Below, piece after piece: positions 1 to 64,000 of a DNA stretch of 64,000 nt (the stretch's first letter is position 1; the number at the start of each line of letters is the position of its first letter). The DNA lies in assembly GCA_963664435.2 (NCBI GenBank), contig CAXXKM010000002.1, positions 1,053,852 through 1,117,851 on the forward strand, read 5' to 3'. Below the pieces are notes generated by a model. It had not been told where the DNA came from. It saw only the letters and a program-made list of their open reading frames with translations, and searched no databases. This stretch comes from Longimicrobiales bacterium (lineage in GTDB: Bacteria > Gemmatimonadota > Gemmatimonadetes > Longimicrobiales > Gaopeijiaceae). Made by a program: the position numbers and the translations under genes.

Positions 1-193
1 CCTCCGAGATCCACACCGCGTAGGGGTCGCCGACGCCGCGCCAGGGAAGGTCCCGCTTGTGCGCGTCGAACCACGCGAGCAGTCTTTCGTGGATGGCTTC
101 CATTCTCCTGTGGATGGCCGGCCACGCCTTCCGTCGTTCGGGATGATCGACCGGCGGGCGCGGGCGGGACGTTCACTCCGGGGGGGCAGGGCA

Positions 194-1483
194 ATGCGCT
201 TCACGACCTACACAAAGTATCGGCCCGGCCTGCTCGACGCCCTGAACCTTGAGGCCCTGCTCGAGCACCTCACCGACTTCCTGATGGACGGCGGCTTTGC
301 CGGCGGTCCGCACTTCCATCCCTACTGGGGATGGTCCGGGACCGAGGATACGAGCTCCTACGACGCCCTCCAGAGGGCGATTCTCGACGCCCTCATCGAG
401 AGCGGACAGTTCACCCCGGAGATGTTGGACGAGCTCCGCGGCGAAGGCGAAGGCGACGAGGAGGTTCAGCGGCGGATCGCGCAACTCATCGACGACATCG
501 TCCAGAAGCTCGTGGAAGAGGGATACCTGACCCTGGAGGGCGGCGAAGCCATGCCGGGGCCCACGCAGGAGATGACGGGCCAGGGGCACGTCGACGAGGC
601 CAGGGACGCCGCCCGCAGCGTGAACTTCGGGCTCACCCGCAAGGGCGTGGATTTCCTGGGGTATCGCGCTCTGCGCAATCTGCTCTCCGCCAGCGGCACG
701 TCCAGCTTCGGCTCCCACGAAACACCGAAGCTGGCGACCGGCGTGGAGGCCGACGCGGCGAGCCGTCCCTACGAGTACGGCGACGTCCTCAACCTCGACA
801 TTCCCGCAACCCTCCGGAGCGCGATCGAGAGGGAGGGGCTGTCCATCCCCATCGAGCTCGACTACAAGGACCTGATGGTGCATCAGACCGAGTACCGGTC
901 CTCCTGCGCGACGGTGCTCATGCTCGACGTGTCGCACTCGATGATCCTCTACGGCGAGGATCGCTTCGGTCCCGCCAAGCGGGTCGCCCTGGCGCTGACC
1001 CACCTGATCCGCACGCAGTTTCCGGGCGATGTCCTCAAGGTCGTGACGTTCGGCGACCGTGCCACCGAGATCCCGCTTTCGCAGCTGGCGCGGGCGCAGG
1101 TGGGACCGTTCCACACGAATACCGCGGAAGGCCTCCTGATCGCGCGCCGCCTGCTCAAGGCGCAGAAGAAGGACATGATGCAGATCATCATGATCACCGA
1201 CGGCAAACCCTCCGCGGTGACCCTTCCCAACGGGCGCATCTACAAGAACTCGGGCGCGCCCGACGGCCTGATTCTGCGGAGGACGTTCCGGGAAGTGGCG
1301 GCGTGCCGGAACGCGGGCATCCATATCAACACCTTCATGCTCGCCCGCGACCCCTACCTGGTGCGCTTCGTGCGCGAAGTGGCCGAGATCTCGCGCGGAA
1401 AGGCCTACTTCACGAGTTCGCTCACCCTGGGGCAGTACATCATGATGGACTTCCTCAGGCGCAAGCAGCGCCGGATCGCCTGA
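194..1483 (+). CDS. VWA domain-containing protein
   Basis: MIDAS motif DVSHSM, TNT and ITDGKP; start moved to ATG 194 (MRFTTY). Confidence 0.85.
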
Positions 1484-1594
1484 TCAGGAGCCGGAGGCCC
1501 GGCGACCAGGCCTTCACCGCCATCGCGCTGTCGTGCACGCCTTGTTTCGGCCGGGCGGAACCGTGACAAACTAATCGAACTTAGTCCATTTAGT

Positions 1595-1984
1595 TCATCC
1601 AGAGTTCCGGGTGCGGCTCAGCCTGCCCGCGGGCCTCGGCACCAGCGCGGCGAGCACTTCGGCCAGTTCCCGCGTGCCGGCCGCGGCCTTCTCGCGATCC
1701 CCGCCCCCGGCCGCAAGCGCCGCCCGGGCGCAGGCCTCCAGGCTCTCGACCGTCGCCCAGTCGACGTCCAGGGCCCCCGCAAGGGTGGTGAGCAGCTCGT
1801 CGGCGTAGTTCAGGCGCGTGGCCCGGCGGCCGGCGTTCAGGTCGTCCCACGAGGACTGGCGCCTGCTCCGGGTCGGATCGCGGGCCTTCTCGCGCTCGTA
1901 GATGCCCCGCGCCAGTCGCTCCCGGAGCGCTCGGCGCAACTCCCGGCTGCGGTCCCCCGTGTCCCGGGCCGGGGCGCGTGTCAT
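1595..1984 (-). CDS. hypothetical protein (129 aa)
   Basis: ATGA overlap with the HmuY stop; last gene of the hem operon. Confidence 0.55.
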   Translation of the reverse strand: MTRAPARDTGDRSRELRRALRERLARGIYEREKARDPTRSRRQSSWDDLNAGRRATRLNYADELLTTLAGALDVDWATVESLEACARAALAAGGGDREKAAAGTRELAEVLAALVPRPAGRLSRTRNSG

Positions 1985-2670
1985 CGTTCGGCCGCGGACG
2001 GGGATGGGTCCCGGGGGTCCGGCTCGCGATTCACGACCGTGCCGGTTTCCCCGGGCGTCCCAAGCGCGCGTCCGCCGGCGCCCTGGTAGACGTAGCGGAA
2101 GGTCAGGCATCCGGGCTGGGCGCCCGGGCAGTAGTACGCCAGCAGCTGCACCTTGGCGTAGCGCCCGTCCGCGGTCCTGACCCCATACACGGTGGGGTGG
2201 GGCGTCAACAGGTGGCTGGTCCAGCCGTAGGCATACCAGCGCTCGATGGCGGCGTTGACGGAATCGCGACGGACCCTGGTCTCCACGTAGGCCGCGTCGG
2301 GCAGCTCCGAAACCGCGTCGAAGTCGGCGCCCTCCAGGGGGATGACCCCGCCGTCCCCGGAAAAGCCGGGGCCGCCGTTGGCGATGATGTGGAAGCGCCG
2401 GAAGGCCAGGTCCCAGTCGCGGGCCCCGGGGTCTCCCACCACCGACCCGCGCGAGAAGTCGAAGAACTGCCATGCGTCGGTTGAGGTGGCGTCCACGGTG
2501 TACACGATGGGACCGACCAGCGTCTCGCCGACCTCGGAGGGGTTGGGGGGCGTCGGGACGTGCGCCTCGATCCCGGGCCGGCCGAACGACATGGTCACCA
2601 GCGCGACGGCCAGAACCACGATGATGCCCACCAGCGCGGCCGGCACCCGGTTCTCCGGGCGGATCCTCAA
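1981..2670 (-). CDS. HmuY family heme-binding protein, N-terminal membrane anchor
   Basis: WQFFDFS, WDLAFRR, WYAY..TSHLLTP, VRTADGRYAKVQLLAYY motifs; TTGA overlap with the hemB stop. Confidence 0.8.
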   Translation of the reverse strand: MRIRPENRVPAALVGIIVVLAVALVTMSFGRPGIEAHVPTPPNPSEVGETLVGPIVYTVDATSTDAWQFFDFSRGSVVGDPGARDWDLAFRRFHIIANGGPGFSGDGGVIPLEGADFDAVSELPDAAYVETRVRRDSVNAAIERWYAYGWTSHLLTPHPTVYGVRTADGRYAKVQLLAYYCPGAQPGCLTFRYVYQGAGGRALGTPGETGTVVNREPDPRDPSPSAAER

Positions 2671-3650
2671 CCGTCCTCGCGCAGCCAGCGTGCGGCCTCC
2701 ACGGCGTAGTAGGTGACGATGATGTCCGCGCCGGCCCGCCGGATCGCGCCCAGGCTCTCGAGCGCCACCGCCTTCTCGTCGATCCAGCCGCGTTCGCCCG
2801 CGGCGCGCAGCATGCTGAATTCGCCGGAGACCTGGTACGCCGCGGTGGGCGCGCGGAAGGTATCCTTGACCCGCCGGATCACGTCCAGGCACGGGCCTGC
2901 CGGCTTCACCATCACAACGTCCGCGCCCTCCTCCAGGTCGGCCCGCACCTCGCGCAGCGCTTCGTCGCTGTTGGCGGGGTCCATCTGGTGGGTGCGGCGG
3001 TCGCCGTGCGACGGAGCCGAGTGGGCGGCGTCGCGGAAGGGACCATAGAAGGCGGACGCGTACTTGGCGGCGTACGACACGATGGGGGTTGAGCCGTGAC
3101 CCGCCGCGTCCAGGGCCGCGCGGATCACGCCCACGCGCCCGTCAAGCATGTCGCTCGGGGCCACCGCGTCCGCTCCCGCGCGAGCGTGCGCGACGGCCGC
3201 CCGCGCGAGCAGAGGAAGCGTGGCCTCCTCGTCCAGGGCGCCATCCGGCGTCAGCACGGCGCAGTGGCCGTGGTCGGTGTACTGGCAGAGACACACGTCG
3301 GTCCAGACCGGAAGGTCGGGATGATGCGCCTTGAGTGCGCGCACCGCCCGGGGTACGAGGCCGTCGTCCGCGCAGGCTTCGGAGCCGAGCGCGTCCTTGC
3401 GGTCGGGCACTCCGAAGAGGAGCACCGCGCCCACGCCCGCGTCCACGGCCGCTGCGGCCTCCTCCACCAGCAGTTCGCGGGAAAGGCGGTGTACGCCGGG
3501 CATGCTGGGCACGGGCTCGCGCCGTTTTTCGCCCGGCACCACGAAGAGCGGATACACGAGATCGCGCGCCCGGAGCACGCTCTCGCGTACCAGGCGACGC
3601 CAGGCCGGCGACTGCCGGAGGCGGCGGAGACGGTGCTGCGGATAGGCCAT
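2667..3650 (-). CDS. hemB: porphobilinogen synthase
   Basis: DVCLCQYTDHGHC Zn site, APSDMLDG, YASAFYGPFRDA, MVKPA, AYQVSGE. Confidence 0.97.
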   Translation of the reverse strand: MAYPQHRLRRLRQSPAWRRLVRESVLRARDLVYPLFVVPGEKRREPVPSMPGVHRLSRELLVEEAAAAVDAGVGAVLLFGVPDRKDALGSEACADDGLVPRAVRALKAHHPDLPVWTDVCLCQYTDHGHCAVLTPDGALDEEATLPLLARAAVAHARAGADAVAPSDMLDGRVGVIRAALDAAGHGSTPIVSYAAKYASAFYGPFRDAAHSAPSHGDRRTHQMDPANSDEALREVRADLEEGADVVMVKPAGPCLDVIRRVKDTFRAPTAAYQVSGEFSMLRAAGERGWIDEKAVALESLGAIRRAGADIIVTYYAVEAARWLREDG

Positions 3651-3696
3651 GCGTCGGGATGCCGCCGGTTTGCGGGAGGGCCGTCCGTCGCGGCGC

Positions 3697-5028
3697 TCAG
3701 CCGGCGCCGCTGCGCGCGCGGTCGCCGTTGGACTCGGCCGGCTCGTCCGGCGTCAACTGGAAGATTTCCTTGACCGCGGCCAGGCTGGAGACCCCCTCGG
3801 AAGTCTCCAGGTCGAGCTCGCGCAGGTGGCAGGTGGGCTGGTGCAGCAGCCGGGCCACCAGCGAGCGGGTGTAGCGTTCCAGGCGGTCGCGGCTCGACTC
3901 GTCGAAACCGGGCAGGTGCCGGCGCACTTCCTCTTCGGCGATCCGGTAGAAGCTCTCGCGCAGCGACCGGAGCACGGGGACCACCTGCAGCGTTTCGAAC
4001 CAGTCGACGAAGTTCTGGAGTTCTTCGTCGACGATGCGCTCGACGTGGGGAATCTGCTTGCTGCGGCGGATCAGGTTCTCCTGCACGATGTCGCCCAGGC
4101 TGTCCAGGTCGCGCAGGAAGACGTTGGGAATGCGGCCGGCTCCGGATTCGACATCCCTGGGATTGGCGATGTCGATGATCACCAGCGGCCTTCCACCCCG
4201 CTCGCGTATTATGGCGCAAAGCGTCGCGGCGGTGATGACCGGGTTCGGGGCGGAGGTCGCGGTCACCACGACGCTTGCCGTCCTGAGCGCGGCGTGGAGT
4301 TCGCCGAAGGGCCGCGCGGCCCCGCCGAACTCGTCCGCCAGCGCCCGCGCGCGTCCGGCGGTGCGGTTGACGATGGTCAGGCTGAGGGGCTTCTTCGCGG
4401 CGAAGTTGCGTGCCGCCTGAGCGCCGGTGCGTCCCGCGCCCACCACCAGCACGGCCTGCTCGGAAAGGTCGGAAAGGATGTTGGTGGCCAGTCGCACCGC
4501 GGCGAACGCCACCGACGCCGATCCCTTGCCGATATCCGTTTCCGCGCGCGCTCGCTTTCCCGTGCGCACGGCGGACTGGAAGAGGCGGGTGAGGTACGGC
4601 CCGCAGGTTCCCTCTTCCGCCGCCAGCGCATAGGCCTGGCGTACCTGTCCCAGCACCTGCGGCTCCCCGATCATGAGCGAATCGAGCCCGGCGGCCACGC
4701 GGAAGAGATGATGAGCCCCCTCGCGTCCGCTCAGGGAGAACGTGTGACGTTCGGTGGATACGGCGTCGTTTTCCTTGATGTCGCGCAGCTTGTGGCGCAC
4801 CAGTTCGATGGCCCGTGCGGGCTCCCGCGTCCAGGCGAAGATCTCGGTCCTGGTGCATGTGGAAAGGACCACGCTTTCGCGAATCAGGCGGTCGCCGTGG
4901 GCGCCGTCGCCATGCATGTCGACGAGCGTTCCGAGCAGCTTGCGCGTTTCCTCCCCGGAAAGCGCCAGCCGGTCCCGGGCCGCGGCCGGGGCGACCCTGT
5001 GGTTGGTTCCGAATACGAGGAGTTCCAC
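3697..5028 (-). CDS. hemA: glutamyl-tRNA reductase
   Basis: LSTCTRTE, GLDSLMIGEPQVLGQV, GAGRTG, DIANPRD; GTG start after GGGAG. Confidence 0.95.
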   Translation of the reverse strand: MELLVFGTNHRVAPAAARDRLALSGEETRKLLGTLVDMHGDGAHGDRLIRESVVLSTCTRTEIFAWTREPARAIELVRHKLRDIKENDAVSTERHTFSLSGREGAHHLFRVAAGLDSLMIGEPQVLGQVRQAYALAAEEGTCGPYLTRLFQSAVRTGKRARAETDIGKGSASVAFAAVRLATNILSDLSEQAVLVVGAGRTGAQAARNFAAKKPLSLTIVNRTAGRARALADEFGGAARPFGELHAALRTASVVVTATSAPNPVITAATLCAIIRERGGRPLVIIDIANPRDVESGAGRIPNVFLRDLDSLGDIVQENLIRRSKQIPHVERIVDEELQNFVDWFETLQVVPVLRSLRESFYRIAEEEVRRHLPGFDESSRDRLERYTRSLVARLLHQPTCHLRELDLETSEGVSSLAAVKEIFQLTPDEPAESNGDRARSGAG

Positions 5029-5108
5029 CGTCTCCCTGGATTGAAGCGATGTGCTCGGCCCGATCCGTTCCGGGCGAGTCCCGAACCTTTCGGGAAAGCG
5101 GGCAGGCA

Positions 5109-5127
5109 GAAGATGATAATAATTGTC
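5109..5127. promoter_or_regulatory. Fur-box-like site between the divergent hemA and ferredoxin genes
   Basis: GAAGATGATAATAATTGTC matches GATAATGATAATCATTATC at 15/19 (hand count); AT-rich patch in GC-rich DNA. Confidence 0.5.
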
Positions 5128-5228
5128 GGTACGGCACGCCTTCAACCTTGCCCGGTTTCGCGGTCCTGAAGAAGTTGAGCGGTCCGAGTCGGCACCGGCG
5201 AGGACTTTACTCCAGCGACGGGATCCCG

Positions 5229-5474
5229 GTGAGCGACATTCAGGAGCGACGCGTCGGAGACCTTCTGATCCAGATCGACCGAAACCTTTGCGTGGGATTC
5301 GGCGACTGCATCGAGGCCGCGGAAGCCGCCTTCGAGCTGGACGACGAGGGGGTCGCGGTGTTCAGGGAAAGCATCGACGGGGTGGACCGCGAGACCCTGC
5401 TGGCCGCCTGCGACGAGTGTCCCGTGGACGCCATTGCCGTAATCGATTCCGACGGAAGGCAGCTCCTGCCCTGA
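5229..5474 (+). CDS. ferredoxin (single cluster, possibly 3Fe-4S)
   Basis: CVGFGDC...CPVDAI. Confidence 0.85.
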   Translation: MSDIQERRVGDLLIQIDRNLCVGFGDCIEAAEAAFELDDEGVAVFRESIDGVDRETLLAACDECPVDAIAVIDSDGRQLLP

Positions 5475-5496
5475 CCCGCCGCCCGGGCCCGCGACC

Positions 5497-6405
5497 ATGA
5501 GGAAGATCCGCACCTACCACGAGGTGGAGTCGCAGACGGGCGACCTGCTCGTGGATCAGATCAGGGGCCAGCGCCAGCGACTCGAGAGCCGGCTGGCCGG
5601 GATTCGCAGCCTGATCGCCGTCGGGAGCGGCAAGGGGGGGGTCGGCAAGAGCCTGGTGACGGCCAACCTGGCTGCCGCCCTCGCCGGAGAGGGCTGCTCG
5701 GTGGGCGCGCTGGACGCGGATCTGAACGGCCCGTCCCTGGCCCGCATGCTGGGCGCGTCCGGGGAGCGGCTGGTGGATGGGGCCGAGGGCGTGGTTCCGG
5801 CGCCGGCCGCCTGCGGTGTCCGTGTCATGTCGATGGAGTTGCTGCAGAACGACGCCGACGCTCCCCTGCGCTGGCGCGCGCCCTCCGGCGACGGCTTCCT
5901 GTGGCAGAGCTCGATCGAGACCGGAGCCGTGCGGGAGTTTCTGTCGGATGTGGCGTGGGGCGAGCTCGACTTCCTTCTGATGGACCTGCCGCCGGGCACC
6001 GACAAGATGGATCGCATCTTCCAGCTGCTGCCGGGGCTCGGGACCCTGCTTCTGGTGACGACTCCGTCCGAGATGTCGCGCCGGGTCGTGGCCCGGGCGG
6101 CGTGCCTGGCGCGCGAGCAGGGAATCCCGCAGGTGGGGCTGGTGGCGAACATGACCGAATACGTCTGTCCGTGTTGCGGTCACTCGGATCCCCTCTTTCC
6201 CGGGGACGGCGTCACGCGCCTGGCGGGAGCCACCGGTCTGGAGATCTGGAGCCGGATCCCCTTCGATCCCCGTCTGGGCGAGGGATCCGACCGCGGGGTC
6301 CCCGCCGTGATCGCCGGAGGGGATTCGCCGGGCGCGCGCGCCTTCCGGGCGCTGGCGGGGAGGCTCGCCGATCTCGGGCGGACCGGGAAGGAGGATGGCC
6401 GATGA
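5497..6405 (+). CDS. Mrp/NBP35 (ApbC) Fe-S carrier ATPase
   Basis: GSGKGGVGKS, DADLNGPS, DLPPGT, CPCCG. Confidence 0.9.
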   Translation: MRKIRTYHEVESQTGDLLVDQIRGQRQRLESRLAGIRSLIAVGSGKGGVGKSLVTANLAAALAGEGCSVGALDADLNGPSLARMLGASGERLVDGAEGVVPAPAACGVRVMSMELLQNDADAPLRWRAPSGDGFLWQSSIETGAVREFLSDVAWGELDFLLMDLPPGTDKMDRIFQLLPGLGTLLLVTTPSEMSRRVVARAACLAREQGIPQVGLVANMTEYVCPCCGHSDPLFPGDGVTRLAGATGLEIWSRIPFDPRLGEGSDRGVPAVIAGGDSPGARAFRALAGRLADLGRTGKEDGR

Positions 6406-6854
6406 AATTTCTCTGCATCCAGTGCGATCACATCATGGCCTTCGCGGAACGCCAGCTGCCCGGGGACGGCACCCTGGCGGCGGTGTTCGAGTGCTCGGCG
6501 TGCGGGCGCGACATCGCCATGCTCACCAACCCCATGGAGACCCAGCTGGTGAGCAGCATGGGCATCGAAATCGGGGGCCGGACGGTGCCCGAGCAGCCCA
6601 TGGAACTGGTGCGGGGCAACCTTGCGGGGGGGCGGCAGGACGCGTTTGTGGAGGAGGAGCCCCCCGCTCCCGCCCGTCCCGGCCGGGTCGAGTGGACCCC
6701 GGATGCGGTGGACCGGCTCGGCCGGGTGCCGTCCTTCGTGCGCGGCATGGTCAAGCGCATCTATACCGACTACGCCCGCGAACGAGGCATCGACCGCATG
6801 ACCCCGGAGGTCATGGACACGGCACGCTCGGATCTGGGGCTGGAGGGAATGTGA
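6402..6854 (+). CDS. Zn-ribbon + PCP_red domain protein
   Basis: CIQC/CSAC pairs; C-terminal WTPDAVDRLGRVPSFVRGMVK; ATGA overlap. Confidence 0.75.
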   Translation: MKFLCIQCDHIMAFAERQLPGDGTLAAVFECSACGRDIAMLTNPMETQLVSSMGIEIGGRTVPEQPMELVRGNLAGGRQDAFVEEEPPAPARPGRVEWTPDAVDRLGRVPSFVRGMVKRIYTDYARERGIDRMTPEVMDTARSDLGLEGM

Positions 6855-7303
6855 CCGATTCGAGCCGGGACCTCGCCCCGCGGCAGGCGCGGCCCGCCGG
6901 GCGGGAGCAGGACCGGGGGCCCGCCCCGGGACACGGCGATGCGCGCGCCCGCAAATTCCGGCAGGCCGCCTTCTGGTATCTGCACGTCGGGCTGCTCTAC
7001 GAGGCGGCAGTGGTCGCCATGTGGCGCAACGGGCTCGTCAACCCGATCCGCGGGCCCATCGTGCTCTGGCTCCTGCTTGGAGCTGCGATCGTGGCGCTGG
7101 TCTTCTGGGGCCTCTGGTTCCGGCGGAGCGTGTGGCTGGCCCGCGGGATCTGGGGGCTGCACGCGCTGCGCCTGCCGAGCATGATCGAAGGCGCGTTCCT
7201 GCCCGGACCCGATGCAGCGCTGCCCGCAGCCTTCTACCTGACGGCCATCGTCGTCATCGTCATCAACCTGTGGCTGCTGGCGCGCGCCGGATGGGATCTC
7301 TGA
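6851..7303 (+). CDS. small membrane protein
   Basis: GTGA overlap; several hydrophobic segments. Confidence 0.65.
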   Translation: MTDSSRDLAPRQARPAGREQDRGPAPGHGDARARKFRQAAFWYLHVGLLYEAAVVAMWRNGLVNPIRGPIVLWLLLGAAIVALVFWGLWFRRSVWLARGIWGLHALRLPSMIEGAFLPGPDAALPAAFYLTAIVVIVINLWLLARAGWDL

Positions 7304-7373
7304 CCCGGGGCGGGGCGATTTCCCGGAGTGGATCCGGGCCTTCACGCGCCGTCCCCGCACACCTCCGGGACGT

Positions 7374-7403
7374 TTGACATCGATCAGCGATTTCCGGTAT
7401 AAT
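7374..7403 (+). promoter_or_regulatory. consensus sigma70 promoter with an overlapping FNR/CRP-like site
   Basis: TTGACA-18 bp-TATAAT; TTGAC-ATCG-ATCAG at 7374-7387. Confidence 0.7.
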
Positions 7404-7645
7404 CTGCCCGGCTCCGCAAGGGCCGACACATGGGATCTGAACGAGCGGGCCCGGGCGCCCGCTCATGTTATGTACGCCGACCTATCGGCGACCGCCTTCG
7501 GGGACTTGGCCCTGCCTGACTTGCCGAACCAAGTGGACTGTCTCGTGCTCTCTTCTTGCCTTGGCGGACATGCGTTCGCCGCTCGCGAGTTGCATGGCTG
7601 AACCACACGCGCCAGGTCCCTCGAAAACCCCCAATCGAGGCAGCC

Positions 7646-9763
7646 ATGTACCGTGAGATCTTTGTTCCAGTGGATAACTCGCCCTGGTCGGACTGGGCGG
7701 TGGATCGCGCCATCGAACTTGCTTCGCGCTCCGACGGAAGCGTCACCGGAAACCACGTGTACGCCGCGCGCCTGCACGACATCCGCTTCCGCCAGCTCGA
7801 GACGGGCCTTCCCGCCCAGTTTCAGACCGAGGCCGAGATCAAGCGGCAGCGCAAGATCCACGACAAGCTGATCGAGAAGGGGCTGCAGCTCATCTCCGAT
7901 TCGTTCCTGGACCAGGTCGACCGCCGCTGCCAGGATGCCGGCGTGCCTCTGACGCGCCAGCTGCTGGAAGGCATCAACTACGAAGAGATCGTGAGCGAGG
8001 TGAACTCGGGCGAGGGCCACCTGCCGAGCCTCATCGGCTTCGATCCCAACATCGCCTCGAGCTACGACGGGGGCGACAAGGTGCGCAGCGACGTGCGCCT
8101 GGGCGCGGACGGCCGCATCGTCGCGGAGGACGAGGAGCACGACGAGAAGCTGGCCGGATCGAGCGGCCGCGACTACGACCTGATGGTCATCGGGGCGCAC
8201 GGCATCGGCCATCAGCCCTTCTCCCAGCTCGGCGGCGTGGTGGCGCGCGTGCTTCAGAAGGTGGACAAGGACGCCTTGGTGGTGCGGAACGAGCGGCCGC
8301 TCGCCGGGGGCAGCTTCATGGTGTGCGTGGACGGCTCCGCGTACAGCTACAAGGCCATGCGCCTCGCCCTGGAGATGGCCTCGGAGTACGGGGCGAAGCT
8401 CTACGTGGGCTCATCCTTCGATGTCGAGTACCATCACGCGGTCTTCGGCAACATCAAGGACGTGCTCTCGGTGCAGGCCTCGAAGATCTTCAAGTTCGAG
8501 GAGCAGGAAGAGCTTCACAACAACATCATCGACAAGGGACTGCTGAAGCTCGCCCAGGCCAACGTGAAGCGGGCGCGCATCATGGCGGAGGAGTATCCGG
8601 AGGTCGAAGTCGAGACCCAGGTGCTCATCGGCAAGCCCTTCCAGGTCATCCTGCAGTGGGCCGAGGAAGTCGACCCCGGCCTGCTCATCCTCGCGCGCCA
8701 CGGCGCGCACCGCATCGACGGCACGGACCTGGGGTCCCAGGCGCACAATCTGCTGCGGCAGTCGGACGCGAACATCCTCCTCATCGGCACCACCGACGTT
8801 CGTCCGGAGGAGATTCCCTGGATCGAGGAAGACGGCGAGATGGGGCTCGAGTGGGCTCCGGAGGCGGAGGTCCGCATCCTGCGCGTCCCGCCCTTCGCTC
8901 TCGGCATCGCCCGCAAGGCGGTGGAGGAATACGTGCTGGAGAACTGGCGCCCGCGGGAGGAGGCGTCCGAGCCGTCCGCCAACGGATCCGGCGCCGGCGG
9001 AGCGCGCGCAAATGGTGCCTCGGGCGCGCACGCGAACGGGTCCGACGGAGCCGAACCGCCGCTCCTGGAGCCCGGGCGCGACACCGGCGCCACCCTGCCC
9101 ATGGTGACGAGCGAGTGGCTGGACGAGGCGATCGCCAAACTGCTTCCCACCCACATGCAGCTCATCATGGGGATCGGCACGGCCGAGGAGCTCGCGCTCG
9201 CCGAAGTGAAGGCGGGGGAGGCCATGAAGCGCACGGTGGTCGAGGGCAACGACGCCGACCCCGTGCCTGCCAGCCCGACCATCGAAACGACGTGCCCTTA
9301 TACCGGGCACGTGCATGAACGGGTGCGCACGGCGGCCGACCCGGTGGTGTGGACCGAAGAGGCCTTCGACCGCCTGGGCGCGGTGCCGCTCATCGCCCGC
9401 CCCCTGGCGCGCAACACGGTGGAGCGCTTCGCCCGCGACCACGATTTCTGGCGCATCACCACGCGGGTCATGGACGAGAACAAGCAGGCCATGATGGAGG
9501 CGGACACCTTCGACACCGACACCATGCTGGTGATGTTCCGGGAGCTGCAGACCAAGCAGCTCAAGGCCGCGGCCGAAGGCGTCGACGGGCTGACCCCGGA
9601 AATGCGCAAGTTCATCGAGGAGGCCAAGGCTTCGGGCGTGACCCGCTGCCCGATCCGCGACGTGGCCGAGCAGGCCGACGACTGCCCGGTCGACTTCAAG
9701 ACCGTCAGCCCCGCCGACGCGAAGGCCGCCGTCGAGCAGTTCATGCGCCGGGAAGAGGCCTGA
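7646..9763 (+). CDS. tandem universal stress protein domains fused to two PCP_red domains
   Basis: IFVPVDNS and MVCVDGS Usp starts, GAHG/ARHG motifs; WAPEAEVRILRVP and WTEEAFDRLGAVP. Confidence 0.8.
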   Translation: MYREIFVPVDNSPWSDWAVDRAIELASRSDGSVTGNHVYAARLHDIRFRQLETGLPAQFQTEAEIKRQRKIHDKLIEKGLQLISDSFLDQVDRRCQDAGVPLTRQLLEGINYEEIVSEVNSGEGHLPSLIGFDPNIASSYDGGDKVRSDVRLGADGRIVAEDEEHDEKLAGSSGRDYDLMVIGAHGIGHQPFSQLGGVVARVLQKVDKDALVVRNERPLAGGSFMVCVDGSAYSYKAMRLALEMASEYGAKLYVGSSFDVEYHHAVFGNIKDVLSVQASKIFKFEEQEELHNNIIDKGLLKLAQANVKRARIMAEEYPEVEVETQVLIGKPFQVILQWAEEVDPGLLILARHGAHRIDGTDLGSQAHNLLRQSDANILLIGTTDVRPEEIPWIEEDGEMGLEWAPEAEVRILRVPPFALGIARKAVEEYVLENWRPREEASEPSANGSGAGGARANGASGAHANGSDGAEPPLLEPGRDTGATLPMVTSEWLDEAIAKLLPTHMQLIMGIGTAEELALAEVKAGEAMKRTVVEGNDADPVPASPTIETTCPYTGHVHERVRTAADPVVWTEEAFDRLGAVPLIARPLARNTVERFARDHDFWRITTRVMDENKQAMMEADTFDTDTMLVMFRELQTKQLKAAAEGVDGLTPEMRKFIEEAKASGVTRCPIRDVAEQADDCPVDFKTVSPADAKAAVEQFMRREEA

Positions 9764-11211
9764 TGGCCGATTCGCCCACCGCCGTTCTCCCCACTCTGGG
9801 GCGCGACGGCTTCTCCGAACCCTCGGCCACCCCCTCCCTCCGCTGGGTCGCGGAAGGGGTGTCGGCGGATTCGGGGGCGGCGCCGGGGCTCCCGCACATC
9901 ATCGCGTGGAACCTCACCCGGCGCTGCAATCTGGAGTGCGCGCACTGCTACATCTCCGCGGGATCCTGGCACCTGGCCGACACCGAGCTCTCCACCGCGG
10001 AGTGCCATCGCGTGCTCGATCAGGTTCTGGAGGTCAACCCGAACCCGGTGCTCATCCTCTCGGGTGGGGAACCGCTTCTGCGCGACGACCTGGAGGAGAT
10101 CGCCGCCAGGGCGAGCGCCGGCGGGGCCACGGTGGTGGTGGGCACCAACGGCACCCGCCTCAGCGACGCGCGCATCGAGTCGCTCATGGAAGCGGGGGTG
10201 AAGGGGGTCGCGGTGAGCGTGGACTCGCTGGTCGACAGCTACCACGACCGCTTCCGCCACGGGTCGGGGGCGCTCTCCGACACCCTGGACGCGGTGGACC
10301 GGCTGGCCGCGCACCGCCTGGACTTCATCGTCCAGACCAGCGTCACCCGGGGCAACCGGGGGGAAGTGGCGGATATCGCGGCCTGGGCGGAGAGCCGGGG
10401 CGCGGTTTCGTTCAACCTGTACTTTCTGGTGCCCACCGGGCGCGGGGAGCGCATGCAGGGCCTCGCCCCGGAAGAGAACGAGGCCGTGCTTGCCGAACTC
10501 GTGGAGCTCGAGCGCGAGTACCGGGGCCGAATGATGGTTCGCTCCAAGTGCCAGCCGCAGATCATGCGCCACGTGATCGAGGGCGGGGAGGAGTCGCCGC
10601 TGCTGAACTACGGCACCCGCTGTCCGTGCGGCGTCCACTACTGCCGCATCACCCCGGAGGGCAAGGTCACCCCCTGTCCCTACACGCCGGTGGTCGCGGG
10701 CGACCTCACCACCACCCCGTTCCGCCAGGTCTGGGAGTCGTCCCCGGTCTTCACCCGGTTGCGCCGGGGCGATCTGGGCGGGCGCTGCGGGCGCTGCGAG
10801 TACCGCGCCGTGTGCGGGGGCTGCCGCGCGCGCGCCCACGCCCTTACCGGCGACCTGCTCGGGCCGGACGACTCCTGCGCGTACGATCCGGCCGGCGACC
10901 GGGAGGTCATCGAACCGCGGCGCCAGGTCGTGTACGGCGACGACACCGTCCCCGGCCTCCCCTGGACCGAAGAGGCGCGCGCGCGCCTCTCAGTCGTGCC
11001 CAGCTTCGTGCGCGGAGTGGTGTCGAATCGCGTCGAGTCGTTCGCGCGCAAGCGAGGGTACACGATGGTGACCGCCAGGGTCATGGCGGAGGTGCGCCGC
11101 GGCATGCCGGTTGATTTCTCCAGGCGACTCCCTTTCTTCCTACGCAACCAGATGTCCGCGGCCGCATCGCGCGACGGAATTCCGGAGGAGGACGATGCTC
11201 CCCGGAGTTGA
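9763..11211 (+). CDS. radical SAM/SPASM protein, AhbC/AhbD/NirJ-like, with C-terminal PCP_red domain
   Basis: WNLTRRCNLECAHCY, SGGEPL, CGRCEYRAVCGGCRARA...C SPASM. Confidence 0.85.
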   Translation: MADSPTAVLPTLGRDGFSEPSATPSLRWVAEGVSADSGAAPGLPHIIAWNLTRRCNLECAHCYISAGSWHLADTELSTAECHRVLDQVLEVNPNPVLILSGGEPLLRDDLEEIAARASAGGATVVVGTNGTRLSDARIESLMEAGVKGVAVSVDSLVDSYHDRFRHGSGALSDTLDAVDRLAAHRLDFIVQTSVTRGNRGEVADIAAWAESRGAVSFNLYFLVPTGRGERMQGLAPEENEAVLAELVELEREYRGRMMVRSKCQPQIMRHVIEGGEESPLLNYGTRCPCGVHYCRITPEGKVTPCPYTPVVAGDLTTTPFRQVWESSPVFTRLRRGDLGGRCGRCEYRAVCGGCRARAHALTGDLLGPDDSCAYDPAGDREVIEPRRQVVYGDDTVPGLPWTEEARARLSVVPSFVRGVVSNRVESFARKRGYTMVTARVMAEVRRGMPVDFSRRLPFFLRNQMSAAASRDGIPEEDDAPRS

Positions 11212-13087
11212 CCAGACCTCGGAGGGAAATGTGCCCAGCAGTCCGTGGATGAATCCGCCCGTGCATCGAGAGCGAGGAGGCGCCGCCAGACCCGGCCTGA
11301 CCTGGTGCGCGCGCGTCGGTCCACTTCTCCTGGTTGCGGCGCTCGCCCTTTTGGTGATGGCCGAGCCCGCATTCGCCCAGGTTCCCGCCGGCCGCGACTA
11401 CGGCGACTTCCCGATCATCGGCGGGCGGGCGGCGGTGTGGATCGCGGCCCAGGTGCACCTGCTCTTCGCCGCGTTCGTGCTGGGCGTGCCCATGTTCGCG
11501 GTGGTCACCGAGGCCATCGGCATGTTCGGCGGCGACGACCGCTACGACAAGCTGTCCAAGGAGTTCACCCGGCTCCTTCTGGTCGCATACTCCGCGACCG
11601 CCATCTGGGGCGGCATCCTGCTCTTCCTGCTGATCACCATCTACCCCACGCTCTTCAGCTATCTCGCGCAGATCTTCAACCTGTCGATGTGGATCTACGT
11701 GGGGCTCTTCTTCTTCGAGTCCTTCACGCTGTACCTGTACTACTACGGCTGGGACCGCTGGAAGAAGGGGCGCGCCAAGTGGTTCCACTGGGGCCTGGGC
11801 ATCGCCCTGAACGTGTGGGGCACGATCGTCATGTTCATCGCCAACGGCTGGCTGACCTACATGATGAGCCCGCCGGCCGAGGTCACGGTCGACACGGCCC
11901 CCCAGATGGTGAATCTGTGGATGGCGCTCACCAACGCGACCTGGATGCCCATCAACATCCACCGGCTGATCGCCAACGTCGTGTTCGGGGGGGCGGTGGT
12001 CGGCGCCTACGCCGCCTACCGCTTCCTGGCGGCAAAGAGCGACGAGGAGCGGGCCCACTACGACTGGATGGGCTACGTGGGCAACATGATCGCCATCGGC
12101 GCGCTCATCATCCTGCCCTTCGCGGGCTACTGGCTGGGCCGGGAGATCTACGAGTTCAACCAGCAGATGGGCATCACCATGATGGGCGGGTTCATGAGCT
12201 GGCTGTGGATCATCCAGGCCTTCCTGATCGGGGTGCTGTTCCTGGCGGGCAACTATTACCTGTGGGTGGGGATGGGCCGGATACCCGGGGCGGAGCGCTT
12301 CATGCCCTACACGAAGTACATGCTGGCGGTGCTCATCGTGGGCGTGATCGTGTGGGCGACGCCCAACACCATGATCGCCAGCCGCGAGGAGTTCGCGGCG
12401 ATGGGCGGCACGCACCATCCCTTCCTGAGCGTCCTCGGGCTGATGAGCGGCAAGAACACTGCGGTCAACTTCATGATCCTGACCACCTTCCTGTCGTTCC
12501 TGCTCTACCGGCGCGCCAACAAGGAACCGGTGGTGCCCTGGGCGCGCACGGGCACGATCGTGCAGGGGGCGATCTTCATCGTGGCCTCCGCGATCGTGCT
12601 GTTCTACGGGATCTACGGCTACATGGTGCCGACCCTCGTGCGCATCGGCTTCTCGGTGTACCAGGTACTTACGGTGCTCGCGTGCATCATCGGCGTGATC
12701 ACCATCGACATGCTGATGTTGCGCGGCGCCACCTCCAGAGGCGAGATCCAGTGGGGCCGCATGCCGGCTCGGTCCCAGTACGCGCTCTTCATCCTGGCGG
12801 TGACGTTTACCTGGCTGATGGGCCTCATGGGCTTCGCCCGCAGCGGCATCCGCCAGCACTGGCACGTCTTCGAGGTCATTCGCGACACCAGCCCCTGGGC
12901 GGCCACCCCCGCGCTGGGATATTCGTCGGTGGTCATCTCCGCCTGCGTGCTCATCTTCTTCGGGCTGGTGGCCTTCATCTTCTGGCTCGGCTCGCTGGCC
13001 GAGCAACCCGTGATTTCGTCGGTTGGGCAGGCCGCGGCCCCCGGCGGGATGCAGAGCGAACTTCAGCCGGCACCCAGCGAGGGATAG
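11195..13087 (+). CDS. cytochrome bd subunit I (CydA)-like integral membrane protein
   Basis: AQVHLLFAAFVLG, FFFES, ANGWLTYMMSP, NIHRLIAN, MGFARSGIRQHWHV; many TM helices; GGAGGAGG RBS. Confidence 0.8.
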   Translation: MLPGVDQTSEGNVPSSPWMNPPVHRERGGAARPGLTWCARVGPLLLVAALALLVMAEPAFAQVPAGRDYGDFPIIGGRAAVWIAAQVHLLFAAFVLGVPMFAVVTEAIGMFGGDDRYDKLSKEFTRLLLVAYSATAIWGGILLFLLITIYPTLFSYLAQIFNLSMWIYVGLFFFESFTLYLYYYGWDRWKKGRAKWFHWGLGIALNVWGTIVMFIANGWLTYMMSPPAEVTVDTAPQMVNLWMALTNATWMPINIHRLIANVVFGGAVVGAYAAYRFLAAKSDEERAHYDWMGYVGNMIAIGALIILPFAGYWLGREIYEFNQQMGITMMGGFMSWLWIIQAFLIGVLFLAGNYYLWVGMGRIPGAERFMPYTKYMLAVLIVGVIVWATPNTMIASREEFAAMGGTHHPFLSVLGLMSGKNTAVNFMILTTFLSFLLYRRANKEPVVPWARTGTIVQGAIFIVASAIVLFYGIYGYMVPTLVRIGFSVYQVLTVLACIIGVITIDMLMLRGATSRGEIQWGRMPARSQYALFILAVTFTWLMGLMGFARSGIRQHWHVFEVIRDTSPWAATPALGYSSVVISACVLIFFGLVAFIFWLGSLAEQPVISSVGQAAAPGGMQSELQPAPSEG

Positions 13088-13096
13088 GGAAGGCAG

Positions 13097-13897
13097 ATGC
13101 TAAAGACCAACCTGAGTATCCTGGCGGTGGTGATCGGCTGCCTGGGCGTGTTCACCTGGGTCGCCAACGCCATTCCGCAGATTCAGTCGGACGTACCGGA
13201 GGATCTGGTGTTGTCGGACGACGTCAGCCCCGAGGAGCTCATTGCGGCGGGCGAGGAACTGTATAACGGCGGAGGCGGCTGCACGGCCTGCCACGGTCTG
13301 GGCGAGCGCGCCCCGAACCTGCTCACGGACCACGCCGGAACCGGGCTCATCGGCGAGCGCTGCGCGAACCGCGTGGCGGGGCAGGACTGCAAGCAGTACC
13401 TGCATACCTCGCTGGTCGACCCCAACGCCTACCTGGTGGAAGGGTTCGCGCCGATCATGCTGGATGCGAGCCGCACCCTCTCCTCCGTGCAGATCTGGGC
13501 GCTGGTGGCCTACCTGGAGTCCCTGGGAGGGGATGTCACGGTTACGGGAGCGGATTTCGCGGATGGCGGCGACGCGGCGCCCGCCGGCGGCGCGATGGCG
13601 ACTGCGGCCGCCGCTCCGGCGCTGGGTCCGACCGGGGACCTCGACCCCGAAGCGCTTCTGACCCAGTACACCTGCAGCACCTGCCACACGCTCACCGGGC
13701 CCTCGCCGCTCGGGCCGTCCTTCGAGGGCATGGGTGCTCGCCTGACCGCCGATGAAATCCGGACGGCCATCCTCGATCCCACTGCGTCTGCGGCCGAGGA
13801 TTTCGAGGCGATGCTCGGGATTATGCCCCCGATCTTCGGGAACATCCCGGGGGCCCAGCTCGAGGCGATCGTGCAGTTCCTCGCATCGCAGAGATAG
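13097..13897 (+). CDS. membrane-anchored diheme cytochrome c
   Basis: CTACH and CSTCH. Confidence 0.9.
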   Translation: MLKTNLSILAVVIGCLGVFTWVANAIPQIQSDVPEDLVLSDDVSPEELIAAGEELYNGGGGCTACHGLGERAPNLLTDHAGTGLIGERCANRVAGQDCKQYLHTSLVDPNAYLVEGFAPIMLDASRTLSSVQIWALVAYLESLGGDVTVTGADFADGGDAAPAGGAMATAAAAPALGPTGDLDPEALLTQYTCSTCHTLTGPSPLGPSFEGMGARLTADEIRTAILDPTASAAEDFEAMLGIMPPIFGNIPGAQLEAIVQFLASQR

Positions 13898-13925
13898 GAG
13901 ACGCGCCGGTGAGGGAGGAGAATCG

Positions 13926-14729
13926 ATGAACACCAAGCCCTGGAAGCATCCGCTGGGCCAGGCGGCCATCGTCGTGTTTCTGGCGTACCTCGTGTTCGAA
14001 TGGGGGATCTGGCTCCTGCCGCCCCTCTTCGGGGTCGCCAGCGCCCCGGTCCCCGCCACCGTGGTTCTGCAATACATGGGAACCGTCGTGGTGGGCGTGC
14101 TGATCTGGGTCAGCGACTCGGAGGAGCGCTGGAAACAGTTCAAGGCGCCGATCCACCGGGTCATGGTGGATCCGCGCCAGAAGGTCCTGCGCACGGCGCT
14201 CATGGTCACCATTCCCCTGCTGGTCGCCTTCATGACCTTCGACCGGGTGCGCCCCACGGTCTCGGCGCCGGCGGCGCTGCGTTCGGTACACCCGGCGCCT
14301 CCCGGACAGATCGACTTCCGGGGGGAGACCATGGTCCTCAACGGGCTCGAGAACCCGCTCCGGCACGAGGGCGACTTCAACGAGCACTACGAGGAAGGCA
14401 AGAGGGTCTACGTCCAGAACTGCATGCCCTGTCACGGCGACGCGCTGGACGGGCAGGGCCACTTTGCGAGCGCCTTCAACCCCGCGCCCCTCAGTTTCCA
14501 GGATCCCGGGACCATCGTACAGCTGACGGAGAGCTTCGTCTTCTGGCGCATCGCCAAGGGCGGTCCCGGGCTCCCGCGCGAAGCGACGCCGTGGGACTCC
14601 GCGATGCCCGCATGGGAGGATTCGCTGACGGCCGAGGAAATCTGGCAGGTGATCATCTACCTCTACGAACAGACCGGCTGGGAGCCGCGCACCTGGGAGG
14701 AAGAGGGCGCCGAAGGGGAGGAGCACTGA
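13926..14729 (+). CDS. membrane-bound monoheme cytochrome c
   Basis: N-terminal TM helices, CMPCH, SAMPAW; GGAGGAG RBS. Confidence 0.88.
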   Translation: MNTKPWKHPLGQAAIVVFLAYLVFEWGIWLLPPLFGVASAPVPATVVLQYMGTVVVGVLIWVSDSEERWKQFKAPIHRVMVDPRQKVLRTALMVTIPLLVAFMTFDRVRPTVSAPAALRSVHPAPPGQIDFRGETMVLNGLENPLRHEGDFNEHYEEGKRVYVQNCMPCHGDALDGQGHFASAFNPAPLSFQDPGTIVQLTESFVFWRIAKGGPGLPREATPWDSAMPAWEDSLTAEEIWQVIIYLYEQTGWEPRTWEEEGAEGEEH

Positions 14730-16333
14730 TGCGGGCGCGAGCGAGCAGTCCACGGGCTGCCATGATACCCGGTTTCGTATTCGCAGCGGCAATGGCGTGC
14801 GCCGGCTCGGCGCCCCTGACCGCCCAGGAAGAGAACGCGCTCGGGCGCGACGTCTACGACCGCTGGTGCGCGTCCTGCCACGGATACGAAGGTCTCGGCG
14901 ACGGCTACGCGGCGGAGTACATGCTCCCGCGGCCGCGCGACTTCACCCAGGCGCTCTACCAGATCCGCACCACCCCGAGCGGGCAGCTGCCGACCGACGA
15001 CGACATCATGCGGGTCATCAACGAGGGCATGCCGGGCACGACCATGCCCGGATGGGAGGAAGAGCTCAGCCTCGAAGAGCGGCTGGCGCTCGTCGACTAC
15101 CTGAAGAGTTTGTCCCGGTTCTTCGCCACTGGCGAGGCCCCCGAGCCCATGACCTTCAGCAGCCCGACCCGGGCGACCGAGGAAGCCCTGGCCGACGGAC
15201 GGGAGGTCTACGAGCTCATCGAGTGCAATCGCTGCCACGGCGCCGACGGCCGGGGCGACGGCACCTCCTCCCCGACGCTGGTGGACGACACCGGCATGCC
15301 CATCTACTCGGTGGACCTGACCGAGAACTGGTACTTCAACGGCGGCGGCACGGTGGAGGACATCTACCGGCGGCTGCGCACCGGCCTGGACGGAACGCCG
15401 ATGCCGTCGTTCACCGACCTCATCGACGCGGGCGTCATCACCGACGAACAGCTGTGGAACCTCTCCCACTACGTGCGCAGCTTCGCTCCCGAGGACCCGC
15501 CGGGCATCACCGAGGTGATCCGGGCCGGCCTGGTGGAGGATGCGCCCCTGCCGCAGGGCGTCGACGACCCGATGTGGGAGTCGGCGGAGGCGTTCTACAT
15601 TCCGATGGGCGGGCAGATCATCCAGAGCCCGCGCTGGTTCGTCCCGCAGGTGGCCGGGCTGTGGGTGCGCGCGCTGCACGACGGCGGCGAGCTCGCGGTG
15701 CACGTCTCCTGGAGCGACCACTCCGAGAGTCCCGATACCGCGTGGGCCGACTTCCAGGCCCGGGTCCTGTCGGCGGTGGGACCCGACGAGGGCGACATGG
15801 AACCGGGTCCGCGACCCGACGGCCTGTACGTCCAGTTCCCCATGGAAATCCCCGAGGGAATGGACAAGCCCTACTTCCTCCTGGGAGATCCCCTGGAGCC
15901 CGTGTACCTGTGGCACTGGGAGAGCACGGCCGGCGCAGCGCACGAGGCGGACGCCCGCGGACTGGGCACCACGGCCCCTCAGGGCGACGCGAGCCAGTCG
16001 CTTGCGTCGGAGGCGGCGTTTTCGGCGGGGCGCTGGGCTGTTATGTTCCGCCGCGCTCTCGAGACAGAGGATCCGGGGGACCTGCAGTTCCGCGTCGGCG
16101 AGCCGGTGCCGGTTGGCTTTGCCGCCTGGGACGGTGACAACGGAGAATCGGGGTCCCGGGGCTCGATCAGCTCATGGCATTACATTTTCCTGCAGGAACC
16201 GACGCCAGCCACCGTGGTGGTCGCGCCGCTCATCGCGACGCTGCTCACCGCCGGGCTGGGCGTCCTGGTTGTGGCCCGGGCCCAGAGGCGCGTGCGGGAA
16301 GGCGCCGAAGGCGCGGATGAAGGAAACGCGTAG
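14729..16333 (+). CDS. diheme cytochrome c fused to an ethylbenzene dehydrogenase gamma (EB_dh/DOMON)-like domain, C-terminal TM
   Basis: CASCH, CNRCH, PRPRDFT, GTPMPSF; VRALHDG..L...SWSD, GRWAVMFRRAL, FAAWDG. Confidence 0.8.
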   Translation: MRARASSPRAAMIPGFVFAAAMACAGSAPLTAQEENALGRDVYDRWCASCHGYEGLGDGYAAEYMLPRPRDFTQALYQIRTTPSGQLPTDDDIMRVINEGMPGTTMPGWEEELSLEERLALVDYLKSLSRFFATGEAPEPMTFSSPTRATEEALADGREVYELIECNRCHGADGRGDGTSSPTLVDDTGMPIYSVDLTENWYFNGGGTVEDIYRRLRTGLDGTPMPSFTDLIDAGVITDEQLWNLSHYVRSFAPEDPPGITEVIRAGLVEDAPLPQGVDDPMWESAEAFYIPMGGQIIQSPRWFVPQVAGLWVRALHDGGELAVHVSWSDHSESPDTAWADFQARVLSAVGPDEGDMEPGPRPDGLYVQFPMEIPEGMDKPYFLLGDPLEPVYLWHWESTAGAAHEADARGLGTTAPQGDASQSLASEAAFSAGRWAVMFRRALETEDPGDLQFRVGEPVPVGFAAWDGDNGESGSRGSISSWHYIFLQEPTPATVVVAPLIATLLTAGLGVLVVARAQRRVREGAEGADEGNA

Positions 16334-16367
16334 ACATCGAAGTTCAAATAGCACCACGGAGGAAGGA

Positions 16368-17246
16368 ATGAGAGACCTGTTCGGAGGCGGCCGGGCCACG
16401 GTGATGGCGACGGCGGCGATGTTCGCGATCGCGTGCGGTGGCGGCGGTGGAAGCGAGGCCGGCGGCGGCATGGAGGAAGAGGCCGCTGGCGAGGAGATGG
16501 CCTCTCCCGTCGACATGGCCACCGCGGGCGGCATCAACGCGATGGTGATGTTCGAGGGCATGGCGCCCGAAATGGATGTGATCGACATGGCGTCCGAGCC
16601 CGATTGCGCGGCCCGGTACACCGACACCCCGATGTCCGAGGAAGTCGTGGTGGGTGACGGTGGCGGACTCGCCAACGTCTTCGTCTACGTGAGGGAAGGC
16701 GTCGACGCGGGCATGAACTTCCCCACGCCCGGCGGCGCGGTGGTGATGGACCAGATCGGCTGCCGCTACGTCCCCCGGGTCGTGGGCGTGCAGTCGGGGC
16801 AGGACCTCACCTTCCGCAACTCGGACGGCCTGCCGCACAACATCAACGCCTCCCCCAGCACCAACCGCGGCTTCAACGTCAGCCAGCCGGTGAACATGGA
16901 CACCAACCGCAGCTTCCCCATGGCCGAGGTGATGGTCCCGGTGCGCTGCGACGTGCACGGCTGGATGAGCGCCTACGTGGGCGTGCTGGATCACCCCTTC
17001 CACGGGGTCACGGACATGGCGGGAGGCGCCGACCTGGGCATGCTCCCGCCCGGTGAGTACGTGGTCGAGGCCTGGCACGAGCGCTATGGAACGCAGACCG
17101 CCAGCGTCACCGTCACCACCGCCGAGACGGCGATGGTGAGCTTCTCCTTCTCGGAGGCGATGGCGGCCAACGCCGTGGTGCCGATGGGCGAGCCGATCGA
17201 TCCCCACGGTCCCGGAGCCCACGCTCTCGCTCCCGAGACCCATTAG
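16368..17246 (+). CDS. lipoprotein with cupredoxin-like / carboxypeptidase-regulatory-like domains
   Basis: lipobox AIAC; DQIGCRYVPRV, NSDGLPHNI, CDVHGWM, AWHE. Confidence 0.75.
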   Translation: MRDLFGGGRATVMATAAMFAIACGGGGGSEAGGGMEEEAAGEEMASPVDMATAGGINAMVMFEGMAPEMDVIDMASEPDCAARYTDTPMSEEVVVGDGGGLANVFVYVREGVDAGMNFPTPGGAVVMDQIGCRYVPRVVGVQSGQDLTFRNSDGLPHNINASPSTNRGFNVSQPVNMDTNRSFPMAEVMVPVRCDVHGWMSAYVGVLDHPFHGVTDMAGGADLGMLPPGEYVVEAWHERYGTQTASVTVTTAETAMVSFSFSEAMAANAVVPMGEPIDPHGPGAHALAPETH

Positions 17247-17360
17247 ACACGAGCCGCCGAGGACGGGCGGGCGTCTCCCCGCGGGGGCGCCGGCCCGGCA
17301 CGCGACCGGGTACACAGCCCGGCCGGCATCACTACCGGCAGCGAGCAGGAGAACACCGAC

Positions 17361-18062
17361 ATGAGCTGGATGCTCCCCGAAAGCTTTTCCACCTTTGGGC
17401 CGGACGTCGACTTTCTGTACTACGCGATCCTCGTGGTAACGGGAGTGGTCTTCGTGATCACCGAGGCGCTCCTGGTCTATTTCGTCATCCGCTACCGGCG
17501 CCGAGACGGACAGAAGGCCACCTACATCCACGGGTCGACGAAGGCGGAGATCATCTGGACTACCGTCCCCTTCATCGCCGTGCTGGGGCTGGCGTTCATC
17601 AGCATTCCTTCGTGGAACATGATGAAGAACCCGGACAGCGTGCCCGCCGACGCCCTCGACTACATCGTCAACGCGAAGCAGTTCGAATGGGAGATCACCT
17701 ACGCCGGCGCGGACGGGGTCACCGGCACCGCCGACGACATCTCGACGATCAACATCATGCACGTCCCGGTGAACCAGGCCGTCAACATCACCCTCCGGTC
17801 CGAGGACGTGCTTCACTCCTTCTTCCTGCCCGAGATGCGGGTGAAGCAGGACGCCGTGCCCGGGATGGACATCACCGTCTGGTTCGAGGCGACGGCCGCG
17901 GGCGCGTATCCCATCGGTTGCGCCGAACTCTGCGGCAATCTGCATACGACCATGGGCGGGACCCTCAACGTATACGAGGCGGCCGACTTCGAAGCGTGGG
18001 TCGCGTCCCAGAGCGCGGACGCCGACGACGCCGACGACGCTGACGATCAGGAGGACCAGTAG
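17361..18062 (+). CDS. coxB: cytochrome c oxidase subunit II (CuA)
   Basis: QFEW, DVLHSF, CAELCGNLHTTM. Confidence 0.95.
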   Translation: MSWMLPESFSTFGPDVDFLYYAILVVTGVVFVITEALLVYFVIRYRRRDGQKATYIHGSTKAEIIWTTVPFIAVLGLAFISIPSWNMMKNPDSVPADALDYIVNAKQFEWEITYAGADGVTGTADDISTINIMHVPVNQAVNITLRSEDVLHSFFLPEMRVKQDAVPGMDITVWFEATAAGAYPIGCAELCGNLHTTMGGTLNVYEAADFEAWVASQSADADDADDADDQEDQ

Positions 18063-19823
18063 ATGGACGCGCACGCGCACGCCCACGAGATGCCGTGGAT
18101 TCGGCGCTACATCTTCTCGACCGACCACAAGACCATCGCCATCCAGTTCCTCCTGATGAGCCTGTTCTTCCTGGTCGTGGGGGGATTGCTGGCGATGATG
18201 ATCCGGTGGCAGCTGGGCTTCCCGAGCGAGCCCATGCCCGGAGGCATGCTCCTGCCCGACGAGATGATGGCGCCCACGCCCGACGGGGCCATCATGCTGC
18301 CCGAGTTCTACAACTCGCTGGTCACCATGCACGGCACCATCATGATCTTCTTCGCGATCATGCCGCTGCTGGTGGGGGTCTTCGGCAACCTGCTGATCCC
18401 GCTTCAGATCGGTGCCGACGACATGGCCTTCCCGCGCCTCAACATGGCGTCATTCTGGATGGCGTTCCCGGCGGGGCTGCTGATGCTCGCGAGCTTCGCG
18501 GTCGAAGGGGGCGCGGCCGGCGCGGGCTGGACGTCCTACGCCCCGCTCAGCGCGAGCGGTGAGTACACCGGCGTCTACCTGGGGCAGCAGCTCTGGCTGA
18601 TCAGCCTCACCATCCTGGGCTTCGCGTCGCTGGCGGGCGCGGTCAACTACATCACGACCATCATCAACATGCGCGCGCCGGGGATGACCTGGTTCCGGTT
18701 GCCGCTGGCCACCTGGGCGCTCTTCATCACCGCGATCCTGATCCTGCTGGCGATTCCGATCCTGGCGGGCGCGCTGATCATGCTGCTCTTCGACCAGACC
18801 ATCGGGACCGGGTTCTTTCTGCCGGCCAGCGACGGCGAGCCGCTCCTCTGGCAGCACCTGTTCTGGTTCTTCGGACACCCGGAGGTCTACATCCTCATCC
18901 TGCCCGCCATGGGCATCACCTCCGACGTCCTGGCCAACGGCGCGCGCAAGCCCGTCTTCGGCTACCACGCCATGGTGCTGGCGATCGTCTCCATCGCCTT
19001 CCTGTCCTGGATCGTGTGGGGGCACCACATGTTCCAGAGCGGGATGAACCCGATGCTCGGCACCACCTTCATGATCACGACCATGGTCATTGCGGTGCCG
19101 TCGGCCATCAAGGTGTTCAACTGGCTGGGGACCATCTACAAGGGGAATATTCACCTGCACACCCCCATGCTGCACGCCCTGGGCTTCGTGTCGATGTTCA
19201 TCATCGGCGGGCTCTCCGGCGTGTTCATGGCCTCGACCCCGGTCGACGTCTACATCCACGACACCTACTTCATCGTGGCGCACATCCACTACGTGCTCTT
19301 CGGCGGCAGCCTGTTCGCGATCTTCGCCGGCGTCACGTTCTGGTACCCGAAGATGTTCGGCCGCCTCATGAACGAGAAGTGGGGCAGGATTCACTTCGTG
19401 CTCACCCTGATCCTGTACAACCTCGTGTTCTGGCCCATGCACTCGATCGGGATCCAGGGACACATGCGGCGCATCTACGATCCCACGCAGTACGAGTTCC
19501 TGCAGCCCCTGCAGCCCATCAACCAGTTCATCACGGTGGCCGTCTTCGCACTGGTGGCGGTTCAGGCGATCTACGCCCTCAACTTCATCATCAGCATCTG
19601 GAAGGGGAAAAAGGCCGGCAACAACCCGTGGAAGGCCAACTCCCTGGAGTGGACGGTGCCGTCGCCGCCGCCGCACGGAAACTTCGAAATGGTGCCCATC
19701 GTGTACCGCGGGCCCTACGAGTACTCCGCGCCGGATGTGGAAGAGGACTACTGGTTGCAGGATGCGCCCCCGCCCAGCGAGACGGTCGCGCCTGTTCCCG
19801 AACCCCAGCCCGTGGCGGACTAA
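18063..19823 (+). CDS. coxA: cytochrome c oxidase subunit I, A1 type
   Basis: TMHGT, WFFGHPEVY, WGHHM, AHIHY. Confidence 0.97.
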   Translation: MDAHAHAHEMPWIRRYIFSTDHKTIAIQFLLMSLFFLVVGGLLAMMIRWQLGFPSEPMPGGMLLPDEMMAPTPDGAIMLPEFYNSLVTMHGTIMIFFAIMPLLVGVFGNLLIPLQIGADDMAFPRLNMASFWMAFPAGLLMLASFAVEGGAAGAGWTSYAPLSASGEYTGVYLGQQLWLISLTILGFASLAGAVNYITTIINMRAPGMTWFRLPLATWALFITAILILLAIPILAGALIMLLFDQTIGTGFFLPASDGEPLLWQHLFWFFGHPEVYILILPAMGITSDVLANGARKPVFGYHAMVLAIVSIAFLSWIVWGHHMFQSGMNPMLGTTFMITTMVIAVPSAIKVFNWLGTIYKGNIHLHTPMLHALGFVSMFIIGGLSGVFMASTPVDVYIHDTYFIVAHIHYVLFGGSLFAIFAGVTFWYPKMFGRLMNEKWGRIHFVLTLILYNLVFWPMHSIGIQGHMRRIYDPTQYEFLQPLQPINQFITVAVFALVAVQAIYALNFIISIWKGKKAGNNPWKANSLEWTVPSPPPHGNFEMVPIVYRGPYEYSAPDVEEDYWLQDAPPPSETVAPVPEPQPVAD

Positions 19824-19899
19824 CCCGATGCCCGTCTTCGTTTCGTCGGCGGAGCCGCATTCTCTCCAGTGACCTGGAACTTCAGGAGATAGCTGACGC

Positions 19900-20535
19900 A
19901 TGAGCCAAGCAGCCGCATCGACAGCCGACCGGCACCCCATGCCGGGGATGATGGTCTACAACGTCAAGCTGGGAATGTGGATCTTCCTGCTGTCGGAAGT
20001 GATGTTCTTCACGGCCCTGATCGGGTCGTACATCATCCTGCGATTCGCCCACCCGGATCATTTCGCCGAGCCCGGAGCGGTGTTGAACGTGCCGCTCACG
20101 GCCTTCAACACCTTCGTCCTGATCTGTTCGAGCGTGTCGATGGTCAAGGCTTACGCCGCGATCACGCAGGGCGATCAGAAGGGGCTCAAGTTCTGGCTCC
20201 TGATAACGATTCTCCTCGGCACCTTCTTTGTCGGGGTTCAGGTGGTCGAGTACATCCTGTTGGCCCAGGAGGGATTCGTTCCCGTCGCGGAGCTGTACGG
20301 CGTCGCGCACGAGATCGAGGGAGCCGCCCTGTACGGCGCCACCTTCTATACGATGACGGGATTCCACGGCACCCACGTCACGATCGGAATCCTGTGCATG
20401 TGGTTCGTGCTGTACCGGGCGTGGCAGGGCAAGTACTCGGCTGACAACTACGGAGCGGTGGAGATCGTGGGTCTCTACTGGCACTTCGTCGACCTGGTCT
20501 GGATCCTTCTGTTCACCATCGTATACCTGATCTGA
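19900..20535 (+). CDS. coxC: cytochrome c oxidase subunit III
   Basis: GMWIFLLSEVMFF, TGFHGTHV, YWHFVDLVW. Confidence 0.95.
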   Translation: MSQAAASTADRHPMPGMMVYNVKLGMWIFLLSEVMFFTALIGSYIILRFAHPDHFAEPGAVLNVPLTAFNTFVLICSSVSMVKAYAAITQGDQKGLKFWLLITILLGTFFVGVQVVEYILLAQEGFVPVAELYGVAHEIEGAALYGATFYTMTGFHGTHVTIGILCMWFVLYRAWQGKYSADNYGAVEIVGLYWHFVDLVWILLFTIVYLI

Positions 20536-20578
20536 TCATCGGGGCGGGCCGCCGCTCGAAACCCAAGGAGATACCCGG

Positions 20579-20845
20579 ATGGCAGGCAACGGAGAACAAC
20601 CCAGATATTTCCTGATCTGGTTCGTACTGTTCGTTCTGACGATGGCGGAGGTGGGATACGCATTCCTCGCCCTGCCCCAGTGGCTGCTCGCCACAGGCTT
20701 GATCCTGATGGCGGTTTGGAAGGCTCTGCTGGTGGCGCTCTACTACATGCACCTGAAATACGAGCCCAAGCGACTCTGGCTTCTGGCCGCCAGCCCGTTG
20801 CCGCTGGCGGTGATTCTGGTGATCGCCGTTCTGACGGAGTTCTGA
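20579..20845 (+). CDS. cytochrome c oxidase subunit IV
   Basis: KALLVALYYMHLKYE; position in operon. Confidence 0.9.
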   Translation: MAGNGEQPRYFLIWFVLFVLTMAEVGYAFLALPQWLLATGLILMAVWKALLVALYYMHLKYEPKRLWLLAASPLPLAVILVIAVLTEF

Positions 20846-20907
20846 TCGGCTGACGGCGAGGAGGGCCGCCGGCCGAGCGAGCCGCGCCGCTCTTCCAACA
20901 GCCACGC

Positions 20908-20947
20908 AAAGCCCTGACCGTGCCCGGTGCGGCGCGGTCAGGGCTTT
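20908..20947 (+). terminator. hairpin, probable terminator of the oxidase operon
   Basis: 13-bp perfect stem AAAGCCCTGACCG / CGGTCAGGGCTTT. Confidence 0.6.
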
Positions 20948-21073
20948 CTGGTGGGTGGATCCGCCCACTCTTGCGGCACCGGGGCCTCCGGGCCCAACCT
21001 CACTGATAGCCATGGGCCATGTCGCGCGTTCGGGGACGCTGGTCTACGCCGGTCCAACTGAAGGAGGCAGTCC

Positions 21074-22030
21074 ATGTTCATGAAGCGGTTCTTCTATCCG
21101 GGAGCCCTGTCGGGCATGCTCGGCGCCGTTGCGATGGCGCTGTGGTTTCTGGCCATCGACGCCTCACAGGGGCAGCCCTTCCGCACCCCGGCGTTCCTGG
21201 AAGCCGCCCTCCTGGGTCGTGACACGGTCGCCGTGGCTCCGGGCAACGTCGTGCTCTACTCCGTGATCCACCTGGCGCTCTTCGCGCTGGCCGGTGTGGC
21301 GGTCGCCTGGCTGCTGGGCAGGATCAAGGCGGTGCCCGGCGTGCTTGCGGGGCTGATCGTCGGATTCGTGCTGTACGAGCTGGTGTTCTTTGCGAGCGTA
21401 GCGGTGACCGGGGTGGACATCGTCGAGAACCTGGGCTGGCTGGAGTATCTGACCGGCAACCTGATCGCGGGCGTAACGCTGGTCGGCTACCTGCACATGA
21501 TGGGGGCGGCCCCGGAGGTTCACTGGTGGTCGATCATGCGCCGCCAGCACATCCTGACGGAGGGGATCGTCGCGGGCCTGATCGGCGCGGCCGTGGTGGC
21601 CGTCTGGTTCCTGATCTTCGACGCGGTTTCGGGTCAGCCCTTCTTCACGCCGAGCGCCCTCGGCTCGGCCCTGTTCTTCGGGGTCACCGACCTCGACGCC
21701 GTCTCGATCCACATGGGGGCGGTGGTGGGCTATTCCGCCGTGCACCTTGGCGCGTTCGCGGTGATGGGGGTGGTCGCGTCGGCCGTCCTTACGCAGGCGG
21801 AGGAAGTTCCACCACTCCTGCTCGGCGCCGTGCTCCTGTTCGTCGCCTTCGAGGCCGCCTTCATGGGCTTCATCGCGCTCGGCGCCGAGTTCCTGCTGGG
21901 TCCCCTGGCCTGGACCTCGATCGCCTTCGCGAACGTGCTGGCCGCGGGCGGGATGGGCTACTATCTGTGGCGCAAGCACCCGAAGCTGCGCGCCGCCTTT
22001 GCCGCGAATCCGCTCGACAGGACAGCCTGA
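21074..22030 (+). CDS. multi-pass membrane protein made of two homologous halves
   Basis: WFLAIDASQGQPFRTP / WFLIFDAVSGQPFFTP and YSVIHL / YSAVHL duplicated; AAGGAGG RBS. Confidence 0.8.
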   Translation: MFMKRFFYPGALSGMLGAVAMALWFLAIDASQGQPFRTPAFLEAALLGRDTVAVAPGNVVLYSVIHLALFALAGVAVAWLLGRIKAVPGVLAGLIVGFVLYELVFFASVAVTGVDIVENLGWLEYLTGNLIAGVTLVGYLHMMGAAPEVHWWSIMRRQHILTEGIVAGLIGAAVVAVWFLIFDAVSGQPFFTPSALGSALFFGVTDLDAVSIHMGAVVGYSAVHLGAFAVMGVVASAVLTQAEEVPPLLLGAVLLFVAFEAAFMGFIALGAEFLLGPLAWTSIAFANVLAAGGMGYYLWRKHPKLRAAFAANPLDRTA

Positions 22031-22143
22031 GGGGGACGCCGGCGCCAGGCGCCCGGGCTGGATGAGCGGCGCGAACCCCTGCCGGGAGTCGGCGGGCCCG
22101 GAGCGCGGCCCTGGCGAGCGGCCTGCGAACCGACCGCGTTTTC

Positions 22144-23898
22144 CTACCGCCCGCGCACCTCGTGCCGCCGCAGCACCCGCCCCGGGAGGGCGCCGGTAAG
22201 CTCGCCTCCGTCGACCACGGCCTCGCCGTTCACGAACACGTACTCGATCCCCTCGTTTCCGCCGCCCGGATTGAGGATCGTCGCGTGGTCCTGCACCCGG
22301 GGATAGTCGAAGGCGACCAGGTCGGCCTTCTGTCCCGGACGGATGTACCCGCGGTCGGGAAGCCCGATGATCTGCGCGGGCAGGCCGGTCGAGGAGCGCA
22401 CGAAGAACGGCAGCGTGATCGTGCCCTTGTCGCGGACGTAGGTCGCGATCTTGTGCGGGTAGGTGCCGTAGTAGCGGGGATGCTGTCCGGGAGCCGGGTT
22501 CGGGACGATCCCCCCATCCGTGCCGGTCGCCGTGAAGTCCTGGCGCATGTAGCGCTCGACATCCTCCGGGCTTCCCGCCAGGGGACGGAAGCGAACGCCC
22601 GAGCGAAGCGAGGGTTCGCTGTCGAGCGCGAAGTGGATGACCTGCTCCACCGGCGTCAGCCCGTTGGCCTTGGCAACCTCCGCCAGGGTGCGGCCGACGA
22701 GTGACTCGTCCTGCGGCGAGATGACGATGATGTGCCGGTCCGCGCCGCCCTGGAGGTCGAGGATGTACTCGATGTCCGTGACCATTTCACGGTGGAGGTC
22801 GGGGTCTTCCATATGGGCGCGCAGGTTCTCCTTGTAGTTCCCGAAGAGGTCGTCGTCGCCGCCCCGCCACCTGGGATCGTCGAGCCCGCCCTCCCGGCTC
22901 TCGCCCGGGGGCGCGTAGTACCATGCGGGGATGACCACGGCCGAGCCGCCCCCGAAGGTCTCGTAGGGATACTGGTCCAGGTAGACCTGGACGCCTTCCG
23001 CGCGGGCTCGCCGGATCGCGGCCACGTCGGTCGCCGACTGGCCCCAGGTGGTCGGGCCCTTCGCCTTGATGTGGGTGCCGACCACGCGGATGCCGGTCTC
23101 GCGCCCGATGCGGATGGTTTCGTGCATGCCGTCGGTGGCCGTGAGTCTCCAGCCCGGCGGCCAGGTCGGGGGCGGCGTGTACTCGTCCACGATGCTCGGG
23201 GTGAGCCACAGCGGAAGCGGGGACTGGCTGCGCTGGTGGGAGTAGTAGAAGCCGTCGTAGTCGGCCACCACGTGTGCGAGAGCGATGATCTCCCCGGTCG
23301 TGGAGAAGCGTCCGGGCCGGTACTCGGGTCCCGCGCCCAGCCCCCAGGCTCCGGCTTCCATCCCCTTGCGGACCTCGGCGACCATCACCGCGATCTCGTC
23401 CGGGGTCGCGTGGCGCTCGTAGTCGTCACCCATCGCGACGGTCCGAACCGTGGCGTGGCCGACCATCGGAATCACGTTCAGCGCCGTGCCCCCGTTCTCG
23501 TATCCGGCGATCTCATCTTCCAGGGGCCAGGCGGGATTTCGCCCGTCCGGCCCGAACACGACGGTCGTGATCCCCTGGGCGACCAGGTTGGATGCCCGCC
23601 GGATCTCGATGTCCCCGTTGAACAGGCTGCGGTCGGCATGCGAATGCATGTCGATGAAGCCGGGCGTGACGTGGAGGCCGGTGGCGTCGATCTCGCGCGC
23701 CGCGCTCGCCCCGGCCAGGTCGCCCACCGCAACGATTTCGCCTCCGGCAATGCCGACATCCGCCACGAAAGCCGGATTGCCGGTCCCGTCCATCACCCGT
23801 CCGCCCCGTATCAGCAGGTCGAAGGACTGGGCATGGCCAGCGAGGGGATTGCCGGCGATGGCGAGCAGGACGGCGAGCGAAAACGTGATGCGGCGCAT
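22144..23898 (-). CDS. secreted amidohydrolase, N-acyl-D-amino-acid deacylase family
   Basis: signal peptide, DGTGNP, PGFIDMHSH, HPRYYGTY. Confidence 0.9.
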   Translation of the reverse strand: MRRITFSLAVLLAIAGNPLAGHAQSFDLLIRGGRVMDGTGNPAFVADVGIAGGEIVAVGDLAGASAAREIDATGLHVTPGFIDMHSHADRSLFNGDIEIRRASNLVAQGITTVVFGPDGRNPAWPLEDEIAGYENGGTALNVIPMVGHATVRTVAMGDDYERHATPDEIAVMVAEVRKGMEAGAWGLGAGPEYRPGRFSTTGEIIALAHVVADYDGFYYSHQRSQSPLPLWLTPSIVDEYTPPPTWPPGWRLTATDGMHETIRIGRETGIRVVGTHIKAKGPTTWGQSATDVAAIRRARAEGVQVYLDQYPYETFGGGSAVVIPAWYYAPPGESREGGLDDPRWRGGDDDLFGNYKENLRAHMEDPDLHREMVTDIEYILDLQGGADRHIIVISPQDESLVGRTLAEVAKANGLTPVEQVIHFALDSEPSLRSGVRFRPLAGSPEDVERYMRQDFTATGTDGGIVPNPAPGQHPRYYGTYPHKIATYVRDKGTITLPFFVRSSTGLPAQIIGLPDRGYIRPGQKADLVAFDYPRVQDHATILNPGGGNEGIEYVFVNGEAVVDGGELTGALPGRVLRRHEVRGR

Positions 23899-24071
23899 GA
23901 ATCGTTCCTCCCCTGGATTCCCTGACGTGGCCAGAACGGCAGCGGCCTGACCGACCTCTCTAACAGAGTACGCGGGCGACAGGGCTCCGGCGAGACGGAG
24001 GAAGTGAGCCGGCAAGGGCCGGTGGAAGGAATCCCGCCCGCGAGGTCTCTTCGCCGGGACGGGTGGCGGGG

Positions 24072-24275
24072 CTACCGCCTCCTGCCCGCGAGAAAGTCTG
24101 CCAGCCGGGACAGGTAGTACGCGAGCAGGATGCCCAGCGTCAGGAAGACGATCCCCAGAAGGAGATCGCCGAGCGAGGACGAGCGCGAGTACTGGACGAA
24201 CTCGTAGGCCGCGAATGCGAGGCAGAACGTGATGCCCGAGTAGATGAGAAAGCGGTGGAAGCCGATCAGGGACAT
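24072..24275 (-). CDS. small two-TM membrane protein
   Basis: hydrophobic 67-aa ORF (FHRFLI...) downstream of Trm112. Confidence 0.6.
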   Translation of the reverse strand: MSLIGFHRFLIYSGITFCLAFAAYEFVQYSRSSSLGDLLLGIVFLTLGILLAYYLSRLADFLAGRRR

Positions 24276-24353
24276 GAGGTAGTGTGGTTTCCCCCAGGCG
24301 CGACGTTACGCAGCCGGGCGCCTTCGAGTGATGGCGGAATTTCGTCCGATGCG

Positions 24354-24608
24354 TCAGAGGTTGTCGACGGCAATGGCTTCGTCGATGAGCATGATGGGAA
24401 TTCCGTCCCGTATCGGGTACAGGACGGCGCCGTCCTCCCGGACCAGGCCCGCCTTCACCGGATCGGTCAGGAGTTCGCCGCGCCGGTTCCGTACCGCACC
24501 CCCTTCGACGGCCCGATTGAGGGCGCTCAACAGATCGTCGTCGGCCACGCGCAGCGGGGTGCGCGTTTCGGGGCAGACGAGGATGTCGAGGAGTTCGGGG
24601 TCGAGCAT
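24354..24608 (-). CDS. Trm112 family protein
   Basis: LLDILVCPET...YPIRDGIPIML. Confidence 0.85.
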   Translation of the reverse strand: MLDPELLDILVCPETRTPLRVADDDLLSALNRAVEGGAVRNRRGELLTDPVKAGLVREDGAVLYPIRDGIPIMLIDEAIAVDNL

Positions 24609-24834
24609 GCGGGTTCCCGTACCTGGGTGATCGGTCTGCTCGGAGCGGGCCTGCGGAGACCGACCTGCCGATTCGCGGGCCTTGTCGTCCGTGTGCGCCC
24701 TTCCGCAAAGACATCCATAAGTTATCATTGCTGTCGAATCGATGGAAACGTCGTGTCCGTCCGCTGCGCCGGACGGCGTCGACGCCCGATCGGCATCCGG
24801 ATACGACGATCCACCCACCCTCGGCAGGCAATCG

Positions 24835-25404
24835 ATGTTCTCCCAATCCGCGCGTCATAAGTCTCGCGACCGGAACCGGCCACGGTCCCCGCACTTCCTT
24901 CTGTTTCCGGAGACCCGCCGTCCGCTTCTCGTTCTGTTGCTGTTGGCGCTGCCGCTGCTGGGCTGTCGCTCGAACGGGTCCGAGGGCGATGCGCAGTCCG
25001 GGTCCGAGGCGTCCGAAGCGGTCATGCCGGCGGGCCCCGGCCGCGACCTTGCCTGGGTGATCATCGGCGCGGATACGGTGGTGGTCGAGGTCGCGCGCAC
25101 GCCGGATCAACGCAGCCAGGGGCTCAAAGACCGCGACTTTCTCGCGCCCGGCGCCGGAATGATCTTCGTGTTCGATGACGAGGAAGTCCGGTCCTTCTGG
25201 ATGCAGGACACCTACATCCCGCTCGACATCGCCTATCTGGACGCGAACGCCCGCATCATCGACATCCAGCAGATGGAGCCCGAGAGCACGCGCCTCTACA
25301 CTTCCTCCGGCCCGGCAATGTTCGCGCTGGAGGTGCCGCAGGGCTGGTTCTCGCAGATGGAGATCGAGGTCGGGGCCCAGGCGGAGATCGTGTTCGGGAC
25401 CTAG
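24835..25404 (+). CDS. DUF192 family lipoprotein
   Basis: VEVART...GL, GMIFVF, FWMQDTYIPLDI, ALEV; start uncertain. Confidence 0.85.
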   Translation: MFSQSARHKSRDRNRPRSPHFLLFPETRRPLLVLLLLALPLLGCRSNGSEGDAQSGSEASEAVMPAGPGRDLAWVIIGADTVVVEVARTPDQRSQGLKDRDFLAPGAGMIFVFDDEEVRSFWMQDTYIPLDIAYLDANARIIDIQQMEPESTRLYTSSGPAMFALEVPQGWFSQMEIEVGAQAEIVFGT

Positions 25405-25486
25405 TCTCGCTCGATGATGGCCTCGTACACGAGCGGTCTCGGAAGGCGATCGAGCGGTGCCCCGCCCTACAGCCCGGTGCGCCCGC

Positions 25487-25906
25487 TCAGCTCCCGGCCC
25501 CGCCCATGCGGTGGTCGAGGGTCATGTGGTCCTCATCCATCGTGCCCCACAGCACGGCGGCGCCCGCCGCGATGATGATCGACGGATAGAAGAGCACGTT
25601 CGCGCCCTCGATGAACCAGCCCCAGGGGTCGAGCACCGATCGCCACACGGCTACGGCGGTGACGCCCAGGATGAGGAACATCACCGGGTAGGCGCGCCTG
25701 CGCCAAAGCCCGAGCACGACCAGCACGCCGAGCAGCGCCTCCGCCACGCCGAACACGTTGAGGAAGATCGGGCTGCTGCCGATCCCGCCGTAGAACGAGT
25801 CGGCAACCGCGACGCCGTGGTCGACGTTGACGAGTTTGTCGAGCCCCCACATTACCAGCAGGTATCCCGTGCTGACTCTCAGTACCAGCAGTCCCCAACG
25901 TTTCAT
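25487..25906 (-). CDS. DoxX family membrane protein
   Basis: LRVSTG...WGLDK, AEALLG. Confidence 0.75.
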   Translation of the reverse strand: MKRWGLLVLRVSTGYLLVMWGLDKLVNVDHGVAVADSFYGGIGSSPIFLNVFGVAEALLGVLVVLGLWRRRAYPVMFLILGVTAVAVWRSVLDPWGWFIEGANVLFYPSIIIAAGAAVLWGTMDEDHMTLDHRMGGAGS

Positions 25907-25948
25907 GTCGGCCTCCTGTAGTGAGCGGGTCGTGCCCGGGTGCCGGGA

Positions 25949-26440
25949 TCAGAAGCCCTCGTCCGCCGACGGCCCGTACATTCCCGGCACCGCGACATCG
26001 CACTCGCGCAGGTAGATGGCGAGCTGGGCGCGGTGGTGCACGATGTGGTTCATGACGAAGAAACGGAATACCAGGCCCTTGGGCATGGTGAAGTGGACGG
26101 TGTCGCCGGAGCGAAGGGTCCACATCTCCTGAAAGGTCTCCGCCGAGGCCGCTTCCAGGGCTTCGCGCGCGTCGGCAATGGTCGCGTCGAAGGCGGCGAC
26201 GATCTCGGCCGAGTTTGCGAACTGCTGAGGCTCCCAGGGCTGGGACAGGTCGATCTCGTCCTGCTCGAAGGTCGGCCGGGTCCAGCCTCCCACGGTCGCG
26301 ACGTGGGTGGCGAGCTCCCGCATGGTCCACGACTTCTCGTGGGGCCTGTAGTCGAGGTGCTCGTCGGGGATGGCATCGAGCATCCGGCGGGTGTTCGCGT
26401 TCTCGTGGTCGAACTCGGGAAGAAGCATGGCTCCTTGCAT
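25949..26440 (-). CDS. DinB family protein
   Basis: YRPHEKSW..ELATH, NHIVHHRAQL. Confidence 0.88.
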   Translation of the reverse strand: MQGAMLLPEFDHENANTRRMLDAIPDEHLDYRPHEKSWTMRELATHVATVGGWTRPTFEQDEIDLSQPWEPQQFANSAEIVAAFDATIADAREALEAASAETFQEMWTLRSGDTVHFTMPKGLVFRFFVMNHIVHHRAQLAIYLRECDVAVPGMYGPSADEGF

Positions 26441-26574
26441 GTCGGCGTGTCCTGTGCGAGGGTGCGGGAAGGGCGCGAAAGGCAGGGAACCAATCTAGCG
26501 AGCGCGGATCGACTGTGGGAAGCCATCGACCAACCGAACCTCCCGGACGGGAACAGGGGAGCGACGGGAACGGC

Positions 26575-27006
26575 ATGTCGTCGAATCAGACGGGGGGCGC
26601 CGCCGCCCGCCCGCCGGTGGTGGCGGACGCGATGACGATCACGGTTCGTCCCGAGTACGCGACCCGATACTCCGATCCCCGCGTCTCCCAGTTCGTTTTC
26701 ACCTACGACGTCACGATCGAGAACGTGGGCGACGAGGTGGCGCAGCTCCTCTGGCGCCACTGGCTGATCCATGATCCCGTGGCGGGCGATCATGAAGTCG
26801 AAGGGGAGGGCGTCGTGGGCGAGTTCCCGATCCTGCGGCCGGGCGAAGCGCACCGCTACCAGAGTTTCTGCGTACTCCGCGGTCCGAATGGTCACATGGA
26901 AGGGTTCTACCACTTCCGGCGGCGGGACGGCTCCGTCTTCCGCGCTCCGGTCCCGCGCTTTCACTTCCATGCCCCGCCCGAGGCGGCGGGCACCCTTTTG
27001 AACTAG
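26575..27006 (+). CDS. apaG: ApaG domain protein
   Basis: QLLWRHW, GEGVVGEFP.L.PG, GHMEG. Confidence 0.92.
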   Translation: MSSNQTGGAAARPPVVADAMTITVRPEYATRYSDPRVSQFVFTYDVTIENVGDEVAQLLWRHWLIHDPVAGDHEVEGEGVVGEFPILRPGEAHRYQSFCVLRGPNGHMEGFYHFRRRDGSVFRAPVPRFHFHAPPEAAGTLLN

Positions 27007-28184
27007 CGGTCCACGGGCTGCCGGGACGGCAGCACCGACCGCAGCGCATCCCACAGCGCCGTCATATCCGCCTGGTCGTTGTAGGCGTGGGGCGAGATGC
27101 GGAGCGCCGTGCCGCGCAACGACACATGGACGTTGCGGGCGGCCAGAGCTTCGCTCACAGCCCTCGGGTCCAGGCCGGAAGGGGCGTGGAGTCCGAAGAG
27201 ATGGGAGGCGCGCCAGGGTCCGTCCTCGACCCCGAATCCGGCTTCGTGCGCCCGCTCGACCAGCTCCGCCGTGAGGTTGCGACAGTACTCGGCGATGCGT
27301 GAGGGCGTCCACCCGAGTACGAGCTCGAGCGCGGCGTTCATCATCGGAACCAGGATGAAGTTGCTGCGCTCGCCGACGTCGAAGCGGGTCGCACCGGGTT
27401 CGTAGCCGTCGGGGTAGTTGCCCGCGAGGCCGGCGAAGTCGCGGCTGCCCTCGCGGCCGATCCACGTCTCCTCCAGCGGGACGCCGTCCAGAAGGCGCGG
27501 TCCGAAGTAGGCCAGGCCGATGGAGTAGGGCCCCATCAGCCACTTGTAGCCGGAGCAGATGAGCGCGTCGGGCCGGATGCGGGCCACGTCGAAGTCCATG
27601 GCCCCGACCGACTGGGTGCCGTCGATGATGAGGTACGCCCCGACTTCCCGGGCGCGCGCGGCGATCGCATCGATGTCGAAGACGGTGCCGTCGGTCCAGT
27701 GGACGGCGCCCATGGTCACGACCGCGGTGTCGGCGTCGATGGCCTCGAGGATGCGGGTGCTCCACCGCTCGCCGCAGCCGGGACCAGGACGCGCATCGAC
27801 AACCCGCAACGCCGCCCCACGCTCACGGGCGAGCCGTCGCCAGCTGTGGACGTTTCCGGGGAACTGCCGCGCGGTGAGCACGATGTTGGCGCCGCGGCGC
27901 GCGTCGATGTTGCGGGCGCAGGTCGCCACCCCGTACGAAGCCGCGGGAATGATGGCGATGTGGTCGGCGGGAGCGTTGACCAGGCGGCCGAAACGGCGGC
28001 GCAGCTCGTCGCAGGGGTCGAAGAAATCCGCGGGCGTGATCCCGCTGGGCGCGCACTTGGCGCGAATGCCCCGGATGCCGGCTTCCTCGACCGCGCGCGC
28101 GAGGGGACTCAGGTACGCGCAGTTGATGTAGTGGATGCCCGGGTCGAGGGAGAAGGCGGACTTCTGGCAGGCGAGTGGGGTCAT
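27003..28184 (-). CDS. class V PLP-dependent aminotransferase
   Basis: YINCAYLSP, IDGTQSVG, CSGYKWLMGP. Confidence 0.88.
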   Translation of the reverse strand: MTPLACQKSAFSLDPGIHYINCAYLSPLARAVEEAGIRGIRAKCAPSGITPADFFDPCDELRRRFGRLVNAPADHIAIIPAASYGVATCARNIDARRGANIVLTARQFPGNVHSWRRLARERGAALRVVDARPGPGCGERWSTRILEAIDADTAVVTMGAVHWTDGTVFDIDAIAARAREVGAYLIIDGTQSVGAMDFDVARIRPDALICSGYKWLMGPYSIGLAYFGPRLLDGVPLEETWIGREGSRDFAGLAGNYPDGYEPGATRFDVGERSNFILVPMMNAALELVLGWTPSRIAEYCRNLTAELVERAHEAGFGVEDGPWRASHLFGLHAPSGLDPRAVSEALAARNVHVSLRGTALRISPHAYNDQADMTALWDALRSVLPSRQPVDR

Positions 28185-28479
28185 GGGGCGTGTGATTGGG
28201 TCACCGGGGGTTCCGCGCATTGGCTGACCGGATGACATGTGTGCCGTTCAGGGCCACCAATTGTAAGGCACCCCGGTCGGTTGGCATACGCCCGGCCGTT
28301 GAAGCTTCGACAGCCCGTGGGAAGGAACCTCCTGCGTTCCCCTGACGGCCCGGGTCGCGACCCGGTTCGGCATCCGGTATTGTGACCGGGCGTTCCCGGG
28401 CCGCTGCCCGGCCGGTCCGCCCTGGCCGGGACACGTCACGCGCCCATCACACGTCGCCCATCGGCAGAGGCTCCCCTCC

Positions 28480-30153
28480 ATGGACATCGCGCGCGCTCCC
28501 CTGGCCCTTCTCTCCCTCTTCCTTCTGACGACCAGCCCGCTGCGGGTGTCGGCCCAGACCGACCCGGGTCCCTACGACATCCTGATCACGGGGGGACGCA
28601 TCGTGGACGGCACCGGCAACCCGTGGTTCTCGGGAGACGTGGCCATCCGCGACGACCGCATCGTGGCGGTGGGGCACCTTGCCGATGCGGACGCAAACAG
28701 GGTCATCGACGCGACCGGACTCGTCGTCGCGCCCGGGTTCATTGACCTGCACACCCATTCGGACGGACGGCTGCTGGATGACGGCACGGCGCAGAGCAAG
28801 GTGCGTCAGGGGGTGACGCTGGATGTGGCCGGGGAGTCGAGCAGCCAGGCGCCACGCGATGGGCTGGACGCTGCAGGCGGCGGAGGCTGGACCACCTTCA
28901 CCGGGTATTTCGAGCGACTCGAGGAAGGCGGCATCTCGATGAACCTCATTTCCCACGTCTCCTACCATCAGATACGCCGCGTGGTGAAGGGCTTCGACGA
29001 GAGCCCGGCGACCCCCGCCGAGCTGGAGCGCATGAAGGAGCTGACCGCCCGGTCGATGGAGGAAGGGGCCTGGGGCCTCGTGACCCGCTTCGGAAGCGGC
29101 GGTCCCCGTCATCCCGACGAGGTGCTGGAGGTGGCCCGGATCGTGGCCTCGTACGGGGGCAACTATACGTCGCATCACGGCAGCGAGGGCTACCAGCAGG
29201 AGCAGGAGATCGATTTCGCCATCCGCGTGGCCGAGGAAGTCGGCATCCCGGTCCATCTGTTCCACTTCAAGATCCGGGCGCGGAACAACTGGGGCACCAT
29301 CGATCGCTACATCGATCAGATCGCCCGGGCTCGCGCCCGGGGTCTCGACATCACGGCGAACCAGTACCCGTACACGGCCATGTTCCACGGGTGGAGTTCC
29401 TTCTTTCCGCTCTGGGTCCGGGAGGGCGGGCCCGACGCGTTCGCCCGCCGCCTCCGCGACGAGTCACTCAGGGAGCGGATCAAGAACGACGCCGACTTCA
29501 TCGCCTGGGCCGAAGAGCACGGCTGGTGGGAGGGCATCGTGCTCGCCCGGGCGAGCCTGCCCGAGGTTCGCCGCTACGAGGGCATGCGCGTGGCCGAGAT
29601 CGCCGAGTCGCTGGGCGTGGACGACCCCGCCGACCTGGTGATCGACCTGATGGCGGCCGAGGGCGGCAGCATCAGCGGCGTCTTCCACACCATGTCGGAG
29701 GAGGATGTGCGCCAGATCATGCGGCAGCCCTGGGTGGCCCACGCCAGTGATGGATCGGCCATCAACCTGGACGCCCCCGGCATCCCCCATCCACGCAACT
29801 ACGGAACGGTCCCGCGGGTGCTCGGCCACTACGTTCGCGACGAGGGCGTGCTCGATCTGGAAGATGCCGTCCGCAAGATGACCTCGCTGCCGGCGCAGAT
29901 CCTGGGGATTGCCGACCGCGGCCAGGTGCGGACGGGCTTCGTCGCCGATGTCACCCTGTTCGACCCGGACGGGATCGCCGAGACGAACTCGTTCGAGAAC
30001 CCCAAGTCCTATCCGGTGGGGATTCCCTACGTGATCGTCAACGGGACCCTGGTGATCGACGGGGGCGAGCACACGGGAGCGCGGCCGGGAAGGGCTCTTC
30101 GCGGGAGGGGCTTTCGGCCGGGAGGACCTGTGAGCGATGGGGCGGGGGGGTGA
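28480..30153 (+). CDS. secreted D-aminoacylase-family amidohydrolase
   Basis: PGFIDLHTH, HPRNYGT, AVRKMTSLPA. Confidence 0.9.
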   Translation: MDIARAPLALLSLFLLTTSPLRVSAQTDPGPYDILITGGRIVDGTGNPWFSGDVAIRDDRIVAVGHLADADANRVIDATGLVVAPGFIDLHTHSDGRLLDDGTAQSKVRQGVTLDVAGESSSQAPRDGLDAAGGGGWTTFTGYFERLEEGGISMNLISHVSYHQIRRVVKGFDESPATPAELERMKELTARSMEEGAWGLVTRFGSGGPRHPDEVLEVARIVASYGGNYTSHHGSEGYQQEQEIDFAIRVAEEVGIPVHLFHFKIRARNNWGTIDRYIDQIARARARGLDITANQYPYTAMFHGWSSFFPLWVREGGPDAFARRLRDESLRERIKNDADFIAWAEEHGWWEGIVLARASLPEVRRYEGMRVAEIAESLGVDDPADLVIDLMAAEGGSISGVFHTMSEEDVRQIMRQPWVAHASDGSAINLDAPGIPHPRNYGTVPRVLGHYVRDEGVLDLEDAVRKMTSLPAQILGIADRGQVRTGFVADVTLFDPDGIAETNSFENPKSYPVGIPYVIVNGTLVIDGGEHTGARPGRALRGRGFRPGGPVSDGAGG

Positions 30154-30229
30154 TGAGAGGGGTCGGTACGGCGCGGGGCTGTTGACGGCTGTTGACGATC
30201 TCCAGCCGTGACATCCCCTCAAATGCGAA

Positions 30230-30268
30230 GTGTAGTTGTCATTTGGTCGGACCAGATGTAAACTACAC
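30230..30268. promoter_or_regulatory. 39-bp imperfect palindrome abutting the ATPase start
   Basis: GTGTAGTTGTCATTTGGTC-G-GACCAGATGTAAACTACAC, arms pair at 16/19. Confidence 0.6.
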
Positions 30269-30270
30269 CT

Positions 30271-31476
30271 ATGATTGGGCGTCGCCTGTGGCTTGCGAGA
30301 ATCCGAGAGGCATGGTCGGAGAGACCTGTCGTCTGGCTGTCCGGTGTGAGGCGGGTCGGCAAGACCTCGCTTGTCCGGATGGTGCCGGACGTGGTCTACC
30401 TGAACTGCGACCTGCCTTCCACCAGGCGTGCTCTGGATGACCCCGAACTCTTCCTTGAGGGCCAGAAGCCGGGTACGTCGCTTGCGTTCGATGAAGTACA
30501 CCGCATTGCCGATCCCAGCCTGCTGCTCAAGATCGCCGCCGACGAGTACCCGGAGCTTCGAATCCTGGCGACCGGCTCGTCCACGCTTGCCGCGACGGGG
30601 AAGTTCCGGGACTCGCTGACCGGACGCAAGCGGGCCATCTACTTGTGTCCAGTGCTGTGGGAGGAGTGCGAAGAGCCGTTTGGAATCGCGGACCTTGACC
30701 GTCGGCTGCTGCACGGTGGACTGCCGGAGTCACTTCTGCGGCGAAGAAAATCCCCGCACGCGTTCGCCGAATGGATCGACAGTTTCTACGCCAGGGACAT
30801 TCTCGAGCTGTTTTCGGTCCGCAATCGCCAGGGCTTTCTCTCGCTGTTCCGCCTGCTGCTGAGATGGAGTGCCGGGCAGGTCGACTACAGCCGGCTGTCG
30901 CGGCTGACGGAGCTGAGTCGACCGACAGTTAAGTCGTACATCGAAGCTCTTGAGATCGCGCACGCCATTCATCTTCTGCGTCCGTTCCGGGGTGGAGGGG
31001 GTGGCGAGATCGTAAGCCGTCCCAAGTGCTACGCATTCGACACGGGTTTCGTGACCTTCGAGAAGGGTTGGACCCGCGTCCGCGAAGACGACCGCGGCCT
31101 GCTGTGGGAGCACCTGGTGCTCGATTCCCTTCGGTTTCGCCACCTGGGCGAAAACATCTTCTACTGGCGTGACAAGGCGGGACGCGAGGTCGATTTCGTG
31201 GTGCGCCGGCAGGAGGGACGCCTGGATACGTTCGAGTGCAAGATCGATCCGGATGAGGTCGATCCACGCGCGGTCACTGCGTTTCGGCGGCGGTATCCGG
31301 AGGGGAGGGACTACGTCGTGGTTCCGGTTGTGAAGCGGCCTTACCGGATCCGGCGGGGTGGTCGGGAGTTCGCGGTGTGCGGGACGGGCGGGTTGCCTGG
31401 CGGTGGGGTTGGGGACGGTTCCACCGACAGCCTCGACCAAGGAAGGGAGGCTCTCGGCGACGACCTCAAGTCGTGA
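30271..31476 (+). CDS. AAA_14 ATPase with C-terminal DUF4143 (PD-(D/E)xK-like)
   Basis: GVRRVGKT, FDEVH, TGSS, YWRDKAGREVDFVV..FECK. Confidence 0.88.
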   Translation: MIGRRLWLARIREAWSERPVVWLSGVRRVGKTSLVRMVPDVVYLNCDLPSTRRALDDPELFLEGQKPGTSLAFDEVHRIADPSLLLKIAADEYPELRILATGSSTLAATGKFRDSLTGRKRAIYLCPVLWEECEEPFGIADLDRRLLHGGLPESLLRRRKSPHAFAEWIDSFYARDILELFSVRNRQGFLSLFRLLLRWSAGQVDYSRLSRLTELSRPTVKSYIEALEIAHAIHLLRPFRGGGGGEIVSRPKCYAFDTGFVTFEKGWTRVREDDRGLLWEHLVLDSLRFRHLGENIFYWRDKAGREVDFVVRRQEGRLDTFECKIDPDEVDPRAVTAFRRRYPEGRDYVVVPVVKRPYRIRRGGREFAVCGTGGLPGGGVGDGSTDSLDQGREALGDDLKS

Positions 31477-31543
31477 TCCAGTTCGGGACCGCTATCGGCT
31501 CTCGTTCGGATGGCTTGGCTCGATTGTTCCGGTCGCTGCGGGT

Positions 31544-31729
31544 CTATCTCCGGTCGTTAGCGGTATCCGATGCGCGACGACGAATAACCTTCAATTCCTT
31601 TGCCACCCTTTCGATGATCGCCTTGGCGCGGTCGCTTCCCAGGAGTTCTCGGGCATCGACTGAGTGACCTCCACCGGGCGTGTGGCGGACCGTCCGTCGT
31701 TCGGTCTCTCTCGTGTCGGCGTGGGTCAT
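31544..31729 (-). CDS. small hypothetical protein (61 aa)
   Basis: GAGGAGG RBS before ATG, just downstream of the PIN gene. Confidence 0.45.
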   Translation of the reverse strand: MTHADTRETERRTVRHTPGGGHSVDARELLGSDRAKAIIERVAKELKVIRRRASDTANDRR

Positions 31730-31757
31730 CGAGTGCCTCCTCGGTTGGCGCTCAGCT

Positions 31758-32237
31758 TTAGCGAGGCTGTTGGTCGACGTATTCGTATCTCAACCACACG
31801 CCGTCCAAGTGCCCAAAATCTCTGTCGGTCGACAGGAGAATCGCACCGGTGACGTGAGCGGTAGCAGCAATCCACAGGTCGTTCTTCGACATTCGAACCG
31901 CTGGTCTCGGAGGAGCTGCTCCCCCCGGGGCGACTACCGGGATTCCGCGGCTCCACGCGTCAACTTGGGCGTATGCTCTAAGAATGTCAGGATCCTTGAT
32001 CGGGAGATCGGGGAGTTCCGCGAGTGTCCTTTCAAGGTTGGTTCTCTTCTTCGGTCCCCAGCCGTTCCGTTCTGCGATGGAGAAGATCTCACCTATGCAC
32101 ACCACGGACGTGAAGGAGATGACCGCGGGATCGCCCAAACTGAACTGGTCGTATACGCGACGGGCCCAGGAAGCTCCTCGTGCAAGTCCTAGCAGGATAT
32201 TCGTATCCAGCAGGAAGCGCCGTATCGTGGCTGGAGA
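31758..32237 (-). pseudogene. PIN/VapC-like nuclease with no canonical start codon
   Basis: frame reads RFLLDTNIL...GE...KNDLWIAATA...LSTDRDF; in-frame stop at 32238-32240 with no ATG/GTG before the DTN motif. Confidence 0.65.
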
Positions 32238-32272
32238 CTAATCCAGTTGGGCCAGCGGATTTGAGGCAGCCA

Positions 32273-32395
32273 GAATCACGGCAGAAAATCGTCTAACTGT
32301 ATACAGGACTGCACGATCTGCGTTTTCTGCCGTGGTACTGGACATTGCTGGACCGAGCCGCGAGAGCGGGAAAAGCGGACCTGAATGGCGGGATT
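32273..32395 (+). repeat. conserved junction site, copy 1 (putative att or element end)
   Basis: core AATCACGGC..TCGTCTAA..GGACTGCACGATCTGCG..CTGCC; internal 12-bp inverted repeat 32277-32288/32323-32334. Confidence 0.75.
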
Positions 32396-32534
32396 CCCGC
32401 GCCCGGCCGCCCCTTCGCCGAAGGTACCGGAGAGCCCACCTTGCGCATGTCTCTATCGGTCGCGTCGTCCAAGATCCGACGCTCCGACCTGCCCGGGTGC
32501 TGGCGTGGGAGACCGCAGGACGCACGGCGATTAC

Positions 32535-32566
32535 GGCGATCCCCACCCCCCGGAGTGGGGATCGCC
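32535..32566 (-). terminator. hairpin downstream of the outer-membrane protein gene
   Basis: 12-bp stem GGCGATCCCCAC / GTGGGGATCGCC. Confidence 0.5.
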
Positions 32567-32594
32567 TTCATGCCCACCAGCCGTGCAAGGTCGT

Positions 32595-33227
32595 TCAGCC
32601 GATGGGTATGACCAAGCCGGCCTGAACGGTCAGGTTCCGGGTCTTGCTATCGTCGTCGTCCACCGAGGCGATCCCGAGCGAGTAGAGCGCATCGAGTCCC
32701 AGCCGTAGGCTGCCGGACAGAGGCAACTCGATTCCCGCGCCGACGGCCAGCCCGAAGTCCAGGGTCTTGATGTCGAAGTCCGAGAAGTTGCGATCGTCGC
32801 ATGGCGCGACGGCGCTCATCCCTTCGAGAGTGCCCTCCACCTCGCATGAGCGCTTGTAGGCGGCCCAGGGGCCAGCCATCAGGCCGACCGAGACTCCATC
32901 GCCGGGCGTGGCGACTCGCGCCAGGGCGGAGAACTGGAGGTAGTCGATGTTGAGCGTCACGGTGCCGCCTCCGATGGTGCCCCGGCCGCCCTTCTGAGCA
33001 TACGAGCCGCCGAACCTCAGGCTGAACGCGCCGGAGACGGGAACACCGAGTTCCACGCCCGCGGCGATACCGGATACGGACTCCTCCTCGACCCCCGCCT
33101 CCTCGATGGAGACGGTGGCGAAGCCGACCCCGCCCTTCAGGCCCAGAGTGGTTTGAGCGGTCGCCGGGGCGGCGATCAGCGTGAAGGCGACCAGAATAAA
33201 GATCTTGCGCATGGCGGTATTCTCCAT
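32595..33227 (-). CDS. outer membrane beta-barrel (porin family) protein
   Basis: signal peptide, GLKGG, YAQKG, DFGLAVGAG, YSLG. Confidence 0.8.
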   Translation of the reverse strand: MENTAMRKIFILVAFTLIAAPATAQTTLGLKGGVGFATVSIEEAGVEEESVSGIAAGVELGVPVSGAFSLRFGGSYAQKGGRGTIGGGTVTLNIDYLQFSALARVATPGDGVSVGLMAGPWAAYKRSCEVEGTLEGMSAVAPCDDRNFSDFDIKTLDFGLAVGAGIELPLSGSLRLGLDALYSLGIASVDDDDSKTRNLTVQAGLVIPIG

Positions 33228-33435
33228 TGGTTGAGTGTAATGGGTGCCCGAGGGACCGTAGCGGGTTCCCGCGGATCACCTCTCAACGTAACGTCACCGC
33301 CTCGTGGCTGTTGTCGGAACGGAGAAGTTGTCCTTGAGGGTGTTTGGAACGGTTCCGCTAGATTACCGGGCCGCCGAGGTCCGGCGGTCCGAGTGACGAC
33401 ACGCGGCCCTACACCTTGCCTGCTTGGAGAACCCG

Positions 33436-34350
33436 ATGTCCCGTCGGACACTTGAGGACATTCCGACGCTTCGCGGGCGCACGGTCGTCGTGACCGGCGG
33501 CAACACGGGACTTGGCTTCAGATCCGTCCGCGAGCTGGCCCGGAGGGGCGCGCGGGTCTTCTTTTCCAGCCGCAGCGCGGCCAAGGCGCAGGCCGCCGCC
33601 GGGGTGATTCTGCCCGACCTGCCCGGCGCGAGGGTCGAGGGCTTCGCGATGGACCTCACCGATCCGGCCAGCGTCGAGCGTTTCGCCGGACGCGTCGCCT
33701 CCCGAACGGACCGCCTCGACATTCTTCTCAACAACGCGGGCGTGGTGAATCTCGCCGAACTTGAGCGCACCCCGCTCGGGCACGAAATGCACATGGCCAC
33801 GAACCACTACGGCCACTTCCTGCTCACGGGACATCTGTTCGGGCTGCTGGCCGCGACATCGGGCGCGCGGGTGGTCACGGTGACCAGCGGCGCGTACCGG
33901 GCGGGCGTCATCGACTTCGACGATCTGGATTGGAGCAGGCGTCCCTACAGCCGCTCGAAGGCGTACGGCGACAGCAAGCTGGCCAACCTGTTGTTCGCGC
34001 GGGAGCTTCAGAGACGGTTCGACGCCGCGGGCGCGGCGGCGCTGTCGCTCGCGGCCCATCCGGGCCTGACCGGGACGGAGCGCCAGCAGTCGGTCGGCAT
34101 CGGCGGACGGCTCGCCCGCCTGCTGGCCGCCCCGATCCACGTCGGAGTGCGTCCGCAACTGCGCGCCGCCACCGATCCGTCCGCCGGGAAGCTGGACTTC
34201 TTCGGTCCCCGGTTCGGGCTGAGGGGACCGGCCCGCCGCATCCCCGTCCGCGGACCGGCCCGCAGCGACGACTTGGCGCGCCGCCTCTGGAAGGTCACCG
34301 CGAAGGTGACGGGGTTCCGCTATCCGACAGCGGCGCGCCGGACCGAGTGA
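33436..34350 (+). CDS. SDR oxidoreductase (retinol dehydrogenase-like)
   Basis: TGGNTGLG, NNAG, YGDSK. Confidence 0.92.
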   Translation: MSRRTLEDIPTLRGRTVVVTGGNTGLGFRSVRELARRGARVFFSSRSAAKAQAAAGVILPDLPGARVEGFAMDLTDPASVERFAGRVASRTDRLDILLNNAGVVNLAELERTPLGHEMHMATNHYGHFLLTGHLFGLLAATSGARVVTVTSGAYRAGVIDFDDLDWSRRPYSRSKAYGDSKLANLLFARELQRRFDAAGAAALSLAAHPGLTGTERQQSVGIGGRLARLLAAPIHVGVRPQLRAATDPSAGKLDFFGPRFGLRGPARRIPVRGPARSDDLARRLWKVTAKVTGFRYPTAARRTE

Positions 34351-34354
34351 AGGC

Positions 34355-34927
34355 CTACGTGGTCACTCGGCCCTGGAAGTAGCAGAATCCGCCGGCCCTG
34401 GTCCAGAACGTGACGTTCGTCAGCCGGTTGGATCGAACCTTCACGTATTGCACGGTCAGGCTGCTCTTGTTGGTGTCCGGGTCGTAGGTCCAAGGGGAAC
34501 CGGAATGGTCACCGTACCTGCTCCAACTCGTTCCCGCGATGTAGTAGCAGGCGTTCGTGTTGATCCCAGTTCTGCCGTCAATGGCCTTGCAGGCGCCCCC
34601 GGAGAAGATGCCGACGCCACGGGAGGAGGTACCGCCCGCAGGAGGAACGGGTGTCGCGTTCGTGAAGTAGACGCGGAAGTGATGGCCGTGGCTGGCGGTC
34701 CGCCCCGGCACCGTCACGTTCAGAGCACCGCCGGCAATGTTGGTCAGGTCGCGGTCCAGCGACACCTCGCAACTCCCCATCTTGGTGTCGGCGGCGGCCT
34801 GCGTCGCGGCGAGCCTCTCGCCCTCGACGGGCATGGCGTTCTGGTCGGCGGGAACCGCTTCGGTCGGCAAGTCGGCGCACGAGGACAGCGCCACGGCGGA
34901 CAGGGCACAGAGGATGGTCTTCTTCAT
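34355..34927 (-). CDS. hypothetical lipoprotein
   Basis: lipobox LSSC; AGGAGAG RBS. Confidence 0.7.
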   Translation of the reverse strand: MKKTILCALSAVALSSCADLPTEAVPADQNAMPVEGERLAATQAAADTKMGSCEVSLDRDLTNIAGGALNVTVPGRTASHGHHFRVYFTNATPVPPAGGTSSRGVGIFSGGACKAIDGRTGINTNACYYIAGTSWSRYGDHSGSPWTYDPDTNKSSLTVQYVKVRSNRLTNVTFWTRAGGFCYFQGRVTT

Positions 34928-35500
34928 CGCTTCTCTCCTTGGGTCGGGGGGTGTTTGAAGTGGTTGATGTCAGATAGGTGAGCCCATCGGGCATCCTTTG
35001 ACACGAAGATCAGGCGGAACCTGTCGCCGGGATCCAATCCGCTGGGGATCAGCGCCCAGTCGTCGGGCACCACGGTGGCGTCCTGCTGCCGGGCCTGCAT
35101 GGCCATGGCGTTGGCTGCGACGGGGAGCGGTACGTTGGCCAAAAACGGCTCGGCTCCGTCGGCGAACGGTGCGGCGGCCGGGATCTCGCCGCAGGAGACG
35201 CCCGCAAGGCAGGCCAAGAGGAACGGGAACGCCCGAAGCGGGCGGCGCTCCGTAGGCGGCGGAGCCGGTTCGGTGCGGGGAAGGGTGCCGCGGGCGTCGC
35301 CGCGGCGGAAGGGATCAGGCGGAGAGGCTAGAAGTCGAAGGCGCTTCCATCGAGACGTACGACAGGCTCGGCTCGGCTCGGCTCGGCTCGGCTCGGCTCG
35401 GCTCGGCTCGGCTCGGCTCGGCTCGGCTCGGCTCGGCTCGGCTCGGCTCGGCTCTTAACGGTGCTGTGTAATCGATACCCATGGCCATGTCAACTTCCAT
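34924..35500 (-). pseudogene. frameshifted and 3'-truncated surface-protein gene with an SSR in its 5' end
   Basis: the ATG frame stops at 35315; another frame is open 35454-34924 and encodes a possible lipobox plus VPDDWALIPSGLDPGDRFRLIFVS. Confidence 0.5.
35365..35454. repeat. (GGCTC)18 simple sequence repeat
   Basis: perfect 5-mer tandem, 90 bp. Confidence 0.97.
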
Positions 35501-35735
35501 CGGTAAGGCGGTCTGCTTCTCGGACCCAAGAAAGATAACCGAGCGTTCCCGCCACGAGCAAACACTCCATGGGTGTCAATGGGTGATCGGGGCTCGGCAC
35601 GGCGAATCCGCGCTTGCCCACTTCGGGGCGTCCACATACGATCCTGGGCGATCCCCTGAGCCCGTGGATTGGCCGAAACCACCCCCGGATCAGCTTTCCG
35701 CACGATCCGCTTGGCGAGGGCCGGGAAGGCAAGGC

Positions 35736-36938
35736 TCATCGCTCGAACCCTCCCCCGCCTCGCTCGGGGCCTCTGGGCCGGCGAGGCCGGGGAATGGGGA
35801 TGATGATGCTCGGGCCGCTCTCTCGCTCCCTTGCCTCTTGGCGCTCCCTCATCGTCTCCCGCACCGCCCATGCGTTCCGCTCCGCGTCCACCAGCCTACT
35901 TCGATAGAACTTGCGCCAACGGCGCTCGATCTCCCGGGCTCTCTCGCCGTGTCCCTTGCCCAACTCGGCCCGCTCGTCCCTGTGGTACCGGTCGAGATCC
36001 TCGCGCCAGCCCTCGACCAGATCCTCCCGGCCCCGGATTGCCCCGGCCAGTTCCCTGAGCGAGCGCTCGAGCCGCCAGATCCGGAGCCGCCCGAGCACGG
36101 TGCGGCTCTCCCGGTCGAGCCTCTGCCGCATTTCTTCTTGCCGCCTGTGCAGCTCGACCCATTCCTCCCGCGCCCGGGTCTCGAGGTGCCGGAGGCTTCT
36201 CCAGCGCCCGTCCGCGACCGTCTCCCAAGCCTCCGCCTCGGCATGCCGCCATGCCGCCATGTCGACTTGATCCTCGCGGCGCGGCTTCCTCGCCCGCCGC
36301 GCCCGCCCGGGCTGCTTCCCCTCGCGACGGACGCGGGCCCAGTGGCGCGGCCGGTTCGACGGACCTCGAACCACCTCCTGGCCCGCCCGCCGCCGCTCGT
36401 TGTTCTCGACCCGCCTCTCGCACCGGATCCGGCCCTGCTCCCGCTCGTAGCCCTCGGCCCAGCGCGACAGCCGGAGCTTGCTGTTGCCCAGCTTCGCCGC
36501 CTTCCCGGTCTCCGGATCGACCCGGTTGGCGACCACATGAACATGGGGATGCCGGGTGTCGTCGTGCGCGACGACCAGCGCCTCGTGGCCCTCCAGCCCC
36601 AGCGCCTCCATGCTCCCGTCCACGGCGCGGCTCATCTCCCTCCGATCCGGCGTCTCGTCCTGCGCCCAACTGAGCGAGTAGTGCAGCACCGGCTTCGCCA
36701 GCTTCCGCCCCCCTCGCGCCGCCCCCGCCAGCCGCTTGAGATCGGGGGCCGCCTTCGCGGTCGCTGCCATCAGCCGCGCGGCCCGCTCCGGCCGAAACGT
36801 CGCGAGGTTGCGGGTGTCGGCCCACGCGACCCGCTCCGATGTCTCCGGACTCCGGTCGTCCGGCGTCGGGGAATCGTGCAGACAGTATGCCGCGGCACCG
36901 GCGAACGAGCGCCCCAGACTGTTGATCTTCGGGATCAT
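35736..36938 (-). CDS. MOBP-type relaxase (MobA/VirD2-like)
   Basis: GRSFAGAAAY, PVLHYSLSW, HDDTRHPHVHVVANRV. Confidence 0.9.
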   Translation of the reverse strand: MIPKINSLGRSFAGAAAYCLHDSPTPDDRSPETSERVAWADTRNLATFRPERAARLMAATAKAAPDLKRLAGAARGGRKLAKPVLHYSLSWAQDETPDRREMSRAVDGSMEALGLEGHEALVVAHDDTRHPHVHVVANRVDPETGKAAKLGNSKLRLSRWAEGYEREQGRIRCERRVENNERRRAGQEVVRGPSNRPRHWARVRREGKQPGRARRARKPRREDQVDMAAWRHAEAEAWETVADGRWRSLRHLETRAREEWVELHRRQEEMRQRLDRESRTVLGRLRIWRLERSLRELAGAIRGREDLVEGWREDLDRYHRDERAELGKGHGERAREIERRWRKFYRSRLVDAERNAWAVRETMRERQEARERESGPSIIIPIPRPRRPRGPERGGGGFER

Positions 36939-37279
36939 CGGTCCAGCGCCTCGCCGCTCAGCAGATCGGCCGCAAGCTCGCCCATCCGCTCGACCGCCTC
37001 CAGCGTCCCGTCCGGCGCCGAAGCTCCGGCGTTCAGGGCGCGGGCGATCTGGTTTAGATTGACGCCGATCCGGTGGAGTTCGACCCGCTCACGGGCACCG
37101 AGACGGTGAACGGCCGCCTCGCGGACCGGCTGCCCCAGCGCCCTGCGGCGCATGTAGCCGCCCCTCGTCATGCGGGCCGCTCCGGCCCGCTCGGCGATCT
37201 CCGCGGCCTCCGCAGTCGTGACGCGCACGCCGATCGTGCGGGTCCTGCGCTCGGCGTCGGGCTTCCGGGGACGGGCCAT
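36935..37279 (-). CDS. MobC relaxosome accessory protein
   Basis: RHH-like IGVRVT; ELHRIGVNLNQIARALN; ATGA overlap with the relaxase. Confidence 0.9.
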   Translation of the reverse strand: MARPRKPDAERRTRTIGVRVTTAEAAEIAERAGAARMTRGGYMRRRALGQPVREAAVHRLGARERVELHRIGVNLNQIARALNAGASAPDGTLEAVERMGELAADLLSGEALDR

Positions 37280-37324
37280 GTCGGGCGGCCTCCTTCGGTG
37301 GCGCACGGAATGTCGTTCGGGGGT

Positions 37325-37376
37325 CCGGGGGCAACCCCCCGGCCAGAGGTTTTCGTGAAGCGAAAACACATCTGGC
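37325..37376. other. candidate oriT
   Basis: nested inverted repeats GCCAGA..GTTTTCG / CGAAAAC..TCTGGC upstream of mobC. Confidence 0.5.
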
Positions 37377-37485
37377 TCCACCACAAACCGCAGAAACCAA
37401 CGCCCCCGTGGCGCGCCCGCGCGAAAGCGGACCGGGCCGCCAACTCTGGACGACGGGCGAGCCCTGCGCGAGGTTTCAAAACAGT

Positions 37486-37501
37486 GCAGATCGTGCAGTC
37501 C
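37486..37501 (-). repeat. inverted 16-bp core of the junction site, next to the integrase RBS
   Basis: GCAGATCGTGCAGTCC is the reverse complement of GGACTGCACGATCTGC. Confidence 0.8.
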
Positions 37502-37523
37502 ATCTTCGAGGAGGAATCGAACG

Positions 37524-37700
37524 ATGGCACGCACGAAACGAAGTCGGCGCTCCTACGGCGCCGGAGAATGGGGCCGCAACCGGGTCAGGGTGTTTCCAGA
37601 CCCGAAGACCGGCCTCTTCCAGATCGAGTGGCGAGAGAACGGTCGTAGGCTGACCCGGTCGCTCGGGCACCGGGAATGGACCCGAGCGAAGAAGCAGATT
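37524..37700 (+). pseudogene. N-terminal fragment of a tyrosine-integrase-like protein (arm-binding-type domain)
   Basis: GAGGAGG RBS; MARTKRSRRSYGAGEWGRNRVRVFPDPKTGLFQIEWRENGRRLTRSLGHR; plausible protein ends at repeat copy 2; no catalytic domain. Confidence 0.6.
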
Positions 37701-37711
37701 GTCGCGGGCGC

Positions 37712-37833
37712 GAATCACGGCAGGGAGTCGTCTAACTACTTACAGGGCCGCACGATCTGCGCTTTCTGCCCTTCAACCACGGCGGCTTTGATCACCCGAA
37801 AACAGCAGGGAAATCGCCTCAAACTGCGGGAAT
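37712..37833 (+). repeat. conserved junction site, copy 2
   Basis: 50/59 identical to copy 1 (hand count); TCAAACTGCGGGAAT tail shared with copy 3. Confidence 0.8.
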
Positions 37834-37859
37834 TCCGTTCCTCTTTGGGACCTGCCGGA

Positions 37860-38063
37860 TCAGGGTGTCCGCCAGAGCCGCAGGGACGCAATGCCTCCAG
37901 CCGCCGAGGCGCTGCGCACGTACCGTTCGTCCGCCGTGACGAACACGCCCCGGAGGCCGAGCGCCACGGCATGGTAGGCCGCGTCGTAGAACTCGACACC
38001 GTACCTCACCGATAGGGACACGGCACCGGCTCTCCACCTGAGCGGGATTGCATTCGACGGCAT
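37860..38063 (-). pseudogene. C-terminal fragment of a PIN domain
   Basis: FYDAAYHAVA...FVTADERY. Confidence 0.6.
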
Positions 38064-38124
38064 CGGAGTTCAGCGGACGATCTGCGGGACGCTCGAAGAG
38101 CGGTCGAGTGGTCCAGACAGGCTT

Positions 38125-39462
38125 TCACCGCACCTCGACGGGCAGCCTCCTAACCACCACGCGGGACACGTCGAACTCGCCAATTTCGATGAACGCCGCC
38201 AACCCGTTCGGGCCGAAGGCGTCCGGCATCGCGGTCGCGCCAGAGGGATACGTTCCGACGTACTCGCCCGCTGCGGTCATGACGTCGATCGGTCCGTCGC
38301 CGATCAATTCGTCTCCCTGACGCATCAACCAGATCCGGCCTTCCCAAGTGGTGGAGAGGCTCCGCAGGACGGGAATCTCGTGATAGAAGGGCGGGTCTGC
38401 CAAGGTGAAGGAGGGCAACTGCGAAAGTGGCACTGCCGGAGGGCGCGCGCCGCTGGAACCGCTCGGTATCGAAATCGCATTCTGGGCGCGCTCGCCTCGC
38501 AGCTCCTTGTATCGCTCCTCGATTCTCGGCGTCACCGACTCGGGCCGGAAGGGCCGTGTGATGATTCGTGCCACGCCTCCCGTCGTTGAAGCAATCTTCA
38601 ACGCATAGGCCGAGGAGTCCGAATAGACGATGCCGCCGTCTGGAAGAACGCCCATCAGAAGTCCGGGCTCGAAGGTCGATGGCCTCGCAATGCCGCCCAG
38701 CATCTGATTGAGATCAGCACTGCCTGCCTCAAGCGAGACATTGGAGGAACCTTCAAAGAGGTTGACCGCTTCGCGCGGCGGGAGCCAGGCCCGCACCACC
38801 GTGTCGATTTGGACGGCTTCGGCACCGAGGTTCAAGCGAGTAATGGGCCGGTTGGTGGGCTGGTCGGACCCGGCACCGCCGATGCTCCTCGACATACCCC
38901 ACCACGCGGCGTAAACCGCGCCGCCCCGAGGATCGGGTTGAATGGGAGCCGAAGTCCTTATGCTGGCGCCCATGAAGGCACCTCCCCCATCCATGGGCGC
39001 TTCTGCTGGGGATCGTACCATCCGCACGAACTCCCCCGACGGATCGAAGATCTGGTAGGCCGCGTGACCCATGTCGCTCACGACGGTCGTGCCATCCCGC
39101 CAGACGGCGTAGTTCATGGGCATGTGGAACTCACCCGGCCCCTGACCGGAGCGACCGAACTCGCGGACAAAAGCGCCGGATGCGTCGAACACCAAGACGC
39201 GCAGTTCGGAGAACATCCCTCCGGCGCGGTCGAACACGTACAGGTTGCCCTGTGCGTCGAAGGCCAAATGGCTCACTTGGCCGAGCATCTCCCAGGATTC
39301 CCCCTCGATCGCGCCGATCCGATAGACCTCGTCAAAGTCGGGGTCGATCCGTTGATCCCGGCCCGTGACTTCGACGATCTCCTGAGCGAGGAGAGGGGAG
39401 GGGCCGACCAAGACGGCCATCAAGAGGGACGAGTGAATCGAGGCTAACCTGCTGGCGTTCAT
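38125..39462 (-). CDS. secreted 6-bladed beta-propeller (NHL/DUF5128-like)
   Basis: [23 protein letters not shown], signal peptide; AGGAGAGG RBS. Confidence 0.85.
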
Positions 39463-39668
39463 CGGGGACCTCTCCTGTGAATGAATCGAAGGTGCCGAGT
39501 CGGGGCAAACCGCAATTGGACCGCAAGTTAGATGTTCGACTGCCCCGCAAAGGTTGTCCGCCACCGTGCATCCACGATCGATAACGCTGTCCCGGTCCAC
39601 CGAGGAGCTTCACTGCCGCGCTCGGAGCCGATGACGGCTTGTGAGGGCTCCGCCTGGACGTCGCACGG

Positions 39669-39690
39669 AAGTGTTGAGTTCTCAACATTT
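39669..39690. promoter_or_regulatory. palindromic operator candidate for the BlaI-family repressor
   Basis: TGTTGAG-TT-CTCAACA between divergent genes. Confidence 0.55.
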
Positions 39691-39769
39691 TTGTGTTACG
39701 ATTCCATTCGACCGTGAGTCCGAGTCGTGAGGACTGGGCGAGATATCGCCGAATGGAGTGCCAGGTATC

Positions 39770-40153
39770 GTGAGCCAACTTCCCCCGCTGAGCCGCCGCG
39801 AACGCGACGTGATGGACGTCCTGTACGAATTGGGCGGCGCCACAGCGGTCCAGATTCGGGAACGCATGGCCGACCCGCCAACGGACTCGGCCGTCCGCTC
39901 GATCCTACGCATCCTCGTCAACAAGCGACATCTGGAACGGACCCCGCAGGGCCACCGCTACGTCTATTCTCCGACGATGCCCGTGGTGCGGGCACGACGC
40001 TCCGCAATGCATCGGGTCCTGCGGACGTTCTTCGGAGGCAGCGTCGAGGGCGCGGTCGCCATGCTGCTCGAACTCGGCGAAGGCGACCTTACTCCAGACG
40101 AGCGCGAGCGCATCAAGAGGATGATCGATGAAGCCGAGGAGGATGGACGATGA
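39770..40153 (+). CDS. BlaI/MecI/CopY family repressor
   Basis: LSRRERDVMDVLY, SAVRSILRILVNK, TFFGGS. Confidence 0.92.
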   Translation: MSQLPPLSRRERDVMDVLYELGGATAVQIRERMADPPTDSAVRSILRILVNKRHLERTPQGHRYVYSPTMPVVRARRSAMHRVLRTFFGGSVEGAVAMLLELGEGDLTPDERERIKRMIDEAEEDGR

Positions 40154-42369
40154 CCGGCCTGCCCATCACCGCCGCCGGAGCCATCGGTCTGGTTGCGAAG
40201 GCGACGGTGGTCCTGTCCGTCGCCCTCGTTCTTGCCTGGCTTGCGAGACGCGGTTCCGCGAAGACCCTGCATCTGTTGTGGACGACGACCTTCGCGGTGC
40301 TGCTCGTGTTCCCATTGCTGAGCCTGCTGGCCCCTTCGTGGGACCTTCCCATTCTTCCCGCCCGGACCACAGCAATCGAGTACCATTTCCCAGAAGAGAC
40401 AGCGAGCGAGCCATCAGCGACGGCTAATCGTCCCACCTCGGGTCGCCAACCGAATTCCGTGGCTCCAGTCCCGACCAAATACCTGCCGTTCCCTTCTCGG
40501 GCCGACGGTTCGGTCCCGATGACTCTCGCCGCAAGCGTGTTCCTCATCTGGGCACTCGGCTGCGGGGTCGGGCTCGCCTCCCTCGGCGTTGCCGTCCTTC
40601 GTTTCCGCAAGCTCGTGCGGGGGGCGACCCCGATTCGTGATCCGGACTGGACACGGTCGATGGATATGCTCCGACACCGAACGCGCGTGCGCGGTGACGC
40701 TCGGATCCTGTCCAGTGCCCAGGTTTCCACACCCATGACGGGCGGTCCGCTGAGGCCCGTGATTCTACTTCCCGCGTCTGCTAAGAACTGGACGTCCGGC
40801 CGGCGCGAGATGGTCGTGTCGCATGAGCTGGTGCATGTGCGTCGACGGGATGCGCTGTGGCGACTCGTGGCCGGTGCCGTGGGTGCACTGTACTGGTTCC
40901 ATCCGCTGACCTGGCTCGCATCACGCCTCGCGGCCAGCGCGACGGAGCGCTCGTGCGACGAGGAAGTCCTGGCCATTGGCGTACGCCCTTCGGCATACGC
41001 CCGCCACCTCTTCTCACTTGCGTCCGAGATCGCCCCTGGTCCACCCGTCCTCTCGCTACCCGTGGTGCAACACCCGCATTTGGAGAGTCGAATCATGTCC
41101 ATTCTCAAGCTGCATCGACCGCATTTTTCTAGAATCCACACCTATGCCGCGCTGGCGATAGTCGGTTTGGTGGGGATGGTTGCAGCCTGTGCCAGACCCG
41201 TACGCATGGATCCGGCCGCGAACTCCACGCCTCAGGTTGAGACCGAGCGTCTCCCCGAACGTCCCGCCGAGGACCCGGCACCCCCAGAGAATCCGGCACC
41301 AGCGTCGGCGTCGCCGTCCGACAGGATGCCAGCAGAGCCCCCCGCGACGGCTCCAATCGCGGCTGCCCCGGTAGTGTCGGAAGCCCTCGCATTACAGGAG
41401 ATCGAGTGCGAAGCGGGGAGGTTCATCGGCATAATGCGGGAAGGTGAATCGACGACGGTACAGGTGTCCGTAGACGGGATGTCGCTCTGCATGCGGACGA
41501 GCGGCGGCGTCGTGATGACCGCAGACGGTACCACGGTCGCGAGCATGGATCCCGGCAGTTGGCTGGTTCTTGCTTCCCGGGCCGAGAGGGTTCACCGGAT
41601 GGCGATCACTTCCGGACCAAGTGGCTTGGAGTACGAGTGGAGCATCGATGGCCGCTCCCAATCCTTCGGCGACGAAGCTCGCGACTGGCGCAACCTGATG
41701 TTGACCGTGTTGGCGCGCTCCCAAGAGGCCTGGGAGGTGCGCGGCGAGGAGGGAAGCCTCCGCCGGGCGATAGGATCCCACCAACGGCATGTCGCGAGTC
41801 TCCGCCGGGAGATCGGGTCTCACGAACGGAACGTCGCGAGTCTGCGGCGCGAGATCGGGTCCCACCAACGACACGTCGCGAGTCTGCGGCGCGAGATCGG
41901 GGGCCACGAACGGCACGTCGCGAGTCTCCACCGTCAAATCGCGGGTCACGAACGGAACGTCGCAAGCCTGCGACGGGGGATGGCTCGGATGACATCGGCT
42001 GAGACTCAGGAGGCGTTGCAAGTCGAGATAGTACGGGCCGAGGGCGAGATACGATCTACGCGCCAAGCCATCGGCGAATACGATCTGGACCAACAAGTGG
42101 GCGAGATCAGACGGGAGATCGAGCGGTACGACCTCGACGGGACGGTCCGAGGCATCGAAGACCAGATTGAGCGATACGACCTGGACGGGAAGATCCGGGA
42201 CATCGAGGCCCAGATCGTGCAGTACGATCTGGACGGAAGGATCAGAGAGATAGAAGCGCAGATCGAGGAGGGGGACGCCGACCGTCGTGCCGAGGGAATC
42301 GAGCGGTCGATGCAGGACGATGTCGCCGCGTTGCGGCGCCTGATCCACGCTACCGGGCAAAGGCGCTGA
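40150..42369 (+). CDS. BlaR1-like M56 metallopeptidase sensor with C-terminal coiled-coil repeats
   Basis: HELVH, YWFHPL, ERSCD, LESRI; ATGA overlap with blaI. Confidence 0.9.
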   Translation: MTGLPITAAGAIGLVAKATVVLSVALVLAWLARRGSAKTLHLLWTTTFAVLLVFPLLSLLAPSWDLPILPARTTAIEYHFPEETASEPSATANRPTSGRQPNSVAPVPTKYLPFPSRADGSVPMTLAASVFLIWALGCGVGLASLGVAVLRFRKLVRGATPIRDPDWTRSMDMLRHRTRVRGDARILSSAQVSTPMTGGPLRPVILLPASAKNWTSGRREMVVSHELVHVRRRDALWRLVAGAVGALYWFHPLTWLASRLAASATERSCDEEVLAIGVRPSAYARHLFSLASEIAPGPPVLSLPVVQHPHLESRIMSILKLHRPHFSRIHTYAALAIVGLVGMVAACARPVRMDPAANSTPQVETERLPERPAEDPAPPENPAPASASPSDRMPAEPPATAPIAAAPVVSEALALQEIECEAGRFIGIMREGESTTVQVSVDGMSLCMRTSGGVVMTADGTTVASMDPGSWLVLASRAERVHRMAITSGPSGLEYEWSIDGRSQSFGDEARDWRNLMLTVLARSQEAWEVRGEEGSLRRAIGSHQRHVASLRREIGSHERNVASLRREIGSHQRHVASLRREIGGHERHVASLHRQIAGHERNVASLRRGMARMTSAETQEALQVEIVRAEGEIRSTRQAIGEYDLDQQVGEIRREIERYDLDGTVRGIEDQIERYDLDGKIRDIEAQIVQYDLDGRIREIEAQIEEGDADRRAEGIERSMQDDVAALRRLIHATGQRR
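41755..42270 (+). repeat. intragenic tandem repeats: 5 x 42 bp, then 4 x 48 bp
   Basis: SLRREIGSHERNVA-type units at 41755-41964; YDLD-containing 16-aa units at 42079-42270. Confidence 0.85.
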
Positions 42370-42371
42370 TC

Positions 42372-43592
42372 ATGCAACGGAGTTGGACGCTGCTCGTCGT
42401 GACGTGGATCGCCCTCGTCGGCTGCGGCGACACCGGGTCTCCGAGCGACTGGACCACGCTGCGGGACACCTTGCGCTCCGGCACGGTCCACGTCACGAAC
42501 ATCCCGGGGGCAAACGTATCCCCTACTTGGACTCTGGTCGAGGAACTGCGCGTCGGCTCCCTCGAAGGCACTGGACCGGACGCGTTCGCCCGTCTGAAGG
42601 GTCTCGTGGCGCTGGACGGTGGAGGCTTTGCCATCTTGGATTCCCAGATTCAGGAACTGCGCGTCTTCGGCCCCGATGGCGCTCACATCGCGACTCATGG
42701 CGGGAGGGGGCAGGGACCCGGTGAGTTCGTGGCCGCGAACGGACTCATGCTCGACTCCAGCGGGCGTCTCTGGGTCCCGGACGCGCGCAACGGACGAATG
42801 TCGGTCTTCGATCCCGAGGACGGCTTTGTCGAGTCCTTTCCGTTCGCCGACGGTAACGTCAACGCGACCTGGAACGGCGCCATGGTGGACGGCAGCCGCA
42901 TCTACCGGCCTTGGCGGACGGGCAACCGGAGGCTGCTTCGCATGTTCGACTTGACCATGACCCAGGTCGATTCAATTCCGCTGCCAAGCGATAGCCCGGA
43001 AGACGAAGAGTTCGATCCCGCAAACCAGCCAGGGGCCTTCTACCAAGAGTTGGGTGGCGGCTACATGGCCTATTCGATCCCGTTCTACGCGCACGAAGTC
43101 CGCTACATTGATCGGCTGGGCGACTTCTGGTCCAACCGGGACGGAGACCCGGCATACCGCTTCCAGCGTTGGCTACCGGGCGGTGACACGACCCTCCTCG
43201 TCGAGACCCGACGACCTCCCGTAGCTGTACCCACTGTCGAGCGTGACTCCGCCATCGATATCATGAGGGAGATGACCTCTAACATGGGCGTGGGCGAATG
43301 GGACTGGTCCAGGGTGCCAACGGTCAAGCCCGCCGTCGAGGACATCTTCGAGTCGGACGAAGGCAACCTGTGGGTCCGCACCCCTGCGGCGGACGGCAGA
43401 GTCCTGTTCGATGTCTACTCGCGGGACGGCACCTATCTCGGAACGGCCAGCTTGGGACCCGATCTCAACCTCTTTGACCCGGTTGCCCCGGCTGTGCACG
43501 GTGAACTGGCGTGGCTGGTCGTCACGGACGAGTTCGACGTGAATTACGTCGTTCGTGCCCGAATCGCGCCAGCCGAACGAAGTCCGTCCTGA
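42372..43592 (+). CDS. 6-bladed beta-propeller lipoprotein
   Basis: lipobox LVGC, GGRGQGPGEF, FDVYSRDGTYLG. Confidence 0.85.
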   Translation: MQRSWTLLVVTWIALVGCGDTGSPSDWTTLRDTLRSGTVHVTNIPGANVSPTWTLVEELRVGSLEGTGPDAFARLKGLVALDGGGFAILDSQIQELRVFGPDGAHIATHGGRGQGPGEFVAANGLMLDSSGRLWVPDARNGRMSVFDPEDGFVESFPFADGNVNATWNGAMVDGSRIYRPWRTGNRRLLRMFDLTMTQVDSIPLPSDSPEDEEFDPANQPGAFYQELGGGYMAYSIPFYAHEVRYIDRLGDFWSNRDGDPAYRFQRWLPGGDTTLLVETRRPPVAVPTVERDSAIDIMREMTSNMGVGEWDWSRVPTVKPAVEDIFESDEGNLWVRTPAADGRVLFDVYSRDGTYLGTASLGPDLNLFDPVAPAVHGELAWLVVTDEFDVNYVVRARIAPAERSPS

Positions 43593-44177
43593 GAAGCTGG
43601 CGCTCCGGGGATGGGAGCGTGCACGGAGCCGGTGGGCTGTGCGCCGGGGGGTTCGACGGTTGGGATCTCGCCCCGTTGCCGAAACACTTTGGCACGGTCG
43701 CCCGTATGGGGATGTCCGGTAGCGCGGACAGGCTCGTCAGATGCCGAAGCGGCGGCGTTTCGACAAGCCGCTGGCGGCGGCTTCCCGAGGCGGCCTTGCG
43801 TTACCGGACATCCTCGAACGTTACCGGACAAGAGGAGATTCGCTAAGGGTTGACTGCCTCAAGAACGGTTGTTCAACGTCTCGGGTATGGAGACGCTGGC
43901 ACAGTCGCTCAACAGGGAAGCGGGCGATGGGATCGCCCATCTTGACGGCCGCCGAGAGGCGCGCGGGTTCTTCGGCTTGACGGGACGCCGGGCCGAGTCG
44001 GTTGCGCTCGGAGGCCGCCGGGGAGAGGCGTGCATCCACGCTCGGATTGCGCGGTCGATGGACCGCGAACTCCGGGACGCCGGGCAGTGCAGGAGCGCGT
44101 CGAAGAGGCGGATTCCGCGCATCGAGCCGGCCCGTTCACGGGCGCGGCCCACGGGGGCGTTGGTCGCTGTTAAGGCG

Positions 44178-44215
44178 TCAAGCCAGCCTACCCATTGTCA
44201 TACAATGGGGCTGGC
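44178..44215. other. ColE1-like oriT candidate
   Basis: AAGCCAG (CTGGCTT on the minus strand, as at the ColE1 nic) beside inverted repeat CCCATTGT / ACAATGGG, upstream of mbeC. Confidence 0.6.
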
Positions 44216-44319
44216 GAGGGGCTGGCTCCCGCCCCCCCTTCGAACCCCCCGCTGTTCGCGCTCCCGAGGAGGTCGCGGATGGGGGCGCCGCCCCCTTTCC
44301 CCCGTGTCGGTGCGGCGTG

Positions 44320-44658
44320 ATGCCTGAGCGCCGCACCGCGGTCGTCACCGCCCGCGTGTCGGCGGCCGAGTCCGCCGACTGGCGGGCCAAGGCGAAGGCC
44401 GCAGGCGTGCCGCTGTCCGCGCTGATCCGGCGGGCCATGGCCCGTACACGGACCTGGACGGCCCGCGCCGCCGAGGTCGAGCGCGAGCGCACGCGGCAGG
44501 TGTCGCGGATCGGGAGCAACCTCAACCAGATCGCCAAATGGGCGAACACCCACAAGGGGGCGGCCGAGGCCGTCGAGGTCCTCGCCCGTCTGGTTGCCAT
44601 CGAGCGCGCGCTCGGCGCACTGGCTCGATTCGAGAATCCGGAGCGCGATGCACGTTAA
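44320..44658 (+). CDS. MbeC/MobC relaxosome protein
   Basis: RQVSRIGSNLNQIAKWAN. Confidence 0.88.
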   Translation: MPERRTAVVTARVSAAESADWRAKAKAAGVPLSALIRRAMARTRTWTARAAEVERERTRQVSRIGSNLNQIAKWANTHKGAAEAVEVLARLVAIERALGALARFENPERDAR

Positions 44659-45961
44659 GTTCTTAGCGCACGGGACCGGCTCGGCCGGCAAGGCGGCCGG
44701 CTACCTCCTCGGGGAGCGGGACGCCGCCGGGAAGCCGCGCGAGGGCGTCGAGGTGTTGCGCGGGAACCCGGACATGGTGGCCGCAGTCGCCGACTCGCTC
44801 GACTTCGAGCACAGGTACACCTCCGGCGTAATCGCCTGGGCACCGGACGACCACCCCACCGACGAGCAGATCGAAGCCGTGCTCGACGAGTTCGAGAAGA
44901 CGGCCTGGGCGGGGCTGGAGCCCGACCGCTACGCATGGGCGGCCGTGCTGCACCGTGAGGAGGGCGGCGGCGCTCACGTGCATGTCCTCGCCGCTCGGTG
45001 CGACCTGGAGACCGGCCGAAGCCTCAATATCGCGCCTCCGGGTTGGCAGCGGACGTTCGATCCGCTCCGAGACGCCTTCAACCACGAGCACGGCTGGAGC
45101 CGTCCAGACGACCCGGAGCGGGCCAGAGTGCAACACCCCGGCCACCGCGCCTACATCGAGGCGACCCGGCTGCGGGCCGGACTACGGCTCGAATCCTCCC
45201 CCCGCGACCTGATCCGGGACTACCTGCTCCAGCGTGTCGAGCACGGTGCGGTCAAAGACCGCCACGATGTTGTCGCCGCGCTCCGAGAGGCGGGCCTTGA
45301 AGTGCCGCGCCAGGGCATGGACTACATCACCGCGCTGGACCCGGAGACCGGGGACCGGTGGCGGCTGAAAGGAGAACTGTACGGAGTTGATTTCCAACGC
45401 GAACGATTTGACCGAACGGCTGCGGATGCGGCTGGAACACGAGCGCAGGGAGATCGAGGAGTTGACCACGAACGAGCTCGAAAGGCTCGCCGAGCACTCG
45501 CGGCGCGTCGCGAGGAGCGCGCTGCGTACCATCGAGCGCGATACGGAGGAAGCGACCGGCAAGATGCGCGAGTTGCTGGTCAAGGCGTGGCAACGGCCGC
45601 TGATCGTCGGCCTGAGTCTTTGGATCGGTTTCTTCGGCGGAAGCTGGGCGACGATGCGCTGGTTGGCGGGGAGCATTCAGGACCGGATCGTGACCCGCGC
45701 CGAACTGAACCGGGACATCGAGGACGCCCGGCGGACGCTGGCCCAGCTGGAGGTGGACACCTGGGGGCTCGTGTTCCACGAGATCGAGGGCGAGCGGTTC
45801 GTGGTGGTGCCGGACGGGGTGCTGGACGATCCGCCCTGGTGGGTGGAACCGGGGCACCTTCCGGCGTTGAAGCTGTCGAACGAGTAAAGGAGGTCTATGA
45901 CCGCGTTAGAGGAGCAGTTGACGAGGGCCTTGCGGAGGCTGTCCGCGCAAACCGCAGGTGA
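44648..45961 (+). CDS. ColE1 MbeA-like relaxase, probably 3'-truncated
   Basis: MHVKF..GTGS...YLLGE...VLRGNP, YTSGV, LHREEGGGAHVH, RLKG. Confidence 0.88.
   Translation: MHVKFLAHGTGSAGKAAGYLLGERDAAGKPREGVEVLRGNPDMVAAVADSLDFEHRYTSGVIAWAPDDHPTDEQIEAVLDEFEKTAWAGLEPDRYAWAAVLHREEGGGAHVHVLAARCDLETGRSLNIAPPGWQRTFDPLRDAFNHEHGWSRPDDPERARVQHPGHRAYIEATRLRAGLRLESSPRDLIRDYLLQRVEHGAVKDRHDVVAALREAGLEVPRQGMDYITALDPETGDRWRLKGELYGVDFQRERFDRTAADAAGTRAQGDRGVDHERARKARRALAARREERAAYHRARYGGSDRQDARVAGQGVATAADRRPESLDRFLRRKLGDDALVGGEHSGPDRDPRRTEPGHRGRPADAGPAGGGHLGARVPRDRGRAVRGGAGRGAGRSALVGGTGAPSGVEAVERVKEVYDRVRGAVDEGLAEAVRANRR
45387..45887 (+). CDS. MbeB-like protein overprinted within the relaxase
   Basis: coiled coil, TM segment, TLAQLEVDTWG...RFVVVP; same position as ColE1 mbeB; start uncertain. 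Confidence 0.65.
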   Translation: MISNANDLTERLRMRLEHERREIEELTTNELERLAEHSRRVARSALRTIERDTEEATGKMRELLVKAWQRPLIVGLSLWIGFFGGSWATMRWLAGSIQDRIVTRAELNRDIEDARRTLAQLEVDTWGLVFHEIEGERFVVVPDGVLDDPPWWVEPGHLPALKLSNE

Positions 45962-46028
45962 GGTAAATCACGGCGGGGAATCGTATAAGTCTAACTGGGA
46001 CTGCACGATCTGCGTTTCCTGCCGTTAG
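45897..46028 (+). pseudogene. truncated MbeD-like protein
   Basis: AAGGAGGT RBS; MTALEEQLTRALRRL, then runs into repeat copy 3. Confidence 0.6.
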
Positions 46029-46086
46029 GCCGATTCCGTTCCCGCCGCGCTGGAATGGCGAGGAAGTCGCGTCAAACTGCGGGAAT
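45965..46086 (+). repeat. conserved junction site, copy 3
   Basis: 47/59 identical to copy 1, ungapped (hand count); tail at the same +99 offset as in copy 2. Confidence 0.8.
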
Positions 46087-46180
46087 CGCGCCCGTTCATT
46101 TCTCGAGCATTAGCGTCACGCCACAAGAAAGCCCGGTGACAGGGCGAGACGGGTGTGCGTGGAACTCCGGCGGTGTCCTC

Positions 46181-46220
46181 ATACAGGACTGCAGCTGCAC
46201 GATCTGGCCTTCCTGTCGTT
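46181..46220 (+). repeat. degenerate partial copy of the junction site
   Basis: ATACAGGACTGCA[GCTGCA]CGATCTG. Confidence 0.55.
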
Positions 46221-46438
46221 CGGGACAGCCTGATTCCAGCGTACCGAGACTGCGCGAGGTTGGCCCAGAACGGCGGAGGAATCCGAGTCGGCGATTGGTC
46301 CCACGTCCACCCACGCGACCCGCATGGAAGCCCTCGCGTCGCTGAAGCTCTTCACCCCAGCGACCAACGCCATCATCGGCGCGGACGACCGTGGAGCGGT
46401 CGCATCGGGCTGATAGCGGCCGAGCCCTAACCTAACAT

Positions 46439-49315
46439 CTAACTCCGGCTCCCCCCAATGTCCCGGAACTCCCGATGCCCGGTCGCCAGCAGCCGGTCGA
46501 TCAACGAGCTTGCGCGGACGCGACTTGCCGGATTCGCCAACGCGGCCCGGAGAATACACCGTGCCGAGTCGGTGCGTCCGAAGAGGACGCTGGAGCTACT
46601 GCGCCGACGATTCCCGCTGCTGGACAGCTCTTCCGCACCGACCCAGGACTCCAGCACGGCCAGAGTCTCGGTGGGGTGGCGTTCGGACAGCTGCGCCAGA
46701 CGGTCCATCACATATCTCCGCGGTTCGGCGCCGCCGGCGTGCTTGACCAGCCGTCCAAGCTGCGCCAGCGTCCACTCGTCGTCGAAGCGCCCCGAGGAGA
46801 ACCACCATCCGAGCGAGTCGAGATGTCCCATTCGCTCGCGTCCCCGCTTCCGCAGAACGTCTATCAGCGACTCGGCGAGCGATGCGAAGCGCGTCAGGGT
46901 CTCGCGCGGAAACTCGCGATCCTCGTTGTGCAGATCCCGGCCGATCCGCCCGACCGCGCCACGTGCTTGCTCAGGCTTCGCATTCTCGAAATAGTCTCTC
47001 AGGAGCGCGTCGTCGTCCCAGGACAGGTGTCCGCGGCCCGTCATGACCAGCAGGTGCACCCCTAGGTTTCTGTCGGTCTTGTCCCTTGGCGACGAGTTAC
47101 GCGGGCCACTAGTTGTCATCCGATTGACGGCAGTCGCGTACTGCTCGCGGAGCATTTTGAAGGGCGTGTCGTACGCCGGGCAGAATCGCAGGTAGGTCTC
47201 CCACGCGGCATCCCGAAGTGCCGGGCGGCGATGCGGGAAGATCCTTTCCACGTTCCGGTCGGCCCAGTCCGCGTCGAGTAGGACTAGGTGCGGGAACCAC
47301 TGGCCGTACACTGACCGCACCGCCAAGGACGGGTCATTGTCGGGATCAAGGTGCCAGTCTAACCTCTCGCGGACCTCGGGAATCCTGTCCATGGAAGGCC
47401 GAACTGCATTGGCACGGTTCGGGCCAGCCAGCGATCGGTAGACCCACAATGCATAATGGATCACCGCATGCAAGGCGTTCCCCCGCACGCAGTTGATCGA
47501 CCTAGTCGCCGCGTCTAGGCTGGGTTCCGCCGCGTCCTCGGGCGCGGGGTCGGGATCGTTTGCCAGCGCGTCGATCAGCGCCCAGACGGCAACTCGAAAC
47601 CTAGGCGAGATTACGTCGTCCGTCAGGCCCGCAACCAGCATGGAGGCGGTCTCCCGGCGGGCCGACCGCCATTCCCGGTCGCCGACAGGCCGCTTCACCA
47701 CATCGGCGAGCACATCGAGGACGGCAGTCCAGTCTACCGGGCGGTCCGCAAGGACAGCTTCGCGCACCCCCCGCACCAAGGCTTCCACATAGCGAGCCGG
47801 CAGGTTCACGAAGGAGTCGCGTGCGGCCAAGTAGCGCGACGTTGATCGCGCGACGGCCTCTTCCAGCACTCGGGCGAGACCCTCCTGATCGGGCGACATA
47901 GGATCGCCCGTCGGCTGCCAGGACTCCAAGTACACGGCCACCTCCGAAGCCGACATCGCCTCCAGATCCGTGACTCCCACCGGACTCGTCGGACCCATCC
48001 AGCTCGTCGTGTACGAGACGAAGTCCGGTTGTTCGGGTTCGCCGATCTCGCTGACGATCAGCGCGTGGCGACGCTTCCATTCGTCGTCCAGATCCTTGCG
48101 GATCCAGGCAAGACGACGGGCCTGCCAGTGGAGCCGCATCCTGTGGCGGGCCTCCTCGTCACCGTCGAAGCGGCCGTCCAGGGAGGGGCCGTCCTCGATC
48201 CACTTCAGCACGGCGGCCCTTTCCGACGGGTCCAGCTTCGGGAAGACGGCACCAAGCAGCCCGCTGTACTCGTGGAGCAGGCGGTCGTCGAAGAAACGGT
48301 CCTCGTTCACGGCCAGCTCGGCCGCAAACCGCGGATGCCTGGAGCACTGCTCCCTGGCAAGGTGCAGCAGGATCCGGTGAAAGATAGTGCCGCTGCGACC
48401 ATCGAGGACTTGCGCTACGGACCGAATGTCGATCCCGGCTTCGGCCAGTTGCTTGGAGCCGTCCCTCACCGCGTCGATGAGAAAGTCGGTTACGTCGTGT
48501 CCGTAGTTCTGGCCGTGCGGCTCAATGGCCGGGCGGGAGAGGGAGTCCACATACCTGTCGCATCCGGCCGCGTCAAGCGGCTTCTCAAGGAGATCGCACA
48601 GCAGGGCGAGGGCCCGGGTGCCGCCGTGCGACAGCAGCACGGGCACCCACCGTCGCACGAACTCCTCGTACTCGTATTCGTCGATGCGGGGAAGCAGGCG
48701 GCTGAACATGCTGAAGGCCATCATCTCGGCTGCGAGTCCAGCGATCTCGGTATCCTCTCCGCACACATCTTCCACCGCGGGCGGGTCCCGCATCAAACGT
48801 TCTCCGGCCGAATCCATCTCGGCGCGCAATTCCAGCAACGATCTGGCCAGAGCCATCGCGGCATTGATCTCCCCGGACTCGGCCAGCCGCCCCATGACCG
48901 GACCAAGTGCTTCGGCAATCGGCTGGTGAACACGACCCTGCTCCGAGAGCCACGCGGCCTCCTTCTTCGCCCAACGCGCCGCCATCTTCACCGGCATGTG
49001 GGCCGCGGCCCCTACGAGGTCCATGTGGACCGATTCGTTCGACGTGGTTGGAATCCCCAACACGGCCTCTCCAACCTCCTTCGGCGCGAGCTGGGCCATC
49101 CGGGCCAAGTACTCCGATTCCGGCCAAGCGGGGAAGCTGATCAGATCCTCGTCCACGAATTGTGGCGCGGGTGGGTCGCTGAAAAAGCCCGCCTCACGAA
49201 GCGGTTCGATCCAGGCGGGCGAGTCCAGCCTGCGGAAGAAGTAGGCGTAGTTGACGGGACGCTTTCTGATCAGCTTCAGCGCGTTTTCGACCAGTTCCGG
49301 ACTAGGGCTAGGCAT
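46439..49315 (-). CDS. large alpha-helical hypothetical protein (958 aa), defence-associated type
   Basis: GAGGAG RBS; 8-nt overlap with the upstream gene; YFF..LDSPAWIEPL...GFF..PP, WPESEYLARMA; no NTPase motif seen. Confidence 0.75.
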   Translation of the reverse strand: MPSPSPELVENALKLIRKRPVNYAYFFRRLDSPAWIEPLREAGFFSDPPAPQFVDEDLISFPAWPESEYLARMAQLAPKEVGEAVLGIPTTSNESVHMDLVGAAAHMPVKMAARWAKKEAAWLSEQGRVHQPIAEALGPVMGRLAESGEINAAMALARSLLELRAEMDSAGERLMRDPPAVEDVCGEDTEIAGLAAEMMAFSMFSRLLPRIDEYEYEEFVRRWVPVLLSHGGTRALALLCDLLEKPLDAAGCDRYVDSLSRPAIEPHGQNYGHDVTDFLIDAVRDGSKQLAEAGIDIRSVAQVLDGRSGTIFHRILLHLAREQCSRHPRFAAELAVNEDRFFDDRLLHEYSGLLGAVFPKLDPSERAAVLKWIEDGPSLDGRFDGDEEARHRMRLHWQARRLAWIRKDLDDEWKRRHALIVSEIGEPEQPDFVSYTTSWMGPTSPVGVTDLEAMSASEVAVYLESWQPTGDPMSPDQEGLARVLEEAVARSTSRYLAARDSFVNLPARYVEALVRGVREAVLADRPVDWTAVLDVLADVVKRPVGDREWRSARRETASMLVAGLTDDVISPRFRVAVWALIDALANDPDPAPEDAAEPSLDAATRSINCVRGNALHAVIHYALWVYRSLAGPNRANAVRPSMDRIPEVRERLDWHLDPDNDPSLAVRSVYGQWFPHLVLLDADWADRNVERIFPHRRPALRDAAWETYLRFCPAYDTPFKMLREQYATAVNRMTTSGPRNSSPRDKTDRNLGVHLLVMTGRGHLSWDDDALLRDYFENAKPEQARGAVGRIGRDLHNEDREFPRETLTRFASLAESLIDVLRKRGRERMGHLDSLGWWFSSGRFDDEWTLAQLGRLVKHAGGAEPRRYVMDRLAQLSERHPTETLAVLESWVGAEELSSSGNRRRSSSSVLFGRTDSARCILRAALANPASRVRASSLIDRLLATGHREFRDIGGSRS

Positions 49316-50030
49316 CGCGGGACTCCTCGATAAGGGAGTCGATCGAATCCAAGTCTCGTGACGTGCTGGGGAGGAGTCGATCACTCAGGAAGACCTCAAG
49401 GTCGTCGATCCTGGCGCGCAGGGTTTCCAGATCGGTGTCCTTGCTATGGTGAGAGACCCCCACGAAGAACCCTCGAATCTCCTTCCACTGCTTCCAGCTA
49501 CTACTCACGAGCGGTGTCGAGAAAGCGAGTCCGGAGGGGTCGAGTCCGATCAGCATACGCTCGAACAGCTCGCGTCGCAGGGGGCGGACTTTGGCGAACC
49601 ACTGGAAGAACGCATCGAGCCTGATCAGAATCTTGCGCAGGTGCGGGTCGATTTCCCCGTTCCAACCCGACTCGTCGGAATGACATGTCGTTTTCTTCCT
49701 TCTCTTCCAGAACAGGTCTTTGACTGCTATGACCCTGTGCGTCAGATCCACGGGAGGCCCCCCACCCCCATTGCCATCCGTCACTCTCGCGAACCGCCCC
49801 TCAATCTTCTCCATGAGTTCCCTCATGCTGTGGGCCGACTGCGCGAGCCACTCCGGATTCGAGTCGTCTTCGAGGACGCGGAGTCCTCCCACGTAGATGC
49901 GGCCCAACCGCGGCTCGAAGCGGCCAAGCGCGTCGCGCAGCGCCTCTTGCTCCCGCGACAGGTGCGGCCGGTGCTTCGAATCGGCTTTGGGGGCATCGCT
50001 TTCCTGATCGGTTGGTGCGGGTGGGGGCAT
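49308..50030 (-). CDS. hypothetical protein, HEPN/Abi-like helical domain
   Basis: NPEWLAQSAHSMRELMEKI and C-terminal FFVGVSHH; start uncertain. Confidence 0.6.
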   Translation of the reverse strand: MPPPAPTDQESDAPKADSKHRPHLSREQEALRDALGRFEPRLGRIYVGGLRVLEDDSNPEWLAQSAHSMRELMEKIEGRFARVTDGNGGGGPPVDLTHRVIAVKDLFWKRRKKTTCHSDESGWNGEIDPHLRKILIRLDAFFQWFAKVRPLRRELFERMLIGLDPSGLAFSTPLVSSSWKQWKEIRGFFVGVSHHSKDTDLETLRARIDDLEVFLSDRLLPSTSRDLDSIDSLIEESRDA

Positions 50031-51095
50031 GGAAGGGGACAATAGTAGTCCTGCGGTGGCGGTCGAGTCCGGGAACGGGCACACCCGACCGCTCGCTCCG
50101 GTCAGGCGCGGTCGCCTCCGGCGGTCAAGGTCATCATTGCACGCGACCTCCCCGAAGCTGGGGAGGCGGAAAACGGCCGGGTACGTGGTGGCCACGCACC
50201 GGGCCCGGCCACGCGCCCACCACAAGATAGCCTTCTCTACGATCCAGCGGCAGCCCGTTGCCGATCATCCATGCCAGCGTCTGCTCTGCCCGCTCCGCCT
50301 CCTTCCGGTTCCGCTCGGCACCCGGTTGACAGTCGTCTCTCGTCATGGCGGCTGCGGGTGCGAAGCGGCCTCGGTCGGGACCGCAGCCGTATCGCTCGGC
50401 CCGGCCAGTAGGTTGGCAGAGACCGGCGCGTTCGTCCCCCCACATGCCCGAGGCTGTCGCGTCCCACGTTGCTATGGCATGTGGCGCTCGTTCGAGGAGG
50501 AGTGAGTGAGTCTGGGCACTCTGCCTCGCCGACCGTGAATTGCCGGTCGGACACCGGAAGTGTACCTTCGCTCACCCACCCACGGCCCGTCCCGCCCCAA
50601 GAACGCTCCCACCCTAATCGCGCCGAATTGACCCTATGGAAACCCAGATCACCAACGTCATCCAAGCCTTTCAGAACTCGAAGCAGTACGTCATGGAGTG
50701 TACGGTTGGGTCCGTAGACGCAGGCGGCAAAGTGGCTCTGTCGGAAAGCTCCCGACGTATCCGTTGTGACCGCGCGCTGAGCCTGCCGCCGTCCAGAGCT
50801 CACGGTCTTCGCGACAGAGCAAACACGACGTCGTTGCGCTCGGCCTTCTCCACCTACAGCGTCGGACAGGTCGTCTCACCGCACTTCCGGCACAGGGTGG
50901 AGCGGGCAGTGCCGAGGAGGGCGAGGGCTGCGGCAGGATCTTGCAACGGCGAAACTCCGACGGGGCAAGGCGCGAGTCGGGTGACTCGTCAGCGCGTCCG
51001 GCAAACGAGTTGCCGACCAAACCAGGAAGCCTCCACATTGGGGGCCCTCCGTTTACCCCCTGATTGACCCTCAGACTCTATCCCCCGAATCCACC

Positions 51096-53384
51096 ATGGC
51101 TATCACCGTCTTCAAGGACAGTTCGTACAGCCTGTCCACCCTCCTCGAAGAGATTGACAGGGGCGAGATCGCCCTGCCGGACATTCAGCGCCCCTTCGTC
51201 TGGAAGGCCGCCAAAGTCCGCGACCTCTTCGACTCGATGTATCGAGGTTTCCCCGTGGGCCATCTGCTGTTCTGGGCGACCGGCGCGGAAATGGGTGCTC
51301 GGCGAATCGGTACTCATGCCCACGAGGCCGTCCCACGCCTGATGATTGTCGATGGCCAGCAACGCCTGACCAGCCTCTACAGCGTCCTAACGGGAAAGGA
51401 AGTCCTTCGCGAAGACTACACGTCCTCACGGATCCGTATCGCGTTTCGGCCCCGGGACGGCAGCTTCGAAGTCGCCGATGCAGCCGTCGTAAAGGACCCC
51501 GAGTTCATCCCCGACGTCTCGATTCTCTGGGACGGCGGTGGTCGGGCCAAGAAGGTGCGCGAATTCCTCAAGCGCTTGGAGGCAGGCAAGAAGGGTAAGC
51601 TGCCTGAAGAGCAACGGGATGACCTTGAAGAGGCGATCGACCGACTCTACGACCTCCGCAACTACCCCTTCAAGGTCATGGAGTTGGGTTCAAACGTAGG
51701 CGAGGAACAGGTCGCAGACGTATTCGTCCGGATCAATAGCGAGGGCGTCCGACTCGGTCAGGCCGACTTCATCCTCACGCTGATGTCCGTTTGGTGGGAG
51801 GAGGGCCGCAAGCAGCTGGAGACCTTCGCCCGCGACGCCAGACTTCGGCCGCAGGGGCCGTCTCCTGCAAACCCATTCATCGACCCGTCGGCAGACCAGA
51901 TGCTGCGCGTCGTCGCGGGCTTTGCGCTCCGCCGCGGGCGCCTTCGATACGTCTATCAGGTGCTGCGTGGCAAAGACCTGGAGACCGGCGAGGTCTCGGC
52001 TGAAATCAGGGAGAAGCAGTTCGCCGCTTTGCAGGAGGCTCAGGCGGAGACGCTGTCGCTGACCAATTGGCACGAGTTTCTCAAGGCCGTTCGCCGTGCC
52101 GGATACCGAAGCCGTGCGATGATCAGCTCGCAGAACAACCTGATGTTCTCGTATCTGATGTACCTAATCGGACATCGGGACCACCGGCTCGACCGAAAGG
52201 CCCTCCGTGAAGCGATCGCCCAATGGTTCTTCATGACCTCGCTCACGGGCCGGTACACGGGGAACTTCGAGAGTCGCGTGGAGCAGGATCTCCGCCGCAT
52301 CGCCGAGGCCAAGTCCGGTGATGAGTTCGTGGCAACCCTGAACGGAATCATCGATACGGCGCTGACGGAGGACTACTGGACCATTCAACTCCCCAGCTCG
52401 CTCGAGACTTCGTCAGCCTATGGCCCGACGGTGTTCGCGTACCACGCCAGCCTCGTTTTGCTGAATGCGCGACCCCTGTTCTCGCCGCTTCATTTGGGTG
52501 AGCTGTTGGATCCATCGGCCCACGCTCCTAAATCGGCTGTCGAACGCCACCATCTTTTCCCGAAGGCGTACCTTACTCGGATCGGTATCGACCGCACGGT
52601 GCAGCGGAATCAGATCGCCAACTACGCCTTTGTCGAATGGCCTGACAACACGAAGATCGGCGACTCACCACCCCGCGACTACTTCCCTCCCCTTTTCGAG
52701 GAGCTCGGGCCCCAGGAGCAGAAGCAGACTCGGTTCTGGCACGCTCTGCCGGAGGGTTGGGAGCAGATGGACTATTGGGAGTTCCTACAGGAACGCCGGG
52801 TCCTCATCGCCGGTGTCGTTCGAGCGGCGTTCAACAAGCTCCGTACTGGGAGGCTTCCGGAGGAGGACGAACTGCTGCCGCCGTGGGCCGGAGTGCCCGA
52901 ACGGTCGCTTGAGGAGCTCCTCGCCGACATGGAAACCGAGCGGGTCGAGTTCAAGTCGTCCGCGTACTACAGCTACAAGCCCGAGGTGCCCACCAGGGTC
53001 ATTACGGATTCCGTGGTCAAGACCGTCGCTGGTTTCCTGAACGCCAGCGGTGGTACCCTCGCAGTCGGCGTCGCCGATGACGGTGAGATCCTGGGGATTC
53101 AGCCGGACCTGGACATGAAGAACATGGACGGGGATCGGTACGTGAACTCACTTACGAACGTGATCGAGCGCTCGCTCGGGTCACTCGCGTCAACGATGGC
53201 GACGATTGAGTTACAGGCGGTCGACGGGGTTCAGGTCGCCCTGGTGCGTGTCACTCCGTCTCCCGAGCCGGTCTACGCCAAGGTCTCCAAGAGGAACGGG
53301 GCCCTCTTCGTGCGGGTGAACAACTCGACCCGGGTCCTCGAAGGGGCGGATCTGGTTGGGTATGTCAACGAACGTTGGGCTTAG
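51096..53384 (+). CDS. DUF262 + DUF1524(HNH) GmrSD/SspE-like protein fused to a Schlafen AlbA_2 domain
   Basis: LPDIQRPFVW, VDGQQR, FVRINSEG, ERHHLFP..NQIAN, VEFKSS, AGFLNASGGTLAVGVADDG. Confidence 0.88.
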   Translation: MAITVFKDSSYSLSTLLEEIDRGEIALPDIQRPFVWKAAKVRDLFDSMYRGFPVGHLLFWATGAEMGARRIGTHAHEAVPRLMIVDGQQRLTSLYSVLTGKEVLREDYTSSRIRIAFRPRDGSFEVADAAVVKDPEFIPDVSILWDGGGRAKKVREFLKRLEAGKKGKLPEEQRDDLEEAIDRLYDLRNYPFKVMELGSNVGEEQVADVFVRINSEGVRLGQADFILTLMSVWWEEGRKQLETFARDARLRPQGPSPANPFIDPSADQMLRVVAGFALRRGRLRYVYQVLRGKDLETGEVSAEIREKQFAALQEAQAETLSLTNWHEFLKAVRRAGYRSRAMISSQNNLMFSYLMYLIGHRDHRLDRKALREAIAQWFFMTSLTGRYTGNFESRVEQDLRRIAEAKSGDEFVATLNGIIDTALTEDYWTIQLPSSLETSSAYGPTVFAYHASLVLLNARPLFSPLHLGELLDPSAHAPKSAVERHHLFPKAYLTRIGIDRTVQRNQIANYAFVEWPDNTKIGDSPPRDYFPPLFEELGPQEQKQTRFWHALPEGWEQMDYWEFLQERRVLIAGVVRAAFNKLRTGRLPEEDELLPPWAGVPERSLEELLADMETERVEFKSSAYYSYKPEVPTRVITDSVVKTVAGFLNASGGTLAVGVADDGEILGIQPDLDMKNMDGDRYVNSLTNVIERSLGSLASTMATIELQAVDGVQVALVRVTPSPEPVYAKVSKRNGALFVRVNNSTRVLEGADLVGYVNERWA

Positions 53385-53891
53385 GCACTCTTTGTTGGGT
53401 GGACGCCGCTTTCTTCCGGAACGCATGGTTAGTGGCCCCCTGTCTCGGCCCGGGATTCCGCGGGTAGGCCCATGGATTGCGGACCTCGCGCAGCAATTGG
53501 CTCCCGCGATCCGGCAAGCGGGTGTTCGGTTTCGACCCACATCCCACTGGCAAGTAAGCGTGGTACGGCTGCGACAGCGGAAGTGCCGCTGGCCTGTCGT
53601 AACGGCAAACTAAAGCCCGGACGGGGCCACACCTCAGCCCTCTCTCGATCCCAACCCGGACTCATGGGTGGCGCGCATTCAGTCTTACCCGCGTCAACCG
53701 CCTTGCCTCCGTGGAGCATCCGTCAAGTCACGCCAACGGAACCTCCCATTGCTGATCGCCGACACCGTTGGACGTACAGGACGACACAGCCGGCGTCCGA
53801 GCGCTGCTCTGTGCGTCAGCCAACCAAATGGAATGGTGAGCCTCAAGACCCTGAATTGCGCCCGTAGATCGCTCGTCGAGGGACTGAAGCA

Positions 53892-54326
53892 TCACTCTAC
53901 TCCAATGTAGTCGGGCAATTGTGTCAGCATCGTCAGCGTGGGCTCCGCTGCACCGGCACAGATCTCCCCGATCACGCGTGCTCCAGTAGCGGCATACTCT
54001 GCCGCCATTTGGATCGTGCCGGATGGGTTGTCAAGTCCTTCCTCGCCGAATTCAGCTAGGGCGAGGAGCTCCAAATGCGTGATTCTCCAAGGATCGCTTG
54101 AGAGAATGCCTCCGTCATTGAATTTAACGAGTTGGTCTTTTGGTCCGAGCCGAGTTCGATGCCCGATCTTGACGCCAAGACACAGCGCGCACCACCAGAG
54201 ATCGATCTGGCGCCGAAACGGCTTCCGAACGTCCCCTCGGCCTTGGAGCGCTTTCACGTGATTCTGATGGAACTCCGATGGCCAGAAAAGGTCTTGATTC
54301 GCAAACGGGTTCAATATAGCCGCCAT
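53892..54326 (-). CDS. small DndE/PbeD-like protein
   Basis: last gene of the operon, 2 bp after the ATPase stop; PFRRQIDLWWCALCLG. Confidence 0.55.
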   Translation of the reverse strand: MAAILNPFANQDLFWPSEFHQNHVKALQGRGDVRKPFRRQIDLWWCALCLGVKIGHRTRLGPKDQLVKFNDGGILSSDPWRITHLELLALAEFGEEGLDNPSGTIQMAAEYAATGARVIGEICAGAAEPTLTMLTQLPDYIGVE

Positions 54327-54328
54327 GC

Positions 54329-56470
54329 TTACGTCTCCCTGAACACGAGGTCGTGTTGTTCGTCATACCGGCGTTGACAGGTCTTGCACACGTGGCGATG
54401 CCCGCAGTCGCAGCGTCTCACGATCGGTCGGCGCACGCCCCAGTCGTTGACGAGGTCCTTCGGGTAGTCCTTGGAACAGGAGAGCGTCAGAGCCACGCCC
54501 ACGCGATCGTCCAAGAGTTCCTCAAGGTCGCGAATCTCGGAGCGGGTCATGAGCAACACAACTTGGAAGTCCACTGTTCCCTCCGAGCGAGGTGACGTAA
54601 TCATTTCGACTACTCGATCCTTCACGCCTCCGGAAGTCATACCAAGCGGCGTATCGATGATCCGGGGCGCTTCTCTCCCCGAGACTTCCATTAGAGCCCA
54701 AATGAACGCAAGGGTAAGTGCGCGCTGCTGAGCACCGCTCAGCTCAAAATCGGGGTCGAGCGTATTTCCTCCGCTGCCCTCAATCACGATGTCGAAGCGA
54801 TCATTAATGAAGACGCGTTTGAACACACTCACTTCAGCATCGGGATCGCTCCCGACGATATGCAGAAACAGATCATTCATGCGACCTGAGACAACTTGGA
54901 TCCATTTCGTCTTCAAGATCCCAAGGATCTTGTCAGCGACATCCATGAGATCCTCGGCCACCTTACGCTTGATCCGGAGCTTCGCACCGACTAACGCTTT
55001 CGCCTCCGCCTTCCCGTACTCGTCTTCCAGTTGACCCACTGAGGCCTCGGCTCCCTGAATCTGGCCGTCCAGTCGCCCGATCGCCGTTTGCGCGTCTAGT
55101 TTCTTCCTCTCGTTGCGCTTGATCCGTTCCGTCAGTCGGCTGACCTCTTCCTCGTCGATCAAGCCACGGCGCGCCTTCTCCGCCTCTAGATCCCCGGATT
55201 TGGCCCCAAGGCGGTGCCGAACGTCTGTGTAGTCGGCAAGATTGGATTTCCGGAGCTCAGCGAAGCCATGGCCTTTCTGGACGCGACTGGCGTGGATTGC
55301 CAAGCTCCGTCGAGCGAGATGCCACGTCTCAGTCTGCTTGGCTCTACGCGGCGCGACCTCCTCCTGCTGAGCAACCAACGTGGCGACGTGGTCGTGGTGC
55401 TCAGTACCTCTCTCCAACGACTCGCCGCAGATGCACTCAGCGAGCTCAAGACGATCTCGTAGTACCTCAATTGATGTCCCCGGGATTACGTTCCTGTCCG
55501 CCAGACTTTCTAAGAGGCGGACACCCTGGCTGAGCTTGTCCTCAATCACGTGCCATGAGAAATCCTCTCCCTGTAGGACCCGGCGCATCCCCGACAACGC
55601 GGCTTGCTCACGCCCTTCCAGGTCGGCGATATCCGATCTAAGGGCTTCGATCCGAGCGTTGATCTCTTCCAGATCTCCGATTCCCTTGATCGCCGTGAGC
55701 GCTCGATCATCCTTAAGGATTGCTTCCGCGATTCGGTTCCTTCGGTTGGTGGTGTCCGCCAACGTGCTCTTGAAGTTTCTTAGCTGGTCTTGCGCCTCCT
55801 CAAGCTGTTGCTGCCGCTTCGAGAGCCCGACGCCTCCGGCCTTAGCGATCTCTCTCTTGAAGGCTTGAGAGGCGCCCACAAGGTCATCACGCGCAATCTC
55901 GAGTTGCTCGAGACCCAGGAGCAACCTGATCGCCTCATGAACCGACTCCTGCCGCTCGGCACTCGCAAACCCACTGATGAACTGCTGAACGTCATCGCCA
56001 TTGGTGAAGAATATCTTGGACAAGCGAGGAGGCACCAGCTTCAATACAAGTGCCTGCGCTCCATCTCTAATTTCCTCGTCACCCACCTTAGTTACCCGAA
56101 ATAGCTTCAGCCCTGGGGCTCCGCGATCGTGTTTGTCATCAGATCTCGGCGTTTCCGTGACTGACCGGATCAAGCGATAGCGAGTGTGAATACCCGCAGT
56201 TTCATCGAAGTGCTCGAACTCAATCCTCACCTGTACCGGCACAGGAAAGTCAACCTGAGACGCGGTAGATGTAAGCCGGAGTCCCCGGGCGTCCTCGGGC
56301 AACCCCTCACTGCCGTAAAACGACCAAAGGAGGGCATAGAGGAGAGAAGTCTTTCCCGCGCCATTCTCAGCCCGGATGATCGTGAGCGGGCGGTTAGGGT
56401 CCGTGGAAAAGTCGAGGTCCACATCCTCGAGGAGCTTGAAATTCCTGATATGAGCACTGATCAGCCTCAC
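54329..56470 (-). CDS. SMC/Rad50-like ABC ATPase (DndD/PbeC-like) with Cys-rich tail
   Basis: AENGAGKT, long coiled coil, LSGAQQR, IIDTPLG, CDCGHRHVCKTC. Confidence 0.85.
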   Translation of the reverse strand: MRLISAHIRNFKLLEDVDLDFSTDPNRPLTIIRAENGAGKTSLLYALLWSFYGSEGLPEDARGLRLTSTASQVDFPVPVQVRIEFEHFDETAGIHTRYRLIRSVTETPRSDDKHDRGAPGLKLFRVTKVGDEEIRDGAQALVLKLVPPRLSKIFFTNGDDVQQFISGFASAERQESVHEAIRLLLGLEQLEIARDDLVGASQAFKREIAKAGGVGLSKRQQQLEEAQDQLRNFKSTLADTTNRRNRIAEAILKDDRALTAIKGIGDLEEINARIEALRSDIADLEGREQAALSGMRRVLQGEDFSWHVIEDKLSQGVRLLESLADRNVIPGTSIEVLRDRLELAECICGESLERGTEHHDHVATLVAQQEEVAPRRAKQTETWHLARRSLAIHASRVQKGHGFAELRKSNLADYTDVRHRLGAKSGDLEAEKARRGLIDEEEVSRLTERIKRNERKKLDAQTAIGRLDGQIQGAEASVGQLEDEYGKAEAKALVGAKLRIKRKVAEDLMDVADKILGILKTKWIQVVSGRMNDLFLHIVGSDPDAEVSVFKRVFINDRFDIVIEGSGGNTLDPDFELSGAQQRALTLAFIWALMEVSGREAPRIIDTPLGMTSGGVKDRVVEMITSPRSEGTVDFQVVLLMTRSEIRDLEELLDDRVGVALTLSCSKDYPKDLVNDWGVRRPIVRRCDCGHRHVCKTCQRRYDEQHDLVFRET

Positions 56471-56703
56471 ATGTCCTCCTCTTGCTTGGTCTGCGTAGCG
56501 ACCTGTTGGCCAAAGGCCTCAAGGACTCGTCGAACCTCCCGTCGCCGTGCAGCCGTGGTGAAGCCGCTTCCCTGACATTCGATGATCTCTGTGAGTTTGC
56601 TTAGAAGTTGCTCGCGGTAGCCGTCGTACCGCTCGGGCACTTCCAGAACCACTTCTCGGGCCACCTCCTTCTTGAAGCCTGATGCATGTTTCATGATCGT
56701 CAT
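56467..56703 (-). CDS. small protein (78 aa) in the PbeB position
   Basis: 4-nt overlaps with both neighbours. Confidence 0.7.
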   Translation of the reverse strand: MTIMKHASGFKKEVAREVVLEVPERYDGYREQLLSKLTEIIECQGSGFTTAARRREVRRVLEAFGQQVATQTKQEEDM

Positions 56704-58886
56704 GAACTCCTTTGCAGTCTATTCTCGAGACGGCGGATCGCTTCGTCTCCCCCGCCTTCATCGAACTCGTTTCTCGAGTAGATGACGAACTCCGTGACAC
56801 GCCTGAGTTCGGCCCGAAGGAGCGAGCGCCCCGTGTCACCGGGAGGATCAGGTGGCGTGGCAACGAAATCGTGAAGCGTGGCATGCTCTTTCCCAGGCCA
56901 AGACCTCAACACGCGCCCCCGCCTTTGAACCCACTCTCTTTCCACGGAGCTCGAGGCCAGCAGGTAGGCGGTTTCCGTTTGTGGGATGTCCACACCTTCG
57001 TCGAGGACCCTCATCGCCGTCAACATCTGGTAGTCCCCCTGGCCAAAGGCGGTGAGAATGCGTTGACCGTCCGCGGTGCTAGTCTCAACGTTCGTGAATT
57101 GGTGCGAAACGATCCCAAGCTCGGCCAGCAGCCCGTTTACAAGTTCGATCTGGCGAGGGCGTCCGAGTACGGTCGGCTTGGCCGAGACGTAGACAAGAGA
57201 CCGCCGGAGCACGCTCACATCGACAGCCTCCAGCATGTTTCTCAGGTGCCCGAGCTTGTTGCCCGCCTGTTCGACAATGGCTCGGCGCTCCCTCAGTATG
57301 CGCTCCGTCCGCGGCGTGAGGTTCATCACCTGTCCCTCGTCGTCAACTCGGAAGCCCAACCGCCGCAGTTGAGCGGTGAGATCCGCGTATCGCTCCGCCT
57401 CTTCCTCGGTCAGCTCTACCTCATGCACATAGTAGTCATACGCGACCAAGCACCCCGCCTCGATTGCGTCACCGATCGTGAATTCAATGAGCACGTCGCC
57501 GAAGTAGTCAGCGAGCCCACTGGTACCGACCGGATCGTATTGGCGGATCGGCGTCGCGGACAGACCCAGACGGTACTTGACAGCCTCCGGTCGATGCTTC
57601 AAGAAGGACGGTGTGCCAAAGTTGTGAACCTCATCCGCGATGAGCATCGTGCTCACCCGCATGCCAATCCGGTCAAGCCAAGCCCTGAGAGGTTCGTCAC
57701 CGCCATACATCTGGTTAGTCCCGATTACCACTTCGGTGTGTGCCTTCCCGGACCGGAGTGCCGCCTCAATGACTTCAAGTTCGCGCCTGCGGGTCTTTAC
57801 GGTTGCTCCGGACAGCACTGAGGGGTGAACGCCGAACGAACGGACCTCTGCCGCCCACTGGTTCACAAGAGGCCGAGATGGCACCAAGATGAGGAGGAGA
57901 AAGGCACCGTCAGATCGATCCTGGAGCAGTGTGGCCGATATGAGCGACGCCTTCGTTTTTCCTCCGCCGGTAGCGATGGAGAAGATTCCGCGCCCCATTT
58001 CAAGGAAGCTGTCCACCGCTACACCCTGATGCGCAAACCGGCCAGTCCGCCAGTGTAGGTCGGCGGGGATACGAAGCTTACGCACATTGCGAGGTCGTCG
58101 GGCGTTCGGCGGGAGCGGCACCTCAATCCCTGCCCGGAAGTCCGCCTCCCATGCGGCCCAGAAGTCCTCGACCGTAGGGACGTCATCCCCCGAGCGAACG
58201 TGCCTCTGGAGAAAACCCAGAGCCTGATGAGCCGGAACAGTCAGCGAACCAGGAGATTCATTTTTCCACTGCCGCACGAACTGGTTCACAAAGATGTCCA
58301 CCCGCTTGCGGGCGGCGTCGCCGTCCTTCCACGCCCGGTCAATCGTCATTTGCTCGCCATTCACCAACAGACCTCTATGCGTGGCATTCCCCGAGCCGTG
58401 CACCGCTAACCAATCGTCGCCCTGTCGCAGAAGCCATTTTTTCTTGTGATACATGCCGGCATCCATCAGCACGAACCGGATCTCGAGCCGCTTTGAGGCG
58501 ACGAGATAGGCGAGACAGCTCAGGCAATGGGCATCGGTCGCGTTCCCAGATCGCCTTGCCTCAAGCAACAGCTCGATCACAGCAGCGTTCATAACGGATT
58601 CCGCATTAGTGACACCCGACTCAATCGCGGCGCGATCCTCACTGGAGATCGCCGGACTAGCGAGGAGGCGTATCTCGCCCGACGGCCTCTGGAGAAGCGC
58701 GGCCAGTCCCGGGGCTATTTGCGCAAGACATCGAGAGGAGAAAAAGCCAGCCCCAATGAGAATGGTCTGAGCACACCGCATTGCAGGGATCAGCACCTCA
58801 CCAACGAGATCGTCGTGAGGAATCTCGTATGCGGGGCGAACGGAGGCGACCACGGTCCGCAACACCTCATCACTAGCTGGCTTCAC
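56700..58886 (-). CDS. PLD-like nuclease + SF2 DExH helicase (PbeA-like)
   Basis: GFFSS, YHKK...HGSGNAT, ATGGGKT, DEVH, GLSATP, QRRGRVLR. Confidence 0.85.
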   Translation of the reverse strand: MKPASDEVLRTVVASVRPAYEIPHDDLVGEVLIPAMRCAQTILIGAGFFSSRCLAQIAPGLAALLQRPSGEIRLLASPAISSEDRAAIESGVTNAESVMNAAVIELLLEARRSGNATDAHCLSCLAYLVASKRLEIRFVLMDAGMYHKKKWLLRQGDDWLAVHGSGNATHRGLLVNGEQMTIDRAWKDGDAARKRVDIFVNQFVRQWKNESPGSLTVPAHQALGFLQRHVRSGDDVPTVEDFWAAWEADFRAGIEVPLPPNARRPRNVRKLRIPADLHWRTGRFAHQGVAVDSFLEMGRGIFSIATGGGKTKASLISATLLQDRSDGAFLLLILVPSRPLVNQWAAEVRSFGVHPSVLSGATVKTRRRELEVIEAALRSGKAHTEVVIGTNQMYGGDEPLRAWLDRIGMRVSTMLIADEVHNFGTPSFLKHRPEAVKYRLGLSATPIRQYDPVGTSGLADYFGDVLIEFTIGDAIEAGCLVAYDYYVHEVELTEEEAERYADLTAQLRRLGFRVDDEGQVMNLTPRTERILRERRAIVEQAGNKLGHLRNMLEAVDVSVLRRSLVYVSAKPTVLGRPRQIELVNGLLAELGIVSHQFTNVETSTADGQRILTAFGQGDYQMLTAMRVLDEGVDIPQTETAYLLASSSVEREWVQRRGRVLRSWPGKEHATLHDFVATPPDPPGDTGRSLLRAELRRVTEFVIYSRNEFDEGGGDEAIRRLENRLQRSS

Positions 58887-61168
58887 GCTTCAAATACCCT
58901 CGCCAGTCGGTCGATCTGCGCTTCCAACGCAGGGGAAGTGTCCGGTGACGGTACATGATCTGCTAACTCCGCGTCTCCCCTTCGCCTCAGAAACCGAGCT
59001 AACCCGGCCGTATCTGACTCGACGGCAGCTGCCAGTCGCGACAACAGCTCCTGCCCAAGTCCCTTCAGACCCGTCATCTCCCTTAACAGCAGGTCACCGG
59101 CCAGAGCATCGACCTGCTTCTTGGCAACCAGACGAACATCCACCGATCGCGCTTCGCGATGGAAGGTGACCCGGAGGCGATCACCGACCTTGCCACCCAG
59201 CGCCTCCGCGTGGATGCGAAGTGACCCAATCGTAGGCCCGCTGATCGAGGTATCCGGCCAGGACAGACGGACAGCCGCAGCGTCAGCCTCGTAGGCCCTA
59301 CTATCGCCAGGCATTACAGCTAGTAGCCCTGCCACCTCCTCTGCGACGGATCGTCCACTGCCTCGTAGAAGATCATGATCGATGTCGATCAAGACTGAGA
59401 CCTCATTGTCCGAGCGCTTGAACACTCCGCACGCTCGCGACAGATCGGTGCTCACGGGGAAAGGATCATCGTCGCGGCGGTGCCGGACCAATCCATGCTC
59501 GACGACGAAACGAGGAGCGTTACAGAGGGCAATCACGGAGCTCTCAGCGACACCCCATGCGACAGATAGTCGAGCGGCTAGCTCATCGATACGCAGCGAT
59601 GGACCGTTCTGGGACAGCTCTTCAGAAATGATCGACGCGATGCCTGCGTACTCGGGGAGCCCCCACGCTCGCAAGCCCCACTTTGACCGCTCGATACGAA
59701 CGAACTCCTCACGTGATGAGAGTACGGCCCTAAGGGATCGTATACCGACTTCGGGTCCAAGGTCCGCGAGTAGCTCGTCAGGACTGAGGGGAGCCTGCCG
59801 CAATCGCATCAGCGACAGGACGCGTCCACCAATTGTTCGCGGCCATTCGATCACGCTACGCCGGAGATCTCGCATCCCAGACTTGTGGGTGAGCCACGCA
59901 GCGAAAATACGGGGACGCAATCCCGCCTCGCACATCACTTCGCGCGCCGTATCGAACCCGATCGAGCCAACTCTCTTGGCTTCTTGCATGAGTCGGACTA
60001 GCGCGGCTTCGAGCTTCTCGGCGTCGGTGACTAGCCAACCATGGGCTAGCTTGTATGGTCCGGCCAGCCGGAGGATCACGGCACGGACAATGTCGGCTTC
60101 AACGTGCGACCGAAGTTGGCCAGCGGAGAGCAATGCCTCCGTTGGTTCATCACCCAACGGGATCGCCACCCCCGCGACCCGCCGGACCTTATGGACCCTC
60201 CAGAGTACAGGCTCCCATGCTTTGGTTCGGGGAAGTCGTTCCAGATCTTCGATCAAACGGCCTTCGACCTGTCGAATCCGCTCGCGTGATACACCGAACT
60301 CGGAGGCGATGTCCTGGAGCGTCCTGGCTCCCGAAAACACAAGGGTCCGAGACGACAGGATGACCTGTCGTCTCTTGTCGAGCGATCGGTACCAATCGAG
60401 GATCGCGGCGAGAGGATCGGAAGCGTTCGATGTGGCGATCCTTGAACGAACCGCTCCATGCCACAGCCGTGCTAGGTCTGGAGGAAGTCCGTCAGATTCA
60501 CGCGTTGCGTCTAGCAACTCGGCCACTGTCTTGATCCCGCCCTCTGTGCTGGCCCACCGACATAGCTGTTCTAAGGATCTGTGCACCTCCTCTGGTACAT
60601 TCGACACCGGTTCGAGCTGCGGGTCTTGTCTCTTTTCCTCCCGAGCGTTGGTCGATCTATTCGGCGCTTCGCCGGCGGGGGCGGCGAGCGTACCTTCCGG
60701 GGACGCGACCCCTGCGGCTTCAGCGACGCACATCAGTTCCAACAGCGAAGTCATCCCGAAGTTTGGGATGGCGAGGAGGTCGTCCACGGACACATGGCCC
60801 GTTAGATGCAGGAACCCGCTCCTGACCAAGGCATTCGTTGTTCGCACGCTTAGTGGACCCAAGAGTTCGGCTCGGTCGATTTCGGCAGGTATGACAACTA
60901 GGGACGAGGGCGGGGGATTGGTGTTCGCGATGTGTAGCAATGAACGCCGGATCGGATCGTCGATCGGTTGCAATCTGCCGTTCCAGAATGTCGAAAGGTC
61001 GCCTATCTTATTCACCGCTGGATTACCCGCACGGATTTTTCGGGATACCGGCACGTTGGGAAGGTTGTCGCGATACCAGCGTGGCAGCAGCGGCGTAGGA
61101 GGACTACCCCACGGCGCCACTTCGAGGCGCGCTTGCCCGGAGTCAATCTCGTGGGGGATGTGGTTCAC
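58883..61168 (-). CDS. mosaic protein: RNAP alpha-CTD-like + sigma70 region 4 + winged-HTH domains
   Basis: LSVRTTNALVRSG..LLAIPNFGMTSL; TLQDIASEFGVSRERIRQVE; FVRIERSKWGLRAWG; GTGA overlaps at both ends. Confidence 0.8.
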   Translation of the reverse strand: MNHIPHEIDSGQARLEVAPWGSPPTPLLPRWYRDNLPNVPVSRKIRAGNPAVNKIGDLSTFWNGRLQPIDDPIRRSLLHIANTNPPPSSLVVIPAEIDRAELLGPLSVRTTNALVRSGFLHLTGHVSVDDLLAIPNFGMTSLLELMCVAEAAGVASPEGTLAAPAGEAPNRSTNAREEKRQDPQLEPVSNVPEEVHRSLEQLCRWASTEGGIKTVAELLDATRESDGLPPDLARLWHGAVRSRIATSNASDPLAAILDWYRSLDKRRQVILSSRTLVFSGARTLQDIASEFGVSRERIRQVEGRLIEDLERLPRTKAWEPVLWRVHKVRRVAGVAIPLGDEPTEALLSAGQLRSHVEADIVRAVILRLAGPYKLAHGWLVTDAEKLEAALVRLMQEAKRVGSIGFDTAREVMCEAGLRPRIFAAWLTHKSGMRDLRRSVIEWPRTIGGRVLSLMRLRQAPLSPDELLADLGPEVGIRSLRAVLSSREEFVRIERSKWGLRAWGLPEYAGIASIISEELSQNGPSLRIDELAARLSVAWGVAESSVIALCNAPRFVVEHGLVRHRRDDDPFPVSTDLSRACGVFKRSDNEVSVLIDIDHDLLRGSGRSVAEEVAGLLAVMPGDSRAYEADAAAVRLSWPDTSISGPTIGSLRIHAEALGGKVGDRLRVTFHREARSVDVRLVAKKQVDALAGDLLLREMTGLKGLGQELLSRLAAAVESDTAGLARFLRRRGDAELADHVPSPDTSPALEAQIDRLARVFEA

Positions 61169-62013
61169 AGGGCACAGACGGTGCAAGGGGTTGTATCGTC
61201 ATCCTCTTCAAGGGCATCGGCGAGAACCTCGATAAGAGGGAGGTCGGCCTGGCGAGTTGCCGCGCGCGACATGGCGGCTTCGTGGCGGGCCACAATCTCG
61301 TCTCGGCGTGAGCGGAGCTGAACCAGTGTTTCGCCACCAGACCAGGTGTACTGCCTCCCTCGCATTGCACGATCGCTGAAGTCAGCCTCGCCATCTGCAC
61401 CAGCTTCGAGAAGGACCTTCTGCTCGATCGCTACGGCCCGCTCGAAGAGCTCCGGATGACGGTCGGCGAGGCCGACCCACTCCGCCTTGCGCTGGTAGAA
61501 ACAGAAGTAGCAGCCGGAGCGTGTCCGCCATTCGTAGTACTCGGGGAGACCGATGCCTGCATCCACAAGGATCCGCATCACGCCGGCACGGTCGATCCCT
61601 TCCTCAATGAAGGGAAACCGCGTCTCGATGTTCTTCTTGGTAGAGATGTAACCCTTCCGGTTAGACTCGTCGGCGCGGATCGCGACATAGGATAGCGCAG
61701 CGTCATCGCCGATCCATTCCTCGATCGGCTTGATCTTCATGTTCTTGGTGCACCATCGCATTTGCGGCGAGGGCAGGGTGCCGCGAAAGAGTTCGAACCA
61801 GTGGTCAAACCCGCGTCGGGCATTCAGGCGGGCGATGGGCTTGCCGAGGATCACCTCGAGTCTCGTCAGGTATTCGTACGTCTCCGGGAGTTCAGCGCCT
61901 GTATCGCAGAAGAAGTACTCCATATCCGGAATGCGCTCACGCATGTGGACCGCGAGGGCACTTGAGTCCTTGCCCCCGGAAATCCCGCAAATGTGCCGGA
62001 CGGGTTCAGGCAT
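61165..62013 (-). CDS. PAPS reductase family protein (SspD-like)
   Basis: SGGKDS PP-loop, DTGAELPET, RWCT, RSGCYFC, C-terminal CTVC. Confidence 0.88.
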   Translation of the reverse strand: MPEPVRHICGISGGKDSSALAVHMRERIPDMEYFFCDTGAELPETYEYLTRLEVILGKPIARLNARRGFDHWFELFRGTLPSPQMRWCTKNMKIKPIEEWIGDDAALSYVAIRADESNRKGYISTKKNIETRFPFIEEGIDRAGVMRILVDAGIGLPEYYEWRTRSGCYFCFYQRKAEWVGLADRHPELFERAVAIEQKVLLEAGADGEADFSDRAMRGRQYTWSGGETLVQLRSRRDEIVARHEAAMSRAATRQADLPLIEVLADALEEDDDTTPCTVCAL

Positions 62014-64000
62014 GTTTCTCGCTCCTGATTCTCGAGTCGGTCGCTGATTCTGGATCGTTTTGTTTGGTTCGCGGGAGCAGTCGGTCTCCGAGGCACGCGA
62101 GGAGTGTTTTCTCAGCTTGCCCCAACGAGCCCAGATTGCCCTCGAGGGTGGCAAGAGCATCTGCGAGTACCTGCTCGGCGATGGGACGGTCGGCGTCGTC
62201 AACCGCTACGAGACGGTCGTGCTCCCGGCCGTCCGGTCGAGTGATCGTGATGCGAAGCGACTGGAACGGCCCACCGCCCCGGGCGCGACCTGCGGCATGC
62301 AGTGCCACGAGGCGCTGGAATGCGGCAACCTGCACGCGGAGTTCGTGTCCGAAACGGGCGAAATCCCGGTCCGTCCATTCCGTCGGCGCCTTCTTCGACA
62401 GGACCGTCGCAATTGTACTCACCCACTCGGCGTCGTTCTTGGCGGGATCTCCCCTGAGAGCCAGCACGAAGGCCCGTACTACGGGATCGAGAACTTCGCC
62501 GTCCAGGGCGGCGGCCTGACCGCTGACGGCCAGGCGAGTCTTCTCCGCAGCGGTAAGTAGAAGGCTCGACAGAAGTTCGTCCTGCAGCTTGGCGTACCTT
62601 CCGCCCAATTCATCCATCGCGGCACCGAGGCGCTCGACGTAGGCGGCCTCCTCCTGATATCGCCGTACGTCTGGAGGGATGATCGGCAGACCGAACGATC
62701 CGGGAAGATGATCGAACACGAGTTCGTCCGGTTCCACGGCACTCACAATGGCGGCCCGGGCCGCCCGGGCGTCGGAACTCATCGCACGTGTTCGCAGCGT
62801 GAAGTTGTCGAGACGCCGGACGAGGGAAACGAGGTGCCCCGCGATTCCCAAGACGTTTGCGACCCGGTACTTTCGGAATACCGGACGCACGCCAAGCCGC
62901 CGCGCCAGAGCGTTGATCAAGCGCCTCCGAGCTCCAGAGGTGTTCGCGAAGTGCTTGATGTCGAAGTGGTAGGGATTGCGCACCATCCGCTCGGAAACCT
63001 CTGGAGCCAGCAACGGCCTGAAGGTGCCGTGCTCATAGATGGCGATCTCGTCTCGATGGGCTAGGAACGCGGCTGTCAAGAAGACCGGAACAACCCCGTA
63101 CTTCATTCCGATGGGACTCGACAAGAGCGCCGCATGGATATGCTTGAGATTCATGCGACGAGTCTTAGCGCGCGCGAACTGCTCTCCAACCACTTCCCAC
63201 GCGTGCGCTAGCGAATCCGTCGCGGCCGGCGCTCCGAAAGAGGGACGGTTTCCTCCCTTTGTGAGACGGTGGATGCCCGTTCGATGAAGGAATGCCCGGT
63301 ACATCGCAACCTCGGGGCCATACCCTTCGAGTCCCAAGTCGGGCTCGTCCCCCCGCTCGATCATCGCACTGACAAGTAGGCGTCGCGCCTTAGCACCCTG
63401 TGACGTAAGCTGTGTGCGGTTTAGCACCTCGTTTCCGATGATCGGTGTGAACTTGAAGGCCATGTCGGCTGCATGCGAGAGCGCGTGGCTACCGCGCCTC
63501 GCTGGCAACGGCGTAGTACCCCCGGGCTCCAAGAGAATCCAGCGACACGCATCGGCGCGAAACGTCTCATGCACCTCCGCCTCAAGATTGGTCTCGGCTT
63601 GGGCGAGCCACTCGGCCAGTTCGCGGCGAGCCACCCAATCCTCCGCTACGAGCGGCTCCTTTAGACTCGTCCGCACCGCCAATACCTCCCGCGCCGCCTG
63701 GTCCAGCCCTGCCACATCCCTCGGGATTGCGGCAACGATTGGCTTGGCCGAGCGCGAGCCGTCGGAGAGGCTCGGAGTCGCATGAATCGAATCAACGATC
63801 AGTAGCGCCTCACCGTCATAATGGGAGAAGGGATCGACGGGTGCGACGGGTTCCGCTGCATCCGCGTACCGTCTCTTGAAGACCCTGAGCACGTCGTTCT
63901 CGGCGCTGTGTCGCGCCGCAACCACCGGAGCCAACGGGTTGAATGCCGAAAGGACCTCTACGAGCGGCTTCCGCTGGATCCGTGCGCGAGCGCCATCAAC
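62006..64000 (-). CDS. large SspC/BrxC-like ATP-binding protein, C-terminal part (5' end outside the window)
   Basis: frame open to the window edge; NEVLNR, YGPEVAMY, PIGMKYGVVP, IAIYEHG; 8-nt overlap with the PAPS reductase; Walker motifs not visible here. Confidence 0.7.
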   Translation of the reverse strand, partial: VDGARARIQRKPLVEVLSAFNPLAPVVAARHSAENDVLRVFKRRYADAAEPVAPVDPFSHYDGEALLIVDSIHATPSLSDGSRSAKPIVAAIPRDVAGLDQAAREVLAVRTSLKEPLVAEDWVARRELAEWLAQAETNLEAEVHETFRADACRWILLEPGGTTPLPARRGSHALSHAADMAFKFTPIIGNEVLNRTQLTSQGAKARRLLVSAMIERGDEPDLGLEGYGPEVAMYRAFLHRTGIHRLTKGGNRPSFGAPAATDSLAHAWEVVGEQFARAKTRRMNLKHIHAALLSSPIGMKYGVVPVFLTAAFLAHRDEIAIYEHGTFRPLLAPEVSERMVRNPYHFDIKHFANTSGARRRLINALARRLGVRPVFRKYRVANVLGIAGHLVSLVRRLDNFTLRTRAMSSDARAARAAIVSAVEPDELVFDHLPGSFGLPIIPPDVRRYQEEAAYVERLGAAMDELGGRYAKLQDELLSSLLLTAAEKTRLAVSGQAAALDGEVLDPVVRAFVLALRGDPAKNDAEWVSTIATVLSKKAPTEWTDRDFARFGHELRVQVAAFQRLVALHAAGRARGGGPFQSLRITITRPDGREHDRLVAVDDADRPIAEQVLADALATLEGNLGSLGQAEKTLLACLGDRLLPRTKQNDPESATDSRIRSEKHA

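What the first reader, a model, noticed from the sequence alone, without database searches (positions are those of the whole stretch)
53892..64000. Hybrid phosphorothioate defence operon: Ssp-type writer coupled to a PbeABCD-type effector
Seen: seven minus-strand genes joined by 4-8 nt overlaps or a 2-nt gap: large protein > PAPS reductase > alphaCTD/sigma4 protein > PLD-helicase > 78-aa protein > SMC ATPase > 144-aa protein. Known: SspBCD (DUF4007, ATPase, PAPS reductase) writes single-strand PT and pairs with SspE or SspFGH, while PbeABCD (PLD-helicase, small, ATPase, small) was described with Dnd double-strand PT in archaea. Inference: this is a mixed bacterial Ssp+Pbe system with an extra component, transcribed as one unit.
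Basis: partly seen in the sequence, partly recalled or inferred. Interest (0 to 1): 0.85.

Follow-up and report, generated by a model that had tools for sequence, protein, structure and literature searches.

The report
Ssp-linked Pbe phosphorothioate defence operon
A mobile nine-gene operon joins machinery predicted to put sulfur marks on one strand of the cell's own DNA to a distinct, recurring branch of the Pbe anti-virus module, an untested pairing that could explain why many of these markers and modules have looked partnerless.

Summary
Observation confirmed and extended. The window ends at a contig end that overlaps another contig by 3,200 identical bases, where sspA and sspB lie. The operon is sspA-B-C-D, an alphaCTD/sigma4/winged-helix gene, then pbeA-B-C-D, on an ICE-like element. 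The pairing recurs: 37 of 41 long metagenomic loci picked by PbeA alone carry ssp genes. These PbeAs form one well-supported clade apart from Dnd- and methylase-linked ones, and their PbeC has a C-terminal Cys4 tail (78 of 79, versus 0 of 10 outside). Cassettes are nevertheless swapped between near-identical writers, which fits coupling through the DNA mark rather than protein contacts. The extra gene also flanks Dnd-linked Pbe, so it is a general Pbe accessory. PbeC is a CxC ABC ATPase, not an SMC. All named parts are known, and Pbe is known to mix with writers; I found no paper describing Ssp+Pbe, but two key papers and one supplement were unreadable. This scan reported the pairing four times before on other genomes. 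Function, co-transcription and PT dependence are untested. Verdict: new variant of a known kind; interest 0.58.

The parts
62006..64000 (-). sspC, 3' part (full gene 1,147 aa). sspA (cysteine desulfurase), sspB (DUF4007) and the 5' part of sspC lie beyond the window at G000:C1:1592255-1598081 (+)
   Evidence: PADLOC SspC 495 bits; contig overlap; SspB 278 bits Pfam and 341 bits PADLOC, SspA 406 bits; Walker A GPYGSGKS at residue 64; contiguous in G303
61165..62013 (-). sspD, PAPS-reductase-family sulfur transferase, 282 aa
   Evidence: PADLOC SspD 361 bits; first Ser of the SGGKDS PP-loop and C88, C168, C171 invariant in 56 of 56 homologues, C277 and C280 in 55 of 56
58883..61168 (-). Pbe accessory protein, 761-767 aa: alphaCTD-like HhH, sigma70 region-4 HTH, winged helices (HARE-HTH-like, lead only) and an unnamed conserved C-terminal domain; no sigma region 2 detected
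   Evidence: Pfam; Atlas clusters 0.95-0.97 with sigma70_r4, one at 0.88 with HARE-HTH; AF2 pLDDT 62.7, pTM 0.28; VIA-align Z 9.3 to sigma32 region 4 and Z 8-9 to winged helices at model residues 422-496; homologues beside Ssp- and Dnd-linked Pbe
56700..58886 (-). pbeA, HKD/PLD nuclease domain fused to an SF2 helicase, 728 aa
   Evidence: PADLOC PbeA 562 bits; TIGR04095 341 bits, under its 600 cut-off; H147, K149, G164-S165-N167, Walker A G309-K310-T311, D418-E419-x-H421 and Q654-R-R-G-R invariant in 16 of 16 aligned
56467..56703 (-). pbeB-position small protein, 78 aa
   Evidence: No family hit; same position and size in related loci, 37-44% identical in several; assigned by synteny
54329..56470 (-). 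pbeC, CxC-type coiled-coil ABC ATPase, 713 aa, with a C-terminal CxC-x5-CxxC tail
   Evidence: PADLOC PbeC 169 bits versus DndD 125; C346, C348, C687, C689, C695 and C698 invariant in 49 of 49 aligned; tail distribution
53892..54326 (-). pbeD, DndE-like protein (dnd_assoc_4 family, weak), 144 aa
   Evidence: Atlas top hits PF27807 at 0.93-0.94, but recognition 2150 is under the tool's 2300 mark; TIGR04062 E=0.13 for this protein and matched by 5 of 17 homologues, best 6.9e-6; single-sequence AF2 uninformative, pLDDT 40

Best explanation
This is a complete phosphorothioate (PT) self-marking defence system of the form SspABCD-PbeABCD, carried on a conjugative element. Inferred from family knowledge: SspA mobilises sulfur from cysteine, SspD transfers it, and SspB with SspC choose and open sites, giving single-strand PT on host DNA. 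Inferred by analogy with Dnd-Pbe: the PbeC-PbeD pair scans DNA and the PbeA nuclease-helicase blocks replication of unmarked incoming DNA, and the module is active only in PT-bearing cells. The coupling is most likely through the chemical mark, not through a fixed protein interface, because one Pbe clade stays beside Ssp-class writers while cassettes are exchanged between near-identical writers. The alphaCTD/sigma4/winged-helix protein is an optional DNA-binding reader or regulator of the Pbe module. Shown here: gene content, intact motifs, linkage, clade structure, cassette swapping. Not shown: PT, expression, defence, PT dependence.
For: (a) Intact genes and motifs. (b) Loci picked by PbeA alone: ssp genes in 45 of 80; in 37 of 41 loci of 10 kb or more; in 32 of 35 after merging PbeAs of 90% identity or more. 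A DndC probe found nothing at E<=1e-10 in loci L003-L178. (c) Own phylum, 401 genomes including G000: PbeA in 9, SspD in 21, and 8 of the 9 PbeAs lie 1.7-2.3 kb behind sspD. (d) Class sample around G401, 390 genomes without the centre: 4 hold PbeA; the one scoring 864 bits sits directly behind sspD, and the three scoring 452-498 bits sit near dndC with no sspD. (e) IQ-TREE, 42 rows: a 29-row clade (SH-aLRT 100; 25 Ssp, 2 PDC-M33-PAPS, 1 BrxP-like PAPS, 1 desulfurase+DndB) against 13 rows (5 Dnd, 3 methylase, 1 Ssp, 4 other). (f) PbeC Cys4 tail in 78 of 79 full-length clade members (not dereplicated; the exception is cut short), 0 of 7 plasmid outgroup and 0 of 3 Dnd-linked proteins. (g) Linkage survives four gene arrangements: 44 ssp>pbe, 8 convergent, 3 divergent, 3 pbe>ssp of 58 loci. 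(h) No DndC, no full-length SspE and no SspF match (one model, whose control was also blank) in this 96%-complete genome. (i) Archaeal Pbe needs PT and about half of its host's sites are hemi-modified (PMC6459918 passages).
Against: No experiment. The slot beside this SspD clade is promiscuous: of 80 SspD loci only 16 carry PbeA, 23 a helicase+HATPase pair, 24 a DndB-like gene and 9 an SspE-like gene, and the closest SspD (97%) has another cassette. L172 has a PbeA at least 90% identical to an Ssp-linked one but no ssp gene in 21.7 kb. Four SspD loci have pbeBC(D) without pbeA. Seven of the eight other phylum hits are from one family, so they are not independent. The PbeA query alignment came mostly from Ssp-picked loci (15 of 16 rows), so the clade is partly defined by the search; the outgroup is small, the root is a midpoint and no AU test was run. 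A GmrSD/DUF262 gene next door could be the writer's true partner. Rakesh 2024 argues that CxC systems may act as suicide effectors or without a writer.
Confidence: 0.68

Rival explanations
1. The Pbe cassette works on its own (for example as a DNA-structure sensor or a suicide nuclease released from PbeB) and merely occupies a defence-cassette slot behind sspD on mobile elements.
For: Many different cassettes fill the slot. Cross-module sequence correlation is lower than within-module: 0.46-0.56 versus 0.78-0.87 in PbeA-picked loci, 0.10-0.31 versus 0.80-0.92 in SspD-picked loci. L172 has no writer nearby. Writer-free CxC systems are described.
Against: From the Pbe side the neighbour is almost always Ssp or another PAPS-reductase gene, in four arrangements, while the sister Pbe group keeps Dnd or methylases. 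A neutral slot would not sort by clade. Dnd-Pbe, which is PT-dependent in the lab, shows the same weak co-divergence (rho 0.107).
Confidence: 0.16
2. PbeC-PbeD are a second DndD/DndE-like scanner that recruits SspD, so the locus writes a different or additional PT pattern and Pbe is partly on the writer side.
For: PbeC and PbeD are DndD and DndE paralogues, and CxC-DndE cores are proposed to recruit modifying enzymes. Four loci keep pbeBC(D) behind sspD without pbeA. In L144 a BrxP-like PAPS reductase sits directly before pbeA with no sspB or sspC found. The clade-specific Cys4 tail could be a docking or metal site (inference).
Against: Cassettes with PbeC only about 25% identical sit behind SspD that is 95% identical (G100), which is hard to reconcile with a tight interface. 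SspB and SspC are kept in nearly all loci with enough flank.
Confidence: 0.1
3. The operon serves the element rather than the cell: exclusion of competing plasmids or ICEs, or stabilisation of the ICE, with little anti-phage effect.
For: It lies between VirB4-type, integrase-like and AbiEi/AbiEii genes and a relaxase/MobC pair. The element is shared at 100% over more than 30 kb with a genome of another genus.
Against: The characterised relative is antiviral and its writer mutants showed no growth defect. Homologous operons also occur on a plasmid typed non-mobilizable and in many other genomes whose element context I did not check.
Confidence: 0.06

Closest known systems
DndCDEA-PbeABCD of Haloterrigena jeotgali A29 (Xiong et al. 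2019, PMC6459918), the same module as the CxC ABC ATPase-DndE system (Rakesh et al. 2024, PMC10853773)
   Same: Four-gene order PLD/HKD-helicase, small protein, CxC ABC ATPase, DndE-like protein; next to a PT writer; weak co-divergence with the writer.
   Different: The writer is SspABCD, not DndCDE. PbeA and PbeC belong to a separate clade (27-40% and 21-28% identity to the Dnd-, methylase- or unlinked examples seen), with a C-terminal Cys4 tail in PbeC. An alphaCTD/sigma4/winged-helix gene is inserted. The A29 sequences themselves could not be fetched.
SspABCD-SspE and SspABCD-SspFGH (Wang et al. 2021, PMC8092258, passages; Xiong et al. 2020 not read)
   Same: Complete sspA-B-C-D writer in canonical order, all four above 340 bits on PADLOC models.
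   Different: No full-length SspE and no SspF match in the genome; the effector slot holds Pbe. Wang 2021 reports 83.9% of 2,678 sspBCD clusters with neither effector and predicts further partners.
BREX type 4 PT systems (PMC12914056, PMC12839542, passages)
   Same: SspB, SspC and SspD homologues (DUF4007, BrxC, BrxP).
   Different: SspD scores 361 on the SspD model versus 38 on BrxP; no PADLOC hit to PglZ or BrxL among the ten window proteins scanned.
alphaCTD-sigma-HARE-HTH proteins of restriction-modification neighbourhoods (Aravind and Iyer 2012; recalled, paper not held); MzaA
   Same: alphaCTD-like HhH, sigma region-4 HTH and winged helices in a defence operon; weak MzaA hit limited to the sigma4 region.
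   Different: HARE-HTH is only a lead here; it has an unnamed C-terminal domain with a DxLRGSG...W...GPSLGSxR motif; a link to Pbe was not found in the papers read.

Membership tests
SspABCD PT writer | Cysteine desulfurase, DUF4007 SspB, SspC ATPase and SspD PAPS reductase in one cluster | tested here: met
SspABCD PT writer | SspD PP-loop and conserved cysteines; SspC Walker A | tested here: met
SspABCD PT writer | Single-strand PT (such as CpsCA) present on host DNA | not testable with these tools
   Needs LC-MS/MS or PT-seq; genome 4-mer ratios were uninformative
SspABCD-SspE or -SspFGH | sspE or sspFGH beside the writer | tested here: not met
   Only short DUF262-type matches to SspE elsewhere in the genome; the adjacent GmrSD gene scores 26 bits on SspE; one SspF model gave no match, but its control was also blank
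PbeABCD / CxC ABC ATPase system | HKD nuclease fused to an SF2 helicase (PbeA) | tested here: met
   PADLOC 562 bits; H147, K149, GSxN and helicase motifs invariant. The HKD aspartate position is Arg154 here and varies among homologues
PbeABCD / CxC ABC ATPase system | Coiled-coil ABC ATPase with a CxC hook (PbeC) | tested here: met
   C346-x-C348 in 65 of 65; Walker A and B conserved
PbeABCD / CxC ABC ATPase system | DndE-like two-RHH protein (PbeD) after the ATPase | tested here: inconclusive
   Position fits; Atlas PF27807 0.93-0.94 and weak TIGR04062; no PDB hit; RHH fold not confirmed
PbeABCD / CxC ABC ATPase system | Small protein (PbeB) between helicase and ATPase | tested here: met
   78-aa ORF with positional homologues; by synteny only
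DndCDEA-PbeABCD as published | Dnd writer (dndC, dndD) in the neighbourhood | tested here: not met
   No TIGR03183 match in the 96%-complete genome
DndCDEA-PbeABCD as published | PT-dependent block of viral replication | not testable with these tools
   Needs a phage challenge
   713 aa in all, with a CxC hook; criteria from PMC10853773 section 16
Sigma70 factor (accessory gene) | Region 2 together with region 4 | tested here: not met
   Only region 4 detected by Pfam at E<=0.1
HARE-HTH family (accessory gene) | HARE-HTH winged helix | tested here: inconclusive
   No Pfam PF05066 hit; Atlas lead 0.88; winged-helix fold Z 8-9, tied among many

The most novel reading that the evidence does not exclude
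Ssp-class writers have a third, undescribed effector: a dedicated Pbe/CxC subfamily marked by a C-terminal Cys4 tail that senses single-strand PT whatever the writer's lineage and also docks beside other PAPS-reductase writers, including an unnamed HATPase-based one (PDC-M33A/B + DUF6339 + PAPS reductase). The alphaCTD/sigma4/winged-helix protein is its mark-reading or RNA-polymerase-mimicking fifth subunit. This would account for part of the orphan sspBCD clusters and the solitary pbeAC clusters in the literature.
Probability: 0.4. Interest if true: 0.78.

Novelty: new variant of a known kind. Interest (0 to 1): 0.58.

Why it matters
Two published gaps meet here: 83.9% of sspBCD clusters had no known effector (PMC8092258), and 165 of 553 pbeAC clusters had no known writer in a survey that searched only for Dnd and methylases (PMC6459918). 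A Pbe clade that sits beside Ssp would fill part of both, though I did not measure how much. It also gives a clean test of how sparse PT marks are read, since the same effector architecture would work with double-strand and single-strand writers. Cultured carriers exist: Sphingomonadaceae plasmid CP099618.1 has sspABCD-pbeABCD in tandem, and Streptantibioticus ferralitis has it convergent. The Cys4 tail offers a simple classifier for annotation tools.

Tried and rejected
Metagenome scan with the single PbeA protein: 29 candidate stretches, none confirmed; repeated with alignment A1. Pooled Mantel test suggested no co-divergence (0.03-0.09), but splitting by how loci were picked showed that this was partly a selection effect; the split values are the ones I use. 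Single-sequence AF2 of PbeD was uninformative and a PDB profile search gave nothing under E 0.8. Foldseek of the accessory model: no match at E<=0.001. Its C-terminal domain had no convincing Pfam or PDB match (best CDC48 N-domain E=0.09), so my idea of a B3/EcoRII-N-like barrel is unsupported. The SspD-PbeC complex prediction never ran, so physical coupling was not examined. Promoter and terminator scan: at chance level. No tRNA in the window and no clear att pair; one 18-nt match between the two flanks was not pursued. No RNA holder listed. Genome-wide 4-mer ratios were uninformative. H. jeotgali A29 record not in the collections. Considered and rejected: SMC label, true sigma factor, BREX type 4, assembly chimera, one-off juxtaposition.
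Full report
Observation. PADLOC names SspC, SspD, PbeA and PbeC with scores of 495, 361, 562 and 169 bits. The window ends at the end of contig C2, whose last 3,200 nt equal the end of C1 reversed. C1 supplies a cysteine desulfurase, DUF4007/SspB and the start of sspC, joined by 1-nt and 4-nt overlaps. The join is real: G303, a genome of another genus in the same family, holds it on one contig at 100% identity, and an assembly contig of run X1 spans it. Both genomes may come from related samples, so the identity shows a shared element but does not date a transfer. The operon is nine genes, about 13.8 kb.

Setting. Upstream lie an AbiEi-like/AbiEii pair, an S24 peptidase-family gene, a VirB4/TraG-type ATPase and integrase-like ORFs (judged by eye). 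Downstream lie a convergent GmrSD-AlbA gene, a protein with partial Dsr1 similarity and a relaxase/MobC pair. This reads as an integrative conjugative element of about 42 kb (inference). The closest named SspD relatives are Gemmatimonadota MAGs, so the host is probably of that phylum (inference). The genome has no DndC match, no full-length SspE and no match to one SspF model (96% complete; the SspF control was blank).

From the writer's side. PbeA occurs in 16 of 80 (18 tblastn hits less one 9% fragment and one other helicase), PbeC in 18-20 depending on method, and four loci have PbeC without PbeA. Other cassettes fill the same slot: helicase plus HATPase in 23, DndB-like genes in 24, SspE-like in 9. 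PbeA and the HATPase never co-occur in these 80. The nearest SspD (97%) carries a different cassette, and G100, with SspD 95% and SspB 88-90% identical, carries a PbeC only about 25% identical. The slot is therefore exchangeable.

From the effector's side. The best 80 of 408 metagenomic PbeA relatives were picked without reference to neighbours, though 15 of the 16 query rows came from Ssp-linked loci. ssp genes were found in 45 of 80, in 37 of 41 loci of 10 kb or more, and in 32 of 35 after dereplication. Of nine Ssp-negative loci of 7 kb or more, 47 ORFs were scanned: one has PDC-M33A/B with a DUF6339-PAPS fusion, one a BrxP-like PAPS reductase, one a desulfurase with DndB, one a DndB-like gene, and five had no writer hit, four of them with under 2.3 kb of DNA upstream of pbeA. 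L172 is a real counter-example with 10 kb on each side. A DndC probe hit none of L003-L178. In the own phylum, 9 of 401 genomes hold PbeA and 21 hold SspD; 8 of the 9 are adjacent, but most are one family and the tool scored only two candidates per genome. In 390 genomes of the class around G401, one high-scoring PbeA sits behind sspD and three lower-scoring ones sit near dndC. Of 20 plasmid hits I opened 11: two Ssp-linked, two Dnd-linked, three methylase-linked, four other or unannotated.

Clade. A 90-row FastTree (near-duplicates and fragments left out) and a 42-row IQ-TREE quick tree both put this PbeA in one clade with support 100, apart from the Dnd- and methylase-linked rows. One Ssp-linked PbeA (Rhizobium indigoferae plasmid) falls outside, suggesting a second pairing event. 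The root is a midpoint, the outgroup is small and no AU test was run. An independent character agrees: the PbeC C-terminal CxC-x5-CxxC tail is in 78 of 79 full-length clade proteins (not dereplicated) and in 0 of 10 outside. Sequence distances correlate more within modules (0.78-0.92) than across them (0.46-0.56 in PbeA-picked loci, 0.10-0.31 in SspD-picked loci). The pooled value near zero was partly a sampling effect.

Accessory gene. It has an alphaCTD-like domain, a sigma region-4 HTH and winged helices, but no region 2. The best winged-helix match is an 84-residue chain of an RNA polymerase complex (8x6g_E, Z 9.0, rmsd 4.7, 72 aligned); that this is the delta subunit, the founding HARE-HTH, is my recall, and many rows are tied. 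Homologues occur in 19 of 24 long loci whose PbeA is at least 45% identical to ours and in 2 of 24 others. They change position and strand around the cassette, and they sit directly before pbeA in three Dnd-linked loci (one only weakly, 41.5 bits). A protein of like architecture does so in Ruegeria. Eight SspD loci have it without PbeA. All loci were picked by SspD or PbeA, so its range outside PT loci was not tested.

Mechanism. Most likely (0.68), Ssp writes single-strand PT on self DNA and the Pbe module blocks unmarked invaders in a PT-dependent way, coupled through the mark. The basis is the characterised Dnd-Pbe system, which needs PT, spares PT-marked virus, works in a host with about half hemi-modified sites and shows equally weak co-divergence (PMC6459918), together with the clade-level linkage found here. 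Whether PbeA cuts DNA is disputed in print; its catalytic His and Lys are intact here. Rivals are an autonomous cassette (0.16), PbeCD as a second scanner for SspD (0.10) and element maintenance (0.06).

Literature. Eight searches. Read: PMC10853773 outline, passages and section 16 in full, supplement unreadable; PMC6459918 passages and a four-term supplement search; passages of PMC8092258, bioRxiv 2024.06.03.597175, PMC12914056, PMC12839542, PMC12707154, PMC7464106 and PMC8569181. None of what I saw states an Ssp+Pbe pairing; PMC10853773 lists Dnd and cytosine methylases as partners. Not held: PMC7544218 and PMC3272235. Xiong 2020 was not read. These and the unread supplement may already show the arrangement. 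This scan noted the pairing in four other genomes; those notes are not evidence, and two look-ups for the accessory protein returned nothing.

Verdict. Real, well supported as a genetic unit, built of named parts, untested as a system. New variant of a known kind; interest 0.58.

Noticed in passing
L087 (G061:C1:3646000-3665999) 12723-18961 minus strand; L125:2646-7078: Pbe of the same clade is preceded by PDC-M33A (HATPase-like), PDC-M33B, DUF6339 and a PAPS-reductase-like gene (split over two frames in L087, with a cysteine desulfurase): a candidate further type of sulfur-on-DNA writer.
   Followed up: partly
SspD loci, for example L004:10850-15500, L018, L021, L048: An SF2 helicase + HATPase_c_3 + PLD-like trio follows sspD in 18 of 80 loci (helicase + HATPase in 23), has no matching PADLOC system name and never co-occurs with PbeA: a candidate further Ssp effector.
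   Followed up: partly
L003, L007, L009, L030, L041, L088, L096: DndB-like (DGQHR) plus SNF2 helicase cassette, often with a GIY-YIG-like gene and the alphaCTD/sigma4 protein, behind sspD.
   Followed up: no
L020, L022, L025, L029: In four Latescibacterota genomes sspABCD is followed by pbeB-pbeC(-pbeD) without pbeA; pbeC is split in two of them.
   Followed up: no
window 51096-53384 (+): GmrSD/DUF262 protein fused to a Schlafen/AlbA_2 domain, convergent with the operon; found in few related loci, so probably separate cargo.
   Followed up: partly
window 46439-50225 (-): A 305-aa ORF without family and a 981-aa ORF matching only the non-SIR2 part of Dsr1 (129 bits); identical in G303.
   Followed up: no
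window 44002-45961 (+): MobC/NikA, relaxase and an overlapping 166-aa ORF; identity to G303 drops from 100% to a divergent allele at about window 45940.
   Followed up: partly
G000:C1:1569287-1590000: Conjugation and integrase region with several 76-85% identical copies elsewhere in the genome, so the genome carries a family of related elements.
   Followed up: no
G000:C2:689401-692178: Array of 17 tRNA genes in under 3 kb on one strand.
   Followed up: no
L060, L063-L065, L080: The same SspD clade (67-70% identical) occurs in Cenarchaeum, Nitrosopumilus and other Thaumarchaeota MAGs, some with the helicase-HATPase cassette: Ssp-type writers in archaea.
   Followed up: no
window 40150-42369 (+): BlaR1/M56-like protein behind a BlaI-like repressor with a tandem heptad-like repeat (judged by eye).
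   Followed up: no
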